Origin: a virus | Length of the DNA stretch: 64,000 nucleotides | Direction: 5' to 3' (one strand) | Virus record (IMG/VR): IMGVR_UViG_3300026484_000333 | Span: 1-64,000 of that record | In this document: piece after piece, positions 1 to 64,000 of the stretch | Layout of the letters: each line of letters opens with the position of its first letter | Numbering within the stretch: the stretch's first letter is position 1 | The notes under the pieces: generated by a model | What the model saw: only the letters and a program-made list of their open reading frames with translations | Told to the model about the DNA's origin: nothing | Database searches by the model: none | Made by a program: the position numbers and the translations under genes

Positions 1-652
1 TAAAATCATATAAATAAATTAAATATAATATTGCTGGTTTATTAATGTATTTTTCTCTTAATTTTTCTTGTCCACATAAAGGGCAACCATAGCCAGACAA
101 ATGGTCGTGAGCAACTTGTTTAAAAACACCATGTTTTTTACAAATTATATCTACTTTATTATATGTTCCTTGATAAACAGTTAAACTATAATCATATTTT
201 TCTCCATGAACTTCTTTGGCTCTTCTTATAAATTCTTCTGTTGTTATATATTTCCCTGCACAAAAAGGGCAACCTTGCCCTTGTAAATGTTTATCAATTC
301 TTTGTTCGAAAATACCATGCTTTGGACAAATAATTTTTATATATTGTTTATTGTTCTTATAAAAATCAACTAAGGAATAATCATATTTATTTTTATGTTT
401 TAAAGATGCTTTTTTCTTAAACTCCTCTAATGTATAAGCTTGTTTTTTACTTCTATTTTCAAAAGAACATTTCTTACACCCTCTTCCTGATAAATGTAAA
501 GTAGGTAATTGTTTGATTTCTCCATGTTTGGGACATATTATAATTATAGGTGTTTTACTGTTAATATACTTAACTTTGCTATAATCATATTTCTCTCCAT
601 GAACTTCTTTGGCTTTTTTTATAAATTCTTCAGTAGTTAAAAATTTACCCAT
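1..652 (-). CDS. Putative homing endonuclease with three DUF723-like zinc-binding repeats, running off the window start
   Basis: Not in the ORF track. Hand translation from ATG 652: MGKFLTTEEFIKKAKEVHGEKYDYSKVKY..IICPKHG..HLSGRGCKKC, repeated three times, then KPAILYLIYL (start of a GIY-YIG/T5orf172-like domain). Open to base 1. Confidence 0.75.
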   Translation of the reverse strand, partial: MGKFLTTEEFIKKAKEVHGEKYDYSKVKYINSKTPIIIICPKHGEIKQLPTLHLSGRGCKKCSFENRSKKQAYTLEEFKKKASLKHKNKYDYSLVDFYKNNKQYIKIICPKHGIFEQRIDKHLQGQGCPFCAGKYITTEEFIRRAKEVHGEKYDYSLTVYQGTYNKVDIICKKHGVFKQVAHDHLSGYGCPLCGQEKLREKYINKPAILYLIYLYDF

Positions 653-688
653 ATTTATCCTTAATCCTTTAAATTTTTAATTTTGAAA

Positions 689-717
689 ATTATAAACAAA
701 AAAGAAAAAGTTGTCAA
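689..717 (-). promoter_or_regulatory. sigma70-type promoter of the endonuclease gene
   Basis: TTGACA-N17-TATAAT on the minus strand. Confidence 0.75.
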
Positions 718-724
718 GAATTTT

Positions 725-1708
725 TTATAAATTATTTAAAAAATTTAAGTATTCAACACCTTTTTCTATATCAAGAAATAATTTTATTTTGTCAAAAGAA
801 GTATCAGAAGGATTAATTACTGCGAGAACTGCAGGAGTTATATTAGTATCGTGTGTCATAAATTTTTTACCATACTCGTCAAATCTCTTATAACTACCAA
901 CTACAAAACAGTGACTTATTTTGTTGTCTGGCTGAACATACATTTGATAACCAAATTGATGGGTATGCCCCATACAAATAATATCATCAGGTTTATTAAA
1001 AATTGCCTGTTTTACTAGAGGAAACGCAGGATTATATTGACTTCTTCCTGTAAAACTATGACGCATTCTGATTGTAACATTTGTTTTATTAGGAAATTGT
1101 AAATTTAATCTAACATCTTCAGAGATTACACATTCTTCTCCTAAAACTTCTCTAAAATAAACTTCAAATAAATTCCACACGTCGTGGTTTCCTAAAACAC
1201 AAGCTAAAATATGTAAATCATCAAAATAATATTTTAATAATGCAAACGCTTCTTCTTGTGTTATAGAATGTTTTGCAAATAATTTTGAAAGATAACCAAC
1301 CCAATTATCCAAATAATCACCAAGACCAATTATAAAAACATTTTCATTTTTTCTTGCTAATTCTAAATGTTTTTCAAATAACTCTAAATCAGTTGATTGA
1401 TTATCTAAATGAGGGTCTCCCATAAATAAAATTGCAATTGCTTTGTCTTCTTTAAATTTTATAGGAACATTTGAAAAATACAAGTCTTTTTGTTTTTCAT
1501 ATTCAAAAATTTCCTTTTTAACTTTTATAATATCCTCAATCTCTCTATTTAATTGCGGAGGTTTTACTTGTTCATATTTTGCCTTTTTTCTCCACGTATA
1601 ATAAGTTCTTTCAGCTATACCTATTTCTGCAAGAATTTCATCTCTTTCTTTACCTTGTTCTAATAACTCACAAAATTTACTAAATTTTTCATAATCAAAC
1701 TTTGCCAT
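725..1708 (-). CDS. Calcineurin-like metallophosphoesterase with N-terminal HTH
   Basis: GDPH, GDYLDN, GNHD, GHTH motifs; N-terminal EILAEIGIAERTYYTW HTH. Confidence 0.85.
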   Translation of the reverse strand: MAKFDYEKFSKFCELLEQGKERDEILAEIGIAERTYYTWRKKAKYEQVKPPQLNREIEDIIKVKKEIFEYEKQKDLYFSNVPIKFKEDKAIAILFMGDPHLDNQSTDLELFEKHLELARKNENVFIIGLGDYLDNWVGYLSKLFAKHSITQEEAFALLKYYFDDLHILACVLGNHDVWNLFEVYFREVLGEECVISEDVRLNLQFPNKTNVTIRMRHSFTGRSQYNPAFPLVKQAIFNKPDDIICMGHTHQFGYQMYVQPDNKISHCFVVGSYKRFDEYGKKFMTHDTNITPAVLAVINPSDTSFDKIKLFLDIEKGVEYLNFLNNL

Positions 1709-1723
1709 TTTTAATTCCTTTCA

Positions 1724-3076
1724 TTAATTAAATTTTAATGGTAATTTAAATTGATATCCTTTTGGTAACAAACTATCATCTCTTATAAATTTCACATTTT
1801 TACCTCCTATACCATAAAGTTTATATTTTTCAACTTCTGTTTCAAAGTAATGATTTTTTATAAAATCAAATTGCTCTACAAATTCATTATCAATATTACT
1901 TATAGCAACTTCATAAAAATTTTTATAACACATAGGACATAATTGTTTTTTAAATTTAGAAAAATAATTACCACAACAAACACATTTTCTAAACATACCA
2001 ATTTGTAAATCAGCTATTTGTCTGTGTATCTCTTGATTATTAAAATAATAAATATTTTCTTGAATATATAAATGTTTCAAACCAAATGTTACAATTTCAT
2101 CAGTTATTTTATATTTGATTTTTTGCCCGTTTTCTAATATAAAACCGATAGGCAATAAATTTTCATCAAACCAATAATCTAAAACTTTAATAAAACTTTT
2201 TCTTGTTTTTAATTTTAGGGTTTTAATACCAAAATTATCAATAATTAAATGTTTTTTTATTAAATTTTTACCCAAATATTTTAAATCATAAAAAGTATTA
2301 ATTTCCTTTACAGTAGGATATTTTACATTTACACTATTAGTTTTTTTAAAACGAAAAGTTTTTATTTTTTTGCCGTTTTCAGTTGCAAATAAAGGCACTA
2401 AAACATCTTTTTCGTAAATAAAATAAAAAACTATATCATTTTTAAATTTTAAAGTTTCTTTTAGAAAATTTGTTATTTTTTTATTTTTTAAATTTGAATC
2501 AATTAAGTTTCCTTTTTTTACAAAATTATAAATTTTATATTCGTTTACTCCTTTAGGTAAAGTATAAAAATTAAAAGGATAATTTAATTTATCACCGACG
2601 CCTCTAATCAATTTAATTTTATAATCTTTTAAATCCAAATTTTCAATTTTTAATAAGGCATATAATTCCTCTTTTGTATATAATTTTTTCAAAACACTCA
2701 AAACAAAATCTTCTCCTACATTTAGAAATTTACCACTCAAGAACAATTTAATTATCCAAACTATTTTTTTATTAATACTTTTAGTATATTCTTTTAAAGT
2801 TGTTAAATCACCCTGTTCTATATATGAAAGAATCATACTTAATGCCAAAATCAAATCACCGCCTTCTGTTAATTCCCCTTCTCTTATAAAACTCAAAAAA
2901 TTTTTATTTTTTGGTGTCAGAGAGTAATATGCCGAAATTAATAATTCAAATTCTTTTCTAAATTTATTATAAGCAATTAAAAAAGCATTTTGTCTATTAT
3001 AATAACCTTTTTCAAAATAAAAGTCATTTACTAAATTAAAAAGAATTGTAATATTTTTTGACTTCATCTTTATCAA
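1724..3076 (-). CDS. Hypothetical protein, possibly a degenerate ATP-dependent DNA ligase derivative, with C-terminal Zn finger
   Basis: GGDL..ALS and WIIKLFLSGKFLNVGE resemble a ligase DNA-binding domain; no KxDG; CVCC..CPMC near the C-terminus. Confidence 0.4.
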   Translation of the reverse strand: MIKMKSKNITILFNLVNDFYFEKGYYNRQNAFLIAYNKFRKEFELLISAYYSLTPKNKNFLSFIREGELTEGGDLILALSMILSYIEQGDLTTLKEYTKSINKKIVWIIKLFLSGKFLNVGEDFVLSVLKKLYTKEELYALLKIENLDLKDYKIKLIRGVGDKLNYPFNFYTLPKGVNEYKIYNFVKKGNLIDSNLKNKKITNFLKETLKFKNDIVFYFIYEKDVLVPLFATENGKKIKTFRFKKTNSVNVKYPTVKEINTFYDLKYLGKNLIKKHLIIDNFGIKTLKLKTRKSFIKVLDYWFDENLLPIGFILENGQKIKYKITDEIVTFGLKHLYIQENIYYFNNQEIHRQIADLQIGMFRKCVCCGNYFSKFKKQLCPMCYKNFYEVAISNIDNEFVEQFDFIKNHYFETEVEKYKLYGIGGKNVKFIRDDSLLPKGYQFKLPLKFN

Positions 3077-3638
3077 TCCTTTCTATTTTACCATACTGAA
3101 TTGAATTCCTAATAAATATAATACTTTTTACAATAATAAATTTAAGATTACTCAAAGGTATATCATTTATATTTGCAGTTTTTATTAAACCATAACCTTT
3201 TATAAAATAATCGTGTAGAATTTTAAGCTCAAAATTTGTAAAATAATCATTTAATAATTCTCTAATATCTTCTTGTAACATATATTTTTCAATATCTTCT
3301 GCATAATTTTCATTTATATGAAAATCCTCATAATCTTCTGGGGTAGCAGTTAACCACCCTTCTTTATCTTTTAAACTCTTTTTAATAGCACCATATTTAT
3401 TAAGACTATTTTTTGCCACCCAATCAAGCATTCGCCCGTAAACTTTTTTATAGGCAAAACCCATAAAATAATCATTTTTATCACTATCATAATTTTCTTT
3501 TGCTAAAAGATAACCTAAAACTCCCTCTTGAATCAAATCTTCTAAATCAATCCCTGCAAAGCTTTTTTCATATACTTTATACGCCAAACCCTCAATATGT
3601 TTATAATCCTTGTCCGGTATATTATATTTATTCGGCAT
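3036..3638 (-). CDS. Phage RNA polymerase sigma factor, FliA/sigma28-like
   Basis: Region 2 EDLIQEGVLGYLLAKENYD..FMGFAYKKVYGRMLD and a degenerate region 4. Start moved to ATG 3638, which has an AGGAG RBS. Confidence 0.85.
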   Translation of the reverse strand: MPNKYNIPDKDYKHIEGLAYKVYEKSFAGIDLEDLIQEGVLGYLLAKENYDSDKNDYFMGFAYKKVYGRMLDWVAKNSLNKYGAIKKSLKDKEGWLTATPEDYEDFHINENYAEDIEKYMLQEDIRELLNDYFTNFELKILHDYFIKGYGLIKTANINDIPLSNLKFIIVKSIIFIRNSIQYGKIERIDKDEVKKYYNSF

Positions 3639-5316
3639 TTGTAAGCTCCTTAATTTCCAAACTTGAAATACCATTTTCCTTTATAATAGTAAACAAATAA
3701 TCTGCAAAAGTTTCTTCAATTTCGTTATGATGTGTAATAATAAATATAGCTTTATCTTGTTTTAAATAATTTAAAACATTTTTCATAAATTCAATACCCT
3801 CATCGTCCAAAACGCCAAGCAACTCATCAATAACAAGAAAATTAATATTAATACCTATTAACTCTTCTAACGTTTTAATAGTAGCTAATAATAAAAGTAA
3901 ACTAACTCTTGTTTTTTCCCCGGAACTTAACTGATAAAAGGTCTTTTTAACCCCTTTATCTATAAACTTATAATCCAAACTGCCTTTATTTATTTTAATT
4001 TCAAAATCAAAATCAAATGCACTTTTATCTTTAAAAAACTCTACATTAAGTTTTAAAAGGCGCACATAATCTTTTAAAAACTCATTCATAATTACACCTT
4101 TTTTAAATAAAACCAATACCTCTTTATATGCGTCAATTTTTTTACTTAAATAAAGTCGTTTTTCTTTTAATTCTTCTAATTTCTCTTTTAGTTTATCAAT
4201 ATTGTCTTCAAGTTGTTTTTTAAGCTCTTTTTGCTTTATATACTCATCTTTTTTCACTTTTAATTTTTCAATCTGTAATAAAATATCTTTTTTCTTTTGT
4301 TCAAATTTGTTTTTCATTTCCTCGTATTTTTCTTTTAATGTTTCTACTTTATTTTTCTCTTTTTTATAATGTTCTTTAAACTCCTTAAATTCTTTATCCG
4401 CTTTTTTAAATTGTTCTTCATAAATTTTATACTTATCAGTAACAGAATTACCACAAATAGGACAAACCCCTTCTTTTAACTCTTCTTTCAATTTATATAA
4501 ATTTTCCGCCTTAATTTTTAATTCAACTGCCCTTTCTTTTAATTCATCTACTTTTTCTTTTTGAATTAAATACTCTTGTTCTCTTTGCTGAATTATTAAA
4601 ACCATTTCACTTGTTTCTAATTTATATAATTGTTCCTGTAATTTGTTTATCTCTTCCTCATAATTTATTTCTTCAATTTCTTCAAGTTTATCAAATAAAG
4701 ATAAATTATCTTGAATAGAATTGTATTGAACTAACAATAAATCATATTCCTTTTTCAATTCTCTTATTTGTTTTTGCACCGCCTCTTGATAGGCTAAAAC
4801 TCTTTCAACATTAAAAAATCTATAAACAATATTGTTTTTACCTGTAATTTCAATAATACTATCAAGAGAAGTTTGATTAAGATAAGTAAGAGAAGTAATT
4901 ACATCAAAATCATAATTAATAATTTCAGTTTTAATTAAATTTAATTGGTTTGTAATACCTTTGGGGCTTATAAATTCTCCGTTTTTGTAAATGTCAATTG
5001 ACATTTTATTTCTATCATTAATTATTGTAAACTCATTTTTACATTTTTTAAAATCAAGAGAAATAACATAAGGTTTTTTTGTATAAACATTATTAACAGA
5101 TTGAATGTTCCCTTTTTGGTCTTTAAGATTTTTATTAAAAAGACATTGATAAATTGCATTAAAAATACTTGTTTTACCCGCCCCGTTGCTTACTAATGTA
5201 TCACTTTTTATATCTTTATTAACACCTTTAACAAGATAAACCCCGTTTTTAAATTCAAACTCAACTTGCCCCAATGAATAAAAATTTTCTATCTTAATTT
5301 TCTTAAATTCATACAT
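3628..5316 (-). CDS. sbcC: SbcC/Rad50/gp46-like recombination ATPase
   Basis: Walker A NGAGKTS, coiled coil with CPIC zinc hook, signature LSSGEK, Walker B VIDE. Confidence 0.93.
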   Translation of the reverse strand: MYEFKKIKIENFYSLGQVEFEFKNGVYLVKGVNKDIKSDTLVSNGAGKTSIFNAIYQCLFNKNLKDQKGNIQSVNNVYTKKPYVISLDFKKCKNEFTIINDRNKMSIDIYKNGEFISPKGITNQLNLIKTEIINYDFDVITSLTYLNQTSLDSIIEITGKNNIVYRFFNVERVLAYQEAVQKQIRELKKEYDLLLVQYNSIQDNLSLFDKLEEIEEINYEEEINKLQEQLYKLETSEMVLIIQQREQEYLIQKEKVDELKERAVELKIKAENLYKLKEELKEGVCPICGNSVTDKYKIYEEQFKKADKEFKEFKEHYKKEKNKVETLKEKYEEMKNKFEQKKKDILLQIEKLKVKKDEYIKQKELKKQLEDNIDKLKEKLEELKEKRLYLSKKIDAYKEVLVLFKKGVIMNEFLKDYVRLLKLNVEFFKDKSAFDFDFEIKINKGSLDYKFIDKGVKKTFYQLSSGEKTRVSLLLLLATIKTLEELIGININFLVIDELLGVLDDEGIEFMKNVLNYLKQDKAIFIITHHNEIEETFADYLFTIIKENGISSLEIKELTNAE

Positions 5317-5542
5317 TGTGAAACTCCTTAAATAAAGAAACAAGCTTTTTGTGTTCAGTTTTTACTTCTTCATAATTTTTTGAAGCAATAGTTATTGTAT
5401 TGCCTCCTCTTAAATAAACATCAAAATAAAAAGATTGTTCTAATAAAACTACTCCTAAATGCCTTTTCTCATTTATCTTAAAAATATCTGAAAAACCTTG
5501 TATATCTTCTTTATTTATATAATAATCCCCAATTTTAACCAT
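5309..5542 (-). CDS. Hypothetical protein
   Basis: Translationally coupled between sbcD and sbcC. Confidence 0.7.
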   Translation of the reverse strand: MVKIGDYYINKEDIQGFSDIFKINEKRHLGVVLLEQSFYFDVYLRGGNTITIASKNYEEVKTEHKKLVSLFKEFHNV

Positions 5543-6543
5543 TATAAATCCTTTTCAATTAATTCAAGCTCATTAATAATTTCTTTTTTAAGTTCTTCAT
5601 CTTCCACTATTAAATGTTTTTTTACAATATCAGTTATAACTATTTGTTTATCATTATTTTTAATTTCTGAAATAACTTCTTTTTTTTCATTTTCAATCTC
5701 ATTAATATTTATAAAGGAATATCTTACAATTTTATCTCTATTATTTTCAATAAACTCAATTAGTTTGTCTGTTTTAATAGCTGAAACAACTTTAAAAACA
5801 TCTTTTTTATTCTGTTCTAAAATTAACTTTAATTTATCAATATCTTTTTCTCCTCTTATTGTAAATTTTACTAAATTAGGTAAATTTAATTGTTTCCATT
5901 TTACTTCGTAGTTTTTGTTCTCTACATTTAAAACTATATACCCAAAATCTTCTCTATCATCAAAAACAATTGAATAAGGACTTGAAGTATATTCTATATT
6001 AACAGCAGGTTTGTAATGTTGATGAATATCAGAAAGAATAGTGTAGTCAAAAGTCTTACTTACATAAACATTATCTATTTCATCAGTCATATAAGCATTA
6101 ACAGCACTTCTGTAATGAGAAAATAAAATATTAATATCAGTAAAAAACTCATTTTTAAGTTTATAAATTTCAAAAATTTTGTGATGAGAAACAAACCAAA
6201 GAGTTATATCATTTGTAATCCTCAAAAAACCTTTACCAACATATTCAAAATCTGTTTGAGGTAAATAATCATATAAACATTCATTTTTTGCCAAATCTTC
6301 GTGATTACCGCTAATTAAAACTATTTTATTTTTTACAAATTTCCTAATTCTACCAAGCCACTCATAGAATTTTTTTAATTCATACCAGCTTGGGTTTGCT
6401 TTATCTAAAATATCTCCATTTAAAATTAAAATATCAGGATTTTCTTTTTTTATAACTTGAACTAAATTGAAAAACCTACGTTCATAAAAATCATTAGGCT
6501 CTTTAATTTTTAAATGAATATCACCAAAAACAACTATTTTCAT
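5542..6543 (-). CDS. sbcD: SbcD/Mre11/gp47-like nuclease
   Basis: GDIH, NGDILD, SGNHE, SDIH motifs; upstream of sbcC. Confidence 0.92.
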   Translation of the reverse strand: MKIVVFGDIHLKIKEPNDFYERRFFNLVQVIKKENPDILILNGDILDKANPSWYELKKFYEWLGRIRKFVKNKIVLISGNHEDLAKNECLYDYLPQTDFEYVGKGFLRITNDITLWFVSHHKIFEIYKLKNEFFTDINILFSHYRSAVNAYMTDEIDNVYVSKTFDYTILSDIHQHYKPAVNIEYTSSPYSIVFDDREDFGYIVLNVENKNYEVKWKQLNLPNLVKFTIRGEKDIDKLKLILEQNKKDVFKVVSAIKTDKLIEFIENNRDKIVRYSFININEIENEKKEVISEIKNNDKQIVITDIVKKHLIVEDEELKKEIINELELIEKDL

Positions 6544-6606
6544 TATAATTTCCTTTTTAATAAATTATAACAAAAATAGTTGAAAAAAGAAAGGAAAAAG
6601 AAGAAA

Positions 6607-7413
6607 TTAATAGGAAGTTTCCAAATCGTCATCATCCTCTTGCTCTGCAACTTCTTTTTCCGTTTCACTTGCTTTTGTTGGAGCTTTTGTTTTTACACCT
6701 GTTGATTCAACCCACTCATCCCATTTTTTAATAAGAGGAATTGTATCTTTAATTTTTGCTTGAAGCTCTTTTGCTTTTAAAGGCTCAATTTTTTCAATAT
6801 CATAAACCCAAATTGCTCTACCGTTTGTTACCTCTTTTCTTGTTTTTACATAAACATAGTATTTTAGAGGTAAATGGTCATCTCCTATCAACTCTTTTAC
6901 TTGCTCCCAAAATTTCATATAATTTACACCACGCAAATAAATCAAATAAGGATTTTCTTTTCCGTCTTCCTCAATTGTTACAAGTAAGATTTGATTGAAT
7001 GTTAATTTAACGCCCTTATCTTTTAAAGCACCTACTTTTTCGCCTGTTTTAGTTTCAACTACTTCTTTGCCTTCCATAATATTTGTAAATACAGGAGTTA
7101 TATGGCTATAACCATTTTTGGTAATATCATAAGCACTGTATTGGTAACCAACTGCAATAATTCTCATTTTAACAGGTTGTTTAAACACTTTTCCTTGTTT
7201 TTTAACTTCAAGGGTTTTTCTATCAATTTCCCAACCCGTAATAATTTCACCTTTTTTTACACCTTCATTGATAAGCACATCGTCTTTGTCATAGTTGATT
7301 TTTACAACATCAAATGGTAATCCACCACTTGTTTGCTCACCGCCTGTATTTTTTGCAATTAATCTTGCTTCTTCAGGGCTAACACCCATTGCTACTAATT
7401 CTTCGTAAGTCAT
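6607..7413 (-). CDS. Probable single-stranded DNA-binding protein
   Basis: Acidic tail EQEDDDDLETSY; position before sbcD/sbcC as for T5 D11. Confidence 0.6.
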   Translation of the reverse strand: MTYEELVAMGVSPEEARLIAKNTGGEQTSGGLPFDVVKINYDKDDVLINEGVKKGEIITGWEIDRKTLEVKKQGKVFKQPVKMRIIAVGYQYSAYDITKNGYSHITPVFTNIMEGKEVVETKTGEKVGALKDKGVKLTFNQILLVTIEEDGKENPYLIYLRGVNYMKFWEQVKELIGDDHLPLKYYVYVKTRKEVTNGRAIWVYDIEKIEPLKAKELQAKIKDTIPLIKKWDEWVESTGVKTKAPTKASETEKEVAEQEDDDDLETSY

Positions 7414-7489
7414 ACTAATCTCCTTCTAATAAATTTACTAATTTTGTGGCTAATGATTTTGACTAATGTCTTAATCAATAACCACTAAA

Positions 7490-7518
7490 ATTATATAAAA
7501 AATTTTTTAAATTGTCAA
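7490..7518 (-). promoter_or_regulatory. sigma70-type early promoter
   Basis: TTGACA-N17-TATAAT. Confidence 0.8.
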
Positions 7519-7527
7519 GTATTTTTA

Positions 7528-8013
7528 TTAAATTTTTCTTTTATTAAAATAATGAGTCATATCTTCTACAATTTCACCGTTTTCTAACCTATAAAATCTT
7601 TGATTAGTAGTTTCTGAAGCTAATGCTCCTAATTTTTCTATATAACGCCCTACTTTAATATAGTCAAGTTTTTTTAAAAAATCTTTGGTAAATTTTGGAA
7701 AACCCAAATCCCTACCTGTGTACAAGGCTATTTTCAAATGTGAATAATTTTCTCTAATGTAATCTATTATACGGTTTAAATCTTCAAAATCCCATTCACC
7801 ACCATATAGTAATACACAACTTATGTGTTTGTGTCTTTTTAAAAGTTTATCTATAACTTCATTAGTCAAAGCACCTTTACCACCTTTTGGATTCCAAGTT
7901 TCTTTTGAATGACACCCTTTACAATGTAAATCACAACCAAAAAGAGAGATAGAAAGAGAAATTTCGTTGGGAACTTCTTGAAACTGTATTTGCTCGTAAT
8001 CATAATGTAACAT
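7528..8013 (-). CDS. nrdG: Anaerobic ribonucleotide reductase activase (radical SAM)
   Basis: GCDLHCKGCHS CxxxCxxC motif, TNQR; next to nrdD. Confidence 0.95.
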   Translation of the reverse strand: MLHYDYEQIQFQEVPNEISLSISLFGCDLHCKGCHSKETWNPKGGKGALTNEVIDKLLKRHKHISCVLLYGGEWDFEDLNRIIDYIRENYSHLKIALYTGRDLGFPKFTKDFLKKLDYIKVGRYIEKLGALASETTNQRFYRLENGEIVEDMTHYFNKRKI

Positions 8014-8022
8014 TTTAATTCC

Positions 8023-9870
8023 TTATTTTACTTTCTCATAATATCTCAAAGTTTCTTCCTGTTGTCTTGCTTTACTAAATGAACTAACTCTTTTTAGATA
8101 ACCTATAACCCTTGTAGCCCAATCAACGTTTTTACTGCCACATACAGGACATTTATGGTAAGTTCTTTTGTCAATATGACCACAATCATTACAAATTGTA
8201 ATTTTTACATTATAAGTCCAATAATTACAACCTACTTTTCCAGCTACATTCATTAACTTTTTATATGATTCTTTTGTAGGATAATCAGCAAGATTCAAAT
8301 GAACTGCTTGTCCTCCATCCAAATAACGACTTGTTTCTTTACCGTGTAACTCTAATCTATCAAGAGCTGATAATGAATCATCTTCTGGTGCATAAATATA
8401 ACTTGAATATAAATTTCTCCAATTTGGTACCCAATAACCGTCTTCTTTATCCCACTTATAATTCTTAACTGCAAGATTTTCTGCTGGAACAAACTCGGTA
8501 TTAAACTTCACACCATAAATTTTTCTTGCTTTTTTATTTTCATTTGAAAAAGTTTTTAACACATCAGAAACCCATTTCATATACTTTTCGTTAGGGCTTA
8601 TTTCAAACCCCATAAACTCACTTGCCTCAACCAAACCATTTATGCCCAAAGTACTAAATTGTTTATCAAGAGTAATAAATCCAGCGTCATAGACAGGTAA
8701 CATTTTATTTTCATAATACCATTCTACAACTTTTCTATAACTATATTGATATTTATGAACTTTTTGTATATTTTCTTTTAAATAATCCAAAATTAATTCA
8801 TAATTTTCCTTTGGATTTTTTATATTATACTTCTTAATTGCGTCTTGAATTAATCTGTTTAGATTTAAAGTCATAACTCCAACACTTCCTGTTTGGACAC
8901 CTCCCGCACCTAATGTATAAGAAAATTCATTTTTCTGCTCTTCATCAATTTCATTTTTAAGCCTACAACAAGAACTTAAAGCTGAAACATCTTTATCCAT
9001 AAATAAAAAGAAACTATTACCTTTTGACATTTCTTCTGCAATAAAATCTTCATAATCTTTATCTTTTAATTCTCCGTTTTCGTCAATTAACAAAGCAACA
9101 GTTACAACAGGGAAAGTTAAAATTGCTTTTTTTCTTTCTTCATTAAACCATTGCATAAAGAATTTTTGTAGTTTGTCTACAGTTTCCCATTTTGGTTTTG
9201 ACATATCTGGGAAAACAAAATTACCAAACATTCCCTCAAAATAATGCTTATCATAAATACTAATATTCCAAAAAACACTTTGGTAATTTCTTGCAGAAGC
9301 TGGTTGGTTTATAGAATAAACCACTTGTTGAAAAGACTGTTCAATTGTTTTTTTATGTGTCTCTAAATAATTATCTCCATAATCTTTTCTGGCAAAATAA
9401 TCCATATACATCAACCACTCAACCGTAGCTACCGCACCTGCAAATTGAGAAGAAACTGCAAAAACAAAATTTATAAAACTCCCATTAAAACTTAAAAGAT
9501 GTTTAGGGGCTTTTGACTCTCCTCCTAATTTTGTAGTTCCATCTGTTAAAAGAGGATACATCGAAACTGATACGCAATAAGGTTTAAGAGATGTTTCATC
9601 GTGTTTATATATTTCGTGATTTTCTAATTGTCTAATATACTCTTGTGCCAACTCCTCACCAAAAATCTCTTTTATTTTTTCAACCAAAATTCTTCTGTTT
9701 AGTTGAATATTGAAATCTTTCCAAATTTCAGCTTCAAGAGTTGCTATATTCTTACTGTCAACATTAGCATTAGCATCAAATTTGCTTCCTTCTGCTGGAT
9801 TTTCTGCCTCAATATATTTATGAATAAATTTAACTTTTTCTTGTAGCTGTTTTTCATTTAATCTTGTCAT
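8023..9870 (-). CDS. nrdD: Class III anaerobic ribonucleotide reductase
   Basis: TFPV, SSCCRL, PAENL, CNDC/CPVC zinc site, glycyl-radical motif RVIGYL. Confidence 0.96.
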   Translation of the reverse strand: MTRLNEKQLQEKVKFIHKYIEAENPAEGSKFDANANVDSKNIATLEAEIWKDFNIQLNRRILVEKIKEIFGEELAQEYIRQLENHEIYKHDETSLKPYCVSVSMYPLLTDGTTKLGGESKAPKHLLSFNGSFINFVFAVSSQFAGAVATVEWLMYMDYFARKDYGDNYLETHKKTIEQSFQQVVYSINQPASARNYQSVFWNISIYDKHYFEGMFGNFVFPDMSKPKWETVDKLQKFFMQWFNEERKKAILTFPVVTVALLIDENGELKDKDYEDFIAEEMSKGNSFFLFMDKDVSALSSCCRLKNEIDEEQKNEFSYTLGAGGVQTGSVGVMTLNLNRLIQDAIKKYNIKNPKENYELILDYLKENIQKVHKYQYSYRKVVEWYYENKMLPVYDAGFITLDKQFSTLGINGLVEASEFMGFEISPNEKYMKWVSDVLKTFSNENKKARKIYGVKFNTEFVPAENLAVKNYKWDKEDGYWVPNWRNLYSSYIYAPEDDSLSALDRLELHGKETSRYLDGGQAVHLNLADYPTKESYKKLMNVAGKVGCNYWTYNVKITICNDCGHIDKRTYHKCPVCGSKNVDWATRVIGYLKRVSSFSKARQQEETLRYYEKVK

Positions 9871-9881
9871 TAAAACTCCTT

Positions 9882-10802
9882 TTATTTTAATTTATAAAAC
9901 ACCTGTTCTTCTTTGGTAGGATAGTATAGCCTATCAAAAAGCTCTAAACTATCCTCAACTATTTTATCTGCACTCTTTGTAGGTTTAACTGCAATTTGTT
10001 CTTTCACCTCTTTTTGTTCATCCTCTTCTAAATCCTTAAACTCCAAAGGCTTAAACAACATCATATTATACCTAAACATTTCATCTAAATCAACAAACTT
10101 GTCGGGTATTTTATATCGGTTTTTCTCAACTAAATCAGCCAACCTATTCTTAATACAAGCTAATTCTCCCTTGCATTCGTTATAAATTTTCATATAAGAT
10201 TTATGACCCAAACCTTTCAACCCTTTTATATTCTCCTTCCCAACACCACAAAAACAATCTTCAACAACTTTGTCAAAACCTAATTTATAACCAAATTCCT
10301 GTTCTAACTCGCTTGAATGTAACAATTTGCCTCTATTTAAATGATAAAGCCACTGATTGCCCCAATTAGTGTTCATTTCATTAAAAAATTTGAGCCAATC
10401 ACTGTCACTTGTAAAATAAATAAGATTATCCCCTATAAGATAATCAGTTAGAACACTTGCTAAATCATCAGCCTCTAAACCCTTGACTGCTACAACCCTG
10501 CCAAAATTTCTTAAATAATTTTCAAGTTTTGAATAAAACTCATTTAATTTTTTAACCTTTATTTCGTAAGCCTCTCCTTGTTTTTTAATTAAATCTTTTC
10601 TCTGTGCTTTATATTCAGGTGCAATTTTAACTCTTTTACTTTGCCCTTTATCCATAACAAAAATAGGAATAACTTGATTGCCAAATTCTGTATTTAACAT
10701 TCTTTTAGCAATCAAATCGGTAAATTTCAACAAATTTGTTTCTTTTCTATGAAACAAATAATAAACCACAAGTTTACTGTCAATTATTAATACATTTTTC
10801 AT
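9882..10802 (-). CDS. 5'-3' exonuclease / flap endonuclease (T5 D15-like)
   Basis: LIID, PEYKAQR, LEADD, TSDSDW, NIKGLKGLG H3TH motif. Confidence 0.9.
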   Translation of the reverse strand: MKNVLIIDSKLVVYYLFHRKETNLLKFTDLIAKRMLNTEFGNQVIPIFVMDKGQSKRVKIAPEYKAQRKDLIKKQGEAYEIKVKKLNEFYSKLENYLRNFGRVVAVKGLEADDLASVLTDYLIGDNLIYFTSDSDWLKFFNEMNTNWGNQWLYHLNRGKLLHSSELEQEFGYKLGFDKVVEDCFCGVGKENIKGLKGLGHKSYMKIYNECKGELACIKNRLADLVEKNRYKIPDKFVDLDEMFRYNMMLFKPLEFKDLEEDEQKEVKEQIAVKPTKSADKIVEDSLELFDRLYYPTKEEQVFYKLK

Positions 10803-10804
10803 TT

Positions 10805-11152
10805 TTAACCCTCTAAATCATTAAAAGTTTTAAGAAGAGTAGCAATATAAGCTAAATAGTGCGTCTTATCAACATTTTTTAATACCTCAATTAGTTTAAC
10901 AGTAGAATCAATTTTTACATTTTCCATTTCCTCTAAAAAAACAGCAAAACTGCTTACTAAATTTTCATTTTTATCTGCTATATTTGTAAATAAAATTAGT
11001 AAAGCAACTGTATCTTGCTCTAAAACAGCTTTATTAAACAATTCACGATTTGTTTGATATTGCTCTACTAAATTATCAAACTTTTCTTCACTAATACCAT
11101 AAACTTCCCAGATTTTTTCTGCATTTAAGTTTACTACTTTTAAATCTCTCAT
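10805..11152 (-). CDS. Hypothetical protein, first gene of the early nucleotide-metabolism operon
   Basis: AAGGAG RBS directly after a sigma70 promoter. Confidence 0.75.
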   Translation of the reverse strand: MRDLKVVNLNAEKIWEVYGISEEKFDNLVEQYQTNRELFNKAVLEQDTVALLILFTNIADKNENLVSSFAVFLEEMENVKIDSTVKLIEVLKNVDKTHYLAYIATLLKTFNDLEG

Positions 11153-11182
11153 TTTTCTCTCCTTTGTTTTATTTGCATCAAA

Positions 11183-11211
11183 ATTATAAAATATTTTTTA
11201 CGAAAAGTCAA
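11183..11211 (-). promoter_or_regulatory. sigma70-type early promoter
   Basis: TTGACT-N17-TATAAT. Confidence 0.75.
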
Positions 11212-11252
11212 TATAAAATACATAGATTATCATATATTAGTCTAATATAAAG

Positions 11253-11274
11253 AAATCCCTAAATTTAGGGATTT
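11253..11274. terminator. Palindrome, probable terminator of the late operon
   Basis: AAATCCCTAAATTTAGGGATTT, a perfect 22-bp palindrome downstream of ruvC. Confidence 0.55.
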
Positions 11275-11281
11275 TAAAAGG

Positions 11282-11333
11282 ATTTTTGGTTGGATATAAA
11301 TAAAAACTTTAAGGCTCCGGACACTTTTGGACA
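11282..11333 (+). repeat. Dispersed intergenic element, copy 1 (core only)
   Basis: TTTTTGGTTGGATATAAATAAAAACTTTAAGGCTCCGGACACTTTTGGACA. Confidence 0.9.
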
Positions 11334-11341
11334 AAAATTAA

Positions 11342-11821
11342 TTAGTTTAGAAGTCCATATAAAGCAAGAGCATAAGCATCAACTAAATCGTCTATTTTTT
11401 TATATTTATCAGAAAATCTTTTTATAATAAGCTCGGGAGTATTACTAATCATATCTTCTTTTTTAGCTCTTCCATTTTTAGTATAGAATTTTTTTAAAGT
11501 AGTTGGCGGAACTAAAACGATTTCATAATGTTTTTTAAGGCTGTAATAAACACTGCCAAGTAACATTGCTAAATCTACGACTTTGCCCTTTGAATGTAAA
11601 GAAATATCCTCTATAACTATTTTTGTAAAAACGTCTCTATGCTGTCTTATATATTTTTTAACTTCTCTACTAACAATATAAGCTCTTTCTTTAATATCTT
11701 TATTTTCGGGGGAAATTAATTTAAAATCTAATAAACCTCCAGAATTCGACAAAACCACAATTCCTGTATTTGTAGTAGATAAATCAACACCTATATAAAA
11801 ATATTTTTGTTGATTATTCAA
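11342..11821 (-). CDS. ruvC: RuvC-like Holliday junction resolvase
   Basis: IGVDLS..TG, IVIED, PTTLKK..G.A.K, DDLVDA motifs. Confidence 0.88.
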   Translation of the reverse strand: MNNQQKYFYIGVDLSTTNTGIVVLSNSGGLLDFKLISPENKDIKERAYIVSREVKKYIRQHRDVFTKIVIEDISLHSKGKVVDLAMLLGSVYYSLKKHYEIVLVPPTTLKKFYTKNGRAKKEDMISNTPELIIKRFSDKYKKIDDLVDAYALALYGLLN

Positions 11822-11823
11822 AT

Positions 11824-12063
11824 TTAACTCCCATAACTATTATCATAAACTATTTTAGCTTTTCCCCTTGCTTTTACATAAACTTTTTGAGTACCTGTGT
11901 ATTTAAAAAAATCTCCTACAATATAAGAATCAACACTATCATCATAAGCAGGGTCGTTGTCTCCTATAAAAACTAAAACCTCTCCTTGTTGAACTTGAAA
12001 AACACAAGCACCCGCCTTTAATAATTCCCAATTATCGCTTGTTAAAATTTTTGAAACAGTCAC
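11824..12063 (-). CDS. Hypothetical (virion-associated?) protein
   Basis: AGGAG RBS, GTG start, inside the late operon. Confidence 0.65.
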   Translation of the reverse strand: MTVSKILTSDNWELLKAGACVFQVQQGEVLVFIGDNDPAYDDSVDSYIVGDFFKYTGTQKVYVKARGKAKIVYDNSYGS

Positions 12064-12073
12064 TTTAAACTCC

Positions 12074-12415
12074 TTACACTAATTCTATTTGTAAATTTCC
12101 ACCATCTACATAGAGTCTGTATTTTTTAGTTGTATCACTTCTATCAACTAAAACTAAACCTTTTGTTTCATCTATATAAACTATATCTTCATTAACTTGT
12201 GTATTTGATAAATTACTTAAATCATTAGAAGCCAATCCTGCATTTTCACCTTTTGTTTTAAAATCTGTATCAGAAACATTAGATAGGTCTTTTTCTGCCT
12301 TATTATCAACTGTTGAAATTAAACTATTTAACATTTCAAAGTTATTATTACATATAATTCTCCAAGTTTTACTCCCTGCCTCGATTGTCTCGACATTATT
12401 AGATAAAATTGCCAT
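12074..12415 (-). CDS. Hypothetical tail-associated protein
   Basis: A..DLSN repeats typical of fibre proteins; late operon. Confidence 0.6.
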   Translation of the reverse strand: MAILSNNVETIEAGSKTWRIICNNNFEMLNSLISTVDNKAEKDLSNVSDTDFKTKGENAGLASNDLSNLSNTQVNEDIVYIDETKGLVLVDRSDTTKKYRLYVDGGNLQIELV

Positions 12416-12417
12416 TT

Positions 12418-12834
12418 TTAACCTTTCTTAATTAATTTTTGAAAATGACAAGTATCAGGTGTTTTCCAGAAACCACCCCATTTATTTAACGGGCTTAAAC
12501 TTTCCCAATAGTCACCAAAAACATCCAAATCTTTTTTATCATAAGTTAACATATATTCTCCTTGTACAGGTTTAAAAAAATTCAAATCAATTGCTAATCT
12601 TTGTAAATGTTTAGAACTTTTTGTCCAACTTACTTTCTTATCTTTCACTAAACAAATAGGTTTATCTGTATTTTCACATTCTTTTACTCTATAACCATAA
12701 TAATATAACAATTGCATATCATAAGGTCTATATAATTCACCACCTGTAACTATCCAACCTTTTTCTTGAACAAAATTTATCAATTTGCTTAAGTCTCTTA
12801 AAAAGTCATTTTGAATATAAATTAATTTTCTCAT
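12418..12834 (-). CDS. Endolysin, peptidase M15 family
   Basis: R..SKHLQRLAIDL and WGGFWKTPDTCHFQ zinc-peptidase motifs. Confidence 0.88.
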   Translation of the reverse strand: MRKLIYIQNDFLRDLSKLINFVQEKGWIVTGGELYRPYDMQLLYYYGYRVKECENTDKPICLVKDKKVSWTKSSKHLQRLAIDLNFFKPVQGEYMLTYDKKDLDVFGDYWESLSPLNKWGGFWKTPDTCHFQKLIKKG

Positions 12835-12844
12835 TTAGTATCCT

Positions 12845-15061
12845 TTATAATAAAATAGCTTTTATTTTGTCACTTTTATAATCATTTTTATAAACAGATT
12901 CAACATATATATCGTTTAAATTATGCCCTGAAACATCAATAGTTATTGTTGTATCATATCTATCAGGAGTATATGTTGCAAATTTTGTATCTCCCTCATA
13001 AATATTAAACTGTAGGTAGTCTTCAGTTTGAGCTTCAGCGTCTCCTGCCACAACATCATCAGCAGATTGTAAATCTCCACTTAAAACACCTCTCAAACTA
13101 TAAGAAAAATACAATTTTCCCTCTGAATTTTCTACAAAAGGATTGACAGGATTAAAAGGTCTAAAAACATATTCATCACTGATAGTTTTTTGTAAGTTGG
13201 CGTTTGGAGATTTATTATATAAATTTTTAAAATAAAAATCATAATCTAAATCAAATTCTTTAGTGTTAATAATTTGGGCATTAGAAAAATAATCAAAAGT
13301 TATCCAAACATTACTATTTGCAGGATGATTTAATTTATGTCCGTTTAATCCCCTCATAATTCCTTTCAGAGTAAAAGTATTTGTATTACTATTATAAATA
13401 AGAGTTTTTATAGAAAACAATTCGCCATTAATTATCATTCCTATTTTTATTTTTTGCCATTCTTCATCTGATAAATCATAACTAAAAGTATCGCCTTGTA
13501 CATTTTTTATAATTATTTCCAAATCTCTATCAAAGTCTTTAATATAAGGTAAATCATCTTCTAGTTCACCATAAGTAAAAAGACTTGAATAATAAATATT
13601 TCCTGTTTTATTATTTTTCTCTCCTACACTATTAATAATAGCGTCAGTATTTCTGGCACACACAGGTAAAAGAGCATAAACTCTTTCACTGTTATTAGGG
13701 TCTAAAAATAAATTATTTAAAGCTATCATATCATAGTGTTCAGGAGCATCAGTTAAAATATAACTTTGTACTGTAGTATTTATACTACTTTTATATAATC
13801 CTGACATATTTGGTACTCTATAAATGTCTTCAATAGCCTCAATTTCAACATAAGATTGATATTCTTTGTCTCCCCCTATTTTTATTATTCTAAAATACAT
13901 TTCAGGAATATTTAATTCATCGCTTTTTATTTTTATTAATTTTCCTATATGCAAATCAGGAAAATCCAAGAAATTTAATTTACATTTTAATGTAGATAAA
14001 GGTTTACTGTTTTTTTCTACTATTTTATTTGCAATTTTACTCATTGTTTCTTCATTACTAATTAATTGAAAAGTATATGTTTTTGGTTTTTCATAACCTA
14101 AAATATTTATTAAAGCGTCGTTTTTGATAGTAAAACTGTTAGTATTACCTGTTTGTAAATCAGAAAATTTAAAAGTTAAAGTTGTAAAAACATTAGACCA
14201 ATCTCCTGTTTTAATAGAAATATCAGTTGCATTATAATCATTAATTTCATAAGCTACACTATCATCTTTTCTAATTAAATAAATTTTCCATTTACCATCA
14301 ATAATAGAGTAATATAAAGTTCCATCTATAACTCTTAAAACTTCTTTAATCCAATCTGTAACAGGTTTTTCTGTTGTCATAATAAAAGAAACGCCTATGC
14401 CTTCATTCTTACAGACATCAAAAGCTTCTTGAAAACTTGTCTCATCAATTTCAGAAGCAGGTATGTCAATAAAAGTCCTTAACAAATCATATATAACTGC
14501 AACAGGATTAATATCATAGCCTATTTTTGCATTTAAAGTGTTTAAATCATTTCCGGAATAAAAAGCACTTTTTAAAACCCAGCGACTCAATCTGAATTTA
14601 TAATTGGGTACTTGGGTGGTATTATCTCCTACAAAAGCATCTTCAAAGACAGCACAACAAATATCATTAATTTTAATTCTATCTAACATAGGATAATTAA
14701 AAGAGACTGTGTCTGACCTGCTTGATACAGGATAAGAAAGACCTTTAACTCTACTTGAAGAGGAATTTAAGCTGTTTGTATAAATTTTTACATAAGATTT
14801 TTCACTATAATCAGAAGAATATACATCTCCTTTTTTTCCTGTAACAACTTGTAATTCATATAACCCATCTTCTGGATTATCAATTACTAAAGCTCCTTCA
14901 TTTATATTGCCATTTCCATCTTCATTTTTTAAAAAATCAATATTATCATTCCAACTATAGCCAGATAACATATCACAATTTTCTACCAATGCATACACCA
15001 TTGATAAGGCATAACCATAACCTACTTTCTGACAGCCTCCTCCTCCTTTTCCACCACCCAT
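12845..15061 (-). CDS. Tail tip / baseplate hub protein (Phage-tail_3-like)
   Basis: MGGGKGGG start, DINPVAVIYDLL, GVSF..WIKEVLRVIDG, INGEL..RG..H typical of this family. Confidence 0.8.
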   Translation of the reverse strand: MGGGKGGGGCQKVGYGYALSMVYALVENCDMLSGYSWNDNIDFLKNEDGNGNINEGALVIDNPEDGLYELQVVTGKKGDVYSSDYSEKSYVKIYTNSLNSSSSRVKGLSYPVSSRSDTVSFNYPMLDRIKINDICCAVFEDAFVGDNTTQVPNYKFRLSRWVLKSAFYSGNDLNTLNAKIGYDINPVAVIYDLLRTFIDIPASEIDETSFQEAFDVCKNEGIGVSFIMTTEKPVTDWIKEVLRVIDGTLYYSIIDGKWKIYLIRKDDSVAYEINDYNATDISIKTGDWSNVFTTLTFKFSDLQTGNTNSFTIKNDALINILGYEKPKTYTFQLISNEETMSKIANKIVEKNSKPLSTLKCKLNFLDFPDLHIGKLIKIKSDELNIPEMYFRIIKIGGDKEYQSYVEIEAIEDIYRVPNMSGLYKSSINTTVQSYILTDAPEHYDMIALNNLFLDPNNSERVYALLPVCARNTDAIINSVGEKNNKTGNIYYSSLFTYGELEDDLPYIKDFDRDLEIIIKNVQGDTFSYDLSDEEWQKIKIGMIINGELFSIKTLIYNSNTNTFTLKGIMRGLNGHKLNHPANSNVWITFDYFSNAQIINTKEFDLDYDFYFKNLYNKSPNANLQKTISDEYVFRPFNPVNPFVENSEGKLYFSYSLRGVLSGDLQSADDVVAGDAEAQTEDYLQFNIYEGDTKFATYTPDRYDTTITIDVSGHNLNDIYVESVYKNDYKSDKIKAILL

Positions 15062-15071
15062 TTAAAATCCT

Positions 15072-15305
15072 TTAACTACAGGCTTTGATTTCTAAAGAAA
15101 TCAAATTATTATAATATAAAATATTACCTGAAACCCAAGATGTTCCATATAAAACAGGGACACTCCGCGAGTTAGAGTTTGTTGGAAAAGTAAAGTCGTT
15201 CAGACCAGCTTTTTCTGCGTTTGCATCCATATTAGGAGTAGGTACTAATAAATACACTAACAACAAAACAACAGTTACCACTACTAATAAAGTTATTGGG
15301 TCTAT
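15072..15305 (-). CDS. Small tail-tip assembly protein (probable ATA start)
   Basis: Hydrophobic N-terminus, DFTFPT..VPVLYGT..GNILYY motif; GGAGG 5 nt before an in-frame ATA. Confidence 0.7.
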   Translation of the reverse strand: MDPITLLVVVTVVLLLVYLLVPTPNMDANAEKAGLNDFTFPTNSNSRSVPVLYGTSWVSGNILYYNNLISLEIKACS

Positions 15306-15315
15306 TTTCTCCTCC

Positions 15316-16056
15316 TTAAAAACCTGATGTTGATATATTTTTTTGCGGTATAAAAGGAAAACCACCAAAATTATCCAAATTATTGTATTTTTCGCAACTA
15401 TCAGTGGTTTTACTACAACCATAATATACTGTTATATTATTTATATCGGTAAATAAAAGAGGTTTCAATAGCGTAATTATACCATTAGTTTTATCATAAT
15501 CGACAATATATTGGGTTTCATTTTTACTTGTAACTATATAACCTGAAACCAAATCATATTCTCTATTTTTTAATAAATTCGATTGTATATTAAAACCTTC
15601 TACAGAAAAAGTGCCGTTATCTAATAATATTTTAAAATCCTCTTGATTTAAACCACAATTTTCATCACAAAAATTAAAACTACATAATTTACTATAACTT
15701 CTTTTTGGTACAGTTACTTCTTTTAAATTATACTTTGACCCTATTGAAACTTTTACTTGTCTTTTAGTATAATCAAAATCACAACTAATAACTACACCTT
15801 TAAAAAAAACAAAACCCGCAGGATATTTTATTATTTTTATTTCTGGTAAAGAAACACTAGGGTTTGTCACCATATAAGCAAAGGGTTTTGTGTCTATAGG
15901 TGCAGTTATAATTGCACCATTCATATCAATATCTAAATTAATTTCATTTCTTTCTATCGGAACAGGAGTATAATGCTTTCCATTAAAGTCCACAGGCTCT
16001 GCTCCTGAAGTATAATAATAATATTTATTCATAAAATTAAGTTCATACAATTCCAT
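15316..16056 (-). CDS. BR0599/DUF2163-family tail protein
   Basis: CxxxxCxxxCGL and GC.K....C..YNN..NFGGFPFIP motifs. Confidence 0.85.
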   Translation of the reverse strand: MELYELNFMNKYYYYTSGAEPVDFNGKHYTPVPIERNEINLDIDMNGAIITAPIDTKPFAYMVTNPSVSLPEIKIIKYPAGFVFFKGVVISCDFDYTKRQVKVSIGSKYNLKEVTVPKRSYSKLCSFNFCDENCGLNQEDFKILLDNGTFSVEGFNIQSNLLKNREYDLVSGYIVTSKNETQYIVDYDKTNGIITLLKPLLFTDINNITVYYGCSKTTDSCEKYNNLDNFGGFPFIPQKNISTSGF

Positions 16057-16059
16057 TTT

Positions 16060-16710
16060 CTATCCTTTAGTATATAGACCTAATTTTTCATAGTGTGCAA
16101 CTGTTATTTCTCTAAAATTAAAATTCACTTTTCCACGAAATAAATCAATAAATTCAAAAGTCAAATCATCTCTGCCTAATCTTCCTAAATGCGAAAAACA
16201 AATATTTTTACAATTTTCCTTTGTTAAATCTACAGGTAACGGGTCTTCTAAAATTATCTTTCCCATCTTTTTATAAGTAATTTCATTTGAATAAGCCTCG
16301 TCAACAGCTTTTATAATTTTTGTTATAAAACTTATTTCAGGAATATAAATGAAAACAGGACGCAAAGGAAGAACGTGGTTTAGTATAGGCATTTCTACCC
16401 TTAATGTTGTACTTCCTACATTAGCATTTTCTAATAAAATTATTTCATTAACATAACTATAAAACCAGAATAAGCTATTCATACCTTTCATTTGCAGAAA
16501 AAATTTTCTAATATTATCCATTTCTTCATAAGTATCAAATTTTATATCAACATTAGTTGTATAATACTCACTTTCATTATACAAATAATAATTATAATTA
16601 TAAGGTTTTCCTAAAATAATTCTATTGTGTGATATAGAATTATTTATTTTATCTAAAGGTAAAAACTCAAAAGGAAAAAGAGGATAACTTTTATATTCTA
16701 TTAAACTCAT
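16060..16710 (-). CDS. Putative distal tail-like protein
   Basis: FF..MKG...FW motif; tail-tip operon position. Confidence 0.55.
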   Translation of the reverse strand: MSLIEYKSYPLFPFEFLPLDKINNSISHNRIILGKPYNYNYYLYNESEYYTTNVDIKFDTYEEMDNIRKFFLQMKGMNSLFWFYSYVNEIILLENANVGSTTLRVEMPILNHVLPLRPVFIYIPEISFITKIIKAVDEAYSNEITYKKMGKIILEDPLPVDLTKENCKNICFSHLGRLGRDDLTFEFIDLFRGKVNFNFREITVAHYEKLGLYTKG

Positions 16711-17951
16711 ATCAACCCTTTAATAGGATTTACCGAACTCAAAAGCACATTATAATTATTATCATTATTATCTCTGTCTATAGAAGAATTAGATTTTTTC
16801 ATAACTTCAATTGCAGGAACAACTATTTGCCCTTTTTCATATAAAATTAATCCGTCAATTTCAATCATATTTGGCGGAATTATATTTTTAACATCTAGTA
16901 TGTATGCTTTAGTCTCGTCTTCAATTAAAAATACTTTGTTAAACTCTAATGTTTTTGGTATTTTTTCAACTTTTATTATACTAGTTCTTCCCGTTTTAAT
17001 AATTGTTTTTGTTGCTTCAGACCATAAAGGGAAATAATTTAAAAATCTTTCTGTTAGTATGTTAACATTCTCTAAAAATTTATGCTTATATAATTCCAAG
17101 GAAGTAAAAGAGGCATTAAAATTTATTTTTGGATTTTCCATTGTTAAATAAGAAGTTTCAACACCATTAATACTTTTAAAAAGTAAAGTATTAAAAAAGT
17201 AAGTTTCTGAATAAGTATTTTTATCAGGATACAAAACAAAACTGTTTGCCATAGGCATTCTTTTCAAATATATTTGGTACTTAATATAAAATTCTTTACC
17301 TCCAACAGAAACTTTAATTCCAACCCACCAACCATCTACAAATTGATATAAACTATTAACATCTACTACTAATTTAAAGCATAATTTGCCTCCCGCTGGA
17401 ATGACATCTCCCACTTCAATATCTTCAAATTCAATACCAAATAAAGAGTTTAATTCTAAAATTTCTACATCCTCGTTATAACTAGAAATTAAACAATAAT
17501 CAATTATAATTTTATTATAAACCGATGGATTAAAATAAAAAAAGGTAGTGGCATTTTCCCAGAAAGTATTTTGAGAATTATTATAAACCAACCAAAGTAG
17601 TTTATCAGTAAAAACTTTTGCTTTTCCTTCTGTACATTTACCTTCATTTTTACTAATACCAAAATTTTGTAAAAGAAACTTGTTGCCACTGAAGATTATA
17701 GGTTTTGTTTTTTGGGGAAAAACAATATCTTCAATAAAATAATTAACATAATAAGAACAACCTTGCTGAATACTTTTATTATTACAGAAAACAGTATTTT
17801 GGTTATACGCAGAAAAAGCTTTTAAGACTAAATAAGAAACATTTTCATTAATCTGCTCTGTTTCATTATTATAAACTCTTGCTTTTATGGGAACATAATT
17901 CTTATCTAGTATAGAGGCTTGTTCTTGGACATATTTATAAATTGTTCCCAT
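16707..17951 (-). CDS. Tail structural protein; N-half is a paralog of 30095-31084
   Basis: MGTIYKYVQEQ versus MATIYKYIQEQ; similarity runs to IYLKR/LCLKR. Confidence 0.7.
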   Translation of the reverse strand: MGTIYKYVQEQASILDKNYVPIKARVYNNETEQINENVSYLVLKAFSAYNQNTVFCNNKSIQQGCSYYVNYFIEDIVFPQKTKPIIFSGNKFLLQNFGISKNEGKCTEGKAKVFTDKLLWLVYNNSQNTFWENATTFFYFNPSVYNKIIIDYCLISSYNEDVEILELNSLFGIEFEDIEVGDVIPAGGKLCFKLVVDVNSLYQFVDGWWVGIKVSVGGKEFYIKYQIYLKRMPMANSFVLYPDKNTYSETYFFNTLLFKSINGVETSYLTMENPKINFNASFTSLELYKHKFLENVNILTERFLNYFPLWSEATKTIIKTGRTSIIKVEKIPKTLEFNKVFLIEDETKAYILDVKNIIPPNMIEIDGLILYEKGQIVVPAIEVMKKSNSSIDRDNNDNNYNVLLSSVNPIKGLI

Positions 17952-17961
17952 AAACTAAATC

Positions 17962-18957
17962 CTAATATTTTTCTGAAATAATTTCAAAATCCTCTTCAGG
18001 AATTACTAAAGCATAATTGTATTTACTATAAAGGTCATTGACTTCAGGGAAAATATAACAAAGTTTTTGATTCCCTGTTTCATCTTGAATATTGACTACA
18101 TTAGGATGATAATAACTACTATAAGAATAATTTTCATAGCTATATCCTATAAATTTCCACTCATTGACAGAGGAATCTAAATTAGTATCAACAAAAAATG
18201 CAATAGGACTTGCACTTATACTTCCATTTGGTTGTGGATAATGCCTAAAACCAACTGATTTATCTACATCAAGTTTGTGTTTTCTTGTAAAAATACCCTC
18301 ATCAGTATCTCCCCACCAATAACCATCATAAAAGACAAGAGCTTTATCTGATGTTTCGTGAAAACCATTTGTTATATACATCCCTCCATTATCTTTATCA
18401 AGAGAATTGAAAATTTGAAATTTAAAAGGTTTATTAAAATAAACATAATCTTTTTTTTGAAAAAGAGTAGCTTCAAAATAATAAGGAAAAGTAAAACTAA
18501 TACTAAAATCAGTAATTAATAAATTAACTAAAAAGTTACTATAAATCTTTGGTTGAGGATTATAAGGAAAATTAACCATATTAGTTTTAAATGTTTCACA
18601 GTTAGTTCCATCACTAATTGCACCTTCTTGTTCACATAATTCTTTAGTATTGTCATAACTTTTACAAGGCATAAACTGTAAATACTGTTCATCATCACCA
18701 CTATCATAATAATATTTAAAAACCAAATGTGGCTCATAATTTAATCCGCTAATCTTATTCTTGGCAACCAATAAACTAATTCCGTTTCTTCCCCACTTAT
18801 CTGTTGCAGTTTGTGTATCAACTATCTCCCAAGCATTTGTATTATAATTAAATGCTTTATATAATTCATTTAATATGCTCCAATTTTCTTCTGGATTAGA
18901 TACTACACTATCTAACCCTATTGTCATATCTAGACTTTTAAAAAATTGTACCTTCAT
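17962..18957 (-). CDS. Virion structural protein
   Basis: Position in the operon following the tape measure gene. Confidence 0.6.
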   Translation of the reverse strand: MKVQFFKSLDMTIGLDSVVSNPEENWSILNELYKAFNYNTNAWEIVDTQTATDKWGRNGISLLVAKNKISGLNYEPHLVFKYYYDSGDDEQYLQFMPCKSYDNTKELCEQEGAISDGTNCETFKTNMVNFPYNPQPKIYSNFLVNLLITDFSISFTFPYYFEATLFQKKDYVYFNKPFKFQIFNSLDKDNGGMYITNGFHETSDKALVFYDGYWWGDTDEGIFTRKHKLDVDKSVGFRHYPQPNGSISASPIAFFVDTNLDSSVNEWKFIGYSYENYSYSSYYHPNVVNIQDETGNQKLCYIFPEVNDLYSKYNYALVIPEEDFEIISEKY

Positions 18958-18960
18958 CTT

Positions 18961-20853
18961 TTACTCCTCATTTAACTCTATAAGATAATTATATGGTGCT
19001 TTTATGTGGTTATCTGGAATAACTATATGTTTTACACCATCAATATAAACCTCTGTTTCAGGTTGAATATCCGTGAAATTAACTAAATACATCCATTTTG
19101 GACTACCAAAATTTATAACCTTCAAATCATCAGCAATATTCTTATATTTATTTACTTTAATAACAGAAACACTTTGATTATCGTTTTTAATCTCTTGCCA
19201 ATTACCCGACAAGGCACCATCAGAAACATAATTATTAACCCAAGAAGTTCCATTCCAAAAACTTGTATTTTTACTATACATTAAACCAAATCTAAAATCA
19301 TCATTATTTATATCATAAGCATTATTTCCTCCCCAACCTAAAGCAAAAGGTAAATCATAGGCTTTATCTCCTTCTCCCCAACCAAAATAAAATATTTGAT
19401 AAGTTGGGTCATCAACAATAGTTGGGTCATATTTTTTTAATACAACTAAAATATCTGCTCCGTTAGTAATATACCAATATTTTTCAATCATTTCATCTTG
19501 CTTTCCCCAATAAAATTGAGGCATATAAAAAGACATATTATCAATAAAAGGAATATCAGCATTATATTCCTCTATATAATTCCACTTATCAATACTAATA
19601 TCAAAAACACTTGAATTTAAAGACTGTATATAATCTTCTATTTTACTTAACAGTTCAATAGTATTATTAAAAGCTAACTCACCATCTTTTAATTGTAAAA
19701 AACCGTTTTTATTTGTTTGAAGAATTACATTTTTAATTAATCCTGTATTATTTAAAATAGAAACATAAAAATCATTTAATTCTTTTGGTGGAAAACCGTT
19801 TTCATTAAAACTATTAATTTCTTCTTCTGTTAAAATTCTATCCCAAATATAATAACCACTTGCATAAACAGGATTATCAATCTGTTTTCCAAATAATCCC
19901 TCAAAATTCTTCCATTTATCATTTTGTAAATTATCAACAACTTTTACACCATCAACATATACATTTAATTTTCCTTCTGTATTATTAATAGTAATAACCA
20001 ATGTAACAATACCCCTGCCTTCTACTATATCCATAATATTACATAGTATCACATCATCAAAATATAAATTACCATTGTTTAAATCTGTAAAAATAGACAT
20101 TGTTGTTTCATTTGTATAATAATCTGATGTATAATTATAAATAAACATTTTATTAATTTTACCTGAACAACGAGCTTTTACTAATTCAGAAAATTGAGCT
20201 GTTAAAACAATTGAAACATCACCATTTATCTTATGAGAGGAAGAAGATATTGAATTACACACAATTCTACTATTTAAATAAGGAGCAGTTCTTCCGTATG
20301 CATTATAATTCCCTCCTCCACAACCTGTGTTTCCTCCTCCTTCAAAAAATACTTTATCTTTCTTTTTAGCAAATCGATGTATATTTCCTCCAAACGAGAT
20401 AATATAAGTAAAATCCACATCATACCCATAACTTCCTTGTATCCAAGCTTTATTGTTTTCAATGGTATTTTCTAAATAATTTGCCAAAACCCTCATAGGT
20501 TTTGCACTACCCTTTTTCACATCAATTGTAACAATATCTCCGTCTTGCCAAGCATTATCTCCTTGTCTAATTGTAAAGCTAATAATGCCATTATCATAAG
20601 CTTGGTCAATTTGTGCATCATCTTTTGCCCCACTAACACTGCCTGTTACTTTAAAAACATCGTTAGTACCATCGTATCTTAATTCCCAAGTTTCTGTTTG
20701 AACTGTATTTTGATTAAAAGTAATATTTTCAATATTTCCATCACCTTGTGCTAAATCATAACTTGTTTCCATACTAACAGGGTTACTTAAAAATTCTACT
20801 AAATTATCAATAGCCTCTTTTACTGTCTTCTTGCACTCAACTCTATATGCCAT
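18961..20853 (-). CDS. Virion protein with tail-tube-like beta domain and LamG domain
   Basis: TETW..VTGSVSG..YDNGII module; LNVYVDG..YIWDRILTEEEI LamG signature. Confidence 0.7.
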   Translation of the reverse strand: MAYRVECKKTVKEAIDNLVEFLSNPVSMETSYDLAQGDGNIENITFNQNTVQTETWELRYDGTNDVFKVTGSVSGAKDDAQIDQAYDNGIISFTIRQGDNAWQDGDIVTIDVKKGSAKPMRVLANYLENTIENNKAWIQGSYGYDVDFTYIISFGGNIHRFAKKKDKVFFEGGGNTGCGGGNYNAYGRTAPYLNSRIVCNSISSSSHKINGDVSIVLTAQFSELVKARCSGKINKMFIYNYTSDYYTNETTMSIFTDLNNGNLYFDDVILCNIMDIVEGRGIVTLVITINNTEGKLNVYVDGVKVVDNLQNDKWKNFEGLFGKQIDNPVYASGYYIWDRILTEEEINSFNENGFPPKELNDFYVSILNNTGLIKNVILQTNKNGFLQLKDGELAFNNTIELLSKIEDYIQSLNSSVFDISIDKWNYIEEYNADIPFIDNMSFYMPQFYWGKQDEMIEKYWYITNGADILVVLKKYDPTIVDDPTYQIFYFGWGEGDKAYDLPFALGWGGNNAYDINNDDFRFGLMYSKNTSFWNGTSWVNNYVSDGALSGNWQEIKNDNQSVSVIKVNKYKNIADDLKVINFGSPKWMYLVNFTDIQPETEVYIDGVKHIVIPDNHIKAPYNYLIELNEE

Positions 20854-20886
20854 TAATTAACCTTTTTTAATGAATTTTACTATAAT

Positions 20887-20895
20887 TTATATCGG
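20887..20895 (-). promoter_or_regulatory. Late promoter motif CYGATATAW (one of 12 exact copies)
   Basis: Other minus-strand copies at 26870, 27600, 30081, 34743, 36687, 39072, 40469, 40660, 44529, 45935, 53991. Eleven lie 26-35 nt upstream of late start codons. Confidence 0.8.
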
Positions 20896-20913
20896 AAAGT
20901 AAGTCTCGCCTAC

Positions 20914-23900
20914 TTACCTTCCTACAACATTCTTAATTATTTCTCTACCACTTCTACTTGTTAAATAATCTTCAAAAGCTTTAGTATCTACACTGTTTAA
21001 TATTACAATTTCTGGTGTAGGAGCGGTTACGTTCACTTGTGGTGTTGTGTTACCACTTGCTTTAATTGCTTTAACCTCTTCTTTGCTTAATACATACTCA
21101 CCTTTTTGTAGAATAGCTGGAATTTCATCATCTTTCAAACCACCCATTTGTTTATTGGCAGTCTTTCTATCAACATAACCTCCTGTATGATATTTTTGAG
21201 CTTTTATAACTGCTACTCTCATCATACCTGTAGCAATAGCCAACCCAGCCGCCACGAAGTTTATTGGAGGAGGCAAGGTTGCCATAGCTTGTTGTGCAGA
21301 AGTATAAGTGTCTATAATGGCTTGGGCAACTCTCATAGCTTTATAAACCCTAAACCATTTTTTCTGTTTTAACAGTCCTGCCCTCATCATATCATCTAAA
21401 GCACTTGCAAATTGTCCTATATAACCACTTACAGCACTTAAAGAGGCATTAAGACTTGCTGTCTCCATTGCCTTTCTTTTTTCAACTTCAGCTTTAATAA
21501 TTTCAGTCTTCAACTGTTCAATCTGTTTTAGACCTTCAATTTCAGACATTCTTCCAGCCATAACTGCTTGTTGTATTTCAAGTTCTTTTGCTTGAATTAA
21601 AGCTTTTTTCTCATCATAATACTGTTTTATCAACTCAATCTGTTGTTGATATTGTTGATAAGCATTTATAGCTCCTGCAGTTCCGCTATCCAACTGTCCT
21701 GCTTTTATACCTTCTTGGACTTGTTGTTGTTTTTGTTTTAATTCCTTCTCTTTAACACCAATATATGCACTTATATTAGCAAAATAGGCATCTAATTTTG
21801 CTTTATCTTGTTCAGTGTTAAAATTAACAATACTTAATTTCTGTCTATTTTCATACATTTTATTTTGAATATCAAATAAAATATTATTTGCAGGATTGTT
21901 CATAGATTTTGTTTCTCTATTCATTTCAGCAATTATTGCTAACATCTTCTGTTTCAATTTTACTTCTTTTATTTCCGCTTTTAAAGTACTTTTCTTTAAT
22001 TCTTCTTCTTTTTGATACAGACCTTTTATTTCGTTTTCTAATTGTTTTTTTCTTTCTAATAATTGAGTTCTTTGTTCTTCATCTTTATAACCTGTCGTTC
22101 TTAAGGCTTTTATTTGCATAATCAAATTATAATATTCTCTTTCTTTTGTAACTCTTTGATTATAATAAGTTTTATATAAACTATCTAATCTTTGTACTTC
22201 TTTTTGGGCTTCAAGCAAATCATCTTTAATAGGTAATCTGCCTGTTTGACTGATTTGTTTTAGTTCATTAAAAGACTGTCTTAATTTATCTGCAAGTTTT
22301 GTTATCTCGCTTTCAACAATCCCAAAATCTTTAAAATTAAAAATATCTTTTATCTGATAATCTACACTCTTAACAGCTATTGGTTGTTTATTTGTTTTTG
22401 GCAATAAAGAATTAGTGCTTTCTATTCTTGCTTTTAAAATACCCTCTAAATTAGCAAAATCTTTATCTAATCCGCTTAAATAAGCTTTTAATGACTGATA
22501 AACATTTTTATCCAAACTATCTTTCATTTTATCTAAAAGCAATTTAAGCTTCAAAAATTCTGCTTCTAATTTTACAACATCTTTAGGATTAGTTGCATTT
22601 TTCATCATATTTTTAAATTTATCAAGTTCTCTATTTAAATCTTGAGGTAAAACATCTTTAGAAATTTTTGCTTGTTTAAAACTTATTTCCATTGATTTTA
22701 CTAAACCGTCCATTGTATTTTTAAAGGCTTTGTCTATTTCTTGATTTAGATTTCTACTTAAATCAGAAACATCTAACCCTTGTTTTAGAAAATATTTTAT
22801 CTTTTCTGCTATTTGTTGAAATCTTTGTACTTCTTCTTTTGAAACAATTTTTATTAAACCTTTTTTTGTTTTTTCTTTCATATTTTTTATACTAACACCA
22901 AATTTATTCTCAAAATCTTTTATATCTCTATTAAGTTGTTCTAACGGATTGACATCAAATTCCATTAGATTTAGATTTTGTTTCATTTTTTCTATTTCTT
23001 GGTTAAGAGTTTTACTTTGAGTAACAGCTTTTGAGAAATCAGGCTGTAAATTTTCCCAAGTCACATTTCCCTTCACAGCTTGAGTAACCACAGGAGTTTT
23101 TTCCTGATAAGGCTCAAACACACTAATAGGTTTTTGTGTTTGATTTTTCGGTTTATAATTAGCAAATTGTTTTAATTTTTCTAATTGCTTTTCTAATAAG
23201 TCTATTTGTTTAGAAATTTCTTCTGAATTAGTTTTATTATATTCAATTTTTAATCTCTCAAGTTTGGCACTTAATAGCTGGTATTCTATATATTTTTGTG
23301 CTTTATCTATCTCTTCTTGTTTTTGTTTTACAACTTGTTCTTGCTGACCTACAATTTTTTTATAAACTTCTAATTGTTGTTCTATTTTATTTAACTCATT
23401 AGTCAGAATCTTAACTCTTTCTTGGTCATTATTTACCAATGCTTCTGCTAACTGTTTTTTAAATTGTTGTTTTTTGGCTATCAAACTATCATATTGTGAA
23501 ACCAAACTATTTAATTTTTGTTGTTCAGCTAAAAGACCATTGCTTCTAGCAATTTCTTCATTTACATTTTTAACAGTCATAAATAATTTTACAAAAGCCC
23601 CAACAGCCAAAGTTGCCAATAAAACATAAGGATTTCTCAAGGCAATCGCTCCTATTGCTGTTAAAGCACTCATTATTTTCTTTAATACTCCTACTAACCC
23701 TAAACCTGCCACACTTGCACTACTAAATATACTTACTAAATTTTTTATACCCCTAAAAACAACCAAACCGCCTAAAGTAACCCCTATACCTTTTATTATA
23801 GTCCAAATATTACTTAAATCCTTTTGAATTTGTGGCATTGCATTATTAATTGCATTAATCCATTCAGTTGTTTTAGTAATCATTCTTTCTAATACAGGCA

Positions 23901-26835
23901 AGGCATTTTGCATTAAACCGCTAAAGGCTAAACCTAAACTATTTTTTAATTGTTCCCATTTAGTTATATAGGTTTCAAGCATAACATTAGATTTCTCTAA
24001 TTCACCATTAACACCATTATTTAACACTTTTAACTGTTCTAAAATAGCAGAGGCTTGGTTTCTCATAGCACTCAAGGTCTGCCTTGCCAACACCTCCATA
24101 CCGCCAACCGCTTGTTGAAACTCTTGGTCACTCATATTCTTCAGTCTTTTAACAAGCCAGACCATCATTCTTTCACTATCTTTTGCACTTTTACTTACTT
24201 GTTGTGCAAACAATTGCTGATTAACACCAAGACTTTTAAAGAATTGCTGAACAGCCCCAGAATTATCTTGTAATATAATTCCTAATCTTCTTATGCTTGT
24301 ACCTATTGTACTAGCCTCAAAACCTGCGTTTGAAAAAGCAATAGCCAACGCTTCAATAAAATGTCTTGTAATATTAGCACTTTTGGCAGTTGCTAGAGCG
24401 TAGTTTGAGAACACATTAATATCTTCTGTTGATAACTTACTTGCATTTGCTACATAAGTCAATTCATCCGCTAATTGCTTGATACTAACTCCCGCCTGAT
24501 TATAGTTATGAATATAAGTAATCAAGGCATTTGCAGTTGTTTCAAATTGGTCACCTGTTAATTTTGACATTTTAATTACATATTCAGTAACTTTAACTAA
24601 TTTATCACTCTCAATTCCAGCCCTACCAAGAGCCATTGCTACTTCATTAATTGATTTAATATCTCCGCCATAAGCAATACCAAGTCTTACCAATCTTTCT
24701 TCTAAATGTTTTGCTTTACTTGCACTAATATCAAAAACAGCACTCATTTTACCAACAGCTTCATTCATTTGAACAATAAAACCAAAACCTCTTTGAATAA
24801 CATTTATAACTTGATAAATACTCATATATAAAGCACTATACCCAAGTGCCATTTTAGTGATATGTTTAATAAATTTAGTAAACGAAGTTTCCTGTAATTT
24901 GGCTTTTATTTTTGTTAAAGACAAATCAAGTTTATTTAACTGTTTTACTGACTCATCAGCACCTTTTTTAATATTTGCAAAAATATTGGTGTTAAAAGTC
25001 CCCGTTCTCATACTTATTTTTAACTGTTCTTGTGCCTTTGACAATTCTTCTAATTTTTTAGTATATTGTTCAATTAATTTTTGGGCTTCTTTAATATCTT
25101 TTTCATTTGCAAATTCTTTTCTACTACTAATTTGTGTTTGTAAATTTTGAATAATTTTCATATACCTATTTTTAACTCTTTCAAGCTCTTTAATAAATCT
25201 GTTGGCATCTTTATACAAACCGTCAAACAATTTTATTTCTTGTGGATTTGATTTTTTAACAGATTCCATAAATTTATCAAAAGCATTTTTATCTGAAAAT
25301 AAAACTTCTCTTAAATTTTTAGAACTTAATACGATAGCATTCAATCTTTTTTCAAAATCTTTTAAAGCTGTTACATCTCCCGTTTTTTTAATTTCATTAC
25401 TTAAAATATTAAACTCATTCGTTAATTCCCTTATTGTATCTCTTGGAACTCCATAACCACTTAAAATTTTTAAAGTATCTTTTAAAGTCTTTAATTTCCT
25501 TTCAGTCTCTGATAAATTTTTGGTTTCTTTTTTTAGTTCTCTCATATCTTTTAACAACAAGCCTAAGTATGTAGTTTTACCTAAACTTTTGCTTTCTTCT
25601 GCTAATTTTTGAAAATCTTGTTCAAATTTTCTTAAAACAACTTCATTTACTCCAAGTTTTTTCAAATCATTTTTTAATCTTTCAAAAGCGTCACTTGCTT
25701 TAACCAAACCTAAACTATTATTAACTAACTGTTTTATTTCTTTATTCAATAAAGCTAATGGCTGACTGTTCCCTGTTTTAACTGCCAAATCGTATAACTG
25801 TTTGATTTCATTACCATATTGAGCTATTTTATTACTATCAATAAAAGGCAACCTACTTGCTTTGTGTATATTCTCTAAAGCCTGTAAATAGAGAGTACTG
25901 TACTTTTGTGCATTTTTAAATGTAATCTGTGCTTCATTGCTAAACTTAACTAAATCTGCTTCTAATTTATCAAACACTCTTGCGTTTTTTAATTTTATAC
26001 CCTCTTTAAACAATTCATCAATTTTCTGTTTTAGTTTATTTATCTCCTCTTCACTTTTTCCTAAAATTCTTAAATCAAACAAACTTGACATTAATTTTTT
26101 TCTTTTTTCTATTAAAAGACCAAAATCTTTATATTCTTTTTCAAGTTCATTTAATTTTTCATTCAATTTATCAACAGGATAAGAAGCATTTTGCACTGCT
26201 TTTCTGAAACTATCTAAAGGTTTAATAAGCTCTTTTTCTAAATTACTATCTAATTTAAACTCTTTAATTTCTTTTAATTTTGTTTTATAAAAATTCAAAG
26301 CATTTATTCTATTTTCAATAGCCTTGTTAAATAAAGCTAAATTACCGATTCGTTCATTTTTTTCTTTAATTGCAATAAGTTTTTTATACTCTTCTTCTAA
26401 ACCTTTTATTAAAGTTTTACTTCTTGTATAAGCTTTTAAATTTTCTAAATTAGCTTGAACAAGAGCTTTAATTCCTTTTTCGGTTTGACCTATCGACTGT
26501 GTTAAAATATCATAGTCTTTTTTTAAAACTCCTACCTGTTTTGTAATATCTAACAAGGTTTTTCTGACAATATCAAAATCTTTTGGTGTAATTTTCTGTT
26601 CTTGTAATGCTTTTAATTTGTTTTTAAACTGTAAAATTTTATCATTAATATTTTGAATTTCTTTATTTAAAACACTGAATCTATTTATAAAATTAGGTTT
26701 TAATTCAAGGTTTTCAATAACTTTTTTTAAATTTACAAGTTCACTATCAAGACTTTTAATTGTATCTTCAATCCCTTTAATACCAACTTGTTTAAACTCA
26801 ATTAAAATTTCAGCTTTATTGTTTCTATAAGCCAT
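20914..26835 (-). CDS. Tape measure protein
   Basis: 1973 aa, helical, TP901-like core (ALGRAG, LADELTYVAN, EASTIGTSIR), C-terminal YHTGG..DEIPAILQKGEYV. Confidence 0.93.
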   Translation of the reverse strand: MAYRNNKAEILIEFKQVGIKGIEDTIKSLDSELVNLKKVIENLELKPNFINRFSVLNKEIQNINDKILQFKNKLKALQEQKITPKDFDIVRKTLLDITKQVGVLKKDYDILTQSIGQTEKGIKALVQANLENLKAYTRSKTLIKGLEEEYKKLIAIKEKNERIGNLALFNKAIENRINALNFYKTKLKEIKEFKLDSNLEKELIKPLDSFRKAVQNASYPVDKLNEKLNELEKEYKDFGLLIEKRKKLMSSLFDLRILGKSEEEINKLKQKIDELFKEGIKLKNARVFDKLEADLVKFSNEAQITFKNAQKYSTLYLQALENIHKASRLPFIDSNKIAQYGNEIKQLYDLAVKTGNSQPLALLNKEIKQLVNNSLGLVKASDAFERLKNDLKKLGVNEVVLRKFEQDFQKLAEESKSLGKTTYLGLLLKDMRELKKETKNLSETERKLKTLKDTLKILSGYGVPRDTIRELTNEFNILSNEIKKTGDVTALKDFEKRLNAIVLSSKNLREVLFSDKNAFDKFMESVKKSNPQEIKLFDGLYKDANRFIKELERVKNRYMKIIQNLQTQISSRKEFANEKDIKEAQKLIEQYTKKLEELSKAQEQLKISMRTGTFNTNIFANIKKGADESVKQLNKLDLSLTKIKAKLQETSFTKFIKHITKMALGYSALYMSIYQVINVIQRGFGFIVQMNEAVGKMSAVFDISASKAKHLEERLVRLGIAYGGDIKSINEVAMALGRAGIESDKLVKVTEYVIKMSKLTGDQFETTANALITYIHNYNQAGVSIKQLADELTYVANASKLSTEDINVFSNYALATAKSANITRHFIEALAIAFSNAGFEASTIGTSIRRLGIILQDNSGAVQQFFKSLGVNQQLFAQQVSKSAKDSERMMVWLVKRLKNMSDQEFQQAVGGMEVLARQTLSAMRNQASAILEQLKVLNNGVNGELEKSNVMLETYITKWEQLKNSLGLAFSGLMQNALPVLERMITKTTEWINAINNAMPQIQKDLSNIWTIIKGIGVTLGGLVVFRGIKNLVSIFSSASVAGLGLVGVLKKIMSALTAIGAIALRNPYVLLATLAVGAFVKLFMTVKNVNEEIARSNGLLAEQQKLNSLVSQYDSLIAKKQQFKKQLAEALVNNDQERVKILTNELNKIEQQLEVYKKIVGQQEQVVKQKQEEIDKAQKYIEYQLLSAKLERLKIEYNKTNSEEISKQIDLLEKQLEKLKQFANYKPKNQTQKPISVFEPYQEKTPVVTQAVKGNVTWENLQPDFSKAVTQSKTLNQEIEKMKQNLNLMEFDVNPLEQLNRDIKDFENKFGVSIKNMKEKTKKGLIKIVSKEEVQRFQQIAEKIKYFLKQGLDVSDLSRNLNQEIDKAFKNTMDGLVKSMEISFKQAKISKDVLPQDLNRELDKFKNMMKNATNPKDVVKLEAEFLKLKLLLDKMKDSLDKNVYQSLKAYLSGLDKDFANLEGILKARIESTNSLLPKTNKQPIAVKSVDYQIKDIFNFKDFGIVESEITKLADKLRQSFNELKQISQTGRLPIKDDLLEAQKEVQRLDSLYKTYYNQRVTKEREYYNLIMQIKALRTTGYKDEEQRTQLLERKKQLENEIKGLYQKEEELKKSTLKAEIKEVKLKQKMLAIIAEMNRETKSMNNPANNILFDIQNKMYENRQKLSIVNFNTEQDKAKLDAYFANISAYIGVKEKELKQKQQQVQEGIKAGQLDSGTAGAINAYQQYQQQIELIKQYYDEKKALIQAKELEIQQAVMAGRMSEIEGLKQIEQLKTEIIKAEVEKRKAMETASLNASLSAVSGYIGQFASALDDMMRAGLLKQKKWFRVYKAMRVAQAIIDTYTSAQQAMATLPPPINFVAAGLAIATGMMRVAVIKAQKYHTGGYVDRKTANKQMGGLKDDEIPAILQKGEYVLSKEEVKAIKASGNTTPQVNVTAPTPEIVILNSVDTKAFEDYLTSRSGREIIKNVVGR

Positions 26836-26912
26836 TATAAAATCCTTTGAAACTTATTATTACTAATAGATATATCAGATAAGATTAATATAGATAGAAT
26901 AAAAAATTAAAT

Positions 26913-27057
26913 GAATTTTTGGTTGGATATAAATATAAACTTTAAGGCTCCGGACACTTTCGGACAGCTTTAAAACCCCCTAAAATTCGGGATTTTAAAT
27001 TTTAAACGTAAAAAATCTTTTACAAAAATCGCCAAAACTCTTGTATAAAATCCTTTA
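26913..27057 (+). repeat. Dispersed intergenic element, copy 2
   Basis: 54-bp core at 26913-26966 plus box CAAAACTCTTGTATAAAATCCTTTA at 27033-27057. Confidence 0.92.
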
Positions 27058-27076
27058 TAAAAAGAGGAAAGAAGTA

Positions 27077-27574
27077 TTAAACTCCAACGAAAGAATGGTT
27101 GATGAAAACTATTAATTGGTCACTATCAGTTACGTCAAAAGCAGAATCAAATAAAAAGTGATTTAAGGCTACTGTAGGAGAATTAGGGTCATCAACTAAA
27201 GCACCTTCAGAAATATTGTTTGCAACAACATCACCAACCTCATAAGTTATTCTGTATGTTATAACATTCTCACCACCGTTTGTATTACCCTCGTCTGTAT
27301 AATTTCTTTGAGGAAAACCTGAATCTACTTGTCTGGCACTAGGGTCTATATAGTTGTTAACATCTGTATCGTCTTTTGTAGGGTTGTCAGTACCCGTACC
27401 GAGTCTTAAATATAAAGTATCAAGATTACTTGTTTCATTCATTACTTTTTTAGCATAATGAATATCACCTGCATTTGTTACTATATTATGACCTTTAATA
27501 ATCTTTTCTTTTCCTGTTTTTTTATTAACTATTTTTACTAAAATATTATCTTTTACAATTCCCTTAATCAGCAT
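27077..27574 (-). CDS. Tail collar / fibre-attachment-like protein
   Basis: HNIVTNAG..LGTG..ISEGAL motif; has its own late promoter. Confidence 0.6.
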   Translation of the reverse strand: MLIKGIVKDNILVKIVNKKTGKEKIIKGHNIVTNAGDIHYAKKVMNETSNLDTLYLRLGTGTDNPTKDDTDVNNYIDPSARQVDSGFPQRNYTDEGNTNGGENVITYRITYEVGDVVANNISEGALVDDPNSPTVALNHFLFDSAFDVTDSDQLIVFINHSFVGV

Positions 27575-27604
27575 AAAAACTCCTTATTATTCTTTATAAA
27601 TATA

Positions 27605-28270
27605 TCAGAAATTAATTTCTTTATTCTTTTGTAACTCTTTCATCTCTTCTTGTTGTATTTTATCATAAAGTTTTAAACTTGCTAAATAAAAAAATTTAGT
27701 TTGGTCATACAATCCTCCTTCATCAGGAAGAAAGCCTTTTTCAAAAGCATTATAGCACTCAATAGCCTCTGCAATTAAATTCTTATCAACATCATAAATA
27801 GGACAATAAGTATAAACTTTATCTCCTACATAAACTTTAAAATCTTTTTTCTTATTTTTCTCTCCTCTGTATCCACAATTTCTAACCCTGTCAAGTCTTT
27901 TTGCTCTACAAACCTCACACTTCCAAGTTTCTGCTTTAAATTTGTTATCAAAATAAATTTCTATACTATCATATAAACGATTTAAAACTTCTAAAGTAAC
28001 ATCACTTTTTTCAAAAATTTCTTTTCCAACTTCTTTTATAGTTTCCGCTGATAAAAAAGAAAAAGGAAGTTCTACTCCTCTTTTATCTTCTATTTTAATT
28101 AAAGCAAACTTTAAAGCATAATAATATAACTTTAAAACCTCTCCATTTAACATATACTTTTCAAGAGAGTTTATTTCCCTATATGATAGAGTTCTTGCCA
28201 TAATTTCAATAAAGGGTTGGGTAGAGGGAGTAATAAAATGAATTACTTTATGACTTCTTACTTCATTCAT
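27605..28270 (-). CDS. Probable tail assembly chaperone (second part), Cys-containing
   Basis: Between the first chaperone and TMP; LPDEGGLYDQ motif. Confidence 0.6.
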   Translation of the reverse strand: MNEVRSHKVIHFITPSTQPFIEIMARTLSYREINSLEKYMLNGEVLKLYYYALKFALIKIEDKRGVELPFSFLSAETIKEVGKEIFEKSDVTLEVLNRLYDSIEIYFDNKFKAETWKCEVCRAKRLDRVRNCGYRGEKNKKKDFKVYVGDKVYTYCPIYDVDKNLIAEAIECYNAFEKGFLPDEGGLYDQTKFFYLASLKLYDKIQQEEMKELQKNKEINF

Positions 28271-28673
28271 CGCTTTCTATATCACCCAAATACATTTTTG
28301 CATTTTCTGGGTCTTTAGAAACTCCAACAATTACATTTGCAATTTCCGCAATATAAGATACAGGCAAATAATTTAAAGTCTCATCAGAAATACCTATTTC
28401 ATCTCTTATAATAGGAATTTCCCTATTTCTTTCGTCTAATAGGTTTCTCCAATCAACAATTCCTCTTTTACAAACCTCCCAATTGTACGACCCTGTTGAA
28501 ACACTTACACTTTCATCTTTGTTAAGTCTAACCATTTTATCTTCAATTTCAATAAGTTCTTTTGGGGTTAAAGGTCTGATTTCAACTGTAAAAGGGTCTT
28601 TTTCGTCCCTTTGTAGAATAGGAATGTATCTATAAGTGATATCTTTTTTTGTTCTATCAATTTTAATTGCCAT
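28263..28673 (-). CDS. Tail assembly chaperone
   Basis: IRPLT..GIVDWRNL; directly after the tail tube gene. Confidence 0.7.
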   Translation of the reverse strand: MAIKIDRTKKDITYRYIPILQRDEKDPFTVEIRPLTPKELIEIEDKMVRLNKDESVSVSTGSYNWEVCKRGIVDWRNLLDERNREIPIIRDEIGISDETLNYLPVSYIAEIANVIVGVSKDPENAKMYLGDIESDE

Positions 28674-28710
28674 TTTTGATTCCTTTCATTGATTTATTTT
28701 TAATTAATAA

Positions 28711-28734
28711 AGCACACAAAATTATTTGTGTGCT
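28711..28734 (-). terminator. Hairpin terminator at the end of the tail tube gene
   Basis: AGCACACAAA-atta-TTTGTGTGCT, followed by T-rich sequence on the minus strand. Confidence 0.6.
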
Positions 28735-30047
28735 AGATAAAATGCTTCACCTAAAACAGGATGTTCATATGCTTCAAACTCAAGTTTGTTAGCAAGAACA
28801 CCATCATCATCTTCAACACTAACACTTGTATATTTGATGTATGGTAACCAAATTGCAAATTTATGTTTTTGTGTTTCATCATCAGTTTCAGTTCTCATTT
28901 CAAGGAAAAACTCTGCTGTTTGATTGTTTTTAAATTTGTTAAGTTCATCCCAATTTTCAAAAGTAACAGTCATTGTTCCTTTGATTGTTTTTTTAGTAAT
29001 AATTTTTTTCATAATACCAGAAGAAGTAATTGCTTCTCTGTCAGATACCTGATTTTCAATAGTTATTTCGACATCTTTTCCTTCGTAAGTTTTATTATCA
29101 ACTGTTAAAATCGCATTTTTACCTACATAAGGAATTGTTGTTAAATATTGATTTGAAAGTAAAGGCTCATTTTCATTAGTTTCAAAAGAACTTGCTCCTA
29201 AATCAATTGACAATGTTGCAATATCAGCAACAGGGAAACTAAACTTAACTGAATTAGGAACTGCACCTTTTAGTGTTAGACTTCTACTATCAGTATCATC
29301 ACAACCATACATTAGTTTAACTGCTAATGACTGTTCCTCACCACAAGGTTTAGCAAGTTTGTAAAGGACTGCGTCCCCCTCTTCACCATCTTGAACTTCA
29401 TAAATTTTATATGCAACGTGTGAAACAACATCAATTGTGAATTTATCTCCTACTGCAAAATCAGTTGTACCACTCTCAATTTTAAACTTAATTATTCCAT
29501 TGTCATAATCTGTACTTGTTGTGGCGTCTTCTTTTGTACCACTAACACTACCTGTTACACTCCAAACTTCTGCACCAGCAGTGTCAGCATTTGTACATTC
29601 AATTGTCCAAGTTTCCGTTACTATAGTGTCCTCATTGTAACCAAAATTAGTTAAATTACCATCACCTGTATTACCACTATCAGCAGTAATTGTGCTTTCA
29701 ACTTGTGGAGCTGAATCTGCTCTAATAACTGCTCCTGTTCCTACTCCAGCCTCTTCTCTTATGCCAAGTGCTACTTCAAGAACAACATTACCTGCAAGGT
29801 CATTACTACCGTTTCCAAGTGGTATTAACTCAAAAGCAAGAGTACCGCTACCAAACTCTTTACCCGGTAATGCAGGGGCTGTAATGTAGGAATTTCTTAC
29901 AACTTTTCTTTCAATAACATCAATCTCTGGTTTTAACGCACTATCAGAGGTAACTTCAACTACATCATTGTCTGTAAAATTTCCTCCCTTGTTAAATTCC
30001 GCTTCCTTAATAACCGCATATAGCGTAGAAAGTGTTTTATATGCCAT
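28722..30047 (-). CDS. Major tail tube protein with inserted beta domain
   Basis: Phage_tube_2-like fold motifs; own late promoter and terminator; precedes the chaperones. Confidence 0.85.
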   Translation of the reverse strand: MAYKTLSTLYAVIKEAEFNKGGNFTDNDVVEVTSDSALKPEIDVIERKVVRNSYITAPALPGKEFGSGTLAFELIPLGNGSNDLAGNVVLEVALGIREEAGVGTGAVIRADSAPQVESTITADSGNTGDGNLTNFGYNEDTIVTETWTIECTNADTAGAEVWSVTGSVSGTKEDATTSTDYDNGIIKFKIESGTTDFAVGDKFTIDVVSHVAYKIYEVQDGEEGDAVLYKLAKPCGEEQSLAVKLMYGCDDTDSRSLTLKGAVPNSVKFSFPVADIATLSIDLGASSFETNENEPLLSNQYLTTIPYVGKNAILTVDNKTYEGKDVEITIENQVSDREAITSSGIMKKIITKKTIKGTMTVTFENWDELNKFKNNQTAEFFLEMRTETDDETQKHKFAIWLPYIKYTSVSVEDDDGVLANKLEFEAYEHPVLGEAFYLAHK

Positions 30048-30094
30048 TCTAATATCCTTTCAACAATATTCTTACAAAGATTATATCGGATTAT

Positions 30095-31084
30095 CTATTC
30101 TTCCGCTTCTATCACACCTTCTCCTGCAAATTTAATAGGACTTTGTGTTAAAGGATTTAATACTCTGTATTTGACATTTAATTTATCTAAATTATTTTCA
30201 TTAATTATTTTTGCGTCTATAATTTCTATTTCTGGTAACTCTAAACCAAAGCTAAATTGAACATTTTTATTATTAATTTCAAAAAACGAAACCTCTTTAT
30301 ATAATAATGAAATTTCCCCAACAGATAAAATACGATTAAAAAATCTTGTTTGGTCAAATAAAGTCTTTTGATAATTTCTATTGCCTGTAGGAGGGAGAAA
30401 AGTAAAGTTTCTTTTTAAACACAATCTATAAGAAATTTTTACACCGTTTTCAAATTCAATAGTCAATTTATTTTTATATAATTCTTTAACACCAAAAGGA
30501 TATAAAAATTTTACATTAAATAATTTGGTTTCATTTGGGGCTATTTCTTGTCCTATTTCTAAATCTATTATTTTAATACCATAAGTATTTAAAAATATAA
30601 TATCTTTAATTTTTAAATTTTCTTTATAACCATTTGTAAAGCCTAATTCTAATATTTTATTCTCATCATCAGTTAAATCAACATAAACCCAAAAATTATC
30701 ATTATATGGATTTTTTGCCCAGATTAAATTATTTTTGATTGATATGTCTTTAATATCATATTTATTATAGCTTTGTTTAGTATTATAAACATAAAATGAA
30801 GATTTAATATCTGTATAATATGCTTTTGGTTTGGATTTTTTTGGAAAAATAATATCCCCTGAAAAACTAATATCATTAAAATAAATACAAAAGTTTTTAT
30901 TAACAAAAGCACTATTACAATAATTCTTACTGCTTACTATACCTTTAATAGCTTGTTTAATAACAACAACAGAATTATCTGTAATTGATTCTTCTTCTGT
31001 ATAATATATTCTTAAAAGTATAGGGGTAAAACTTTTATCTCCTATATTTGTTTGTTCTTGTATATATTTATAAATCGTAGCCAT
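30095..31084 (-). CDS. Chimeric virion protein: paralog of the 16707-17951 N-half fused to LamG C-strands and a tail-tube C-terminus
   Basis: After LKRNFT comes FDQTRFFNRILSVGEISLLY (LamG end), then FGLELPEIEI, which resembles the tube segment FAIWLPYIKY. Confidence 0.7.
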   Translation of the reverse strand: MATIYKYIQEQTNIGDKSFTPILLRIYYTEEESITDNSVVVIKQAIKGIVSSKNYCNSAFVNKNFCIYFNDISFSGDIIFPKKSKPKAYYTDIKSSFYVYNTKQSYNKYDIKDISIKNNLIWAKNPYNDNFWVYVDLTDDENKILELGFTNGYKENLKIKDIIFLNTYGIKIIDLEIGQEIAPNETKLFNVKFLYPFGVKELYKNKLTIEFENGVKISYRLCLKRNFTFLPPTGNRNYQKTLFDQTRFFNRILSVGEISLLYKEVSFFEINNKNVQFSFGLELPEIEIIDAKIINENNLDKLNVKYRVLNPLTQSPIKFAGEGVIEAEE

Positions 31085-32805
31085 TAAACAATCCTTGTAA
31101 AGTTACCTATTTTAAATATCTTATCTGCTAAATCATTTTCTGGTAAATATCCCCATAATACTTTTAGACCGTTTAAATAAATTTCTACATAATTATTTTC
31201 TTTATCATAATTTAAAGCATAAAATATCCATTCTAATAAATTATATTGATTGTCTGTAATAGTTTTACCGTCTAAATACTCATAATTACCGTCTTTTAAC
31301 ATATAAAAATAAATTTTCCCATTTGGATGAATTCCTAAACCTATTCCATTATTTGCTTCATAATCACTAATAAGCAATCTTTCATAATCTTCTAAATAAA
31401 ACCAACCACTAACTGCAAAACTTGAATTTGGTGTAGGAACATTAGTTTTAACTCCTGAAAAATCTTCTAAAACAACTGCTTTATGTAAATAGCCATCTGT
31501 ATAATAACCTTGATACTCTGAATTAGTCCATTCCCCTAAATAAACTTCCTCTTCATCGTTTAAATTTTCTTCAAATCTAAATAACCCTATACAACTACCA
31601 TCACCAAAAATATCTTTTACTTTTTCAGTTCCATCTTGTTTATAATGCCCTACTAAAACATTTGAACTAATACCGTAATACAACGAAGCTACGTAATCAT
31701 TATCAAGAGCTTTTTGGATTAAATCAAAACATTTAATATCAGTTACAAATTCACCATAAGCAATTTTATCTACTACTTCAAAATCTTTTATACCTGTTTT
31801 ACTGTTTAAAGTATTTATTTCTTTTAATTTGTTTTCTAGAGTAAATTGGAATTTATCAACAAAAAACTTTTCCCCTTCAATAGAAAAACAACCCCATTGA
31901 GGATAAACTTCAGTTAAAAATACTTCTCTAAAAGGCTCTCTCAAAAAATTATCTTTATGAAAAATATAATTTGGAGATTTCAATTCAAAAGCAATTTCAG
32001 GAGATTTTTCAACACTAAAAGCCATTGTCATTTTAGAAACAATTGCTCTGTCTAATTCAATGGCACAAGTATCTTCCCCACAATAATAGCCCATTAATAA
32101 ATCAACTCTTGGTAATTCACTGCATTTCAGCGAAGGTTTATATAAAAAGGCACTTCCTAACTCCCCTCCTTGTACCTCATAAATCTGACAAGCCACATTA
32201 GAAGTTATATTTATTGTAAAATAATCGCCAACATTATATTCATACTCGTCTGAAATCAAAACTTTTATAATTTCATTAAAATATTCTTTTCCTGTTATGG
32301 CATTATGTTTCCAACCGCTTTCACTGCCGTAAACAGACCATTTTTTATCCCCTAAATATTCAAACGTCCAAAGTTCAGTTTTTATATTAAAAGCGACATA
32401 ATCTAATAATTGAACTTTTTTATTAATGCCTTCTATTGTATCACTCTCTACTTTATATTCAATTCTCGGATATTTACTTGCATTTAAAATTGCTCCGCTA
32501 CCAACTTGTGGTAATTCCATTTTCCCAAAAGCACTATAAAAAAGTTCATTATTTATATTTTTAAAAACTTTGCTATAAACAAAGGGCAATAAAGATGTTT
32601 TAATAACAGCAGTCCCGCTTATTTTACCAAGCACCCTTTTTTTATCAAAAAAATAAGTTTTACTTTTATTTCTGTCTATTTTTTCAAAGTCTATATTTAG
32701 TAAACTACCACTTTTGAACTCAATTAAATCATTAGGAACAAAATAATCATTATCAATGCTTCCACTTTTTTTAACCGCTATTATTTTAACATTTTCTTTT
32801 TTCAA
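31084..32805 (-). CDS. Tail tube paralog with LamG insertion, C-terminally interrupted
   Basis: Collinear with 28722-30047 (VGSGAIL, IYEVQGGE.G.A.LYK); LamG DIFGDGSCIGLFRF..IYLNG..KIGNFT, then stop. Confidence 0.75.
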   Translation of the reverse strand: MKKENVKIIAVKKSGSIDNDYFVPNDLIEFKSGSLLNIDFEKIDRNKSKTYFFDKKRVLGKISGTAVIKTSLLPFVYSKVFKNINNELFYSAFGKMELPQVGSGAILNASKYPRIEYKVESDTIEGINKKVQLLDYVAFNIKTELWTFEYLGDKKWSVYGSESGWKHNAITGKEYFNEIIKVLISDEYEYNVGDYFTINITSNVACQIYEVQGGELGSAFLYKPSLKCSELPRVDLLMGYYCGEDTCAIELDRAIVSKMTMAFSVEKSPEIAFELKSPNYIFHKDNFLREPFREVFLTEVYPQWGCFSIEGEKFFVDKFQFTLENKLKEINTLNSKTGIKDFEVVDKIAYGEFVTDIKCFDLIQKALDNDYVASLYYGISSNVLVGHYKQDGTEKVKDIFGDGSCIGLFRFEENLNDEEEVYLGEWTNSEYQGYYTDGYLHKAVVLEDFSGVKTNVPTPNSSFAVSGWFYLEDYERLLISDYEANNGIGLGIHPNGKIYFYMLKDGNYEYLDGKTITDNQYNLLEWIFYALNYDKENNYVEIYLNGLKVLWGYLPENDLADKIFKIGNFTRIV

Positions 32806-32807
32806 AA

Positions 32808-33215
32808 TTAAATCCTTTTTATATACCTAACTTCAATGTCTATTTTAGCAATAGCGTGAGGATGGACAACACCTCCTTCTCTTTTCATACTACTAACAGT
32901 CATATCAACAACACCCATAGGTTGCCATCTTATATCTTCTACAACCTCATACACAGCCTCAATCAAATCACTTAAAATATCCTCATACTGATTTCTTGCC
33001 TGTTTATTAAAAACATAAACACTTATATTTCCAACATAATAAGCTTTTCTATTTGTTAAATTATCCCTCTCTTTTTCTTCACTCTCATACATAACACTAA
33101 CAGCAGGAAACCTATCAATTTGAGTCCACAAAGGAACAATATTTTTATAAATTTTTACAAAAATATTCTTATCTCTTAAACCATCTATTAATTTTTCTAC
33201 AATTTCTTTTCTCAT
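32808..33215 (-). CDS. Tail terminator protein
   Basis: FPAVSV motif; position upstream of the tube genes. Confidence 0.7.
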   Translation of the reverse strand: MRKEIVEKLIDGLRDKNIFVKIYKNIVPLWTQIDRFPAVSVMYESEEKERDNLTNRKAYYVGNISVYVFNKQARNQYEDILSDLIEAVYEVVEDIRWQPMGVVDMTVSSMKREGGVVHPHAIAKIDIEVRYIKRI

Positions 33216-33298
33216 ACCGACAATCCTTTTGCTAATTCAACTAATAAGAGTAACATAATAATTACATAATAAATTCCAATACTATTTTGTACAGTCAT
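33212..33298 (-). CDS. 28-aa hydrophobic peptide
   Basis: MTVQNSIGIYYVIIMLLLLVELAKGLSV; ATGA overlaps with both neighbours. Confidence 0.55.
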   Translation of the reverse strand: MTVQNSIGIYYVIIMLLLLVELAKGLSV

Positions 33299-33780
33299 AC
33301 TGCTTCCTTTGTTTCTTTTAGTAATAATTCAAATAAATCATTTACTGATATAATACCATCTCTGCCTTTGTCAAACAAAACATCATACATCCAATCTTTC
33401 CAAGCAGGTGTTTTTCCATCTGCTCTTTTTGGTTTTGCCATATCTGTATATTTAGCATAAGGAACGCCTATTTCTGCCCAGCTATGAATTACAAAACCCT
33501 GACCTTTCTTATAAGCATTTACTTTTGTCTTAATATGTTCTAACTGTTGTCCACTGACTTTATAAGTAAAACGCCTATGAGACGGTCTTCTTCTATGTAA
33601 ATATTTAACAGGAATAGGTGTTCCCAATGCTTTTTTAATAGCTTTTTCCCAAGATTTTAAATCACTATCAAGTTTTTTAGCTAAAAACTCTAATCTATGT
33701 ATTCCTAAAAGAGGAAGTTCTTTTTTAAAATTTTTCCAGGATTCCCCTATAGGTTTTTTGATTTTAACCACTGCTATCAT
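33295..33780 (-). CDS. Neck / tail completion protein
   Basis: Basic, SGQ..IK and VPYAKY motifs of HK97 gp10-like proteins; synteny. Confidence 0.6.
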   Translation of the reverse strand: MIAVVKIKKPIGESWKNFKKELPLLGIHRLEFLAKKLDSDLKSWEKAIKKALGTPIPVKYLHRRRPSHRRFTYKVSGQQLEHIKTKVNAYKKGQGFVIHSWAEIGVPYAKYTDMAKPKRADGKTPAWKDWMYDVLFDKGRDGIISVNDLFELLLKETKEAV

Positions 33781-34334
33781 AATCTAAACATCCTAAAAGA
33801 ACTTAATAAATTTTCTACCATAGGAGGAACATCGTCAATCACTTTTACTTGCTCTTTAATACCTGTTGACATAGAAACAATACTATCCGTGTCTTTTGTA
33901 ATATCATTATAAACTTTTTTACCTAACATATATAAACCTGAAACCAAACCTTCGGGAATTAAATCAATATCATTATAACCTACTTTATATTCAATTCTCA
34001 TAATTTGATTATCAGTAATTGTAAATAAAGGAGGTAAATAAATACGATTATTTTCCCCAACTTCAAATTCAAGCAGAGTATTGTTATCTATACTCTCACC
34101 GTCAATTTTTACATCAACTAAATCAGAAACAATACCTTTTTTAGTATAAATCGAATTGCCATAAATTTTATTAATTCTTTCAACCAAATCTCTCTCAAAA
34201 ATGGCGACGTTATAATAATCATAAATATAACTTTCACTGATTTTCAAGACATCTTTTAAAAGGTCATCAATCAAATCATCTTGAATATCTAAAATCTTTT
34301 TAAACTCTACTAATAAATCATCTATAAGAGCCAT
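33777..34334 (-). CDS. Head-tail connector / adaptor
   Basis: K..L.I.D...DDLL, IEYKVGY..IPEGL, LLSSFR gp6-like motifs. Confidence 0.8.
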   Translation of the reverse strand: MALIDDLLVEFKKILDIQDDLIDDLLKDVLKISESYIYDYYNVAIFERDLVERINKIYGNSIYTKKGIVSDLVDVKIDGESIDNNTLLEFEVGENNRIYLPPLFTITDNQIMRIEYKVGYNDIDLIPEGLVSGLYMLGKKVYNDITKDTDSIVSMSTGIKEQVKVIDDVPPMVENLLSSFRMFRL

Positions 34335-34374
34335 AACTTATCCTTTTATAAAACTTACAATTTTAAACCAAAAA

Positions 34375-34713
34375 TCAACTATTTTCTTTTTTAGACTCTG
34401 TTTTTCTTCTCTTTGTTTGGTTTTTAATATGTAATTCGCTTGTGGTTTCTCTTTTGACTTCTGTCCTTCTCCTCGTTTTACTTTTGGTATGTAATTCGCT
34501 TGTGGTTTCCCTCTCTTTACGAAGTAACTCCTTTTTAGGGTTTTTAGCAGTATCCTTAATTTTTTCTATTAAAACAAATTCTTTTGGAAAAGTGTTTATA
34601 AGATAATCGCCGAACTCTTTATCTACAACATATAATCCATCATATCTATCAGGGCTAAATAAAATTCCTCTTACCATAATTCCATTTCCAACAACTTTAA
34701 TTTTATATTTCAT
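34375..34713 (-). CDS. Hypothetical late protein with a basic repeated tail
   Basis: Own late promoter; RETTSELH twice at 60-bp spacing. Confidence 0.7.
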   Translation of the reverse strand: MKYKIKVVGNGIMVRGILFSPDRYDGLYVVDKEFGDYLINTFPKEFVLIEKIKDTAKNPKKELLRKERETTSELHTKSKTRRRTEVKRETTSELHIKNQTKRRKTESKKENS

Positions 34714-34937
34714 ATCAAAACTCCTATAATAAGTATTTTAATATATATCAGTTTTACATCTTATTTATTAATAGCTTTATCTATACAAATCTGTAATGAA
34801 AAATAAAAATTAAAATAACGAATTAATAGAAATTTTCAAAATAAAAAGTTAATAATTTATATATTAAAGTATAGTTTTTTATCAAATTCCAAGCAAGAAT
34901 ACTCCATCCAAATTACAAAGTAATTAGGCAGAGAGGT

Positions 34938-35228
34938 TCACATTAATTCATTTATAAATTTTTCAAATTCTTTTTCTTTTTCAGAAGAATTGTTATTTGT
35001 GATTTTAAATGAATCTATTATGTCATTTTCATAAGTCAACAAACTACCTCTATATATAATAACCCCATTTACTTGATGTCTATTAAAATCCGGAAATGAT
35101 TTTATCTTATCACCAATATCTTCTATTCTAATATTTCTAAACGCGTCAGCCATCATATTACTAATTTCTAAACCAAATATTTCTTCTTCTTTTAACATTT
35201 CTAAAGTAGGATTTCTTAATAAATCCAT
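34938..35228 (-). CDS. Hypothetical accessory protein
   Basis: AGGA RBS; lies downstream of the capsid terminator. Confidence 0.5.
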   Translation of the reverse strand: MDLLRNPTLEMLKEEEIFGLEISNMMADAFRNIRIEDIGDKIKSFPDFNRHQVNGVIIYRGSLLTYENDIIDSFKITNNNSSEKEKEFEKFINELM

Positions 35229-35419
35229 ATCGTATCCTTCCTCATTATAGTATCATCCATATGCTTTACAGAATCTATATAGTTTTTGATTATCATATCT
35301 TCGTCAAATAGCACTTCTATAATGTGAAAATAAAATATTAATATTAGCATCATATTATTAGTTTCATTCAAAGATTCTTTATAAAACTTTGGACAGTCTC
35401 GAAGAATAATATAAAGAGA

Positions 35420-35447
35420 AAAATCACTCATTAGAGTGAGTGATTTT
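35420..35447 (-). terminator. Intrinsic terminator after the major capsid gene
   Basis: AAAATCACTCA-ttagag-TGAGTGATTTT, followed by a T-rich run on the minus strand. Confidence 0.75.
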
Positions 35448-36654
35448 AGTTAGAAGCTACATTAACAATTGCAGATACAGGAGTTGAGTTCACACAAAGT
35501 TTTTTGAAGTCAATATCTCTATATCCAACATATAGAGTTGTTGAACTTACAGCTTTTCTTTCAGTTTCGATTCCAATGTTTCCTCTGTCTGCAACACCAA
35601 AGTATGCTTTGTTAACAAGAAGAACTGCTGTTTTATCTCCGTTTGTTTCGTCAACATCACCATTAGCGTCAAGATTGTCAGGGATGTATTCAGTTACAAT
35701 AATAGGCATACCAAATAGTTTTCCGATTTCACCTACCATAATAGTTGCTTTAGCACCATATTTGTCAACAGTTAAAACTTCAGGTAATTCAAGCATTTGA
35801 TATGCTACATTTACAGGAGCTACAATAGCAAGGTCACTTAAATTAATACCATAAACGCCAAGTAGTCTTCTTGCTTGTGCAATTAGTGAAGCAGTTACTG
35901 CATTTCCACCTGCGTCAACTTTGTTACCAGCACCTTTTGCATATTTTAAAAGACCGTCAAATGCTTTTTTAACATCGTTAACGTCAGCAATAGCTGTGTC
36001 ACCCATTACAAGTGCATCCTCTGTTGCTCTTGCAAGTGATTTTACAAGTTCTTGTCTTACAAGCTGTGTAATCGCCGTTACCATTTCTTGGTCAGCTTGG
36101 TCAGTTACTGCAAGTAGTGTTTTAAATCTTGAAGTTGCAAAACTTACTTTTGCACCATTAATTGCACTTTCAATTGCGTCATCACCCGGAGCAATTAAAT
36201 ATGCTTTTGCTTTGTCCGTTTTTGCTGGAATAGAAAATGTGCTTCTATTTTCAGGCATTCTAAATCTTTGGAATAATCCCTCAACTTTAAGGTCAAGTTC
36301 TAGTTCTTCCATTACCCTGTTAGAAAACTCTTCTGCCAACCAACTTGCAATGTCTGCTGGTTTAATTGCTTTTTCAACAACAGGAGCGATTTCTTTAAAT
36401 TCTGCAAAACTATCGGCAGGTCTTCCAAGAAGTTTTGACTTAATATGCAAATCAACTGCTTTTTCTCTTGCTTTTGCTACTTCTTTGTCATCAACAGATT
36501 TTTCTTCAAATTGTGTTTTTCTTTCAGTCCATTTGTCTTCAAATTCTTTTTTAAGTTCTTCTACTTTTTTTTCTGATTCAGTTTTTGTACTGTCAAGCTC
36601 TTTTTTAAGCTCTTCTACTTGTTTTTGTAGAGTTGAAATTACTTCAATTCCCAT
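35446..36654 (-). CDS. Major capsid protein, HK97 fold with N-terminal coiled-coil delta domain
   Basis: Coiled-coil N-terminus, EDALVMGD, FDGLLK, GKLFGMPIIVTE. Confidence 0.92.
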   Translation of the reverse strand: MGIEVISTLQKQVEELKKELDSTKTESEKKVEELKKEFEDKWTERKTQFEEKSVDDKEVAKAREKAVDLHIKSKLLGRPADSFAEFKEIAPVVEKAIKPADIASWLAEEFSNRVMEELELDLKVEGLFQRFRMPENRSTFSIPAKTDKAKAYLIAPGDDAIESAINGAKVSFATSRFKTLLAVTDQADQEMVTAITQLVRQELVKSLARATEDALVMGDTAIADVNDVKKAFDGLLKYAKGAGNKVDAGGNAVTASLIAQARRLLGVYGINLSDLAIVAPVNVAYQMLELPEVLTVDKYGAKATIMVGEIGKLFGMPIIVTEYIPDNLDANGDVDETNGDKTAVLLVNKAYFGVADRGNIGIETERKAVSSTTLYVGYRDIDFKKLCVNSTPVSAIVNVASN

Positions 36655-36686
36655 AACCATTTCCTTTCAATGTTATTTTACAAAAG

Positions 36687-36866
36687 TTATATCGGAAAGT
36701 TGTAGTTTGTTTTATCATTAGCAAACTTTTTATTATATTCTAATATTTGTTTATTTAGAAAATCGTTAATTTTTTTTAAATCATCACGTTCTTTGACACA
36801 AAGTTTATAGCGGTTTAAAAGCTCCTCAAACTCATCTTGAGGAATTTCTATCATTTTCTTTTCCAT
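36687..36866 (-). CDS. 59-aa coiled-coil protein after the o-spanin
   Basis: Not in track: MEKKMIEIPQDEFEELLNRY..ILEYNKKF.., AAGG RBS. Confidence 0.6.
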   Translation of the reverse strand: MEKKMIEIPQDEFEELLNRYKLCVKERDDLKKINDFLNKQILEYNKKFANDKTNYNFPI

Positions 36867-37038
36867 TTTTTACCTTTATATGTAATGTAAGAGGTTTTGT
36901 TTTTGTTATATTATAATCATAAGTTTGCAATTTAGGACAATTTGTTTTTAGATAAACATATTTTATTTTTTCTTTACAAGCACAACCATTAAGGAATAGT
37001 GATATTAATATCACGCTCAATAGTAATATTTTTTTCAT
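36832..37038 (-). CDS. o-spanin lipoprotein
   Basis: Signal peptide with lipobox LNGC; overlaps the i-spanin end. Confidence 0.75.
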   Translation of the reverse strand: MKKILLLSVILISLFLNGCACKEKIKYVYLKTNCPKLQTYDYNITKTKPLTLHIKVKNGKENDRNSSR

Positions 37039-37312
37039 CTTTGTTTCCTTTTATTTGCTTTACTACATTAATCTTTTCTTTGAGAATTTTATTTTCAAAA
37101 TTAATATTTTTTAATGTGTCCTTAATTTGTAAAAATGTTTGTTTTAGGTTATTATTTTCAAGTTCTAAATCTTTAATTTTCATTTCTTGCTTAATCACAG
37201 TATTTTCAAGCTCTTTTTTATATAAATAAGATTTAAAAGAAAAAACACCTAAAACAACAAATAAAACTGCCAATACTACATTTAACATTTTATCTCTAAA
37301 AAAATTAAACAT
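36989..37312 (-). CDS. i-spanin
   Basis: One N-terminal TM segment plus coiled coil. Confidence 0.75.
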   Translation of the reverse strand: MFNFFRDKMLNVVLAVLFVVLGVFSFKSYLYKKELENTVIKQEMKIKDLELENNNLKQTFLQIKDTLKNINFENKILKEKINVVKQIKGNKDEKNITIERDINITIP

Positions 37313-37526
37313 ATTCATCTTCCTTTTTTTTAATTTTTTCATAAGTTCTACCTGCTATCCAAGCTATAGGAATACCAACTGCAAGAGTTGACCAAAGTTC
37401 TATAAATTCTTTTTTAATATCTAATATGTGTAAACCGCTTAAAATTGTAATCAATGAAGTAAAAAATAAAACATACCACGCCATTGAAGGACGTGATATC
37501 CTTCTAAATATAGTAACCCTACTCAT
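37305..37526 (-). CDS. Putative holin or antiholin
   Basis: Two TM segments, GRTYEK, charged C-terminus; precedes the spanins. Confidence 0.65.
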   Translation of the reverse strand: MSRVTIFRRISRPSMAWYVLFFTSLITILSGLHILDIKKEFIELWSTLAVGIPIAWIAGRTYEKIKKKEDEYV

Positions 37527-39045
37527 CTTCTTCTTTTTGTAAATGTTCTGTAAGTTTTTCATTTATGATTTTTTCAAGTTCACCATAAACATTTAAAAGA
37601 TAATCAAGTCCTTCAACATCATTTGCTTTTTCTTTTAATTGCTCTAACAAATCAGGCTGGTTTTCTTCCGTTTTTTGTTCAGTTACATTTTCTTCTTTAT
37701 TTTCTTCTTTTCCTGCTTGGTTGCTATCATTATCTAATTCTTTTTTATTGTCTGGCTCTTGTTCTTTTTTTACTCCGTTATCATCTCTATCTTGGAAGTA
37801 ATCTTTCATAAATGCCAAAAGTTTTGCAACCTCGCTTCTGCCTATAACAAAATCATAAACATTACCATCGTCTTTTACATATCTTCTAATTCTATAACCT
37901 AAAGGCGGATTAGGATAAGCAGTTAATACACTTTCGCTTGTAACATTAACAATAAGTTCGCCATTATCTCCGCCTTGGACTTGGTCACCTTCTTTTAAAC
38001 CTTGACTTGATTCAATAATTTGATTTACCTTATCTTTTCCAAGATTAGTTGTCCCACCCCTACTAGCTTTTGTTTCTATAGCAGTCAATTCCTTAATTTC
38101 TGAATAAATTTTTTCAACTTGTGCTTCAAATTCTTTTGCCATTTCTTCTAAATCAGCTGGAATTTCACTTATCATTTCTTGTTTTAACATTTCTCTATAA
38201 TGTTTTAATAAATGCCTACTTGCATCTCTTTTTTCCACAGCACTAATATTAGGATTATTCCTTGCTCCTCTTAAAGCCTGATAAGCACTTATAACACCGT
38301 TTTTATTAACAACTAAATCTTCGCCTTGTAGTTCGTGATGGGGGAATTTCCAAGTACTTCTCTTTTCAACATCGCCTACAACTAAATAGCATTCTTTGAT
38401 ATAATTTTCTTTCCCTAAATCTGCCAACTTTTGCCCGAGAGCTGTTTTATCAACATCTCCCCACGCTTTATCACTAATTACATTGTTTTTAATTGCTTTT
38501 TCTATACCCATTTCTACATATCCTTTCGTAATTAAATTTTGTCTTGTTGATAATAAGCACACACCATTTTCACAAGGACTATTTTCTAAAACCGTAAATA
38601 AACTTTCCTGATTATCTGGTATTGAAACAATACTAACCTCATAAAGTTCAATTTTAGTCCAATACCAAACACCATTCATTTCTTTATAATCTATGCCTTT
38701 AAAGCCGATAGAAAATGCTTTTAAAATACCTTCTTTTACTGCAAAATAAACTTTTGGATTTAATGCCTCATAAACTACAGCCTCAATTTCAAGACCTTTT
38801 GAAGTTAGATTAATGTTTGTGACTTTACCTACAATTTCATCTTGCCTGTGTTGATAAAGTAAAACAGGATTTTTCATAAAATTAGTTAAATCATAGCTTT
38901 CAGGCAAAACGCTCTCATCACTTCTATCAACAACCAAATTTCCGTTATCATCAAGATAACGGTTTGCAAAACCTTTGATAGTTATTTGTCCATCACCTGC
39001 TTCTGTTGTAAAATTTTTTATAACCAAATTTAAAGTTTTATCCAT
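37519..39045 (-). CDS. HK97-type prohead protease (S78) with long C-terminal extension
   Basis: NPVLLYQH, AFSIGF, ELYEVSIVSIPDN. Confidence 0.92.
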   Translation of the reverse strand: MDKTLNLVIKNFTTEAGDGQITIKGFANRYLDDNGNLVVDRSDESVLPESYDLTNFMKNPVLLYQHRQDEIVGKVTNINLTSKGLEIEAVVYEALNPKVYFAVKEGILKAFSIGFKGIDYKEMNGVWYWTKIELYEVSIVSIPDNQESLFTVLENSPCENGVCLLSTRQNLITKGYVEMGIEKAIKNNVISDKAWGDVDKTALGQKLADLGKENYIKECYLVVGDVEKRSTWKFPHHELQGEDLVVNKNGVISAYQALRGARNNPNISAVEKRDASRHLLKHYREMLKQEMISEIPADLEEMAKEFEAQVEKIYSEIKELTAIETKASRGGTTNLGKDKVNQIIESSQGLKEGDQVQGGDNGELIVNVTSESVLTAYPNPPLGYRIRRYVKDDGNVYDFVIGRSEVAKLLAFMKDYFQDRDDNGVKKEQEPDNKKELDNDSNQAGKEENKEENVTEQKTEENQPDLLEQLKEKANDVEGLDYLLNVYGELEKIINEKLTEHLQKEEDE

Positions 39046-39080
39046 TACTTCTCCTTAAACTTTCTTTAAAATTATATCGG

Positions 39081-40439
39081 CTAAACTTTTAAGTCGGGAC
39101 TGCCCCCTAATGGGTCTGTACTTCCCATACTGCTTGGTTTATTGTTACTTTGGTTTTCAGAATTATTAGTATTATTTTCTGAATTATTTTGGCTCATTGC
39201 AACTAAATCTTGAAAGAATTGTGCTTCACTACCTGTTAAGAAGGCAGGTACAATATTCTTATCTGCACCTTCAAAATCCATTTCCGGTAAATCAACCAAA
39301 TCCCTTGCTTCATTTAATGTAGCAAGTCCTGTTGCAAACAATGTTCTTGCACTGTCAGCTTTTACATCTAAAGCAGTATCAAGTTCAGTAATTCTTCCAA
39401 AGTCAAATTCAAAATGATATTTTCCATAACCAAATTGTTTTCCTAAAAATAAATTAATTTGGTCTTGTATTCTATAAAGATAAGGTCTAACTGCGGTATT
39501 AAACACAACTTTCATTAATTCCTGTGGTTTTCCAGCACTGTTTGCCTCACCGCCTAAAACAAGTGCGTTTAGTTTGAAAACTCTTAAAACTCTTTTTTCA
39601 CTTATATTCATACTATCTAAAAGCATTGCGTCTTTAGGACTTGCTTGAACGGTTTTATAATCCATTTTGGCGGGTAAGACTGCTATACCTCTCCTCTCAC
39701 TACCGCCTTTTCCATATAAAGCGTTAAATTGTTCTCTCAATTCTTCAATTTGTTGTGGAGTTAAGGCATATTCGGCTTTTAAAATACCAGCTAAAATTAC
39801 ACTGCCCTCATAAAACTCTTGTAGGCTATCAATTGCATTTTTTTCCAACTTTAATGTATCAAGCAAAGGTGCTACGCTTGGTAGTCCATAATAAGCATTG
39901 TTTAGAGTTGGATTTATAATCCAAATAAGTTCGTTTTCTTTATAAGCAATCTTATCATTATAAATATAGCCTTTTATAAATTTAGTAGCGTCTGGAACAA
40001 CTTTAACATTATGAGGTTGAGTTAAAAACCAAGTTTCATAACTTCCTTTTACATTTTCAAAGGTTAAAGGGGCTACACCTGAAAGCAACAAACCTTGAAT
40101 TGCAAGTTCAATTGTTGTTCCCCAAGACCAAAATGGATTAGGTCTATATTCCCATTCTCTTAATTTTTTGTCTTTAACAGGAAGTTTTTTACCTGATTTA
40201 TCTAATTGATATAAGCGTGGAACTGCTTGTCCTCCTGCTTTAGCAATATAATCAACTGCACTAAAAACAAGTTCAGTTGTATGGAATGTATTTTCCATAG
40301 CACTTGTAGCTAATACACCGTTTCCATCTTTATAATCTTCAATGATTTTTTTGTTTGCTTTTGTAGCTTTAGTGTCCATATAAATTAACGTTTCTTTATT
40401 TTGTTGAGGCTGTTTTTTAAAAAAATCAAAAAAACCCAT
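39081..40439 (-). CDS. Portal protein, HK97-like
   Basis: PNPF, YYGLP, AGILK, TLNEARDL motifs. Confidence 0.92.
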   Translation of the reverse strand: MGFFDFFKKQPQQNKETLIYMDTKATKANKKIIEDYKDGNGVLATSAMENTFHTTELVFSAVDYIAKAGGQAVPRLYQLDKSGKKLPVKDKKLREWEYRPNPFWSWGTTIELAIQGLLLSGVAPLTFENVKGSYETWFLTQPHNVKVVPDATKFIKGYIYNDKIAYKENELIWIINPTLNNAYYGLPSVAPLLDTLKLEKNAIDSLQEFYEGSVILAGILKAEYALTPQQIEELREQFNALYGKGGSERRGIAVLPAKMDYKTVQASPKDAMLLDSMNISEKRVLRVFKLNALVLGGEANSAGKPQELMKVVFNTAVRPYLYRIQDQINLFLGKQFGYGKYHFEFDFGRITELDTALDVKADSARTLFATGLATLNEARDLVDLPEMDFEGADKNIVPAFLTGSEAQFFQDLVAMSQNNSENNTNNSENQSNNKPSSMGSTDPLGGSPDLKV

Positions 40440-40479
40440 TTGTTTTCCTTTTTAATTTATTATATAACATATATCAGCT

Positions 40480-40656
40480 TAAAGGAAAACAATAAAAACA
40501 AAGGAGAGAAAAATGAATAGATTGATTGAATTATGAGCTGGAAGCTCAATTGAAGTTTATACAGAAATAAACTTCAATTGAACGCCCATCTCAGGCGTTC
40601 TATATTTAACACCCACATCAGGTGTTATAAATTGAACGCCCACATCAGGCGTTCTA
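40480..40656 (-). ncRNA. Putative late structured small RNA
   Basis: Late promoter at 40660-40668 with no ORF behind it; three 27-nt-period hairpins with compensatory changes, then a 15-bp stem. Confidence 0.65.
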
Positions 40657-40672
40657 CTGTTATATCGGAAAA

Positions 40673-41722
40673 TCACACAAGTCTTGTTGAAATATAAACG
40701 CCTTTGTATGTTCTTTCACTTAAAGTTGCATTAGTAGTAAATAAAGGAAAATGTTTAATACTTACAGTTTCTTTGAAAAATTCACTGAAATAAACTTTTC
40801 CATCTGATGTTTCTTGTCTAAATCTAAATTTTAGTTGATTTACTCTTCCCCATTGTGGATTTGAACTTGAAAAGTCAAGTGATATTTTATTGCTTGTGAA
40901 TTTACCAATAGGATAATAGGTACTTCTTCTTGATTTTGACCTTCCTCCGGTATTTCCGTGATTATTAAAGTTGGTAACTTTATCATAGCCCCACATCTCA
41001 AGAACTAAATCTTCTGGGAAAGCTTGTCCAAAAACAAAACCGCCTACTGAAATTGTATTAAAAAATTTCTTGTTTAATTGCATAGTGTCAGTTCCGTTAA
41101 ACTGCCTATATGTTACCGTCCAATCCGTTGGGTCATCATTATTCATAACTGCACTTTCTAAATACATACTCTGCTTTGTATTATCCCATAAAGTAGTAGG
41201 TATCATAGCATTTCTTGCTTTTACTCTTGTACTACCTTCATATCTATCTAATCTTATATTATACATTCCACCGAATTTAATCGGCTCTTTATAAATAATT
41301 TTAATTGTTCCTGATGGATAGCCGTTAGGGAAACTAATATGCTGGGTGTAACCCGCAGGATTTGCAAATTGTATTCCAAATTCCCAATCATCAAACAACG
41401 TTTCATTGATATAGATTCTTACTAAATCTTTATTTGGAAAAATTAATTGTCTTAACCATAATAAGTTATGGGGTGAAATATTATCTGTATGTGAATACAT
41501 AATTATTTTTTCTTCTCTTATATTATTGCCTCCAAACGGAATTAAATATCCATTTGTAATTGCATCGTTTACATTGCTTGAAGCCACTGAATTATCCGCC
41601 ACAACATAATAACCATAATCACCTGAATCCACAATAACCAGCTGATTTAATTCATAATTTTTTAACATAATTGTGTCAGTTGTTTTTAACACAGGTATTT
41701 TATAATGTGTGTAAACTGCCAT
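40673..41722 (-). CDS. Virion fibre/decoration protein
   Basis: N-terminus similar to 52398-53960; remainder similar to the C-half of 41732-43603. Confidence 0.6.
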   Translation of the reverse strand: MAVYTHYKIPVLKTTDTIMLKNYELNQLVIVDSGDYGYYVVADNSVASSNVNDAITNGYLIPFGGNNIREEKIIMYSHTDNISPHNLLWLRQLIFPNKDLVRIYINETLFDDWEFGIQFANPAGYTQHISFPNGYPSGTIKIIYKEPIKFGGMYNIRLDRYEGSTRVKARNAMIPTTLWDNTKQSMYLESAVMNNDDPTDWTVTYRQFNGTDTMQLNKKFFNTISVGGFVFGQAFPEDLVLEMWGYDKVTNFNNHGNTGGRSKSRRSTYYPIGKFTSNKISLDFSSSNPQWGRVNQLKFRFRQETSDGKVYFSEFFKETVSIKHFPLFTTNATLSERTYKGVYISTRLV

Positions 41723-41731
41723 TTTTACTCC

Positions 41732-43603
41732 TTATATAAGTTTCATTAATTTGTAGTTTCCTACAAATTTGTTTTCATTATCTTCTGCATCTGTAGTAAA
41801 TATCGGAAAAGTCCTTATGCTAATAACCGTTGACAACCATTGACTAAAAAATACATTTCCTTCATCATCTTTTCTGCCTAGCCTAACATAATATAAACCA
41901 CAATCATATAAACCTGAAATTTTATTTTTTGTCATTTTTCCAATCGGAACTAAACGTCCTTGTGCTTCTTTATTTTTTGGAATATGCTTACTATTTGGAG
42001 ATTTAACATCAGACGCTCTCCATAGCTCAATCCAATAATTATCAGGTAATACTTCTTCTTTTGGAAATTCAGCTATATAACCAAAATTAGCACTTGCTTT
42101 TTCTACGTCTATTGTTATATTTGAATTATCCACACGCTTATAGTGGCACATATAACGTCCGAAATCCATATAATTATTTAATAAATCAACAGAATCCAAA
42201 TAGAATCTATTGCCCTGACTATCGGTGATAAATTTGGTAATTAATTTTGACCTTACCATTACATCAGTACTGCCTTCTTTTCTATATAAAACAATTTTAT
42301 AATCACCTAAAGCAATCGGCTCAACATATTCAATTTTGATAACATCATCGTCATTTAAACTTGTATTAAATTTCAAATGTGTTGTATAATCGCTGTTTAA
42401 ACTTTGGACTTGGTCGCCAAAATCCCAATCTGTATATTCAGCATCATTTACCCAAACTCTAAACAAATTCTTATCTTTATAAACATAGCGTTTTAAGAAC
42501 AACAAACTTTTACCTGAAATATTACTGCCTTTTCTATAAATAAAAACACGATTTAAACTGTCGGCAGTAGCATTAAAACTAAAAAGCTCTCCCGTACTAA
42601 TATCAACACCTATAACATAAGAATTTTCTGGTTTTTGTTTAGGTGTTTTTCCATAACTATAAAAAATAGGATTATCTTTTTTAAAATCAAATTTATCTTT
42701 AGTTACAGACATATAAGCTTCAATTGAGGCAAAATCATCACCTAATGCTACATCAAATTGTGCTGTATCTCCATAAGCACCGACTGCCAATTGCTTATCA
42801 CTAAAGTTACCGCCTTTTCCAGCCAAATAGGTTTGATAAAAACTTGAAGGATACATTGTTAGAAAGACTTGGTCTTTATATGGGTCAGTTGAAGTAGAGG
42901 CAGTAAAACTTGCCCCAGCATAATTATCAGAATTATTTGTATTTGTTACATTTACTTCAACAATTCCATATACATTTTTACTAATTTGAATTTTTTGAAC
43001 ATCGTTTGCAGTTTGGTCGCTTGGGGTTAAAGTTTTACCTATTCCTGTATCTGCATCTTCTTTTTGCCAATAGTTCTTTCCATCAATTATATCACACAAA
43101 TCTTTTGGCGTATATCTTCTAACTTCATTAACATCACAAGGGTGGGTTTTTTCTTCATCAGATATTTTATGAATATTAACTCCCAAATAAAACCAATTTG
43201 GATTGCCTTCTTCATCGCTTCTTGCTTCATACAAACCAGCTTTTTTTCTATTAAATAAAACCCAAGTTCCTGTTGCTTTTTGAACTAACCATTGTTCTCC
43301 AAGATGGTCGGCTGGGTCTGGTAAATCAGCATAAGTTTCAACTTCGCCTTCCCAACCGTCAAAATTAGAACTGCCTCCTCCTAAATTAACCTCAACCCAA
43401 TCAACAAGATTATCCTGTAATTGCCAAAATTTTTGGTCTTCTTGGTTATAAACAACCATTCCCGCTTTTCTTCTCAAATCAGGAATGTTATCACGCTCTT
43501 CAGTTGTGGCTACAACACGAAACCCGCCTTCTAAATGGATATCCTTAATTAAAGGAAAATCCCCATTAGGATAAAATAAACCCGTTATTTTTATACCAGC
43601 CAT
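41732..43603 (-). CDS. Virion fibre/decoration protein
   Basis: GGFRVVAT..RDNIP..RRKAGMVVY N-terminal module; C-domain paralogous to 40673-41722. Confidence 0.6.
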   Translation of the reverse strand: MAGIKITGLFYPNGDFPLIKDIHLEGGFRVVATTEERDNIPDLRRKAGMVVYNQEDQKFWQLQDNLVDWVEVNLGGGSSNFDGWEGEVETYADLPDPADHLGEQWLVQKATGTWVLFNRKKAGLYEARSDEEGNPNWFYLGVNIHKISDEEKTHPCDVNEVRRYTPKDLCDIIDGKNYWQKEDADTGIGKTLTPSDQTANDVQKIQISKNVYGIVEVNVTNTNNSDNYAGASFTASTSTDPYKDQVFLTMYPSSFYQTYLAGKGGNFSDKQLAVGAYGDTAQFDVALGDDFASIEAYMSVTKDKFDFKKDNPIFYSYGKTPKQKPENSYVIGVDISTGELFSFNATADSLNRVFIYRKGSNISGKSLLFLKRYVYKDKNLFRVWVNDAEYTDWDFGDQVQSLNSDYTTHLKFNTSLNDDDVIKIEYVEPIALGDYKIVLYRKEGSTDVMVRSKLITKFITDSQGNRFYLDSVDLLNNYMDFGRYMCHYKRVDNSNITIDVEKASANFGYIAEFPKEEVLPDNYWIELWRASDVKSPNSKHIPKNKEAQGRLVPIGKMTKNKISGLYDCGLYYVRLGRKDDEGNVFFSQWLSTVISIRTFPIFTTDAEDNENKFVGNYKLMKLI

Positions 43604-43674
43604 TATGCTACTCCTTCTAATTCCGCACGTTCTCTCACATTTCTTCTCTGTGCTAATACTCTTTTATTATTCAT
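43603..43674 (-). CDS. 23-aa coupled small ORF
   Basis: MNNKRVLAQRRNVRERAELEGVA; TAATG overlap with the next gene. Confidence 0.4.
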   Translation of the reverse strand: MNNKRVLAQRRNVRERAELEGVA

Positions 43675-43684
43675 CACAAACCCT

Positions 43685-44503
43685 TTAAGATAACTCTACA
43701 CAAGCACTGCCTGTTTGCTTGTAAGTAGTTCTTAATAATTTATAAGTTATAGTTGCACCATAAGAGTTAGTAACATCAATATCCCCGGCATAAGAAATAT
43801 CCCAACCAAAACCATTATCACAATCAACTGCTTGATTTACTTCTCCCCATTCAGTAGGATAAACAATATAATAATACAAACCTTCTCCGTTAGGGTTATC
43901 AAAACTATAATGTTCAGCATATCCACTTTTCAAAGCACTATTTTCAAGATTTTTAACTTCATTTTCCGTTAACGTATCATTCACTGAAGTTCCCCAATAA
44001 ACTCTTGCCCTCCAATAAACACGAAAATCACGGCTAAATGTTTGACCTTTTGTGTTAACTCCGCTAATTCGCCAAGTATAATAGCTGTTAATTCCGTTTG
44101 AAGTTTTATCACTGCCTATGTCCAAGTCTTCTTGTCCGTCATTAGCCAAGTTCTGTCCTAAAACTTGATTGGCATTCACATCTTTAATGCTAATTGAATT
44201 TTCCTGTATGTTTTCAGGACGGCTTGTAGTCCATTTGAGTGTTCTAACTCCTCCGCTTATAACTTGACCTACTTCTAACTGTGTTGCCTGTCCGTCAATA
44301 TAAAAACTTGTAAAAGCAGGATATTGATAAGGAAACAAAATCATTTTCAAAACATCACAAGGTTGCATTCCGTTGATGTCAGTTCCAGCTTCCAAACCTC
44401 CGTGCGTTTCAGGAACTGCATCTTCAGTTTGCATAACACAACCGCCAGACCCTCCACCAGCTCCTATGTCAGGATAAATCACAGAAAACTTATTATTTGC
44501 CAT
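43685..44503 (-). CDS. Virion structural protein (Ig-like)
   Basis: Own late promoter; beta-rich; between TerL and portal. Confidence 0.6.
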   Translation of the reverse strand: MANNKFSVIYPDIGAGGGSGGCVMQTEDAVPETHGGLEAGTDINGMQPCDVLKMILFPYQYPAFTSFYIDGQATQLEVGQVISGGVRTLKWTTSRPENIQENSISIKDVNANQVLGQNLANDGQEDLDIGSDKTSNGINSYYTWRISGVNTKGQTFSRDFRVYWRARVYWGTSVNDTLTENEVKNLENSALKSGYAEHYSFDNPNGEGLYYYIVYPTEWGEVNQAVDCDNGFGWDISYAGDIDVTNSYGATITYKLLRTTYKQTGSACVELS

Positions 44504-44541
44504 TTTCTTCCTTTATAAGCATTTATACATATATCAGTTAT

Positions 44542-45900
44542 TTATACAACTTGGATTTGTAAATTTTGTAGCTTCCACCAACCGCTTGTCAAATAACGCA
44601 AGGCACCAACCGCCAAGTCAAAATGCCCGTCTTTGTTTCTTTCTATTGTTTTTCCGTTTCCATTTTCTTTCCAATGAGCCAATTTTAATTCTTCAATCAA
44701 CTGCATACAATTTTCTGATATGAACAATTTTCCTTTTTGAAATGCCGTATTAATATCACGTATGCTTTCTACTAATTGAATCGGTGCTGGTTGTGTATAA
44801 TAATTATGGCTATATGCCATATCAGCCATCGTCAAACTTGCACTCGGGTCACAAAACCTTACAATTTGCATATCAGGATTTTCACAATATCTTTGTTCTA
44901 TTTCCTTAAAATGTTTTAAATGCCATTCAATAGGCATTTGTCCAGCCATATATTCATCTAAAACATAAATATTGCCCGTCATCGGCTCAATCCAAGCTAT
45001 AACAAAGCTTGTATTATCTCTAAAACCGATATCAATTCCTACTGCAAACGTATCTTTTGTTGTCATTTTGTTTTTTAAATCATTAACTCTAAACACATTT
45101 TTTTCTAAATCAAAAGCATAAAATACTTGTAAATCCTCGCTAAATCCGCTCTGGAATTCACATAGATATTCCTGTTCAAAACTTCTTTTATCAAGTTTGG
45201 CTTTAATTGCCTCAATCATTTCTTTTGTTATCATAGGATTATCATAAACCGTAACTTTTTTACAAAAATAATCATCACGTTCTCCGCACCTTTTCCATAA
45301 TTTATAAAAATCATTGTCAAAAGTTCTTGGCGTTCCTATAAAATAAGTTTTGGAAAACATAAATCCGTTTTCATCAGTTCCATAATCGTTTTGTGCAGGT
45401 GAAATATAAGTTTCCCAAATTTCAAGAACATTATTTATACTTGCAGTTTCATCAAAAATAACCAAACTAAATTTATCACCAAGTGCATTTTCATAATTTT
45501 TCTCTGTAACCACACGAAATTTGGCACCATTTTCTAATGTAAATGTCAAGCCTTTCATATCTTTTGATTTAAAAGGCAACTGTAATTTATTTACATCTTT
45601 TTCAACATTACTAAAAATAGCTTGAGCATTTGCAAAAGTCGGCGTTACTAATAATATACTTGCATTCGGAATTAAAAGTTCTGACAATGCGATTTTTGAC
45701 ATAATTGTAGATTTACCAGCCCTTCTTGACATTAAGAAAACACCAACATTAAAATCCGCTTTTTGAATTCTGTCAATTATTTCTTGTTGATATTTTGTAG
45801 GTGTAAACTCTAACAATCTTAAAACTTTATTATAATCAATTTTTCTTTTTACTTTTTTATAAATTTCAATTTCTTGATTTACAGGTTTAAATTCAGACAT
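44542..45900 (-). CDS. terL: Terminase large subunit
   Basis: Walker A SRRAGKS, Walker B VIFDE, GTP coupling motif, nuclease GIDIG, DGHFD. Confidence 0.95.
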   Translation of the reverse strand: MSEFKPVNQEIEIYKKVKRKIDYNKVLRLLEFTPTKYQQEIIDRIQKADFNVGVFLMSRRAGKSTIMSKIALSELLIPNASILLVTPTFANAQAIFSNVEKDVNKLQLPFKSKDMKGLTFTLENGAKFRVVTEKNYENALGDKFSLVIFDETASINNVLEIWETYISPAQNDYGTDENGFMFSKTYFIGTPRTFDNDFYKLWKRCGERDDYFCKKVTVYDNPMITKEMIEAIKAKLDKRSFEQEYLCEFQSGFSEDLQVFYAFDLEKNVFRVNDLKNKMTTKDTFAVGIDIGFRDNTSFVIAWIEPMTGNIYVLDEYMAGQMPIEWHLKHFKEIEQRYCENPDMQIVRFCDPSASLTMADMAYSHNYYTQPAPIQLVESIRDINTAFQKGKLFISENCMQLIEELKLAHWKENGNGKTIERNKDGHFDLAVGALRYLTSGWWKLQNLQIQVV

Positions 45901-45985
45901 TAAATTATCCTTTTTAATGAATTGTAATTTTAAGTTATATCAGATTTGATAGAGGTATAAAAAGAAAGTATAAAAGAATTATAAG

Positions 45986-46142
45986 GAATTTTTGGTTGGA
46001 TATAAATATAAACTTTAAGGCTCCGGACACTTTCGGACAATTTACAAAAGTCCGAATTTTCGGTAGTTTTGTCGATTTTAATATAAAGAATTTTTTATAA
46101 AATAACTAAAATTTTGTCAAAACTCTTGTATAAAATCCTTTA
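45986..46142 (+). repeat. Dispersed intergenic element, copy 3
   Basis: Core at 45986-46039 identical to copy 2; box 2 at 46118-46142. Confidence 0.92.
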
Positions 46143-46147
46143 CGCTA

Positions 46148-46176
46148 TTGACAAAATGTAAAAAATCCTTTATAAT
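46148..46176 (+). promoter_or_regulatory. sigma70-type early promoter
   Basis: TTGACA-N17-TATAAT. Confidence 0.85.
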
Positions 46177-46207
46177 TTCAATATAAATAAAAACAAAGGA
46201 GAATAAA

Positions 46208-46855
46208 ATGGCATATTTTGATGGGATTAAAGTAGGTGATAAAGTTTGGCATTTTGAATATGGATGGGGAACAGTTGTAGAGTTGTTAAAAGCTTCTGAT
46301 TTAGATGGAAAAAATTTTAATCCTTTAAATGATTTTGATTTAATAGAAATTAAATTTGATAATGTTTATTTTGGGTGTGGGTATTTTGATTTGAATGGAG
46401 TGGCTTTTTACTCCAATGGTAATCAAACATTATTTTGGGGTGAAGTTAAATTTGAAATCCCAAAAAAGCCTAAAATTGAATTAAGAAAAGAAGAATATCT
46501 TATAGATGTTGTATACAATAAAATTCATTATGATAAAGATTTTAAAATGTTTGATAATTTTAACCATTCTTTAACAAGGAATGATAAAGAAACAGCTGAA
46601 AAAGCTTTTAGAACTATTAAAAGATTTACAAGACTTTTGGCTCTTCGTGACCAAGAATGCCCTAATAGTAAAGGCTATGAATTTAAGCCTAATAAAGAAA
46701 ATTATTATATTTTTTACAATGAATTAGAGAATAAGTATGAATATGATTATGAATGTATTTATAATCATTTAGATGTTTACTTTAATACAGGAGGAGATGC
46801 CCAAAAAATTTGTAATATTTTGAATTCAGGAAAATTTAATTTAGAAGGAAAATAA
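46208..46855 (+). CDS. Hypothetical early protein
   Basis: AAGGAG RBS; SH3-like KVGDKVW..GWGTV N-terminus. Confidence 0.75.
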   Translation: MAYFDGIKVGDKVWHFEYGWGTVVELLKASDLDGKNFNPLNDFDLIEIKFDNVYFGCGYFDLNGVAFYSNGNQTLFWGEVKFEIPKKPKIELRKEEYLIDVVYNKIHYDKDFKMFDNFNHSLTRNDKETAEKAFRTIKRFTRLLALRDQECPNSKGYEFKPNKENYYIFYNELENKYEYDYECIYNHLDVYFNTGGDAQKICNILNSGKFNLEGK

Positions 46856-46856
46856 A

Positions 46857-47060
46857 ATGGATAAAGAACTCATTTTAGAAAAAATAAAAGATGTGGAAAA
46901 GGAATATGAAGATATTAGAAAATTAGTAAATTGGGATTTTAATGGATTAACAACAAGTGAATTGAAAGAAATTAAAGAAGCATTCAGCAATACAATAATT
47001 GAATTTGAATACCTTAAAGACGTGCTAATTGAGCAATTAGAATTAGAGTTGGAAGATTAA
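46857..47060 (+). CDS. Hypothetical acidic protein
   Basis: RBS and operon spacing. Confidence 0.7.
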   Translation: MDKELILEKIKDVEKEYEDIRKLVNWDFNGLTTSELKEIKEAFSNTIIEFEYLKDVLIEQLELELED

Positions 47061-47071
47061 AAGGAGAAAAA

Positions 47072-47749
47072 ATGACAAGAGAAGAAGCTTTAATGGAAAT
47101 TTTAAAAAGAAGAGGCGAGGGAGATAAAATACATTATTCAGTTGCATATGATGTTATAAATGAAATTTTTGATGATTTAGAAAGCAGAACTTGTAAAAAT
47201 TGCAAATATAATTTTTGTGGTTGTTCTATTCAAGATATGATATTGGAGTTTAAAGATAAATACGGAATTGAGCCATTAAATTTTGATGATTTTGGGTGTA
47301 ATAGATTTGAAAAGAAAAAGAAAGAAATTAAGAAAAATGAATTTATGATTGTTGAGTTTTTATCTGAAGATACATTTAAAGTATTGTTTGTGTTTGATAA
47401 AGAAAAAGCGAAAAAAGAATATAATAAAACATTCACTTTAGGTGAATCCTATGAAATAGGCAATGAAGTAACTCTTTCTGGTATAAGAAAAAAATATAAT
47501 TGGAAAGATGTTCCATACAATGAAAAGCATAAATTATGGGACGGACAGCCTGTATTTGTTCGTGGAAACGATACTCCATTTTTAAGAGTTGTCAGATTTT
47601 ACAGTGCAGTAAATAATAGTTTCTTTTATGATAATATAGGAAAAAGGAATGTTACTCCTAATTTGATTGATGATGAGTACAGTTGGGAGCCGTATCCGCA
47701 CTTAAATGACGAATGGGTTATTAAAGCATATAGACAACTTAAATTTTAA
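47072..47749 (+). CDS. Hypothetical protein with Cys cluster
   Basis: CKNCKY..C..FGC motif; RBS. Confidence 0.7.
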   Translation: MTREEALMEILKRRGEGDKIHYSVAYDVINEIFDDLESRTCKNCKYNFCGCSIQDMILEFKDKYGIEPLNFDDFGCNRFEKKKKEIKKNEFMIVEFLSEDTFKVLFVFDKEKAKKEYNKTFTLGESYEIGNEVTLSGIRKKYNWKDVPYNEKHKLWDGQPVFVRGNDTPFLRVVRFYSAVNNSFFYDNIGKRNVTPNLIDDEYSWEPYPHLNDEWVIKAYRQLKF

Positions 47750-47761
47750 AAAGGAATAAAA

Positions 47762-47983
47762 ATGAAAGATTTAGATAGTTTATGCAATGAAAATTTTGAT
47801 TACATAGTTAGTTGTAAAAATTGTAAATATAATGAGGAATACAAAGCTGGTAAAACTATAAGAATTTGTAAAAAACTTACAAAACATATCCCAAAATACT
47901 TCGGAAATGAGGTATTTAAAATAATTGATGAAGATTGGTTTTGTCCATATTTTGAAAAAAAGGAACAAAATGTTAAAAATTAA
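47762..47983 (+). CDS. Small Cys-rich hypothetical protein
   Basis: CKNCKY..C..WFCPYFE, the same module as in the preceding gene. Confidence 0.7.
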   Translation: MKDLDSLCNENFDYIVSCKNCKYNEEYKAGKTIRICKKLTKHIPKYFGNEVFKIIDEDWFCPYFEKKEQNVKN

Positions 47984-48107
47984 AAAACGTGATTATAATA
48001 TTTTAAAAATTTATCGTAGGGAAATAAACTGCCGACCAAAAGTTGTTAAAAATAAAAAGAAATATACAAGAAAAATAAAACACAAAAATCAATCTTTTAT
48101 GACTTGA
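47970..48107 (+). CDS. Basic ArfA-like peptide (45 aa)
   Basis: AAGGA RBS; RPKVVKNKKKYTRKIKHK. Confidence 0.55.
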   Translation: MLKIKKRDYNILKIYRREINCRPKVVKNKKKYTRKIKHKNQSFMT

Positions 48108-48607
48108 TTTAGAATGTTTACAAAAACATTTCCTGTTGTTCCTAATTTTTTTCTTTCTTCTTCTTTCATAACATCATCAAGCATTTTGGCAACATCTAAA
48201 ATATCCTTGTCAGTAGCGTTGGCAAAATCACCGCCCTGTTTTTCAATTTGTTCAATTTTATCTTCTAATGTCCGCATAACAACCGAAACTACAACATTTT
48301 TGGCGTTTTCTTTTATTTCCTTCATAATTGCATTGTAGAAATCTTTAACATAAGGTTTTGATAAAGTTCTGCTAATATATTGATAAGGAAGACCAAGTTC
48401 TTTTGCTATTCTTTTATTGCTATATCCACGAACTTTCATTTCAACTACATATCTTTCGATTGTAGATAAAGGTTTGTCAAAATCAACATTTGTAAATTCA
48501 AGCAGTTCTGTTTTTATTTCTCCTTTAACATTAGCATCAGGCAAGTTGGAAACTTCATCTTGGCTAACAACAGGAACTGCTTCAATTTCCTTTATTTTTT
48601 CAGACAT
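48089..48607 (-). CDS. terS: Probable terminase small subunit
   Basis: HTH (SNKRIAKELGL), coiled coil, T5-like DKDILDV segment. Confidence 0.65.
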   Translation of the reverse strand: MSEKIKEIEAVPVVSQDEVSNLPDANVKGEIKTELLEFTNVDFDKPLSTIERYVVEMKVRGYSNKRIAKELGLPYQYISRTLSKPYVKDFYNAIMKEIKENAKNVVVSVVMRTLEDKIEQIEKQGGDFANATDKDILDVAKMLDDVMKEEERKKLGTTGNVFVNILNQVIKD

Positions 48608-48830
48608 CAATTTTCCTTTTCTCTAATGATTCAGTAAATTTTAACACCAAATCATTTTTTTCATCTTCATTTATTTCTGCTATTTTATTTTCACATTGCT
48701 CACATCTGCTTTTGTTTTCTAATTCATCTAAATCATCAACATAAAAAACATTAGAACAAGTACAAATAACTTCATATTTACTAAAATCTTCTAAATAATT
48801 GTAGTCCAACATTGGATTTATTTTTTTCAT
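48600..48830 (-). CDS. Small zinc-finger protein
   Basis: CTC..CEQC. Confidence 0.65.
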   Translation of the reverse strand: MKKINPMLDYNYLEDFSKYEVICTCSNVFYVDDLDELENKSRCEQCENKIAEINEDEKNDLVLKFTESLEKRKIDV

Positions 48831-48896
48831 TTTATTTTCCTTGTTGTATAAAATTTAATCAATTTATTATATCAAATTTAATCAATTTGTCAAAAT

Positions 48897-49211
48897 TTAT
48901 AATTTTGTTTTTACTTTTTTTACAAGTTCAACCTCAATTAAATATAAGAAATTTGCTCCTTTGTGTGCCATAATTCCTCCAATAGCACTTGCCCCGTAAA
49001 TACTGACATTAAGCATATCGTAAGCAAGAATAAAACCTATCAAACCTAAAAAACCAGCATATAACAAATCTAATAAATATAACATTATTCTTGTTTTGAT
49101 AGGTTTGTTTTTTAAGTCGCGTTGAGTAAAATTAACTGAAGTTGCCCAAATTATAAAAACTGCCAAAAGCACAAAAGCTTTTAAAGTTATTTCATCCCAC
49201 TTACTTTTCAT
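48897..49211 (-). CDS. Putative holin
   Basis: Three TM segments, AIGGIMAHKG motif, basic C-terminus. Confidence 0.7.
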   Translation of the reverse strand: MKSKWDEITLKAFVLLAVFIIWATSVNFTQRDLKNKPIKTRIMLYLLDLLYAGFLGLIGFILAYDMLNVSIYGASAIGGIMAHKGANFLYLIEVELVKKVKTKL

Positions 49212-49273
49212 TTTTTACCTTTTTATATAATATTACTTATATATCGAAAAATCAAGACTTATAAATTATTGTT

Positions 49274-49302
49274 CTTGACATAATATAAGGAATATCTTAT
49301 AA
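49274..49302 (+). promoter_or_regulatory. sigma70-type promoter
   Basis: TTGACA-N17-TATAAT. Confidence 0.8.
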
Positions 49303-49334
49303 TTTTAATATGAACAAAATTAAAAGGGGAAAAA

Positions 49335-49838
49335 ATGAAAAAACATATAATTGAAAATTTTAAAAAATATAAAGAAACTAACGATATTAGATATTTATTG
49401 GAGTGCAAAAAATTAATTTCTGAAGATGGTTTTATTGTTAAGGTTGAAAATAATGAGGGTTACTGTTCTGGTAGGCTTAAATCATTAAACAATAATAATG
49501 CTTTTTATTTTACTCATAGCCAAGAGGAATATGTATTAATTCGACTTATAGAAGAATATTTTGAAATTTTTAATCCATTAAAAAATATTGTTTTATTAAT
49601 CAGAGATAAAGATGCTTTAGAAGAAGCCATACAAATTTTTCCTGTTTATTTAAAAGAAGAAGATTTTTCTTATTATATTAATGGGAAGTATCATTTTCCT
49701 TTATTAATTTGGGATATAACTTCTAACCATCTTTATCACCAAGGTTTACCAGATATCTCTTTTGATTGGGATGAATATATCCCTTTAATTAAAAGAGCAA
49801 TTACTTGGGGAGACTTCAAAAAACAAAATCAAAGCTGA
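49335..49838 (+). CDS. Hypothetical moron-like protein
   Basis: Own promoter, opposite to the surrounding late genes. Confidence 0.7.
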   Translation: MKKHIIENFKKYKETNDIRYLLECKKLISEDGFIVKVENNEGYCSGRLKSLNNNNAFYFTHSQEEYVLIRLIEEYFEIFNPLKNIVLLIRDKDALEEAIQIFPVYLKEEDFSYYINGKYHFPLLIWDITSNHLYHQGLPDISFDWDEYIPLIKRAITWGDFKKQNQS

Positions 49839-50200
49839 TTTTGTTTTTTAATTGCTTTTGGTAATTTATATTTAAAGAAATGATATATTTTTACAGCATA
49901 ATAAAAAAGATAGCTTGTAAATTTTCCAACTTTTAAATCAAGTAAGCAATTTAGAAAGCATTTGTCCGCTTTATCATAAAGCTCTAAATCACATAAATAA
50001 TCGTGTAAAATGGCACAAGGCAAATAATCAGGTCGATATTTTGTATAATTAAACAAATAAGCTATATAAGGCACAGAAGCCCCGTCGCTTACAAAACCTT
50101 CAGGAATTATAATATCTTTATATTTAACTTTCTTTTTAAGTTTTACCTTATTATTTTTAAGTGGTTGAAATATAAAGTCACTGTATTTTAATCTGCCCAA
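49829..50200 (-). CDS. DUF1353-family protein
   Basis: IPEGFVSDGASVP..AILHDYL..ADKCF. Confidence 0.85.
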   Translation of the reverse strand: MGRLKYSDFIFQPLKNNKVKLKKKVKYKDIIIPEGFVSDGASVPYIAYLFNYTKYRPDYLPCAILHDYLCDLELYDKADKCFLNCLLDLKVGKFTSYLFYYAVKIYHFFKYKLPKAIKKQNQL

Positions 50201-50820
50201 GTTTCCCCCTTTAACATTCTACATATAGTAGAATGTTGTGTATTAAATATTCTGGCTAATTTACAACAAGAATATCCTAAATTATGCAAATCTCTAATAG
50301 CGTTGTTTCTTTCTTCATTTAACACATTAATTCTTGTGTTTCTTGCTTGTAATTTATAAGTTGCCAACCTGCAATTGTTTGGCTCATAATTACCGTTAAC
50401 ATTTATTCTATCAATACTTAACTTTTTTGCAATTTGTAATTTTTCATCTTCCGATAAATTTTCTTTAATATTGTTTTTTACATAATTATCAAGTTCTTTT
50501 AAAAACCATTTTTTAAATAATAAATAATTATTTTTCCATTCATCACAAATTTTAATACCCCTTCCTCCATAATTTTTATAAGCTTTACTTTTTGTATTGT
50601 AACACCTCTTTAAAATATCTTTATATCTACTATAAATAAAATGATATTTGGAGCTACTAACACTATCCCCTTCAACAGAACTATTACTCTTTATACAACC
50701 ACAAGAATATCTTTTCTCACCATAATCTTTTCTAACTTGAATTACTTTTCCACAAAAAGGACATTTAAAATCACTATAAATTTTACCTTTTTTTCTAATA
50801 TCATTTCCAACATATATCAT
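50188..50820 (-). CDS. HNH homing endonuclease
   Basis: SCGC, YKNYGGRGIKICDEW, SIDRINVNGNYEPNNCR, C-terminal HTH. Confidence 0.88.
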   Translation of the reverse strand: MIYVGNDIRKKGKIYSDFKCPFCGKVIQVRKDYGEKRYSCGCIKSNSSVEGDSVSSSKYHFIYSRYKDILKRCYNTKSKAYKNYGGRGIKICDEWKNNYLLFKKWFLKELDNYVKNNIKENLSEDEKLQIAKKLSIDRINVNGNYEPNNCRLATYKLQARNTRINVLNEERNNAIRDLHNLGYSCCKLARIFNTQHSTICRMLKGETWAD

Positions 50821-50889
50821 AACACAATCCTTATTAATTAAATCTATGATTTTTTAAAAGTTGTAACCATATATCACTATATCTTAACA

Positions 50890-51408
50890 TTATTCCTCCC
50901 AATTTATAGCGTCAAGTTCTTCTAAACTTACCGCTTTTTTTGCTTTTTTTCTTAATGCTATTTTTTTATTCCATAATGTTGAATAATTAACACCAAGTTC
51001 TGTTAGCATTTTTTTAATTTCATCAACTTCTACTTCGTGGTCTTCATCATAAAAATCACCGACAATTGTTACTTTTAAACCTAAATCAAGTGCCAATTCA
51101 TATCCGGCTTTTAATTTTTGAATATCATCAAAATCTGCGTCCATTGTAATTCCATTTGAACAAGTAAAACCATTTTTTATAAAATAATTAAAAGCAGATT
51201 TTATTTCTTCAATTTTCAATTCTTTTGCTTTTTCTAAAATTAGTTCTTCATCAGGAATAATATTTCCATTTTCATCAAGTTTATAAAAAGGAAATCTTGC
51301 TTCTGGCAGTTTATTTGTTAAAACAAAACCTTCCCTATCTTTATAATCTTCTTCGTTTTCAACTTCAACAGGTATTAATCTTCTTTCTTCATTTATAAAA
51401 AATAACAT
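50890..51408 (-). CDS. Tail fibre assembly-like protein (DUF4376-like)
   Basis: AKELKIEEIK..A.SLEELDAINW; follows the fibre genes. Confidence 0.7.
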   Translation of the reverse strand: MLFFINEERRLIPVEVENEEDYKDREGFVLTNKLPEARFPFYKLDENGNIIPDEELILEKAKELKIEEIKSAFNYFIKNGFTCSNGITMDADFDDIQKLKAGYELALDLGLKVTIVGDFYDEDHEVEVDEIKKMLTELGVNYSTLWNKKIALRKKAKKAVSLEELDAINWEE

Positions 51409-52385
51409 TATTTTCCTCCTTCGGCTTGATAAATTAAATTAGCTTCGCTTTCTGTCAAGTTTCTTGTAAAAATTCTCAAATTATCAACTGCTCCTGCTTT
51501 TCTATAACCACTGCTTCTGCCCCAACCAAAAACGCATAGATAATTAGTAAAATACATATTATATTTTGCAATTTTACTGCAATTTTGTTTTAAAGTTTGT
51601 TTTTTTCCATTAATAAAAATATCACCATATTCAAATTTTCTAAAATTTACTGAAACGTGAATCCATTTATTTTTATATTTATTAATATCAACTCCAAAAT
51701 TATCGCCATTGGCGGAATTGAATCCAAGTTTTCCACTGCTACAAACATATAAATCGCAATTATAAAAGCCAATAGGCATTTGATAATTTACTCCATTCCA
51801 TTTAAACCAAAAGCTGATATTTAATTCTTTTGTATCTTTATTAAAAGGTAATTTATTAATTTTAAGCTGTCCTCCGTTAGAATAAACAGCTAATTTTTCT
51901 TTGCCTTCTACATATGTTATGCTTCCGCTTTTTGTAGCTTCATATTTTCCGCTTACATCAACCAAGCTACTATTAAATTTAAACAAGGCAATTCCGCTTT
52001 TATCATCAAAAAAATCAACTTTATCAGCTGGGGGAATATTCATAATTACCGTGCCTTTATCACCAATCCAAACATTATCATCTTTATCATTTTTTAAACA
52101 TTCAAATTTTTCTAAAGTTTTAATATTTAACCAAACAAAACCTTTAAATAAAGGATTGGTTGTTACCTGCGGATTATTTAAGCCGATAACATTTGCTATA
52201 TTTTTAGGAAATTTGTCAGCAATTTTTAATTTGCCTTGATTTATTAAATCACGAATTTTTTGATTTTCTACATTTTCTTTTAAAAAGCACTTATAAATAA
52301 AATTTTGTTTATCAACATTTAAAACTACAATTAAATCATCTTTTTTACCTGAAACTTTACTATCTAAATTTTCTACTAACATCAA
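51408..52385 (-). CDS. LamG/concanavalin-like fibre protein
   Basis: DFFDD.SGIALFKF, ISFWFK, WIHV, DNLRIFTRNLTESE. Confidence 0.8.
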   Translation of the reverse strand: MMLVENLDSKVSGKKDDLIVVLNVDKQNFIYKCFLKENVENQKIRDLINQGKLKIADKFPKNIANVIGLNNPQVTTNPLFKGFVWLNIKTLEKFECLKNDKDDNVWIGDKGTVIMNIPPADKVDFFDDKSGIALFKFNSSLVDVSGKYEATKSGSITYVEGKEKLAVYSNGGQLKINKLPFNKDTKELNISFWFKWNGVNYQMPIGFYNCDLYVCSSGKLGFNSANGDNFGVDINKYKNKWIHVSVNFRKFEYGDIFINGKKQTLKQNCSKIAKYNMYFTNYLCVFGWGRSSGYRKAGAVDNLRIFTRNLTESEANLIYQAEGGK

Positions 52386-52397
52386 AACTCCTTATTT

Positions 52398-53960
52398 TTA
52401 ATTAATTTGGTATCCCCAAAGTTCGTCTTTATAAACATTGCCGTTTCCGTCCGTCCAATAAACAACAAAACTTGAATTATCGCTTTCTTTCACCCCGCCT
52501 ATAACAAATGCAGGTTTATCTAATGGCTCTAGCAATGCAGTAGCATTATCATCATTTGCTATAAAATTGATAAACAGCATATTTCTTTTTGTATCATTGC
52601 CATCACCATCATTATTAATTAATTTTAATCCATTAGGCAAGTTGTAAAATTTAATGCTGTCCTCGTCGCAATCAACTTCCATTCTTGTTGCGTCAGCTAT
52701 GCTTGTATATTTGGAACTTGTAGCTCTGATATGTAGATGTTTTTTGCCGTTTGAATCGTTATACCAATCAATTCTGGCTTGTGCTGGATAAGCACTACCC
52801 AAACCAAAATTATAACCCACCCAATTATCTGCACTTGTTGTGTTTTTGTAAGCTTGATATGTTCCCATATCACCAGCCACAATATCATAAACATTAATAT
52901 TTGAGCTTGTAACATCAACGCCTAAACCAAGCGTTCCTGTAGTCCAATTATATTTTAAGCTTTTTCCTAATGTGGAACTTCCGTTATAGTTATCATCTTG
53001 GCTTACAACAACATCATAATTTACATAATCATTAGTTTTAACAACTAACGTTTTCCATTCGTTTGAATTGCCTTTTCTTCTAACAATAATTTCTTCTGCG
53101 GAATTATCATAAATTAACTGCCCACCTTTTGGGTATTCATTGATATCGTTTTTCCAATCTTCAATTTTTTGGTGAACAACATCTTGTGAATTTGCAGGTA
53201 AATAAATCCAGCTATCGCTCCATAAAACAAAACCTGAATATTTAATTTCTTTATTTGCTATTAATGAGGTTTTACCTTTAAACCAACCAAAATGCCCGTT
53301 TGAATTATAAATAGCAAGATTTTGATTTTCATAATCAATCCAATAATATCCATCTTCGGGCGTTCCTTGTCCTGTAGCCGGGTATCCTGTAACATAATTA
53401 ATGCGGTTTTCTATAGAACGATTAATATCCCAACCAAAACTACCACGAGCTTTAATCGCATTTGAGCGTCCACAATATAAAGTATAATTGTTTGTATTAC
53501 CATCAATAGCTATACCAGCTCCAATAACGCCATATTGATTAACAACAAATTGTACTGATGATGTATAAGCTTGTATAACTTTTTCGCTATGTGTAAAAAT
53601 TCTCAACGGCGTAACACCCTTGTTATCTACAGTTGTATCAATATTTAATGCTGAATTTGTGCCTTGTGGGTTATGTTGTAAATAAGGGCTTGTTGTTGCT
53701 TTATCACCATTAATTTTGTATAAAAACTTTCCATTTTCACCTTCAATCGTTGTTCCATATTTTAATTTTAAAAGCTGTCCGTTATCAATCGCATCCGTTA
53801 CGCTTACCCCGACAACATCAGCAGGATTAGCTACCAAGACATAATGCTCAAATTCATCTTGGTCAACCTCAACTTTTATAATGTCACCTTTTTTAAATTT
53901 ATCAAGTTCTTCAGATTGAATATCAACCACAGCTATTTCTGTGTGAGTAAAAATTGCCAT
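52398..53960 (-). CDS. Fibre / receptor-binding-like protein
   Basis: G/N/T-rich beta protein; own late promoter; shared N-terminal anchor module. Confidence 0.65.
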   Translation of the reverse strand: MAIFTHTEIAVVDIQSEELDKFKKGDIIKVEVDQDEFEHYVLVANPADVVGVSVTDAIDNGQLLKLKYGTTIEGENGKFLYKINGDKATTSPYLQHNPQGTNSALNIDTTVDNKGVTPLRIFTHSEKVIQAYTSSVQFVVNQYGVIGAGIAIDGNTNNYTLYCGRSNAIKARGSFGWDINRSIENRINYVTGYPATGQGTPEDGYYWIDYENQNLAIYNSNGHFGWFKGKTSLIANKEIKYSGFVLWSDSWIYLPANSQDVVHQKIEDWKNDINEYPKGGQLIYDNSAEEIIVRRKGNSNEWKTLVVKTNDYVNYDVVVSQDDNYNGSSTLGKSLKYNWTTGTLGLGVDVTSSNINVYDIVAGDMGTYQAYKNTTSADNWVGYNFGLGSAYPAQARIDWYNDSNGKKHLHIRATSSKYTSIADATRMEVDCDEDSIKFYNLPNGLKLINNDGDGNDTKRNMLFINFIANDDNATALLEPLDKPAFVIGGVKESDNSSFVVYWTDGNGNVYKDELWGYQIN

Positions 53961-54032
53961 TTTTATTTTCTCCTTCTTATAGCTTTACTTATATATCAGC
54001 TTTATAAATTGATTAAAAAATTTACAATTTTG

Positions 54033-54188
54033 TAAAGGATTTTATACAAGAGTTTTGGCAAAATTTCACACATTTTATAAAAAATCTTTTATACAAAAAT
54101 TGCTCAAATGCCCATAAATTCGGACTTTTGTAAATTGTCTGAAAGTGTCCGGAGCCTTAAAGTTTATATTTATATCCAACAAAAATTT
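54033..54188 (-). repeat. Dispersed intergenic element, copy 4 (inverted)
   Basis: Reverse complement of box 2 at 54033-54057 and of the core at 54136-54180. Confidence 0.92.
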
Positions 54189-54284
54189 CATTTTTTTTAT
54201 TCTATAAACTGATATATAAATAAAGTTATAAAAATAAACAAATTCATAATTTATGTTTTATGTTTTATAATTTATATTTTAATC

Positions 54285-54313
54285 TTGACAATAGATGGAT
54301 TTTTAGGTAGAAT
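54285..54313 (+). promoter_or_regulatory. sigma70-type promoter of the Rep-like gene
   Basis: TTGACA-N17-TAGAAT. Confidence 0.75.
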
Positions 54314-54338
54314 TAAATAAAAAAAGAAAGGAGCATAA

Positions 54339-56207
54339 ATGAATAGAATGAATAAATTGATTGAATTAATCGAAAAAGAAAAAAAAGAAAGAAAAAAAAT
54401 TGAAAAAATTTTGATAAAAAGAAAAGATAAAAAAGTTGCAATCAAGCCAAACTCATTTAATGAATTAGCTCAATTGCTTAAAAATTATACAATAATTTTA
54501 TATCAAATGTCAAGAGTTTTATCAAATTTTTCTAACAAAAATTCAGGAATTCTTAACAATTTGTTATTTTTGTTAGAAAAATTTAACAATTCGTCAAGTT
54601 TTTATAGAAATTATAAACATTTTGTTATGGCAATAATCGAAGGAAAAATCGAGCCACAATTTGTTGCCCAAAATTTCGCTCAATTTTATATTGCCCTTAC
54701 TTCAACGCATTTTGAAACCAAAGGTTTGAGCTTTGTTGCAAATCCTTATCAAGCTACGCAAATTGATAAAGCAAGACCGAATACAAAATATGGAAAATTC
54801 AGCTATATTAGAAAACAGGGATATGAGCAGAATTTAGGTCTGACTTTTGACAGTGAAAGCTATGATGTTGTTGAATATTTTAAAATGATAACAAATGACA
54901 AATGTGCGTTTTTTACACCAAACAACAAATATTCTAAAAATTCATTAAGATTTGATGTTGATGATAAAACTTTGAATATGGATGAAATGGAAATTTTGAT
55001 TAGAACTGCGATGGACAAATTGAACATAAACGGTGAAGTCGAAATCGTCGAAACAACGAAAGGTTGGCAGTTTGCTGTTTATGTTCCGTTGTTTTTCGTT
55101 AAAACTTTTTATGATAAAAATGATTATGTTGTTGAGCAGATTTTCGTTAGTGATAGAAAAACAACAAAAGCATTTAAGGCATATCAAAAATTCAACGAAA
55201 AATTTGTTGAGATTTTAGAAAATTTGGCGGTTGAGCTTTTTAATGTCAAATTAGAAATTGACAAATTTGCAGTAGAACAAGAAAAAGTTAGAATTTGGAG
55301 AAATGCAAAAGCCCACAATCATCGCTATTTTTCGGTGGTTGAAAACGAAAAATCAACGATTTTAGAAATGATTGATTTGCCAAAATTAGAACAAAAAGAA
55401 AATTTTGTCAATCATTTTGAAGCCAAAAAAGCAAATGAAATTGAACTCCGCAACAAAATGCCGAATGTTTATAAGTTCTTTAAAAAACACAACTTTTCAA
55501 TGCCGAAAATCAAATGCGGATTGATTGGCAAAATGAGCGAAAATACCGAAAGTTTTTATCTTACAAAAGCAATTGTTCACAAATTTATAATTGATTATAA
55601 TCATTTAGAAAATTTTGATGTTTTGTTGTTGGATTTGGCAGAAATGATAGAACTTGATTTTAGGAATATTTATCAAGAAGAAAAATCAATTGAAAATATA
55701 AATGTTGTGATTGATTATTATTTAGAAAATTTTGATGTTTATTTAACCGCCCAGAAAACCGCAAGAAGCCGAATGTTTGTTAAAAGTGCGAAAGCACTTG
55801 ATAACATAAGAAAAAATAGAAATAATTTAGATGAAATGAAACAAAAAATTGAAAAAAGCAAAAATGAACTTGAAAAATTTAAAAATAACGATGAAAATAA
55901 ATTGTCAATTAGGAAAATGTCCGAAGAATTGAAGAAAATTGCTTTTGATTTGCCAAAATCAACGCTTTATGAATATATCAAAAAAGAAAATGTTGATATT
56001 TTAGTTGAAATGATTGAAATGTTGTATAGATATGTTATAATTTTAATGAACGGCAGTGAAAAAGAACAGCAAAAAGCAATTCAATTGTTCGAAATTATCG
56101 AACAGTTACAAGGTGCGGTCAATTATGTTATAGCTATGATGAAGTTTGATTTGGTTGAAAATGAAAAATTACGAAAATTTTTTTATGTTGAAAAACGGAA
56201 GGAATAA
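54339..56207 (+). CDS. Putative replication protein, AEP/primase-polymerase-like with C-terminal HTH
   Basis: LRFDVDD (DxD), IVETTKGWQ (motif II-like, with Q for H), LSIRKMSEEL..LPKSTLYEY HTH. Confidence 0.55.
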   Translation: MNRMNKLIELIEKEKKERKKIEKILIKRKDKKVAIKPNSFNELAQLLKNYTIILYQMSRVLSNFSNKNSGILNNLLFLLEKFNNSSSFYRNYKHFVMAIIEGKIEPQFVAQNFAQFYIALTSTHFETKGLSFVANPYQATQIDKARPNTKYGKFSYIRKQGYEQNLGLTFDSESYDVVEYFKMITNDKCAFFTPNNKYSKNSLRFDVDDKTLNMDEMEILIRTAMDKLNINGEVEIVETTKGWQFAVYVPLFFVKTFYDKNDYVVEQIFVSDRKTTKAFKAYQKFNEKFVEILENLAVELFNVKLEIDKFAVEQEKVRIWRNAKAHNHRYFSVVENEKSTILEMIDLPKLEQKENFVNHFEAKKANEIELRNKMPNVYKFFKKHNFSMPKIKCGLIGKMSENTESFYLTKAIVHKFIIDYNHLENFDVLLLDLAEMIELDFRNIYQEEKSIENINVVIDYYLENFDVYLTAQKTARSRMFVKSAKALDNIRKNRNNLDEMKQKIEKSKNELEKFKNNDENKLSIRKMSEELKKIAFDLPKSTLYEYIKKENVDILVEMIEMLYRYVIILMNGSEKEQQKAIQLFEIIEQLQGAVNYVIAMMKFDLVENEKLRKFFYVEKRKE

Positions 56208-56209
56208 AA

Positions 56210-56467
56210 ATGAAAAAGCTAAATTATAACAAAGCAAGAAAATTTTATAATGAAGCAAAATTGTTTGTAAAAGAAAATGGTTATCCTACAAATGTTCCAA
56301 AAGCATTTTGGGAACTTTATGTTATGGTTGGACATTTTTCTGTTAAATTTAAAAGAACGCCAAATGAAGACGAATATGAATTAATGATTAGTTTATTTCC
56401 TGAAGAAGAACAAAAGGAAATTAGGAAATTTTCGCTTTTAGTCCAAGAAACATTAGATGGAGAATAA
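56210..56467 (+). CDS. Hypothetical early protein
   Basis: RBS and operon spacing. Confidence 0.7.
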   Translation: MKKLNYNKARKFYNEAKLFVKENGYPTNVPKAFWELYVMVGHFSVKFKRTPNEDEYELMISLFPEEEQKEIRKFSLLVQETLDGE

Positions 56468-56469
56468 AA

Positions 56470-56715
56470 ATGCAAGTTACAAAATCAAATCTTTATAATT
56501 TAATAGCAAATGATTTTATGTTATCAAAGCTTTGGGAAGAAAATTTGGCTTGGTATCAATATTATAAAAGCAAAAATGAAGAAAATGGAATGAGCTATAC
56601 AAAATATATGGCTTATTTGGATTTGCACCAAAAATGCGTTGAACTGAAAAAAGAAAAATTAGACAAACAAGAAGAAAAAATAATAAAAGATTTTGTTAAT
56701 TTTTATTTTAGTTGA
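56470..56715 (+). CDS. Hypothetical early protein
   Basis: RBS and operon spacing. Confidence 0.7.
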   Translation: MQVTKSNLYNLIANDFMLSKLWEENLAWYQYYKSKNEENGMSYTKYMAYLDLHQKCVELKKEKLDKQEEKIIKDFVNFYFS

Positions 56716-56726
56716 AAAGGAAAAAT

Positions 56727-57212
56727 ATGAAATTAATAAAAGCTGATTGGTCGTTTGGGCTTGAAAATATAAAAGAAAAATTAGAAAAGCAGAAAATTCA
56801 TCTTACCGAAAAGCAATATGACGTTATAACGCCCGTTGCCTTGCCCTCAAAAAATTATGATGAATTAAGAAATGCTTATATGAAATCGGTGCAAAAATTA
56901 AGAAGATATTATCATATTCCTGCATTTAGCAATGTTAAAATGGTATATTTTAACAATATGAGTTGGTTTGTTTATTCTAAAGCTTATTTAGAAGAATGGT
57001 TGGCGTTTATTTTGCGTGAGGCAAATATTAAACTGCCCGATTATATTTTTGAGCCTCATAAATTATCCGATAAAGTTATCGACAAGGAACTTAAGTTTTT
57101 TATTAAACCAAAAGAAAAAGCTCAATTTGATTTGGTCAAAGTTTTCTATGAAAATAAAGCAATCGGTTATAATGCAATTAATGAAATTTTAAATTTTAAG
57201 GAAATTAGATGA
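56727..57212 (+). CDS. Hypothetical early protein
   Basis: AAGGA RBS before MKLIK. Confidence 0.7.
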   Translation: MKLIKADWSFGLENIKEKLEKQKIHLTEKQYDVITPVALPSKNYDELRNAYMKSVQKLRRYYHIPAFSNVKMVYFNNMSWFVYSKAYLEEWLAFILREANIKLPDYIFEPHKLSDKVIDKELKFFIKPKEKAQFDLVKVFYENKAIGYNAINEILNFKEIR

Positions 57213-57463
57213 TGTTAAAAAGAAAAATAAATTTTGACAGGCTGAAATTTATTTTAGATAATTTGAATAAAAATGTTGAGGTTGTCGGTTATGTTTATTC
57301 TCCTTCTTATAAAATTGAAGTTAAAATTGGAGTAATTTGCTATGAAATTTTGCTAAAAACATTAAAATTTTTAAATAAAAATAAAGAATTTTACGAAATT
57401 GTTGGTTTTTTACATAAAAAACAAATAAAAATCGTCGAATTTTATGAAAATGACAAAATTTAA
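57209..57463 (+). CDS. Hypothetical early protein
   Basis: ATGA overlap with the previous gene. Confidence 0.65.
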   Translation: MMLKRKINFDRLKFILDNLNKNVEVVGYVYSPSYKIEVKIGVICYEILLKTLKFLNKNKEFYEIVGFLHKKQIKIVEFYENDKI

Positions 57464-57472
57464 AGGAAAAAA

Positions 57473-58012
57473 ATGCAAAAAAACGAAAAAAATTTGCTAA
57501 TTTTGCCGATTTTTGAGCTATTTCCTTCAAAAAATATTGAAAGTTGGTTTGGAACGTTAACTTTTCAACGTTTAGCGAACTTATTTTATTATATAAAGCA
57601 AAAAGAACTTGGGGATTTAGCTGAAGATTTAAACGAAATTAGCAAGGAATTGGCATTTGCAAGTTATCTCAAAACTTATAAAACTTTGGATTATTTTTAT
57701 GTTTTAATTAAAAATGATAAATTTGTTGGCGTGATTAGCTTTGATATTTCACAAGAAAATATATATTTTAAGCAAGGCAAATATTTGATATTCGCCCAAA
57801 CAGGATTAGTTACAAACGAAATTTCGGATTTTTGGTTTTTGATGCGGAATTTACGTAATTTGACGGATAAAATTATAGAAAAAGAACAACCTAATTTTGC
57901 AATTGCTTATTTAAAAAATGTAAGTCATAATAAACGATTTTTAAATTATGTAGAAAAAGAACATAATTTAAAAGTAAATTTGGTTTATAATTTAACTTAT
58001 GGAGCATTTTAA
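57473..58012 (+). CDS. Hypothetical protein, possibly GNAT-like fold
   Basis: FYVLIKNDKFVGVISF pattern only. Confidence 0.45.
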   Translation: MQKNEKNLLILPIFELFPSKNIESWFGTLTFQRLANLFYYIKQKELGDLAEDLNEISKELAFASYLKTYKTLDYFYVLIKNDKFVGVISFDISQENIYFKQGKYLIFAQTGLVTNEISDFWFLMRNLRNLTDKIIEKEQPNFAIAYLKNVSHNKRFLNYVEKEHNLKVNLVYNLTYGAF

Positions 58013-58290
58013 TGAAAACAAATTTGATTTTATCCGATAAAAAGCTCGGCAAGGAAAACGACCAAAAAATTGTTGATTTGATTCGAGAAGTTTATCCTTA
58101 TTTATCATTAGACGCAGTAGCAAAACTTACAGGATTATCAAAAACAAAAGTTAAAGAAATTTTAAAAGCGAATAATATAAACAAGGAAAACGACCCGAGC
58201 TGGTATAATAATGTTCCGATTGTTATTTGGCTACCAAGCGAATTTTATGATAAAGTTGATGTAGAAAATTTGAAATTTATTGAAAAATAG
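58012..58290 (+). CDS. HTH DNA-binding protein
   Basis: LSLDAVAKLTGLSKTKVKEIL. Confidence 0.75.
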   Translation: MKTNLILSDKKLGKENDQKIVDLIREVYPYLSLDAVAKLTGLSKTKVKEILKANNINKENDPSWYNNVPIVIWLPSEFYDKVDVENLKFIEK

Positions 58291-58291
58291 C

Positions 58292-58321
58292 TTGACATAT
58301 GCAATGATAAAATGTTATAAT
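58292..58321 (+). promoter_or_regulatory. sigma70-type promoter with extended -10
   Basis: TTGACA-N18-TATAAT with TGn. Confidence 0.7.
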
Positions 58322-58352
58322 TTATTGATGAAAAATTTAAAAGGAGCGACAA

Positions 58353-58802
58353 ATGAACGAAATTAGCTTATCTGCTTATTTAAAGCAAATGCTTGAGCCG
58401 GAAATTGCAATTGCAATTTGTAACCACAAATTTGGTAAAGATTTTAAGGAAGATTTAAAAAAAGAAAAATTATTGCAATATTTGCTTGATAGGTTGCTTG
58501 TAAATGAAGATTTATCAGCAAATATGTATGATTTTGTTGAGGTTGTTGGTTATATTATGCAACAGGAATTCAAAAATTATGGGCAATTTTATATTGAAGT
58601 TGACGAACTTGATAATGTTTTTTATGTTTTGGTCGGTAAAATGGCACAAGCAGGAATACCAAAAGCTTATGTTAAACAATTTTTGGTTGATTGCTTCAAA
58701 TCGTTTTATGGTTTGATTAATAAAAAAATTCCTGATTTGGTATTTGAATACCAAAATAAAAAAGAACAATTGCCAAATCAACTTTCAGGATTTGACAAAT
58801 GA
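58353..58802 (+). CDS. Hypothetical early protein
   Basis: AAGGAG RBS. Confidence 0.75.
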   Translation: MNEISLSAYLKQMLEPEIAIAICNHKFGKDFKEDLKKEKLLQYLLDRLLVNEDLSANMYDFVEVVGYIMQQEFKNYGQFYIEVDELDNVFYVLVGKMAQAGIPKAYVKQFLVDCFKSFYGLINKKIPDLVFEYQNKKEQLPNQLSGFDK

Positions 58803-59104
58803 TTGAAAGAAAATTAAGTTGCCATCAAGTTCAGAAAGTTATGGATTTGTTTTATTTTAAAAAAGCAACCATAACTAAAATTGCCCAATATTATAAAGTT
58901 GGTTATAAAACGATTCAATATATTGTACAAGGCAAAACTTATCGTGATTGTTGGCGTTATGATAGATACAGCTGGGAAAATGAAAACGATTTCAAACTTG
59001 CTTATCAGCATAGAAAACGTGAAAACATCAAAAATTTTGGAAACGGTAGGAAATCGCAAAAAATTGAATTCCTGTTAGAAGAACTAAAAAAAGGAAATGT
59101 TTGA
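58799..59104 (+). CDS. HTH-containing protein
   Basis: TITKIAQYYKVGYKTIQYIVQGKTY. Confidence 0.7.
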   Translation: MIERKLSCHQVQKVMDLFYFKKATITKIAQYYKVGYKTIQYIVQGKTYRDCWRYDRYSWENENDFKLAYQHRKRENIKNFGNGRKSQKIEFLLEELKKGNV

Positions 59105-59340
59105 AAACAATTTGGCTTGTCAAATGCCTAAAATGCAATGATGAAGTTGAAAATGGAAAATGCAAATGCGGAAATGTTGGCGTTAGAAAAAAAGGAAACC
59201 AAATTTTGGCTTTGTTTTGTGATGATTTGCGAACTTGTAATTTGAAAAAAATTATAAAATACAAAAATTTGATAATAAAGGAAAAAAGCTGGTTTCCTTT
59301 TAGCTTTGCCAAAATTGAAAAAGTTGAAATGGAGGTATGA
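59101..59340 (+). CDS. Small zinc-binding protein
   Basis: CLKC..CKCGNV. Confidence 0.65.
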   Translation: MKTIWLVKCLKCNDEVENGKCKCGNVGVRKKGNQILALFCDDLRTCNLKKIIKYKNLIIKEKSWFPFSFAKIEKVEMEV

Positions 59341-59415
59341 ATGGATTTTTATTTTAGCTTTATTTTAGTTGGTTTTATTTATTTGTTTTCACTTTTAATT
59401 TTAAAGGAACTTTGA
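59341..59415 (+). CDS. 24-aa membrane peptide
   Basis: GGAGG RBS; MDFYFSFILVGFIYLFSLLILKEL. Confidence 0.5.
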   Translation: MDFYFSFILVGFIYLFSLLILKEL

Positions 59416-59496
59416 ATGCTTGAGGAAATAATTTTTCTGGTTAGTTTTTTTATGTTTTTAATTATTGTAGTTGTTGAACTTAAGAATAAAAAATAA
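59416..59496 (+). CDS. 26-aa membrane peptide
   Basis: AAGGA RBS; MLEEIIFLVSFFMFLIIVVVELKNKK. Confidence 0.5.
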   Translation: MLEEIIFLVSFFMFLIIVVVELKNKK

Positions 59497-59508
59497 AGGA
59501 GTTTTTAA

Positions 59509-59763
59509 ATGAAAATAAAAATACAAAGTTTTTTAAGTGCGGTGGCGTTTGTTAGCTTTACGATTGCGAGTTTGTATATTAGCACGGTTTTAGGTTATAT
59601 TGCATTTCTTTTTGGCGGATTTTTTGTAGATGGTATGGAAGTTTTTATGAAAGCAAATTGGGCGTTGTTTAGCAAGGAGCTTGTTTTGGCAATTGCTTCA
59701 TTAATTGTAGGTGGAATTGCTGTTTTTTTGGCTTTTTGGATGGAGGATTGGAATGAAAGCTAA
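59509..59763 (+). CDS. Two-TM membrane protein
   Basis: Two hydrophobic segments; AAGGAG RBS. Confidence 0.7.
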   Translation: MKIKIQSFLSAVAFVSFTIASLYISTVLGYIAFLFGGFFVDGMEVFMKANWALFSKELVLAIASLIVGGIAVFLAFWMEDWNES

Positions 59764-59938
59764 TTTGTACCTTGAAAAATACAAATTTGATGAAATAAGT
59801 TCAATTATTTATGATGATAAAAACAAAATCATTCAATTTTGGTATAATGGCAGGAAAGTTGTTGGAAAGCTCCAAACAATTTTACAGGATAAAAATGAAA
59901 TAATAATCGAGAAAGGAAATTATGATGGTTTGGCTTAA
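59753..59938 (+). CDS. Hypothetical protein
   Basis: GGAGG RBS before MKANLY. Confidence 0.6.
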   Translation: MKANLYLEKYKFDEISSIIYDDKNKIIQFWYNGRKVVGKLQTILQDKNEIIIEKGNYDGLA

Positions 59939-60167
59939 AATTGAAAATGTAGGTTTTTTAAAAGTTAGCGATATTAGTTATGTTGGCGAAGTTGATTTAG
60001 TTGAAATTGATGATTTGACTAACAAAAATTTATATGGATTTGAATTGGTAGTCGGCGGTGAGCTTTTACCTTTGGTTTATGATAGCAGAGAAAAAGCAAT
60101 TAAGGTAAATGATGCAATTAAAAAGCAACTTTTGATGAGTGCTAAAATTATAAAATTGGAGGTGTAA
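59922..60167 (+). CDS. Hypothetical protein
   Basis: RBS and overlap with the previous gene. Confidence 0.65.
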   Translation: MMVWLKIENVGFLKVSDISYVGEVDLVEIDDLTNKNLYGFELVVGGELLPLVYDSREKAIKVNDAIKKQLLMSAKIIKLEV

Positions 60168-60168
60168 A

Positions 60169-60468
60169 ATGAACGAATGTAGAATTTATAGCTTTATGGA
60201 TTTGTTTGTAGAAATGGTGGATAATGTTGAAAATGATGAAATTAAAAGCAAAGGAATCCAAAAAATTTTGCTTGAGGTTACGGGGCAGGTACTTGAAATT
60301 GAAGAAGAAATAAGCGAAGGTTGTAAGCAATTGAAAATAAATGATAACTTGGTTTATGAAAAAGGAATGTATTTTATTCCTGTTAAAAATGTTGGTGTTG
60401 TAGTTGTAAATGAAGAAGATTTGAGTAAAATTGCAGAGCTTTTAAATAAGGAGGAAAGCGATGGTTAA
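60169..60468 (+). CDS. Hypothetical acidic protein
   Basis: GGAGG RBS. Confidence 0.7.
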   Translation: MNECRIYSFMDLFVEMVDNVENDEIKSKGIQKILLEVTGQVLEIEEEISEGCKQLKINDNLVYEKGMYFIPVKNVGVVVVNEEDLSKIAELLNKEESDG

Positions 60469-60820
60469 GTTTATAAAGCGATACGTTTGCCAAGGCAAAG
60501 TTCAAAATGATTATGAAAACAAAGTTGATTTTTTTCAGGTGATTGTTGAAAAGGAAAACGGCGGTTTGGAATGGAATGATATTGTTGTTAAAGGTTTCTT
60601 GGTTTTTCTAAAGGGCGGTAGATATGACCGCTTGATTCGCGGGATGTATAAAATAAAAGAAGAAAAATGGAAAGAACTTGAAAGCAAGTTGTTTGACAAA
60701 GTTGAAGCCATTGATTGCGAGAAAGAAACCGAACTTGAAGTTTATGAACTTGCTTTGGCTGGTGTTAGTTTGCCAGAAGTGCAAAAATTTTTAGAAGAAA
60801 ATGCGGAGAAGGTCAAATGA
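60461..60820 (+). CDS. Hypothetical protein
   Basis: AGGAGG RBS. Confidence 0.7.
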   Translation: MVKFIKRYVCQGKVQNDYENKVDFFQVIVEKENGGLEWNDIVVKGFLVFLKGGRYDRLIRGMYKIKEEKWKELESKLFDKVEAIDCEKETELEVYELALAGVSLPEVQKFLEENAEKVK

Positions 60821-61134
60821 AACTTTTGCTCCGCTTGTTGATAGCTGGTTTGATGGTTTCGCAGTTGTTTGGCTGGGAATTGCTGTGCTTGGTCGGAAAG
60901 GAAAATGACAAATGGTTGAATGTTGAAAAGCAGGTAAGTTTACGTTGTAGTAGTGGGAAATTGAAAGCAAGTGCGGTTGGGGTTAGGAAAGTTGGCGATA
61001 TGTTTGTTTATAAAATGCCAAATGGCGAGGCGTTGTATTGCGAAGAAGATTGGGTGTGGAGTTTTAGAAAGCTTGTTGTAGTAGGCGGGAAAAATTTTAA
61101 AAGCAGAAGTTGTAAGGTTTACTATAAAAGGTAA
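60817..61134 (+). CDS. Exported protein with signal peptide
   Basis: MKLLLRLLIAGLMVSQLFG followed by four Cys residues. Confidence 0.65.
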   Translation: MKLLLRLLIAGLMVSQLFGWELLCLVGKENDKWLNVEKQVSLRCSSGKLKASAVGVRKVGDMFVYKMPNGEALYCEEDWVWSFRKLVVVGGKNFKSRSCKVYYKR

Positions 61135-61303
61135 GGCAGTTGGTTGCCTGTTGGTTTGGTTTTTGCAGGTTTAGGGTCAGGTACTTTTTAGTAAATAGCT
61201 AAAATCTTGTTAGTTATATGCCAAGCTATTTGTGAGTAATTGTTAGGTGTTTTAGAGTCAGCAACTTTTTGAGTGCTTTTCGCTCAACCAACCTCCCCCG
61301 TTG

Positions 61304-61409
61304 TTATTCACAACTACCTGTGAATAACTTGTTTTGGTGTCAAACACTTATTTTTTACTTAACATAATGCATATTCTCGGGAAAATTTAAATGGGAAAAA
61401 TGTGAATAA
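61304..61409. promoter_or_regulatory. Cluster of DnaA boxes
   Basis: TTATTCACA at 61304 (+), 61319 (-) and 61401 (-), all matching TTWTNCACA; one-mismatch copy at 61231. Confidence 0.65.
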
Positions 61410-61624
61410 CTCGGCGAATAGTTGTTCAGTTTTAAGTGAATATTAAGGATTCTTTACAAAACAGTGAAAATTTAGTGCCAGACACCATAAAGGATTTTTA
61501 ACGCTAGGTAGTTTATAGAATAAGCGTCTGACACTATTTTATCGGGATTTGGAGGAAGTTATTTATCTGGCTATAAAAAAAGGGCGAAAAATGGTGCGTT
61601 TTATGGGTCACATTGTAGACTTAA

Positions 61625-61746
61625 AATTTTTTAGTAATTATTTTATAATCACTTGGCAATTTTTTAGTAATTATTTTATAATCACTTGGCAATTTTTTAG
61701 TAATTATTTTGTAATTACTTGGCAATCATTTTTATAATCATTTGGC
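61625..61746. repeat. 33-bp tandem repeat, three copies plus a partial
   Basis: AATTTTTTAGTAATTATTTTATAATCACTTGGC units built from 11-mers. Confidence 0.92.
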
Positions 61747-61839
61747 GGTTATCTGTTATTCATTTTATAATTATCTACCTGTTATTTATTTATAAAATAG
61801 TGCCAGACACTTATTTTTATTTAATAGCAAAAAGGATAA

Positions 61840-62178
61840 TTATCCTTTTTGCTCCTCGAAAATCTTACTCCATAATTCTTCTTCTGTTTCCACTGTTTCT
61901 ATATTTCCTTTCTTTATTTCTTGCTCTATTGCTTTTCTTCTTCCATCTTTAAAAAAACAAAAATCTTCCAAAAAAATTCTCAAATACTTGGACGTTGTAA
62001 TGGAAAAATTATAAGCATCTTTTAAGAGATAAATTTTTCTTTTCTTTGTTATAACTCCATTTTTTTCTTCTTTAATATAAGTCTTCCCTGCAATAAGTGT
62101 ATTATAACTCTGAAAAATAACTCCAAAATCATTACCAATTAAAAACTGATTTTTTTGAATCTGTCTTACTTTTAGCAT
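61840..62178 (-). CDS. Hypothetical pre-early-like protein
   Basis: AGGAGGTACA RBS before MLKVRQ; NQF..FQSY..S.TTSKY motif common in phage early genes. Confidence 0.75.
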   Translation of the reverse strand: MLKVRQIQKNQFLIGNDFGVIFQSYNTLIAGKTYIKEEKNGVITKKRKIYLLKDAYNFSITTSKYLRIFLEDFCFFKDGRRKAIEQEIKKGNIETVETEEELWSKIFEEQKG

Positions 62179-62191
62179 TATGTACCTCCTC

Positions 62192-62749
62192 TTAATGTTT
62201 TTTAATCCACAAACTGAATCCAGTTTCAAAGGGATGAATATAATTAATTTTAAATAAAAAATCGTCTTTTATATTTTTAGTAATTTCCCCAGGGATATCT
62301 TGTTTATCATAATAACCGTTGGCATAATCTCCTATTTTTTCCCATCCGACGTTATTTAGCCATTCCTCTGGTACCCACTCAGGTACCGCTATATTTACCT
62401 GATTTACAAATAAATCTAAAAAATCGGAGATTAATTCCTTATTTTTATTTAATTTTTCAAAATAATAAAAATCTCCCTTATTATTAATAAAAATTTCATC
62501 AATATGTTTAATTATGGGTAATTCCTCACCACTTTCACACTTAACAGAAAAATCGAAGTCGATTATATGATTATCACTATAAGCATAATTATAAACTTCA
62601 TTTTTTTCTAAAATTTCACTTAATTCGTAATTTTCTTCATAATTAATCAGAAAAAACACTTCACCATCTAAACAACCTATATCAATGTCGCCATTTTCAA
62701 GTGCTTTTTTTATTTTTTCATTTTTTAAAATTTTTTCAAGTTCTTTCAT
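62192..62749 (-). CDS. Hypothetical acidic protein
   Basis: AGGAGGTACA RBS. Confidence 0.75.
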   Translation of the reverse strand: MKELEKILKNEKIKKALENGDIDIGCLDGEVFFLINYEENYELSEILEKNEVYNYAYSDNHIIDFDFSVKCESGEELPIIKHIDEIFINNKGDFYYFEKLNKNKELISDFLDLFVNQVNIAVPEWVPEEWLNNVGWEKIGDYANGYYDKQDIPGEITKNIKDDFLFKINYIHPFETGFSLWIKKH

Positions 62750-62760
62750 TGTGTACCTCC

Positions 62761-63177
62761 TTAATTTATTCTATAAATATAATGAGTTTTGCCATTAATA
62801 GTAATTTCTCTCTCATCACCATCGTACGAAGCAATAACGTTTCCTGCCCCGTCGTTTCTCAAAACATCATCTACCCACTGCTCCACATCTACATAACAAC
62901 GTAAATTTTCAGGTATGTTCGGCTCATAGCATTCTTCATAAATATTGTATAATTCATTTTTTGCATATTCTTCTACATCATCGTAATCATCAAAAATTAA
63001 AAATTCATAACAATCACAATCAGCAAAAATGTAATTATCTTCTTTTTTGAATTCACAATCCTTTATATCCTGAGGAAATACCTCAAGTGTTTCCGATAAA
63101 ACTTTTAAATCGTGTTTATTTTTAATATTAAAATAATTTAACACTTCTTTAAAAGTTAATTCACTGTCGTATAGCAT
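62761..63177 (-). CDS. Acidic protein, possibly ArdA-like anti-restriction
   Basis: EEYAK..NIPENLRCYVDVEQWVDD resembles the ArdA C-terminal motif. Confidence 0.5.
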   Translation of the reverse strand: MLYDSELTFKEVLNYFNIKNKHDLKVLSETLEVFPQDIKDCEFKKEDNYIFADCDCYEFLIFDDYDDVEEYAKNELYNIYEECYEPNIPENLRCYVDVEQWVDDVLRNDGAGNVIASYDGDEREITINGKTHYIYRIN

Positions 63178-63191
63178 TTTGTACCTCCTTT

Positions 63192-63532
63192 TTAAATTTC
63201 ATAAAAAATACAAATTTTTTGTTTGTTAAATCTGTTAATTTTTTCTTTAAATCTTTTTAAAAAAGTTACCATATCTTCAAAAATTTCAAAATCTAAATTA
63301 TAAAATTTTGTATTATATTTATACTTTAAATAAGTTTCTATATCGTCCCTTAATCCAGTTAAAAAGACATTATTAAGGGTATATTCAACGTTGTTTATAA
63401 TAATACCCTCTTTATTCGTTTTGAAATTGTTTTCTTCTTCATAAACGGAAAAAAACTCTTTTTCCGTTATTTCTTTTTCGTTTAATTTTACTTCAATTAC
63501 TTTTTTTCAAAAACTTTTGTTTCTATTAACAT
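63192..63532 (-). CDS. Hypothetical protein needing a -1 frameshift (113 aa)
   Basis: AGGAGG RBS, 11 codons ending GAA AAA AAG TAA; the -1 frame is open to 63192. Confidence 0.6.
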
Positions 63533-63544
63533 TTTGCACCTCCT

Positions 63545-63991
63545 TTAATCTTCTAAATCTTCTATAATAGCATCAAAAAAAACATCTTCATCAAATTCTA
63601 ATAAAATTTTGATGAAATTGTCAAATTTATCATAATTTACAATTAAATGATAAATAAATTCGTCTTCAGCCCAATTGAATAAATTTTCAAATAGTTCTTT
63701 TTTTGTTTGTTTTTTATTGCAATTTTCACAATCTTTATAATAATCTTCATAAATTTCAATTAATTCCTCTTTTTTTATTTTTTTAAGAAGTACATCAATC
63801 AATTTGTCTTCCCTGTATTTAATCATATCTGTTATAATCCAGCTTAAAGTCTCATAATCTAAATTGTCGTAATATTTAATTTCCTTTAAATATTCCCTTA
63901 TGTCGTCTATCAATTCATAATAATTCCTACCATCGTGGTGAATTATTATTACCTCAATTTTTTTGTATTTTTCACAATCAAAAACTTCCAC
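63545..63991 (-). CDS. Hypothetical acidic protein, probably the 3' part of a gene starting beyond the window
   Basis: Frame is open to the window edge; very D/E-rich. Confidence 0.65.
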   Translation of the reverse strand: MEVFDCEKYKKIEVIIIHHDGRNYYELIDDIREYLKEIKYYDNLDYETLSWIITDMIKYREDKLIDVLLKKIKKEELIEIYEDYYKDCENCNKKQTKKELFENLFNWAEDEFIYHLIVNYDKFDNFIKILLEFDEDVFFDAIIEDLED

Positions 63992-64000
63992 CTCAATATC

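Follow-up and report, generated by a model that had tools for sequence, protein, structure and literature searches.

A tail-tube paralog in the genome of an uncultured vent phage stops in the middle of a LamG domain and the next ORF begins on its stop codon: are these two ORFs independent genes, the relics of a broken gene or the two pieces of a single tail protein? A sequence-only reading of the 64,000-nucleotide stretch that was analysed (hereafter, the window) had noticed that removal of 695 bp associated with two 8-bp direct repeats would rejoin the ORFs. It had proposed either a split protein, reassembled through strand complementation, or an excisable cassette that gives two tail variants. 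All the computational tests that were run (split point, selection, coupling, complex model) favour the former: the two ORFs, A and B, probably encode a two-chain, genes-in-pieces accessory tail-tube protein that is rebuilt by strand complementation.

Anatomy of the locus

All the features described below are carried by the minus strand. A and B constitute an optional cassette (30076..32806) that is bordered on one side by the tail-terminator gene and on the other by the tail-tube gene. The former (32808..33215), which is directly upstream of A, matches PF23818 (E 6.9e-13) and phrog_3907. The main tail-tube gene (28722..30047) encodes a 441-aa protein that was used as the whole-length reference paralog; it matches PF18906 (E 4e-13, Pfam) and, over residues 325-431, the PDB entry 8xan_B, 'Major tail structural protein' (E 0.007). 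No terminator-like site was found in 29900-33400, and promoter-like sites in this region do not exceed chance (31 vs 24.4 expected, sd 5.5).

ORF A (31084..32805) has a TTG start and encodes 573 aa, the last of which are KIGNFTRIV. ORF B (30095..31084) encodes 329 aa. Its ATG overlaps the stop codon of A (TAATG), which suggests that both ORFs are carried by one late mRNA and that their translation is probably coupled. The RBS of B (AAGGA, 31092-31096) lies inside the 695-bp 'insert' (30410..31104), which also comprises a repeat copy, the end of A (three codons plus the stop) and, from the ATG on, the first 225 codons of B. These 225 residues (30410..31084) form a fast-evolving domain that is paralogous to the N-terminal half of gp414, encoded in the tail-tip region (16707..17951). 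The repeat GTAAAGTT is present at 30402-30409 and 31097-31104, exactly where the sequence-only reading had placed it. Copy 1 (31097..31104; AACTTTAC on the coding strand) corresponds to the Asn-Phe-Thr codons at the end of A and copy 2 (30402..30409) to the codons Asn226-Phe-Thr of B. As had been claimed, removal of the 695 bp restores a single in-frame gene, the product of which has 671 aa.

A is related to the main tube protein (28% identity, E 3e-33, BLAST) and scores 124.9 bits on the tube HMM. Its tube-like part (residues 19-382; 31660..32751) covers positions 21-387 of this HMM and the last ~55 positions are absent, i.e. the tube domain is incomplete in the A chain. A Pfam search of A did not retrieve any tube family at E <= 0.1 and a sequence search of the PDB gave no match for A or for B. 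The AF2 model of A alone is poor (pLDDT 46.4). A Foldseek search with this poor model gave no match at E <= 0.001; tail tubes head the list (P74-26 8ed0_A and 9jgh_K, both at E 2.1e-3, and others from T5, YSD1 and DT57C), all with TM values of 0.16-0.38.

A LamG domain divided between two chains

The LamG part of A (residues 398-568; 31102..31614) is detected by Pfam as PF13385 (31.5 bits, the cut-off being 27.6; the match spans positions 12-102 of the 151 in the profile). Judging by its family, it is a domain of the sugar-binding type, with a putative carbohydrate-binding role. On a LamG HMM of 206 positions, made from 40 complete domains, A alone scores 86.9 bits and covers positions 1-171, residue 568 being the last one aligned. 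This agrees with the proposal that the tube paralog stops in mid-LamG at KIGNFT-RIV. The missing strands are, as had been suspected, found in the next ORF: residues 231-264 of B (30293..30394) match positions 173-206 with 24.5 bits. When A and B are joined in silico, positions 1-206 are covered and the score rises to 120.3 bits. B thus contributes 33 bits, whereas the join controls range from 86.9 to 89.5 bits (86.9-89.5 for five of five shuffled tails; 87.0-87.2 for two of two regions of gp414, which contribute nothing). The LamG beta-sandwich is therefore not whole in either chain, A holding positions 1-171 and B positions 173-206. By comparison, an intact LamG protein encoded elsewhere in this genome (51408-52385) has positions 1-205 in a single chain. 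At the domain level, two adjacent ORFs together make up one domain that is encoded as a single chain elsewhere. The C-terminal part of B, taken alone, has no Pfam match at E <= 10.

The sequence-only reading had also located the C-terminus of the tube domain in B. While the LamG half of that claim holds, the tube half finds no signal in sequence comparisons: the z-scores of the B tail against the tube C-terminus are 0.4-1.6, hhalign gives an E of 0.36, and the tail adds no tube HMM score over that of 10 shuffles out of 10. As the B tail shows no such similarity, the idea that B completes the tube fold is argued from the topology and from the complex model described below.

Predicted complex of A with the C-terminal part of B

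The complex was predicted for A and residues 226-329 of B only, in three runs, with three controls. The ipSAE reached 0.92, 0.94 and 0.92, vs 0.00 for the best control; this score expresses the confidence of the model, and the two halves of a single domain are prone to score well through their likeness to solved LamG structures. Of 80 solved complexes, 58 attained this ipSAE mark, as did 2 of 110 mismatched pairs; these counts apply only roughly to the present prediction, for which custom alignments were supplied. Contacts agree between runs at a level of at least 89% and the pLDDT of the partner is 80-82. AF2 of B alone, by comparison, gives a poor model (pLDDT 37.7) in which residues 221-329 are under pLDDT 50. 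The pLDDT of A is 81-82 with the C-terminal part of B vs 65-66 with unrelated partners.

The 435-445 predicted contacts are spread over both the LamG and the tube parts of A. Residues 242-250 of B are predicted to pair with residues 404-409 and 463-470 of A. Residues 265-329 of B (30098..30292) would contact residues 72-108, 207-226 and 347-394 of A, i.e. they would pack into its tube-like domain and presumably substitute for the tube C-terminus.

The N-terminal domain of B and its tail-tip paralog

The description of the insert as an RBS followed by a diverged copy of the N-terminal half of the gene 16707-17951 is well borne out. BLAST gives an E of 1e-17 for residues 1-225 of B, the z-score is 21.9 (0 of 1000 shuffles score as high), and the likeness starts at the RBS and the ATG. 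The further statement that similarity ends exactly at the repeat applies to its strong part, which stops at KR, directly ahead of the repeat; beyond the junction, a marginal signal persists (z 3.0-3.9, reached by 3-12 of 1000 shuffles).

This marginal signal and the loose alignment of the whole of B to residues 1-330 of gp414 would fit with A and B being independent, B being a gp414-like tail protein with LamG-derived residues and A a truncated protein, working or idle. The rate profile of gp414 would fit too, as it is like that of B, with a fast N-terminal part and a conserved stretch at residues 232-330 (dN/dS 0.205). However, hhalign does not support the similarity past the junction (E 0.11), and the LamG score of A is raised by B but left unchanged by the gp414 region. 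Furthermore, A is short of strands in both folds, yet it is under purifying selection and truncated at the same point in all three known members (see the following section), and the complex model clearly separates B from the controls. Independence of the two ORFs is therefore unlikely.

In the relative that is 78% identical for A, the gp414 ortholog is 51% identical. The conserved 232-330 stretch of gp414 is marginally similar to the B tail. In the ESM Atlas, gp414 falls into unnamed phage clusters and B retrieves only rows with TM values of 0.32-0.40, many of them Ig-like, the query being a poor model. No Pfam or PHROG family was found in B. Two other products, gp630 and gp331, were considered as a further truncated partner that gp414 might complete and were rejected: BLAST gave no match, and the C-terminal LamG-like match of gp630 amounts to 6.4 bits.

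Relatives, conservation and selection

Searches of 1.84 billion representative proteins, together with a word search of 5.8 billion proteins, retrieved only three A-type proteins: A itself (100%), P0002 (573 aa, 78% identity) and P0005 (569 aa, 38%). In all three, the LamG domain ends at HMM position 171; the C-terminus of P0005 differs from that of A and reads GKVKKI. None of these three family members is a one-chain ortholog at the whole-gene level. The uninterrupted gene that had been expected in relatives was not encountered either: no unsplit tube plus LamG form is present among the 35 matches at E <= 0.001 in the 1.84 billion representative proteins. In the word search, A, B and residues 226-329 of B each gave two matches, themselves and the ortholog from the relative G001. 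Other searches converge on the same few genomes. Scans of IMG/VR with A, P0005 and two A-type alignments found only G001 and a phage lacking A and B, a scan of JGI metagenomes found only the contig of G001, and neither a tblastn of phage GenBank records with A and with B nor a scan of 185,579 species genomes gave any match. The ortholog of B, B', has 325 aa, is 56% identical and overlaps the stop of A in the same way; the TAATG overlap and the AAGGA box are kept in both genomes for which DNA is available. Judging by these sequences, the split is old and not a recent accident, and no unsplit form is known among the proteins searched. This runs against the fairly recent insertion into a whole gene that the sequence-only reading implied, the position being the same in three members out of three.

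Between the window and the 78% relative (dS about 0.7), dN/dS is 0.19 for A, 0.25 for the C-terminal part of B and 0.73 for its N-terminal part, vs 0.065 for the tube gene. A and the C-terminal part of B are thus under purifying selection. The value of about 0.9 for the first 130 codons of B is compatible with little constraint there. This value, as well as the dispensability of the cassette, could be expected if an illegitimate insertion had killed the tube paralog, leaving two decaying relics, and relaxed dN/dS had been put forward as the sign of such a dead insertion. However, the low values found for A and the C-terminal part of B do not show this relaxation, both ORFs remain intact in two genomes at such a dS, and the truncation point is unchanged at 38% identity. 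The frame of the N-terminal part of B is also open over 225 codons, which has a probability of about 1e-11 by chance given the base composition, and the other two frames contain 19 and 40 stops. A dead insertion is thus distinctly improbable.

The variation that was seen concerns the 2.7-kb A+B pair as a unit, which some genomes carry and others lack. In a related phage (L008), the terminator gene is followed straight by the tube gene, and contigs of three sequencing runs (X2, X3 and X4) join position 30075 to 32807 or 32812, skipping 2731-2736 bases. The pair is therefore dispensable, as fits an accessory decoration.

The repeats and the intervening DNA

The 8-mer itself is not rare, with three copies in the window vs 5.07 expected. 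An exact 8-mer is common to two random 18-24-nt windows of the region in 0.8-1.8% of cases, so that finding the repeat at both junctions has a mild significance. In the relative that is 78% identical, the repeat is only 6/8 identical and its longest identical run is four bases; of the three differences between window and relative, two recur in both copies.

These exact repeats, in frame at both junctions in the window, are what would allow an excisable cassette, in which recombination drops the 695 bp and produces a one-chain, 671-aa variant and hence two tail types; the differences common to both copies could hint at concerted evolution. This alternative, which had been put on a par with reassembly, is nonetheless very improbable, as the repeat is degraded in the relative and P0005 ends in GKVKKI. 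In addition, neither a recombinase or transposase family (Pfam, PHROG) nor terminal inverted repeats were found at the insert, and no 695-bp joint was found in contigs of four runs (a weak argument, contigs dropping rare variants).

A direct repeat of 8 bp is present, as would be left by the target-site duplication of a transposon, IS or MITE, yet the 25 inverted repeats that were listed include none that brings together the ends of the insert. The intervening DNA carries no nuclease signature and is not a homing endonuclease or other mobile gene, since the N-terminal part of B is a paralog of a tail gene. No intein family of Pfam matches A or B, and no Rfam family, introns included, was found at E <= 1 in 29900-33000.

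In bypassing of the T4 gene 60 type, the take-off and landing codons match, a stop immediately follows take-off and the ribosome skips tens of nucleotides (about 50 nt in gene 60). Intron splicing or a ribosomal hop between the Asn-Phe-Thr sites could be invoked from the matching codons of the window (AAC TTT ACA and AAC TTT ACT; Asn and Ala at both sites in the relative), but such recoding into a single chain is hardly credible, as Rfam gives no intron, the gap is 695 nt, the stop is three codons past the would-be take-off site and the coding frame of the insert is both open and conserved.

A model for the origin and assembly of a proposed two-chain protein

Taken as a whole, the anatomy, conservation and selection pattern of the locus and the strong complex model established here lead to the following scenario. 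An ancestral tube paralog would have held a LamG domain inserted ahead of its last tube strands. A loop of this LamG would then have been broken by a segment that brought in the N-terminal ~225 codons of a gp414-like tail gene along with an RBS and a start codon; the 8-bp repeat is probably the footprint of this insertion event. This history is a reconstruction, as no unsplit ancestor was found. A now ends three codons past the break and B begins at TAATG. On its own, A would have an incomplete LamG sandwich and an incomplete tube fold; we infer that A binds B, the C-terminal ~100 residues of which would provide in trans the strands that end the LamG domain and, probably, those that end the tube domain. 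This reassembly would tie the fast-evolving N-domain of B non-covalently to the LamG domain. The rebuilt subunit would most likely enter the tail tube of the virion as an optional decoration with a role in adhesion.

A broader and more doubtful extension is that gene fission acts as a means of docking in this phage. The gp414-like family would consist of plug-in tail proteins that complete the unfinished fold of a partner, each of them with an N-domain that varies and faces outward and, after it, a conserved strand tail of ~100 residues. B would plug into A and gp414, by its conserved 232-330 stretch, into some tail-tip protein. Tail domains would then be swapped or added by exchange of the plug partner, not by gene fusion.

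If the reassembly of A and B is real, a domain would have been gained in nature through the splitting of a structural gene. What was inserted would have become the head of the second fragment and would be held on the virion only by the strands that finish two folds of the first one. This would provide a simple evolutionary route to tail decorations, and hence to adsorption properties, without covalent fusion, and the two chains could be used as they are for split-protein docking on phage tails. Annotators should also not dismiss as pseudogenes those neighbouring phage genes that have truncated domains at their ends.

Comparison with known systems

Among the titles and abstracts listed in searches of an open-access library, none mentions a split tail-tube gene. 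The ribonucleotide reductase of phage Aeh1 is a case of genes in pieces, the two peptides of which are said to keep function in the passage of PMC10448857 that cites Friedrich et al. (2007, PNAS 104:6176). As in the proposed A+B protein, a phage gene has been divided by inserted DNA into two adjacent ORFs. The Aeh1 insert is a free-standing homing endonuclease gene from which the protein gains nothing; the one studied here lacks a nuclease signature and its translation gives the second fragment an N-terminal domain, so that the split would also graft a new domain. In addition, the target is an enzyme in Aeh1 and a structural gene of predicted function here. The 'fractured genes' with split inteins (Dassa et al. 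2009, as cited in PMC10448857) likewise consist of a gene in two ORFs that need to rejoin. Unlike them, A has only 3-5 residues past the break, the N-terminal part of B is gp414-like and no protein splicing is implied.

The predicted completion of the fold of A by B has a parallel in the baseplate tripod of Tuc2009, in which, as described in the relevant part of PMC4742702, a C-terminal beta-hairpin of BppU completes the beta-sheet of BppA domain 2. In Tuc2009, and as predicted here, strands of one tail protein finish a beta-sheet domain of another one and fasten to the tail an accessory protein that binds carbohydrates, putatively so in the present case. The Tuc2009 hairpin has 25 residues and was seen by crystallography, whereas ~100 residues would serve two domains here, in a predicted model. 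Furthermore, unlike those of Tuc2009, the pieces found here trace to one domain family, the other members of which are single-chain.

Decorations of the tail tube are known from siphophages and include, in the sections of PMC6669499 that deal with them, the extension TpeX of the major tail protein of the 936 group, obtained by programmed frameshift, and the adhesin domains of SPP1 and lambda. Like the proposed A+B protein, these are tube-protein variants that display extra binding modules over the length of the tail tube and are optional among close relatives. Their modules are covalent C-terminal extensions of one tube gene, some of them produced by frameshifting, whereas the phage studied here has a separate tube paralog with an internal LamG domain, to which a further domain is predicted to be attached non-covalently.

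A LamG domain divided between two overlapping genes

ORFs A (31084–32805, minus strand, 573 aa) and B (30095–31084, minus strand, overlapping the end of A) likely form an accessory tube paralog encoded in pieces. Their two coupled products, A then B, would restore a LamG domain by strand complementation and would probably do the same for the tube fold, thereby hanging the N-domain of B (residues 1–225) on the tail. The stop codon of A overlaps the ATG of B (TAATG) and is preceded by AAGGA; promoter-like sites are at chance level and no terminator was found.

A is related to the product of the tail-tube gene (28722–30047, minus strand; PF18906, E 4e-13), with 28% identity over residues 22–335 (BLAST E 3e-33). 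It aligns to positions 21–387 of an HMM made from 4 tube sequences, which leaves the final ~55 positions of the tube profile without a counterpart in A. Its C-terminal end is ...KIFKIGNFTRIV* and Pfam detects a partial Laminin_G_3 (profile positions 12–102 of 151). For exact placement of the break, a 206-position LamG HMM was built from 40 complete LamG domains, taken from the LamG-containing matches of the exhaustive search (see below). Positions 1–171 are found in A, ending at residue 568 (86.9 bits), and positions 173–206 in B residues 231–264 (24.5 bits), which bears out the sequence-only reading that the tube paralog stops mid-LamG and that the missing strands lie in the next ORF. As this reading also held, removal of 695 bp (30410–31104) restores one in-frame gene. 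The computed 671-aa join covers LamG positions 1–206 with 120.3 bits, versus 86.9–89.5 bits for joins with a shuffled B tail (5/5) and 87.0–87.2 bits for joins with the corresponding stretch of the tail-tip protein gp414 (2/2). As an internal single-chain reference, a 325-aa protein encoded outside the tail module (51408–52385, minus strand) carries a complete LamG (HMM positions 1–205, 93.3 bits). The tube C-terminus had also been placed in B; at the sequence level, no such similarity was detected in its last 65 residues (z 0.4–1.6 in a shuffle test, no tube-HMM gain over 10/10 shuffles, hhalign E 0.36).

The IMG/VR record containing the window (83,931 bp, GC ~23–33%) has direct terminal repeats, and the sequencing run in which the phage is best represented is labelled as a hydrothermal vent metagenome. 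On the minus strand, the order of the structural genes is head protein, tail terminator (32808–33215; PF23818, phrog_3907), A, B, tail-tube gene, chaperone-like genes, a 1973-aa tape-measure-sized ORF and tail-tip genes including gp414 (16707–17951), whose N-half is a paralog of the B N-domain. An NrdD-like anaerobic ribonucleotide reductase large subunit is encoded downstream of the tail module (8023–9870, minus strand; phrog_25611, E 2.9e-128). A small domain (TETW...V.GS.SG...Y.NGII.F.I...GD.FTI.V) is common to three tail proteins, namely the tube protein (residues ~140–210), A (residues ~140–205) and the 630-aa protein gp630 (residues 40–117, 20503–20736). The gp630 gene (18961–20853, minus strand), which follows the tape-measure-sized ORF, also encodes a weak, complete-looking LamG-like stretch (residues 188–349, 14.3 bits) ending in ...WDRILTEEEINSF.

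Conservation of the split

In a word-indexed protein search, P0002 (78% identity, also 573 aa) was the sole further protein of the A type. An exhaustive HMMER search of 1.84 billion representative proteins gave 35 proteins at E ≤ 0.001, i.e. P0002, P0005, the tube family (P0006) and further rows, most of which match A in its LamG stretch alone. An unsplit tube plus LamG protein, which the sequence-only reading had proposed to seek among relatives, is absent from these 35 matches. P0005 (569 aa, 38% identity, A 10–568 aligned to P0005 12–565), encoded on a 6.35-kb ENA contig, ends in ...IIGKVKKI, likewise at HMM position 171, so that all three members of the A-type family are cut at the same LamG position. 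P0002 is encoded by another phage genome, G001 (IMG/VR, 80,614 bp), with the same layout (terminator, A', B', tube gene); B' (325 aa) is 56% identical to B and shows the same TAATG overlap and AAGGA.

Between the window and G001 (Nei–Gojobori, dS ~0.7), dN/dS is 0.065 for the tube gene, 0.063 for the terminator, 0.19 for A (tube part 0.18, LamG part 0.21), 0.25 for B residues 227–329 and 0.73 for B residues 1–226 (~0.9 for 1–130, 0.48 for 130–226). The insert frame is open over 225 codons (0.106 stops expected per codon, chance ~1e-11), and the two other frames contain 19 and 40 stops. Both parts of the former gene are thus being preserved, and the relaxed dN/dS that would point to a dead insertion was found neither in A nor in the C-part of B. 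The grafted domain is fast-evolving, as is its paralog gp414, which has the same profile (16707–17951 versus L004:1501–2745, a stretch from a relative): dN/dS is 0.58 and 0.44 for its N-part but falls to 0.205 for residues 232–330. This conserved stretch, too, may be a docking tail.

Origin of the insert and alternative mechanisms

B residues 1–225 and the N-half of gp414 are clearly homologous (BLAST E 1e-17; z 21.9, a score reached by 0/1000 shuffles) and the likeness begins at the RBS and ATG, in agreement with the earlier description of the insert as an RBS plus a diverged copy of this N-half. That similarity ends exactly at the repeat nearly holds for the clear homology, confined to B 1–225; past the junction there is a marginal signal between the C-part of B and gp414 residues 232–330 (z 3.0–3.9), which hhalign does not confirm (E 0.11).

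The direct repeat GTAAAGTT does flank the insert (30402–30409 and 31097–31104), as previously noted. This 8-mer is common (3 copies in the window, 5.07 expected), and at seed 8 the 3.1-kb region contains 36 families of direct repeats. That a copy falls at each of the two junctions is less expected: an exact 8-mer was common to two random 18–24-nt windows of these genes in 0.8–1.8% of 200,000 trials. The junction codons are AAC TTT ACA (31096–31104) and AAC TTT ACT (30401–30409) in the window, and AAT TTA GCA and AAT TAT GCT in G001 (L003 11710–11718 and 12388–12396); in G001 the copies agree at 6/8 bases, and at the DNA level the repeat has thus not been kept there. Window and G001 differ at three places in the 9-nt motif, and two of these changes are identical in both copies (rough estimate p ~0.05), which could reflect chance or concerted change. 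Plausibly, the repeat is a trace left when the split arose, by target duplication or microhomology, rather than a functional site.

The 695 bp had alternatively been seen as an excisable cassette giving two tail variants. No 695-bp deletion joint was found in the contigs examined, which may miss rare variants. In assembled (Logan) contigs of three runs from another study (X2–X4), position 30075 is joined to 32807 or 32812, skipping 2731–2736 bases; one such cassette-less contig of run X4, at depth 96.8, is the high-depth form, and pieces of A and B are present in these runs on low-depth contigs. In a phage from the same collection as the window (IMGVR_UViG_3300026488_000026, 5478–7257), the terminator is followed, after a 46-bp gap and without A and B, by a tube gene that matches that of the window in length (441 aa; last 115 residues 98% identical). 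The A+B pair is optional among close relatives. Other mechanisms appear unlikely: a ribosome hop (matched codons, yet a gap of 695 nt and a stop 3 codons away), an intein (3–5 residues of A past the break, no intein family matched), a transposon (no listed inverted repeat pairs the insert ends, no transposase) and an intron (29900–33000 matches no Rfam family at E ≤ 1).

Predicted assembly of the two products

Complex modelling, suggested by the sequence-only reading, is compatible with a pairing of the two products. Full-length A (3-row alignment) with B residues 226–329 (2-row alignment) gave ipSAE values of 0.92, 0.94 and 0.92, versus 0.00 for the best of 3 controls; the same mark is reached by 58/80 solved complexes and 2/110 mismatched pairs, counts that are rough, custom alignments having been used. 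The runs share at least 89% of contacts, with a partner pLDDT of 80–82, and the pLDDT of A is 81–82 with its true partner versus 65–66 with unrelated ones. In the predicted complex, B 242–250 pairs with A 404–409 and 463–470 in LamG, and B 264–328 touches A 72–108, 207–226 and 347–394 in the tube part. The model shows compatibility of A and the B C-part, not binding, because the parts of a familiar fold can score well through likeness to solved structures. Modelled alone by AF2, both proteins are poor (pLDDT 46.4 for A; 37.7 for B, where only residues 143–222 exceed 50 and the C-part is below 50). Foldseek gave no match at E ≤ 0.001 for the low-confidence A model, the top rows being siphophage tail tubes.

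Comparison with known systems

As far as the excerpts of the sources go, known relatives include the split nrdA of Aeh1 for the split-gene idea (PMC10448857), Tuc2009, in which a BppU hairpin completes a BppA sheet (PMC4742702), and the tube decorations TpeX and those of SPP1 and lambda (PMC6669499). Unlike in these systems, the interrupting DNA itself encodes a domain of the second fragment here, and, according to the model, one tail of ~100 residues would complete two folds.

What the first reader, a model, noticed from the sequence alone, without database searches (positions are those of the whole stretch)
40546..40668. Late-expressed structured RNA with three covarying tandem hairpins, upstream of the portal gene
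Seen: a copy of the late promoter (40660-40668, minus strand) has no ORF behind it, and the portal gene has its own copy at 40469. The transcript would open with three hairpins at exactly 27-nt period: GAACGCC-UGAUGUG-GGCGUUC, UAACACC-UGAUGUG-GGUGUUA and GAACGCC-UGAGAUG-GGCGUUC. Stem substitutions are compensatory and the loop is conserved. A perfect 15-bp stem follows (40546-40581). Inference: a multivalent protein-binding sRNA, such as a sponge, antitoxin or anti-defence decoy, RNP scaffold, or packaging-associated RNA.
Basis: partly seen in the sequence, partly recalled or inferred. Interest (0 to 1): 0.82.

Follow-up and report, generated by a model that had tools for sequence, protein, structure and literature searches.

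The report
Three-hairpin leader before phage portal gene
Three closely related uncultured phages carry three near-identical hairpins and a long stem behind a late promoter, just ahead of the portal gene; the element is real and conserved, probably acts as RNA, matches no catalogued RNA family, and its job is unknown.

Summary
At 40546-40668 (gene-sense = minus strand) a CCGATATAA promoter-type motif is followed 5 nt later by three 27-nt units. Each unit is a 7-bp stem with a 7-nt loop. A perfect 15-bp stem follows.

Only two related phage genomes carry the same array, in the same place. In the three-genome alignment 102 of 102 pair cells are paired and 6 pairs changed on both sides. The array is 83-93% identical, against 38-65% for the spacer after it. 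It is absent from 22 more distant loci and from 5 whole relative records, where the promoter motif sits 31-57 nt before the portal start. So the array looks like a clade-specific insertion into the portal leader.

Three things favour gene-sense RNA: G.U pairs, invariant UG..UG loop flanks, and consistently lower sense-strand folding energies. It is not coding, not a canonical terminator, and matches no Rfam family.

Function is untested. My best guess (0.4) is a late non-coding RNA whose three sequence-constrained hairpins dock a protein. Rivals are a passive RNA stability or processing structure and a DNA-level site. No transcript data exist.

The scan noted this same stretch once more in an overlapping window (e1-6135516), not on other DNA.

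The parts
40660..40668 (-). CCGATATAA late-promoter-type motif, 4 nt after the orf349 stop and 5 nt before hairpin 1
   Evidence: 7 copies against 0.37 expected, all on the minus strand. Five of the other six lie 18-33 nt upstream of ATG plus RBS of protease, capsid, tube and others. TTTCCGATATAA is conserved in L004 and L005. A CGATWWW motif lies upstream of the portal in 20 of 22 related loci.
40634..40654 (-). Hairpin 1: GAACGCC / UGAUGUG / GGCGUUC
   Evidence: Pair 5 is G-C here and A-U in L004 and L005. RNA fold -12.8 kcal/mol sense against -10.8 antisense.
40607..40627 (-). Hairpin 2: UAACACC / UGAUGUG / GGUGUUA. It is the weaker middle unit in all three genomes.
   Evidence: The closing pair is U-A here and in L005, and A-U in L004. 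Fold -9.0 sense against -7.3 antisense.
40580..40600 (-). Hairpin 3: GAACGCC / UGAGAUG / GGCGUUC
   Evidence: Pair 5 is G-C here and in L004, and A-U in L005. Its last 2 nt are shared with the long stem.
40546..40581 (-). Perfect 15-bp stem with a 6-nt loop and no U-tract after it
   Evidence: Of the 13 pairs counted, 3 changed on both sides and 2 cells in L004 are G.U, which pair only on the gene-sense strand. L004 stem energy is -17.6 sense against -9.3 antisense. The sense strand is not flagged as a terminator, whereas a canonical terminator follows the capsid gene at 35447-35420.
40478..40545 (-). Poorly conserved U/C-rich tail of the leader. It holds the anti-Shine-Dalgarno arm 40492-40481, which pairs with the portal ribosome site at 40451-40440.
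   Evidence: 12-nt perfect inverted repeat I8. The pairing appears in the MFE folds of all three genomes. Identity to relatives is 0.38-0.65.
40470..40477 (-). Second promoter-type motif, CTGATATA, lying between the two arms of the RBS-masking repeat, 30 nt before the portal ATG (40439)
   Evidence: Conserved as CTGATATAT in L004 and L005.

Best explanation
The element is a clade-specific, roughly 190-nt insertion into the 5' leader of the portal gene. It sits behind what was the ancestral portal late promoter.

Inferred mechanism:
- Late in infection the CCGATATAA promoter starts a non-coding, gene-sense RNA at about 40654-40656, the first base of hairpin 1.
- Its 5' part folds into three equivalent hairpins at an exact 27-nt pitch. 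Each has 7 Watson-Crick pairs, probably extended by a tandem U.G/G.U, and is capped by an R-N-R triloop. A 13-15-bp stem follows.
- Almost every base of the hairpins is fixed, not only the pairing. The number, order and spacing of the units are also fixed. I therefore read the three hairpins as three docking sites for one RNA-binding protein or oligomer, of phage or host, which is unidentified. They would incidentally shield the 5' end.
- The RNA then runs into a U/C-rich tail that masks the portal ribosome site. Portal would then be translated only from the second promoter (CTGATATA, 40477).

Shown: the structure, its conservation, the strand asymmetry, the absence of coding, the promoter-motif statistics, and the insertion history.

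Inferred: transcription, the 5' end, protein binding and any downstream effect.
For: Structure and conservation:
- The structure is real and far beyond chance.
- It is conserved in both close relatives: 102 of 102 cells paired and 6 pairs changed on both sides. Slid-partner controls give 30-53% paired and 0 two-sided changes.
- Nine units: 72 of 72 cells paired including the two wobble pairs; covariation score 0.254 against 0.086 shuffled, with 0 of 500 shuffles as high.
- Three two-sided changes in the long stem, and the hp2 U-A to A-U change, have no donor copy. Gene conversion therefore cannot explain them.

Primary-sequence constraint:
- The array is 0.83-0.93 identical to the relatives. 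The orf349 body is 0.50-0.67 (L004) and the following spacer 0.38-0.65.
- 18 of 27 unit columns are invariant in 9 of 9 units.

Strand evidence:
- Two G.U cells in the L004 long stem.
- The sense fold is more stable than antisense in 9 of 9 hairpins (mean -11.0 against -9.1 kcal/mol). The L004 long stem is -17.6 against -9.3.
- The invariant UG..UG can pair only in the sense RNA.

Promoter:
- CCGATATAA 7 against 0.37 expected, all on the gene strand, before capsid, protease and tube.
- Its spacing to hp1 is conserved.

Insertion history:
- In distant relatives a CGATWWW motif lies 31-57 nt before the portal ATG. In L004 and L005 it lies at -206 and -225.

Portal ribosome site masked in long transcripts in all three genomes.
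Against: - There are no expression data of any kind. The promoter is a motif inference and the 5' end is a guess.
- No binding protein was identified. Pfam on 58 non-structural ORFs gave replication and nucleotide-metabolism families and no RNA-binding family among the 25 of 38 families that were displayed. The three upstream ORFs have no Pfam, NCBIfam or PADLOC match.
- Only three very close genomes carry the array, so high sequence identity may partly reflect short divergence time. Three sequences are too few for a statistical covariation test.
- Some A-U/G-C switches at pair 5 could be copied between units by gene conversion.
- The antisense strand also folds strongly (-62.2 kcal/mol, z -7.4, against -68.0, z -7.6).
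- No 3' end is defined. The long stem has no U-tract.
Confidence: 0.4

Rival explanations
1. A passive RNA structure with no dedicated binding protein. The hairpin block would be a decay barrier or processing signal at the junction between the accessory fibre-like cassette (orf272-orf623-orf349) and the head genes. It would protect the 3' end of upstream mRNA from 3' exonucleases, give promoter-40668 transcripts a 5'-terminal stem-loop, or offer the long stem to a double-strand RNase.
For: - The block starts 19 nt after the orf349 stop, and the predicted start site coincides with the first base of hp1.
- The distal part of the long stem is conserved only in pairing.
- The block is by far the most stable local structure of the genome.
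- That 5'-terminal stem-loops and 3' hairpins stabilise bacterial mRNAs is established knowledge, recalled and not tested here.
Against: - A pure stability element should tolerate sequence drift. Here 5 of 7 stem pairs, both wobble pairs, the unit number, the order and the 27-nt pitch are invariant across 9 units, while the adjacent spacer has fallen to 38-65% identity.
- It is not a canonical terminator on the sense strand, although this phage does use one after the capsid gene.
- A conserved strong-type promoter motif sits between the stop codon and the hairpins. That is unnecessary for a 3' barrier.
Confidence: 0.25
2. A DNA-level site. The three palindromes would be bound as double-stranded or extruded DNA. 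Candidates are the small terminase (a pac or cosB-like site between terL and portal), a transcription factor acting on the two promoters, or a recombination or replication protein.
For: - The array lies between terL (44542-45900, PF03237) and portal.
- Three repeated sites recall the three R sites of lambda cosB (recalled).
- The contig's 127-bp terminal repeat is the size of an assembly overlap, so the true ends are unknown and a pac site here is not excluded.
- Palindromes also fold on the other strand.
Against: - Strand asymmetry. The inner two positions of each half-site are TG on both sides, not TG..CA, in 9 of 9 units, which is odd for a symmetric dimer site.
- Two G.U positions in L004 would be C.A mismatches in a cruciform or on the other strand.
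- Stem positions 1 and 5 change on both sides together, so pairing rather than base identity is kept there.
- The 27-bp pitch puts successive sites on opposite faces of B-DNA (inference).
- All 22 more distant loci and 5 whole relative records lack the array, though they share portal and terL.
Confidence: 0.15
3. A specific anti-defence RNA mimic. It would either copy a type III antitoxin (like pseudo-ToxI of phage PhiTE) or a CRISPR repeat (Racr), and so soak up a host endoribonuclease. This is a special case of the protein-docking reading.
For: - The architecture (promoter, then 2.9 tandem repeats, then a palindrome) is that of a type III antitoxin locus (PMC3401426, passages).
- Phages do carry such mimics (PMC3475682, passages).
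- The 27-nt unit length is close to short CRISPR repeats (recalled).
Against: - The 27-nt unit is below the 31-62 nt range of the three type III families.
- The units are plain hairpins, whereas ToxI-type antitoxins are pseudoknots.
- No tandem copy in one genome of each of 185,579 species. No array in 37 genomes of the phylum of the only MAG that carries a related portal.
- No Rfam match at E up to 10. That Rfam holds ToxI and CRISPR-DR families is my recollection.
- The promoter is of the late structural-gene type, whereas counter-defence is usually needed early (inference).
- The host is unknown, so the defining test of similarity to a host RNA could not be run.
Confidence: 0.1
4. It encodes a small repeat protein. 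The candidates are the sense 39-aa ORF (9-aa repeat RTPDVGVQF) or the antisense 39-55-aa ORF.
For: - 27 nt is 9 codons.
- The sense ORF is open in the window (39 aa, GTG) and in L005 (40 aa, TTG). Window-to-L005 differences are synonymous or conservative in that frame (read).
- An antisense frame is open in all three genomes.
Against: - In L004 the compensatory A-to-T change in hp2 creates an in-frame TGA, and no ORF spans the units.
- The start codons differ (GTG, TTG, none) and no ribosome site precedes them.
- The antisense ORF has no ribosome site, its start and tail are not conserved (39, 52 and 55 aa), and the paired changes are non-synonymous in it (Ala/Thr, Arg/Cys).
Confidence: 0.03
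5. A functionless remnant: a slippage-generated palindromic repeat or a small selfish insertion that has not yet decayed.
For: - It is restricted to three very close genomes.
- It arose as an insertion into the portal leader.
Against: - It is more conserved than both flanks.
- Six two-sided changes keep the pairing, and 102 of 102 cells are paired.
- Unit-specific identities (the weak middle hairpin) are kept across genomes, so the three-unit array predates their split.
- There is a single copy per genome, unlike mobile palindromes.
Confidence: 0.05

Closest known systems
Type III toxin-antitoxin antitoxin arrays (ToxI, CptI, TenpI) and the pseudo-ToxI mimic of phage PhiTE
   Same: A promoter, then about 3 short tandem direct repeats, then a palindrome. 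The RNA repeats each bind one protein subunit, and phages can carry toxin-less copies (PMC3401426 and PMC3475682, passages read).
   Different: - The units are 27 nt against 31-62 nt.
- They are simple hairpins, not pseudoknots.
- There is no toxin gene: the portal follows.
- The palindrome lacks a U-tract.
- No host counterpart was found.
- The promoter is of the late type.
RNA anti-CRISPRs (Racr) / viral solitary repeat units
   Same: A small hairpin-bearing non-coding unit directly behind a promoter in a phage genome, with no cas genes nearby. It acts by occupying an RNA-binding protein (PMC10651486, passages read).
   Different: - Racrs are defined by similarity to a CRISPR repeat. None could be shown here.
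- Here there are three contiguous units without spacers, and a late-type promoter.
CsrB / RsmX-Y-Z protein-sequestering RNAs
   Same: Many near-identical hairpins in one RNA, giving multivalent binding of one protein (recalled).
   Different: - Their defining GGA loop motif is absent from all 9 loops.
- They are host genes with a terminator.
- No Rfam hit.
Lambda nut (boxB) and HK022 put leader RNAs
   Same: Hairpins with purine-rich loops in a leader RNA just behind a phage promoter and ahead of a stem (recalled).
   Different: - No boxA and no N-like protein was identified.
- The stem after the array is not a canonical terminator.
- Downstream late genes have their own promoters, so antitermination is not obviously needed.
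T4 genes e, soc, 49 and I-TevI: ribosome site masked in long transcripts, freed in transcripts from a nearer late promoter
   Same: The portal ribosome site pairs with an upstream arm, and the nearer promoter lies between the two arms.
   Different: That mechanism explains the tail of the leader, not the three hairpins. No known example carries a tandem hairpin array at the 5' end.

Membership tests
Type III TA antitoxin / phage antitoxin mimic | Tandem direct nucleotide repeats behind a promoter | tested here: met
   27 nt x 2.9 copies. CCGATATAA lies 5 nt upstream. The promoter is a motif inference.
Type III TA antitoxin / phage antitoxin mimic | Repeat length within the ranges of the three families (31-62, 40-48, 39-57 nt) | tested here: not met
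   27 nt against Table 2 of PMC3401426.
Type III TA antitoxin / phage antitoxin mimic | Palindromic terminator, then a ToxN/CptN/TenpN-type toxin gene downstream. For a mimic: similarity to a host antitoxin. | tested here: not met
   A palindrome is present but has no U-tract. The downstream gene is the portal, PF04860. There is no tandem copy in genome contigs. The host is unknown, so mimicry itself is not testable.
Racr / solitary CRISPR repeat unit | Sequence and structure similarity to a CRISPR repeat of a host system | tested here: inconclusive
   No Rfam match at E up to 10. The host is unknown.
Racr / solitary CRISPR repeat unit | Promoter within 250 bp upstream and no cas genes adjacent | tested here: met
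   Promoter motif 5 nt upstream. The neighbours are a fibre-like ORF and the portal.
CsrB/Rsm-type sponge RNA | Repeated GGA motifs in hairpin loops | tested here: not met
   The loops are UG-RNR-UG. No GGA in 9 of 9.
Intrinsic (Rho-independent) terminator | G+C-rich stem directly followed by a U-tract on the transcribed strand | tested here: not met
   The scan flags none of the four stems on the minus strand. It flags only hp3 on the plus strand. A canonical terminator follows the capsid gene at 35447-35420.
Terminase recognition site (pac / cosB-like) | Repeated sites bound by the small terminase next to the packaging genes, with genome ends generated nearby | not testable with these tools
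   The position between terL and portal fits. The ends are unknown because the terminal repeat is 127 bp, an assembly overlap. No terS was identified. Strand asymmetry argues against this reading.
Any Rfam 15 family | Covariance-model score at or above the gathering threshold | tested here: not met
   0 matches at gathering over the whole window. The best sub-threshold hit around the array has E 0.17 and is a plant miRNA model.

The most novel reading that the evidence does not exclude
A previously undescribed kind of phage late non-coding RNA. A strong structural-gene promoter drives an RNA whose 5' end is a fixed trio of sequence-specific hairpins. These titrate or recruit a host or phage RNA-binding protein, for example an RNase or a defence nuclease. 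Its tail carries anti-ribosome-site sequence. Together they would form a two-module RNA that reprogrammes RNA fate late in infection.
Probability: 0.25. Interest if true: 0.7.

Novelty: new variant of a known kind. Interest (0 to 1): 0.45.

Why it matters
If it is transcribed and protein-bound, this would be a compact, natural three-site RNA docking module in a phage of an uncultured hydrothermal-type host. The host attribution comes only from earlier scan notes and one MAG title. It would add to the short list of phage non-coding RNAs that act by binding proteins, namely pseudo-ToxI and Racr. It also gives a dated example of how a structured RNA is inserted into the leader of an essential head gene while a second promoter is acquired to keep that gene translated. 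If it is only a stability or processing structure, it is an ordinary though unusually neat element.

Tried and rejected
Searches that found no further copy or relative:
- Exact hp1 21-mer in IMG/VR: 0.
- Single-hairpin pattern in IMG/VR: 88 stretches. Only the two relatives' contigs have 3 tandem copies. The other 86 are single hits with unrelated flanks, many with a G.U at pair 5. One recurrent unrelated hairpin appears in about 10 contigs. This also tested the idea, taken from earlier notes, that the hairpins copy a hairpin inside some other phage's gene. No such source was found.
- Two-hairpin pattern in metagenome contigs: only the same two contigs. In genome contigs: 0.
- blastn of 40300-41000 against 50,697 GenBank phages: no match.
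- Rfam: nothing. tRNA or tmRNA: 0.
- Covariance model R1 built from the 9 units. Only the 9 training hairpins scored (42.8-48.1 bits), and the next best was 17.2 bits. 0 of 5 whole distant-relative records matched.
- 37 genomes of the phylum of the only MAG hit: 7 single matches, each with one mismatch, and no array.

Upstream ORFs:
- orf349 has only 3 sequences in 5.8 billion and no Atlas neighbour. Its one PDB hit has E 0.044.
- The AlphaFold2 model has mean pLDDT 43.3, so I did not run a fold search on it.
- PADLOC, NCBIfam and Pfam gave nothing for the three upstream ORFs.

Readings rejected:
- Coding readings.
- Nested alternative fold (5' arm of hp1 with 3' arm of hp3). It is predicted where hp1 and hp3 share a stem sequence. 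In L004 that pairing would have an A.C mismatch, and the three local hairpins are the MFE.
- PeSL-like recombination cassette (recalled from T4-type phages). There is only one copy per genome.

Host identification failed:
- The listing of cluster members gave no useful names.
- One 5.2-kb MAG contig titled Desulfurellales was the only genome-contig hit.

Supplementary tables of the papers were closed. Table S1 of the Racr paper and the type III locus lists might hold a similar repeat.
Full report
WHAT IS THERE

The window is bases 1-64000 of an 83,931-bp IMG/VR virus record at about 27% G+C. Its 127-bp terminal repeat is the size of an assembly overlap, so the record is probably a circular assembly and its true ends are unknown.

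All head and tail genes run on the minus strand. In reading order the local genes are:
- terL, 44542-45900 (PF03237).
- orf272, orf623 and orf349, with no family hit.
- A 233-nt gap.
- Portal, 39081-40439 (PF04860).
- A protease fusion and the capsid gene.

Read on the minus strand, the gap holds, in order:
- The orf349 stop.
- CCGATATAA at 40668-40660.
- Five bases, then three 27-nt units, each a 7-bp stem with a 7-nt loop (40654-40580).
- A perfect 15-bp stem (40581-40546), which borrows the last two bases of hairpin 3.
- A U/C-rich stretch.
- CTGATATA at 40477-40470.
- The portal ribosome site and ATG at 40439.

IS IT MORE THAN CHANCE

Yes.
- Repeat finders report 3 copies at spacing 27, 27 and period 27 with 2.9 copies.
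- The stem pattern occurs 4 times against 0.13 expected, and 0 of 100 shuffles reach 4.
- The whole genome holds only 4 perfect G+C-rich stems of at least 7 bp. Two of them are here, and shuffles average 0.85.
- The 221-nt leader folds at -68.0 kcal/mol, z -7.6.

IS THE PROMOTER CALL REASONABLE

- CYGATATA occurs 16 times against 2.7 expected, 14 of them on the gene strand.
- The CCGATATAA form occurs 7 times against 0.37 expected, all on the gene strand.
- Five of the other six CCGATATAA copies lie 18-33 nt before the ATG and ribosome site of protease, capsid, tail tube and two further ORFs. One is inside an ORF.
- A CGATWWW motif lies within 250 nt upstream of the portal match start in 20 of 22 related loci, against a background of 0.18 per 260 nt.

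It is still only a motif; no transcript has been seen. An earlier scan note (e1-6135518) likens it to a sigma-28 -10 box. I did not test that.

RELATIVES

Close relatives:
- A portal search in IMG/VR found two close relatives, L004 (88% portal identity) and L005 (94%).
- Both carry the promoter motif, three hairpins at the same pitch and the long stem in the same place.
- Each of the three genomes has exactly one array.

No other copy anywhere:
- IMG/VR: 88 stretches match a single-hairpin pattern, and only these two contigs hold tandem copies.
- Metagenome contigs: only the same two contigs.
- One genome for each of 185,579 species: none.
- GenBank phages: none.
- Rfam: none.

More distant relatives:
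- 22 loci with 41-59% portal identity were fetched.
- A covariance model of the hairpin hits nothing in them (best 17.2 bits, against 42.8-48.1 for the nine training hairpins).
- It also hits nothing in 5 whole relative records.
- In those relatives terL either directly precedes the portal (9 loci) or diverges from it (8 loci).
- None has homologues of orf272, orf623 or orf349 within 4 kb.
- Their CGATWWW motif sits 31-57 nt before the portal ATG. In L004 and L005 it sits at -206 and -225.

I infer that the hairpin block, its tail and the second promoter were inserted between the ancestral portal promoter and the portal ribosome site in the common ancestor of the three genomes.

The portal homologues at 62-72% identity, which could date this event, exist.

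CONSERVATION AND COVARIATION

- In the three-genome alignment all 102 cells of 34 pairs are standard pairs and six pairs changed on both sides. Sliding the partners gives 30-53% paired and no two-sided change.
- Across the nine units, 72 of 72 cells pair, including a U.G and a G.U that extend each stem to 9 bp. 0 of 500 shuffles reach the covariation score.
- A caveat: switches between G-C and A-U at pair 5 could be copied between units by gene conversion.
- Three two-sided changes in the long stem, and the U-A to A-U change in hairpin 2 of L004, have no donor copy. They are genuine compensations.
- The array is 0.83-0.93 identical to the relatives. The body of orf349 is 0.50-0.67 (L004) and the spacer after the long stem is 0.38-0.65.
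- 18 of 27 unit positions are invariant in all nine units. Free variation is essentially confined to the middle of the loop, the spacers and the two covarying pairs.
- The middle hairpin is the weak one in every genome, so the trio predates the split.

RNA OR DNA, AND WHICH STRAND

Three observations point to gene-sense RNA:
- The L004 long stem holds two G.U pairs. On the other strand, or in DNA, these would be C.A mismatches. Its energy is -17.6 kcal/mol sense against -9.3 antisense.
- All nine hairpins are about 2 kcal/mol more stable as sense RNA.
- The invariant loop flanks are UG..UG. They are a direct rather than an inverted repeat, they pair only in sense RNA, and they make each site asymmetric. 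A symmetric DNA-binding dimer gives no reason to conserve that.

This evidence is suggestive, not decisive. The antisense strand also folds well.

NOT CODING, NOT A TERMINATOR

- 27 nt is 9 codons. A sense ORF with a 9-aa repeat is open in the window and in L005. In L004 the compensatory change in hairpin 2 creates an in-frame stop, and no ORF spans the units. The starts differ and there is no ribosome site.
- An antisense frame is open in all three genomes. It lacks a ribosome site and a conserved start or end, and the paired changes are non-synonymous in it.
- None of the four stems is followed by a U-tract on the sense strand. The phage does have a textbook terminator after its capsid gene.

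SURROUNDINGS

- A perfect 12-nt arm (40492-40481) pairs with the portal ribosome site (40451-40440). The CTGATATA motif lies between the arms.
- The pairing appears in the predicted folds of all three genomes. RNA that starts at, or reads through, the array would therefore not translate portal efficiently. RNA from the nearer promoter would.
- orf349 is a paralogue of the C-terminal half of orf623 (29-31% identity, E 1e-28 to 1e-30).
- The first 80 residues of orf623 recur at the N-termini of hundreds of proteins of very different lengths. Some of these carry DUF285, PKD or DUF2793 domains. I read the cassette as fast-evolving fibre- or adhesin-like structural genes, not RNA-binding proteins.
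- An AlphaFold2 model of orf349 was unusable (pLDDT 43.3).
- Pfam on 58 non-structural ORFs showed a replisome and nucleotide-metabolism enzymes, and no RNA-binding family among the 25 of 38 families displayed.

MECHANISM

I commit, at 0.4, to the following: a late, gene-sense, non-coding RNA whose three sequence-constrained hairpins are three equivalent docking sites for one RNA-binding protein or oligomer. A structure-only long stem and an anti-ribosome-site tail follow.

The argument for specific recognition rather than mere stability is the invariance of base identity, unit number, order and pitch next to a rapidly drifting spacer.

The rivals are:
- A passive stability or processing structure (0.25).
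- A DNA site such as a terminase recognition site (0.15).
- A specific mimic of a host antitoxin or CRISPR repeat (0.1), which is a special case of docking.
- A neutral remnant (0.05).
- A small protein (0.03).

COMPARISON WITH KNOWN SYSTEMS

- Type III antitoxin loci and their phage mimics are closest in architecture. They have a promoter, about 3 tandem repeats and a palindrome. But the 27-nt unit is below the reported 31-62 nt, no toxin follows, and the units are plain hairpins (passages of PMC3401426 and PMC3475682).
- Racr solitary repeat units share the hairpin directly behind a promoter. They are defined by similarity to a CRISPR repeat, which I could not test because the host is unknown (passages of PMC10651486).
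- Csr/Rsm sponges require GGA loops, which are absent.
- I file the element under none of these.

VERDICT

Its RNA nature is likely, and its function is open. It is a new variant of the known kind 'phage structured non-coding RNA or leader'. It is confined to three genomes, and no expression evidence exists. Interest 0.45.

Noticed in passing
window 10111-54216 (motif copies listed): There are two forms of the promoter-type motif. CCGATATAA (7 copies, all minus strand) precedes protease, capsid, tail tube and the hairpin array. CTGATATA precedes terL, orf272, portal, the tape-measure region and, on the plus strand, the 622-aa gene at 54339. The second form fits an extended -10 (TGnTATA). They may be two temporal or strength classes.
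   Followed up: partly
window 40673-44503 (orf349, orf623, orf272): A three-gene cassette between terL and portal is found only in the window's genome, L004 and L005. orf349 is a paralogue of the C-terminal half of orf623. The first 80 residues of orf623 are a widespread N-terminal module of proteins 90 to over 2000 aa long, some with DUF285, PKD or DUF2793 domains. The genes are probably fibre- or adhesin-like and fast-evolving (orf349 is 59% identical in L004, against 88% for portal).
   Followed up: partly
window 40440-40492: A perfect 12-nt inverted repeat pairs the portal ribosome site with an upstream arm, and the CTGATATA motif lies between the arms. The pairing is predicted in all three genomes.
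   Followed up: partly
window 35420-35447 (minus strand): A canonical intrinsic terminator (11-bp stem plus T-run) lies directly after the capsid gene. This shows that the phage or host does use U-tract terminators.
   Followed up: no
genome 46208-82900 (58 ORFs scanned together): The phage encodes its own replisome and nucleotide-metabolism set: family A DNA polymerase, DnaB-like helicase, Toprim primase, ATP-dependent ligase, ThyX, dCMP deaminase and dNMP kinase. It also encodes a GGDEF diguanylate-cyclase domain protein and a PAPS-reductase-like protein. Which ORF carries which domain was not resolved.
   Followed up: no
L018, L034, L049, L051, L056, L068, L078, L079, L093 (IMG/VR contigs): An unrelated longer hairpin with identical flanks recurs in about 10 contigs of 32-34% G+C. 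It matched my single-hairpin pattern by chance and looks like a conserved terminator-like hairpin of another phage group.
   Followed up: no
L105-L107, L110-L113, L116, 100-300 nt upstream of portal: In the relatives where terL diverges from portal, the shared intergenic region carries repeated GGACAC-containing blocks. L113 has a direct repeat of about 45 nt. These resemble the dispersed CGGACA elements that earlier notes report in the window's genome.
   Followed up: no

Follow-up and report, generated by a model that had tools for sequence, protein, structure and literature searches.

Inverted early-leader copy upstream of the portal gene of a vent phage: a candidate antisense element against early start sites

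Why does the untranslated spacer ahead of a phage portal gene carry, on the strand of the late genes, the complement of the start sites of the phage's early genes? The phage record comprises 83,931 bases with direct terminal repeats, and the window, i.e. the whole stretch of DNA analyzed here, is its first 64 kb (64,000 nucleotides). The phage has a G+C content of about 27%, its sequence is present in a DNA run labelled hydrothermal vent metagenome, and it reads under translation table 11; genetic code 4, under which the TGA of the short reading frame described below would be read through, was dropped, the long ORFs being open under table 11. The spacer itself covers 233 bases (40440-40672) between two minus-strand genes:

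40673-41722, minus strand: gene for a 349-aa protein, function not assigned, the upstream border of the spacer
39081-40439, minus strand: portal gene (Phage_portal, 133.8 bits), the next coding sequence after the tail discussed below

The large terminase gene is found three genes upstream. Between it and the portal gene stand genes for proteins of 349, 623, and 272 aa (40673-44503, minus strand), an unusual content for a terminase-portal interval; the trio has no Pfam hits and a single weak PHROG hit of unknown function. A DNA search with 39000-42000 against 50,697 phage records returned zero matches, and a search with the portal protein found relatives only at 26% identity or less, which points to neither a cultured relative nor a host. 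Our comparisons are based on three full genomes, those of this phage (G000) and of two further vent phages (G001 and G002), and on fragments from four DNA runs, apparently from few studies. Both G002 and G001 retain the whole spacer, with portal identities of 94 and 88%, respectively, and the gene neighboring the spacer is 59% identical in G001. When viral and metagenome contigs were scanned with a conserved 20-mer, only G001, G002, and their duplicates were true matches; three other matches were discarded as apparently coding and, by eye, unrelated, with neither a hairpin array nor an anti-start-site tail.

A sequence-only reading of this DNA had proposed that the tail of a late RNA is antisense to the start regions of three early genes. 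The parts of the stretch concerned are as follows:

40491-40515, minus strand: anti-start-site core, the complement of an early leader, Shine-Dalgarno (SD) sequence, and AUG
40513-40536, plus strand: seven-codon ORF (MNRLIEL, stop) behind the copied ribosome site
40516-40533, minus strand: complement of the first codons of the 622-aa gene, lineage-specific

All three matches were confirmed. Positions 40495-40516 are the reverse complement of 11149-11170 at 22 of 22 bases, covering the ribosome-binding site (RBS) and ATG of gene 10805-11152; 40491-40507 equals 46186-46202 at 17 of 17 (leader and RBS of gene 46208); and 40512-40533 agrees with 54347-54368, the first codons of the 622-aa gene, at 21 of 22. 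Such matches far exceed chance: in 100 dinucleotide-preserving shuffles of the window, searched with both 22-mers at up to three mismatches, the expected counts were 0.00 and 0.02, and the observed count was reached in no shuffle. On the plus strand the stretch reads, as had been described, an SD sequence, an ATG at 40513, MNRLIEL, and a stop at 40534-40536. Each of the three targets is the first gene behind a sigma70-type promoter, with scores of 11-12 of 12 (TTGACT-17-TATAAT, TTGACA-17-TATAAT, and TTGACA-17-TAGAAT). The label "Rep-like" attached to the 622-aa gene is unsupported, with no PHROG or Pfam hit above threshold.

Although each of the three matches is correct, the list is incomplete, since further gene starts match exactly. 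Beyond the window, exact matches are found at 68661-68681 (21 bases), 72606-72623 (18), 76080-76097 (18), 77784-77800 (17), and 68977-68993 (17). Over the whole genome, the plus strand of 40491-40517 has 17-22 exact bases in common with at least eight gene starts; the matching starts are 11152, 46208, 68663, 68969, 72610, 76083, and 77788, with 65115 matching more loosely, and most of them belong to first genes behind near-consensus sigma70-type promoters. Exact matches at so many gene starts suggest that the stretch copies the consensus of a class, not three particular genes. Judged by its sequence, the plus strand of 40491-40515 is a further copy of the phage's standard early leader, SD sequence, and ATG. 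It is the only leader copy with no gene behind it, being followed by just seven codons and a stop, and the MNRLIEL ORF is probably not a gene.

The seven codons agree with the start of the 622-aa gene in its G002 homologue at 18 of 18 bases. In this phage the 622-aa gene itself begins with a 9-base tandem duplication that creates a second in-frame ATG (54339-54365, plus strand). Neither the G002 homologue nor the copy at 40513 has the duplication, which breaks complementarity to the tail and is, by this sequence comparison, a later gain of this phage's own gene. A contig from run X2 contains a variant of the 40516-40533 stretch that differs at 2 of 21 bases, and an equivalent of this stretch was not found in G001 or G002.

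Which strand of the spacer is transcribed, and from where, is indicated by promoter motifs and by predicted RNA structures:

40661-40668, minus strand: upstream late-promoter motif (CCGATATA), member of a 14-copy family
40576-40656, minus strand: three 27-nt tandem hairpins, the 5' part of the presumed late RNA
40547-40580, minus strand: long stem-loop, 13-14 pairs here and about 22 in G002, U-tract absent after the stem
40535-40547, minus strand: small 5-bp hairpin between long stem and tail, in a 4-bp form in G001 and not in G002
40470-40477, minus strand: the portal gene's proximal late-promoter motif (CTGATATA), with the ATG 38 nt downstream

The minus strand has 14 copies of the motif C[CT]GATATA versus 1.7 expected (maximum of seven in 100 Markov simulations), and 12 of the 14 sit 27-43 nt before a late ATG. 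Two copies are located in the spacer, at 40470-40477 and 40661-40668. The latter is the only copy in the genome with non-coding hairpins instead of a gene downstream, and its 20-base surroundings, used as a pattern with a single Y, match all three phages. The anti-start-site segment lies, as the earlier proposal had it, on the transcribed (minus) strand of the late region and downstream of a late-promoter motif of the kind that precedes 12 late genes. The proposed RNA had further been called sigma28-driven. The late-promoter motif is present; a host sigma28 is not required, the phage having a sigma-like gene of its own. The encoded 212-aa protein (3036-3674, minus strand) matches Sigma70 region 2 at 31 bits, above the cut-off, and has a PHROG sigma factor hit; a region 4 hit was not found in it, and its best NCBIfam likeness is to FliA/WhiG (best to FliA), far below the cut-off. 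We infer that the phage sigma factor probably reads the sigma28-like C[CT]GATATA late promoters.

Predicted structure also favors the minus sense. The stems of the tandem hairpins are retained in nine of nine cases across the three phages, the variable pair being G-C in three and A-U in six; the long stem has two compensatory pairs in G002 and two G.U pairs in G001 that are valid on the minus sense only. Predicted energies of array plus long stem, minus versus plus sense, are -55.7 versus -50.1, -50.7 versus -37.5 (G001), and -51.8 versus -46.7 kcal/mol, so that the hairpin scaffold claimed from the sequence is real and minus-sense specific as far as folding predictions in all three phages can tell. 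The hairpins were also considered as ordinary terminators, an option that was dropped, the RNA strand being without U-tracts after the hairpins. An Rfam search of the three loci (4227 families, E up to 1) yielded nothing above threshold; it gave four sub-threshold chance matches, three miRNA-like and one viral pseudoknot, and the C4 family, which we take to be RF01695, was not among them.

Termination at the stem before 40533 would have left the tail out of the RNA. On the minus strand of all three phages, the interval from the long stem to the portal ATG contains no terminator-like site. A trans-encoded small RNA would be expected to have its own promoter, which is present at the sequence level (40661-40668), and a 3' end defined by an intrinsic terminator, which is lacking in all three. 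Because of the late-motif context, the minus-sense folding, and the lack of terminator-like sites ahead of the portal ATG, the tail is very probably transcribed as the complement of an early start site. It may prolong the hairpin RNA at its 3' end or belong to a long leader of the portal gene.

Among the gene starts that such a tail could meet, three correspond to those of the original proposal:

11149-11170, minus strand: candidate target, leader, SD sequence, and ATG of a 115-aa early gene; predicted duplex -38.6 kcal/mol, best of 117 gene starts
46186-46211, plus strand: candidate target, leader, SD sequence, and ATG of a 215-aa early gene; predicted duplex -37.5 kcal/mol
54321-54368, plus strand: candidate target, start and first codons of the 622-aa early gene; predicted duplex -31.4 kcal/mol, the match being split by the 9-nt duplication

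The nine best predicted duplexes of the tail with the 117 gene starts range from -38.6 to -29.3 kcal/mol. Eight of these nine involve operon-first starts or the same core, six of them with sigma70 promoters scoring 11-12 of 12, and the ninth (72332) has a related SD-to-ATG core. The median is -18.4 kcal/mol for all 117 starts and -16.4 for late genes; the one-sided Mann-Whitney p is 0.0019. By predicted duplex energy the complementarity favors early over late start sites, in line with the sequence-only reading. The best complements to the tail, at 11, 46, 54, and 65-78 kb, belong to other transcription units, and the trans duplex of the tail with the portal start is predicted at -19.1 kcal/mol, rank 51 of 117. 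How free the tail would be to pair differs between phages: its predicted unpaired value in the long RNA is 0.92 in G000, 0.48 in G002, and 0.24 in G001, the G001 tail being predicted to pair mostly with the portal start site and the G002 tail to be about half paired.

The relatives show how the segment has been maintained. Between phages the anti-start-site core is identical at 22/25, 22/26, and 23/26 positions (85-88%), and the adjoining linker at 16/31, 21/31, and 15/28 (52-68%) with indels, a pattern other than the neutral local drift of a decayed gene start. Gene conversion could mimic such constraint. In the two relatives that retain the segment, it follows their own leader variants, and the seed complementary to several start sites is conserved. 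In a matrix of tail-versus-leader scores, each tail scores best against the early leaders of its own genome in all three rows (mean top-3 scores, own versus others, 23.0 versus 17.8/22.5, 19.3 versus 16.3/16.8, and 25.0 versus 20.2/15.7), the margin between G000 and G002 (23.0 versus 22.5) being small. A single substitution and a single inserted base underlie this tracking: at a position where the G000 leaders mostly have C, those of G002 have T, and the G002 tail likewise has T, with exact 24-27-base matches to four of its own leaders; G001 leaders have an extra A before GGAG, and so does the G001 tail. Early cassettes are homogenized within G002, and are near-identical within G002 and within G001. 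With margins this small, such homogenization keeps conversion in play beside selection.

In contigs from a further four DNA runs, close variants retain the tail. Of the 49 differences of the X5 contig, 39 are listed, and none of these falls in 40494-40532, and an inserted A follows 40493; uncovered parts and the 10 unlisted X5 differences limit this comparison. In one more diverged X2 contig, 152 unalignable letters replace 40398-40568.

That the segment descends from an early gene start can be accepted without assigning it any role, and an inert recombination scar has to be weighed first. On this account, which we consider unlikely, an early cassette of promoter, leader, and gene entered in divergent orientation next to the portal promoter and then lost most of its length, and the remnant has been held similar to the live cassettes by gene conversion instead of function. 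The sequence-only reading had named a relic of an early gene start as its own alternative; it was correct on origin, as the 18 of 18 bases shared with the G002 gene start attest, and leaves the conservation unexplained. The plus strand does read as leader, SD sequence, ATG, and seven codons of the start of an ancestral 622-aa gene, and the homology to live starts, the truncated ORF, and the lack of a promoter are what a decayed gene start should show. Divergent late/early promoter layouts are intact at 45943/46208 and 53999/54339, and near-identical early cassettes within G002 and G001 suggest concerted evolution. The late region of G001, on the minus strand, contains two intact plus-strand early promoter-leader cassettes (35300-36000 and 23100-23800) with ORFs of 41 and 128 aa, so early cassettes do insert among late genes. 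An inert scar, however, should not conserve its copy beyond the linker that adjoins it, nor keep the SD-to-ATG spacing intact in all three phages. The homology ends near the transcription start with the promoter absent, and conversion would need to work on just 25-40 bases of inverted homology.

Very unlikely, in our view, is that the plus strand or the DNA itself is the functional form, whether as a tiny translated ORF, as a short plus-strand RNA ending at the hairpins, or with the leader serving as an operator for an early-promoter regulator with a further site of binding 14-45 bp ahead of the portal's late promoter. The perfect SD sequence, spacing, and ATG of all three phages fit translation, the first hairpin is terminator-like on the plus strand, and an operator would account for a copy that tracks each genome's own leader. 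Against these points, a plus-strand sigma70-like promoter scoring at least 10/12 was not found upstream of the mini-ORF in any of the three phages, the single 9/12 match in G001 being at background frequency; the peptides of 7, 11, and 10 codons are unrelated in sequence; the minus-sense structures are the more stable; the copy is present at no other late promoter; and no candidate regulator was identified. One further plus-strand promoter candidate, TTGTTT-17-TATAAC, was rejected as a 9/12 match that misses the final T and is not retained in the relatives.

The remaining alternative acts in cis on the portal gene, through a sequence directly 3' of the segment:

40481-40492, minus strand: 12-nt arm, a perfect complement of the portal SD region 40440-40451

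In long transcripts, whether these read through from genes upstream or begin at the upstream late promoter, the pyrimidine tract would pair with the portal SD sequence and AUG; only RNA begun at the proximal promoter, inside the loop, would be translated, and the likeness to early leaders would be a by-product of the arm's origin. We regard this as an explanation of the segment about as unlikely as the inert scar, and as one that folding predictions support about as well as pairing in trans. The arm complements the portal SD sequence at 12 of 12 bases, the CTGATATA motif (40470-40477) stands between the two arms, and the predicted unpaired values of the portal start site in long versus short RNA are 0.24 versus 0.83 in G000, 0.39 versus 0.81 in G002, and 0.25 versus 0.48 in G001. 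Among the late-motif gene starts scanned per phage, the portal shows the largest difference between long and short RNA in G000 (0.59, next 0.25, n=12) and G002 (0.42, next 0.21, n=10), but only the fourth of 10 in G001. Masked start sites with an internal late promoter have a precedent in T4, as a review of that phage describes them (PMC3014915). Yet the local hairpin is no better than shuffles in G002 (z +0.95) and marginal in G000 (-1.64) and G001 (-2.16), the 12-nt arm of G000 is not retained in G002, and the segment 40491-40533 is itself predicted to be largely unpaired in G000. Moreover, the tail matches early leaders, with 22-27 exact bases, far better than it matches the portal start, and the late motif of the portal gene is shared by the hairpin RNA and the genes upstream, which leaves no earlier temporal class of transcripts to mask. 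The masking arm coincides with the anti-early segment in G001 and partly so in G002, and an antisense role does not preclude a role in cis on the portal start.

Taken by its sequence, the stretch is an inverted copy of the 5' end of an early mRNA without its promoter. It spans approximately the transcription start through the SD sequence and AUG, plus in this phage seven codons of the 622-aa gene, and read on the minus strand it gives a pyrimidine-rich "anti-start-site" in untranslated late RNA. The copy follows the hairpin array, which is led by a late promoter, and the long stem, and is followed in turn by the portal gene with its late promoter. We tentatively favor, at less than even confidence, an antisense element against early start sites, the mechanism first proposed for this DNA and a plausible one. 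Strand, late context, scaffold, significance of the matches, preference for early genes, and conservation all speak for that proposal; the late promoters need not be read by a host sigma28. The antisense reading draws on exact 17-22-base matches at eight early starts where shuffles expect about none, on the duplex energies of the early class, on the late-promoter context and the minus-sense structure, on the lack of a terminator-like site and of a plus-strand promoter, on a core conserved beyond its linker, on the tracking of own leaders in all three phages, and on the tail predicted to be largely unpaired in the G000 long RNA. We count against it the tail pairing predicted in G001 and G002, the absence of the 622-aa-gene part from both relatives, a tracking so narrow that recombination could keep the copy uniform without selection, and the small number of genomes, with the unalignable spacer of the X2 contig among the sequences compared.

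If the antisense reading holds, the phage's own FliA-like sigma factor would transcribe the hairpin-tail RNA late in infection, and the 5' hairpins would stabilize it. Its single-stranded tail would pair over 17-27 bases with the near-identical starts of the first genes behind sigma70-type early promoters, and the pairing would block ribosome entry or form a duplex cleavable by RNase III. That the RNA is made, that it includes the tail, that it meets early mRNAs, and that the pairing represses them are four steps that we infer.

A second non-coding stretch of this genome also contains anti-SD motifs. At 65,460-65,580 (minus strand), outside the window, a sigma70 promoter scoring 12/12 stands ahead of non-coding DNA that contains three copies of an anti-SD motif; the motif complements start sites common to genes at 62-65 kb, a second class. 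This class comprises eight starts in G000 and four in G002, both of which have the module, and none in G001, from which the module is absent; the G002 module has a base change in its first motif, and one G002 gene start is the exact complement of the variant. The joint presence and absence of module and class raises the prior that this lineage uses such RNAs. It is possible, though in our judgment rather unlikely, that these elements form a timing device of a lytic phage, in which class-specific anti-start-site RNAs use uniform leaders as an address: the late tail would shut off all operon-first early genes together, and the sigma70-driven 65.5-kb RNA would do likewise for another class.

Early shut-off in lytic phages is known mainly through proteins, for example RegB and RegA of T4. 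The RegB endoribonuclease inactivates early messages via their common GGAG-type SD region, according to the T4 review (PMC3014915). The element described here would likewise address early messages through a shared SD region; RegB, however, is an early-made protein nuclease as that account presents it, while here a late-made RNA would do the recognizing. On small RNAs, the same review states that none acting in trans as a regulator had been functionally characterized in T4 (PMC3014915), and in a 2025 review of phage small RNAs the term "early genes" does not occur (PMC12197685).

The element resembles both antisense and masking devices by its sequence, and no described family was matched in Rfam. 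In the c4 antisense RNA of P1/P7, as outlined in the 2025 review, exposed segments pair around the RBS and block translation (PMC12197685). Like c4 so described, the candidate would be a phage RNA whose structure presents a segment complementary to an RBS region. Unlike c4, it has no above-threshold Rfam match, and the C4 model does not recognize it; its complements are many unlinked genes, whereas the c4 target is by that description the next gene of the same operon; and it combines a late lytic setting with a linear tail, where c4 is portrayed as acting in immunity through loops. In the T4 genes e, soc, 49, and I-TevI, as the T4 review reports, the start site is masked in long transcripts and a late promoter lies inside the hairpin (PMC3014915). 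The portal spacer shares with these genes a late promoter between an upstream arm and a pairable start site, and, as far as their description allows comparison, a start predicted to be closed in the long RNA and open in RNA from the proximal promoter. It differs in that upstream transcription carries the same late motif instead of belonging to an earlier class, in that the arm resembles unlinked early leaders far more closely than the portal start, and in its uneven conservation, the masking being weak by z-score in G002 and unremarkable in G001. A likeness of another kind is offered by CjNC1 and CjNC4 of Campylobacter jejuni, sigma28-transcribed ncRNAs that are described as pairing with 5' UTRs of the preceding class and partly repressing reporters (PMC4626219). 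Here, too, a candidate RNA of the last-acting sigma class would face 5' UTRs of the preceding class. Those RNAs, as that paper characterizes them, are discrete small RNAs and cellular flagellar regulators, and the likeness is one of logic, with no claim of homology.

If an RNA does address a whole temporal class via its shared leader, this would be a simple and programmable switch, and the uniformity of early leaders among these phages would have an explanation. Should the cis reading be true instead, the T4 design of a promoter inside a masking hairpin would also be found in an unrelated phage from a vent, and in a portal gene. The element lends itself unusually well to testing, with a length of about 25 bases, known targets, and natural variants that provide ready-made compensatory pairs.

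Two repeated sequences of the window lie at or between transcription-unit borders. A dispersed element of about 100-220 bp is found at borders between late and early transcription units, adjoining late-promoter motifs (11268-11363, 26901-26996, 45969-46191, and 53984-54206, one copy being inverted). In the gap between convergent operons at 61625-61731, a 33-bp unit is repeated three times in tandem.
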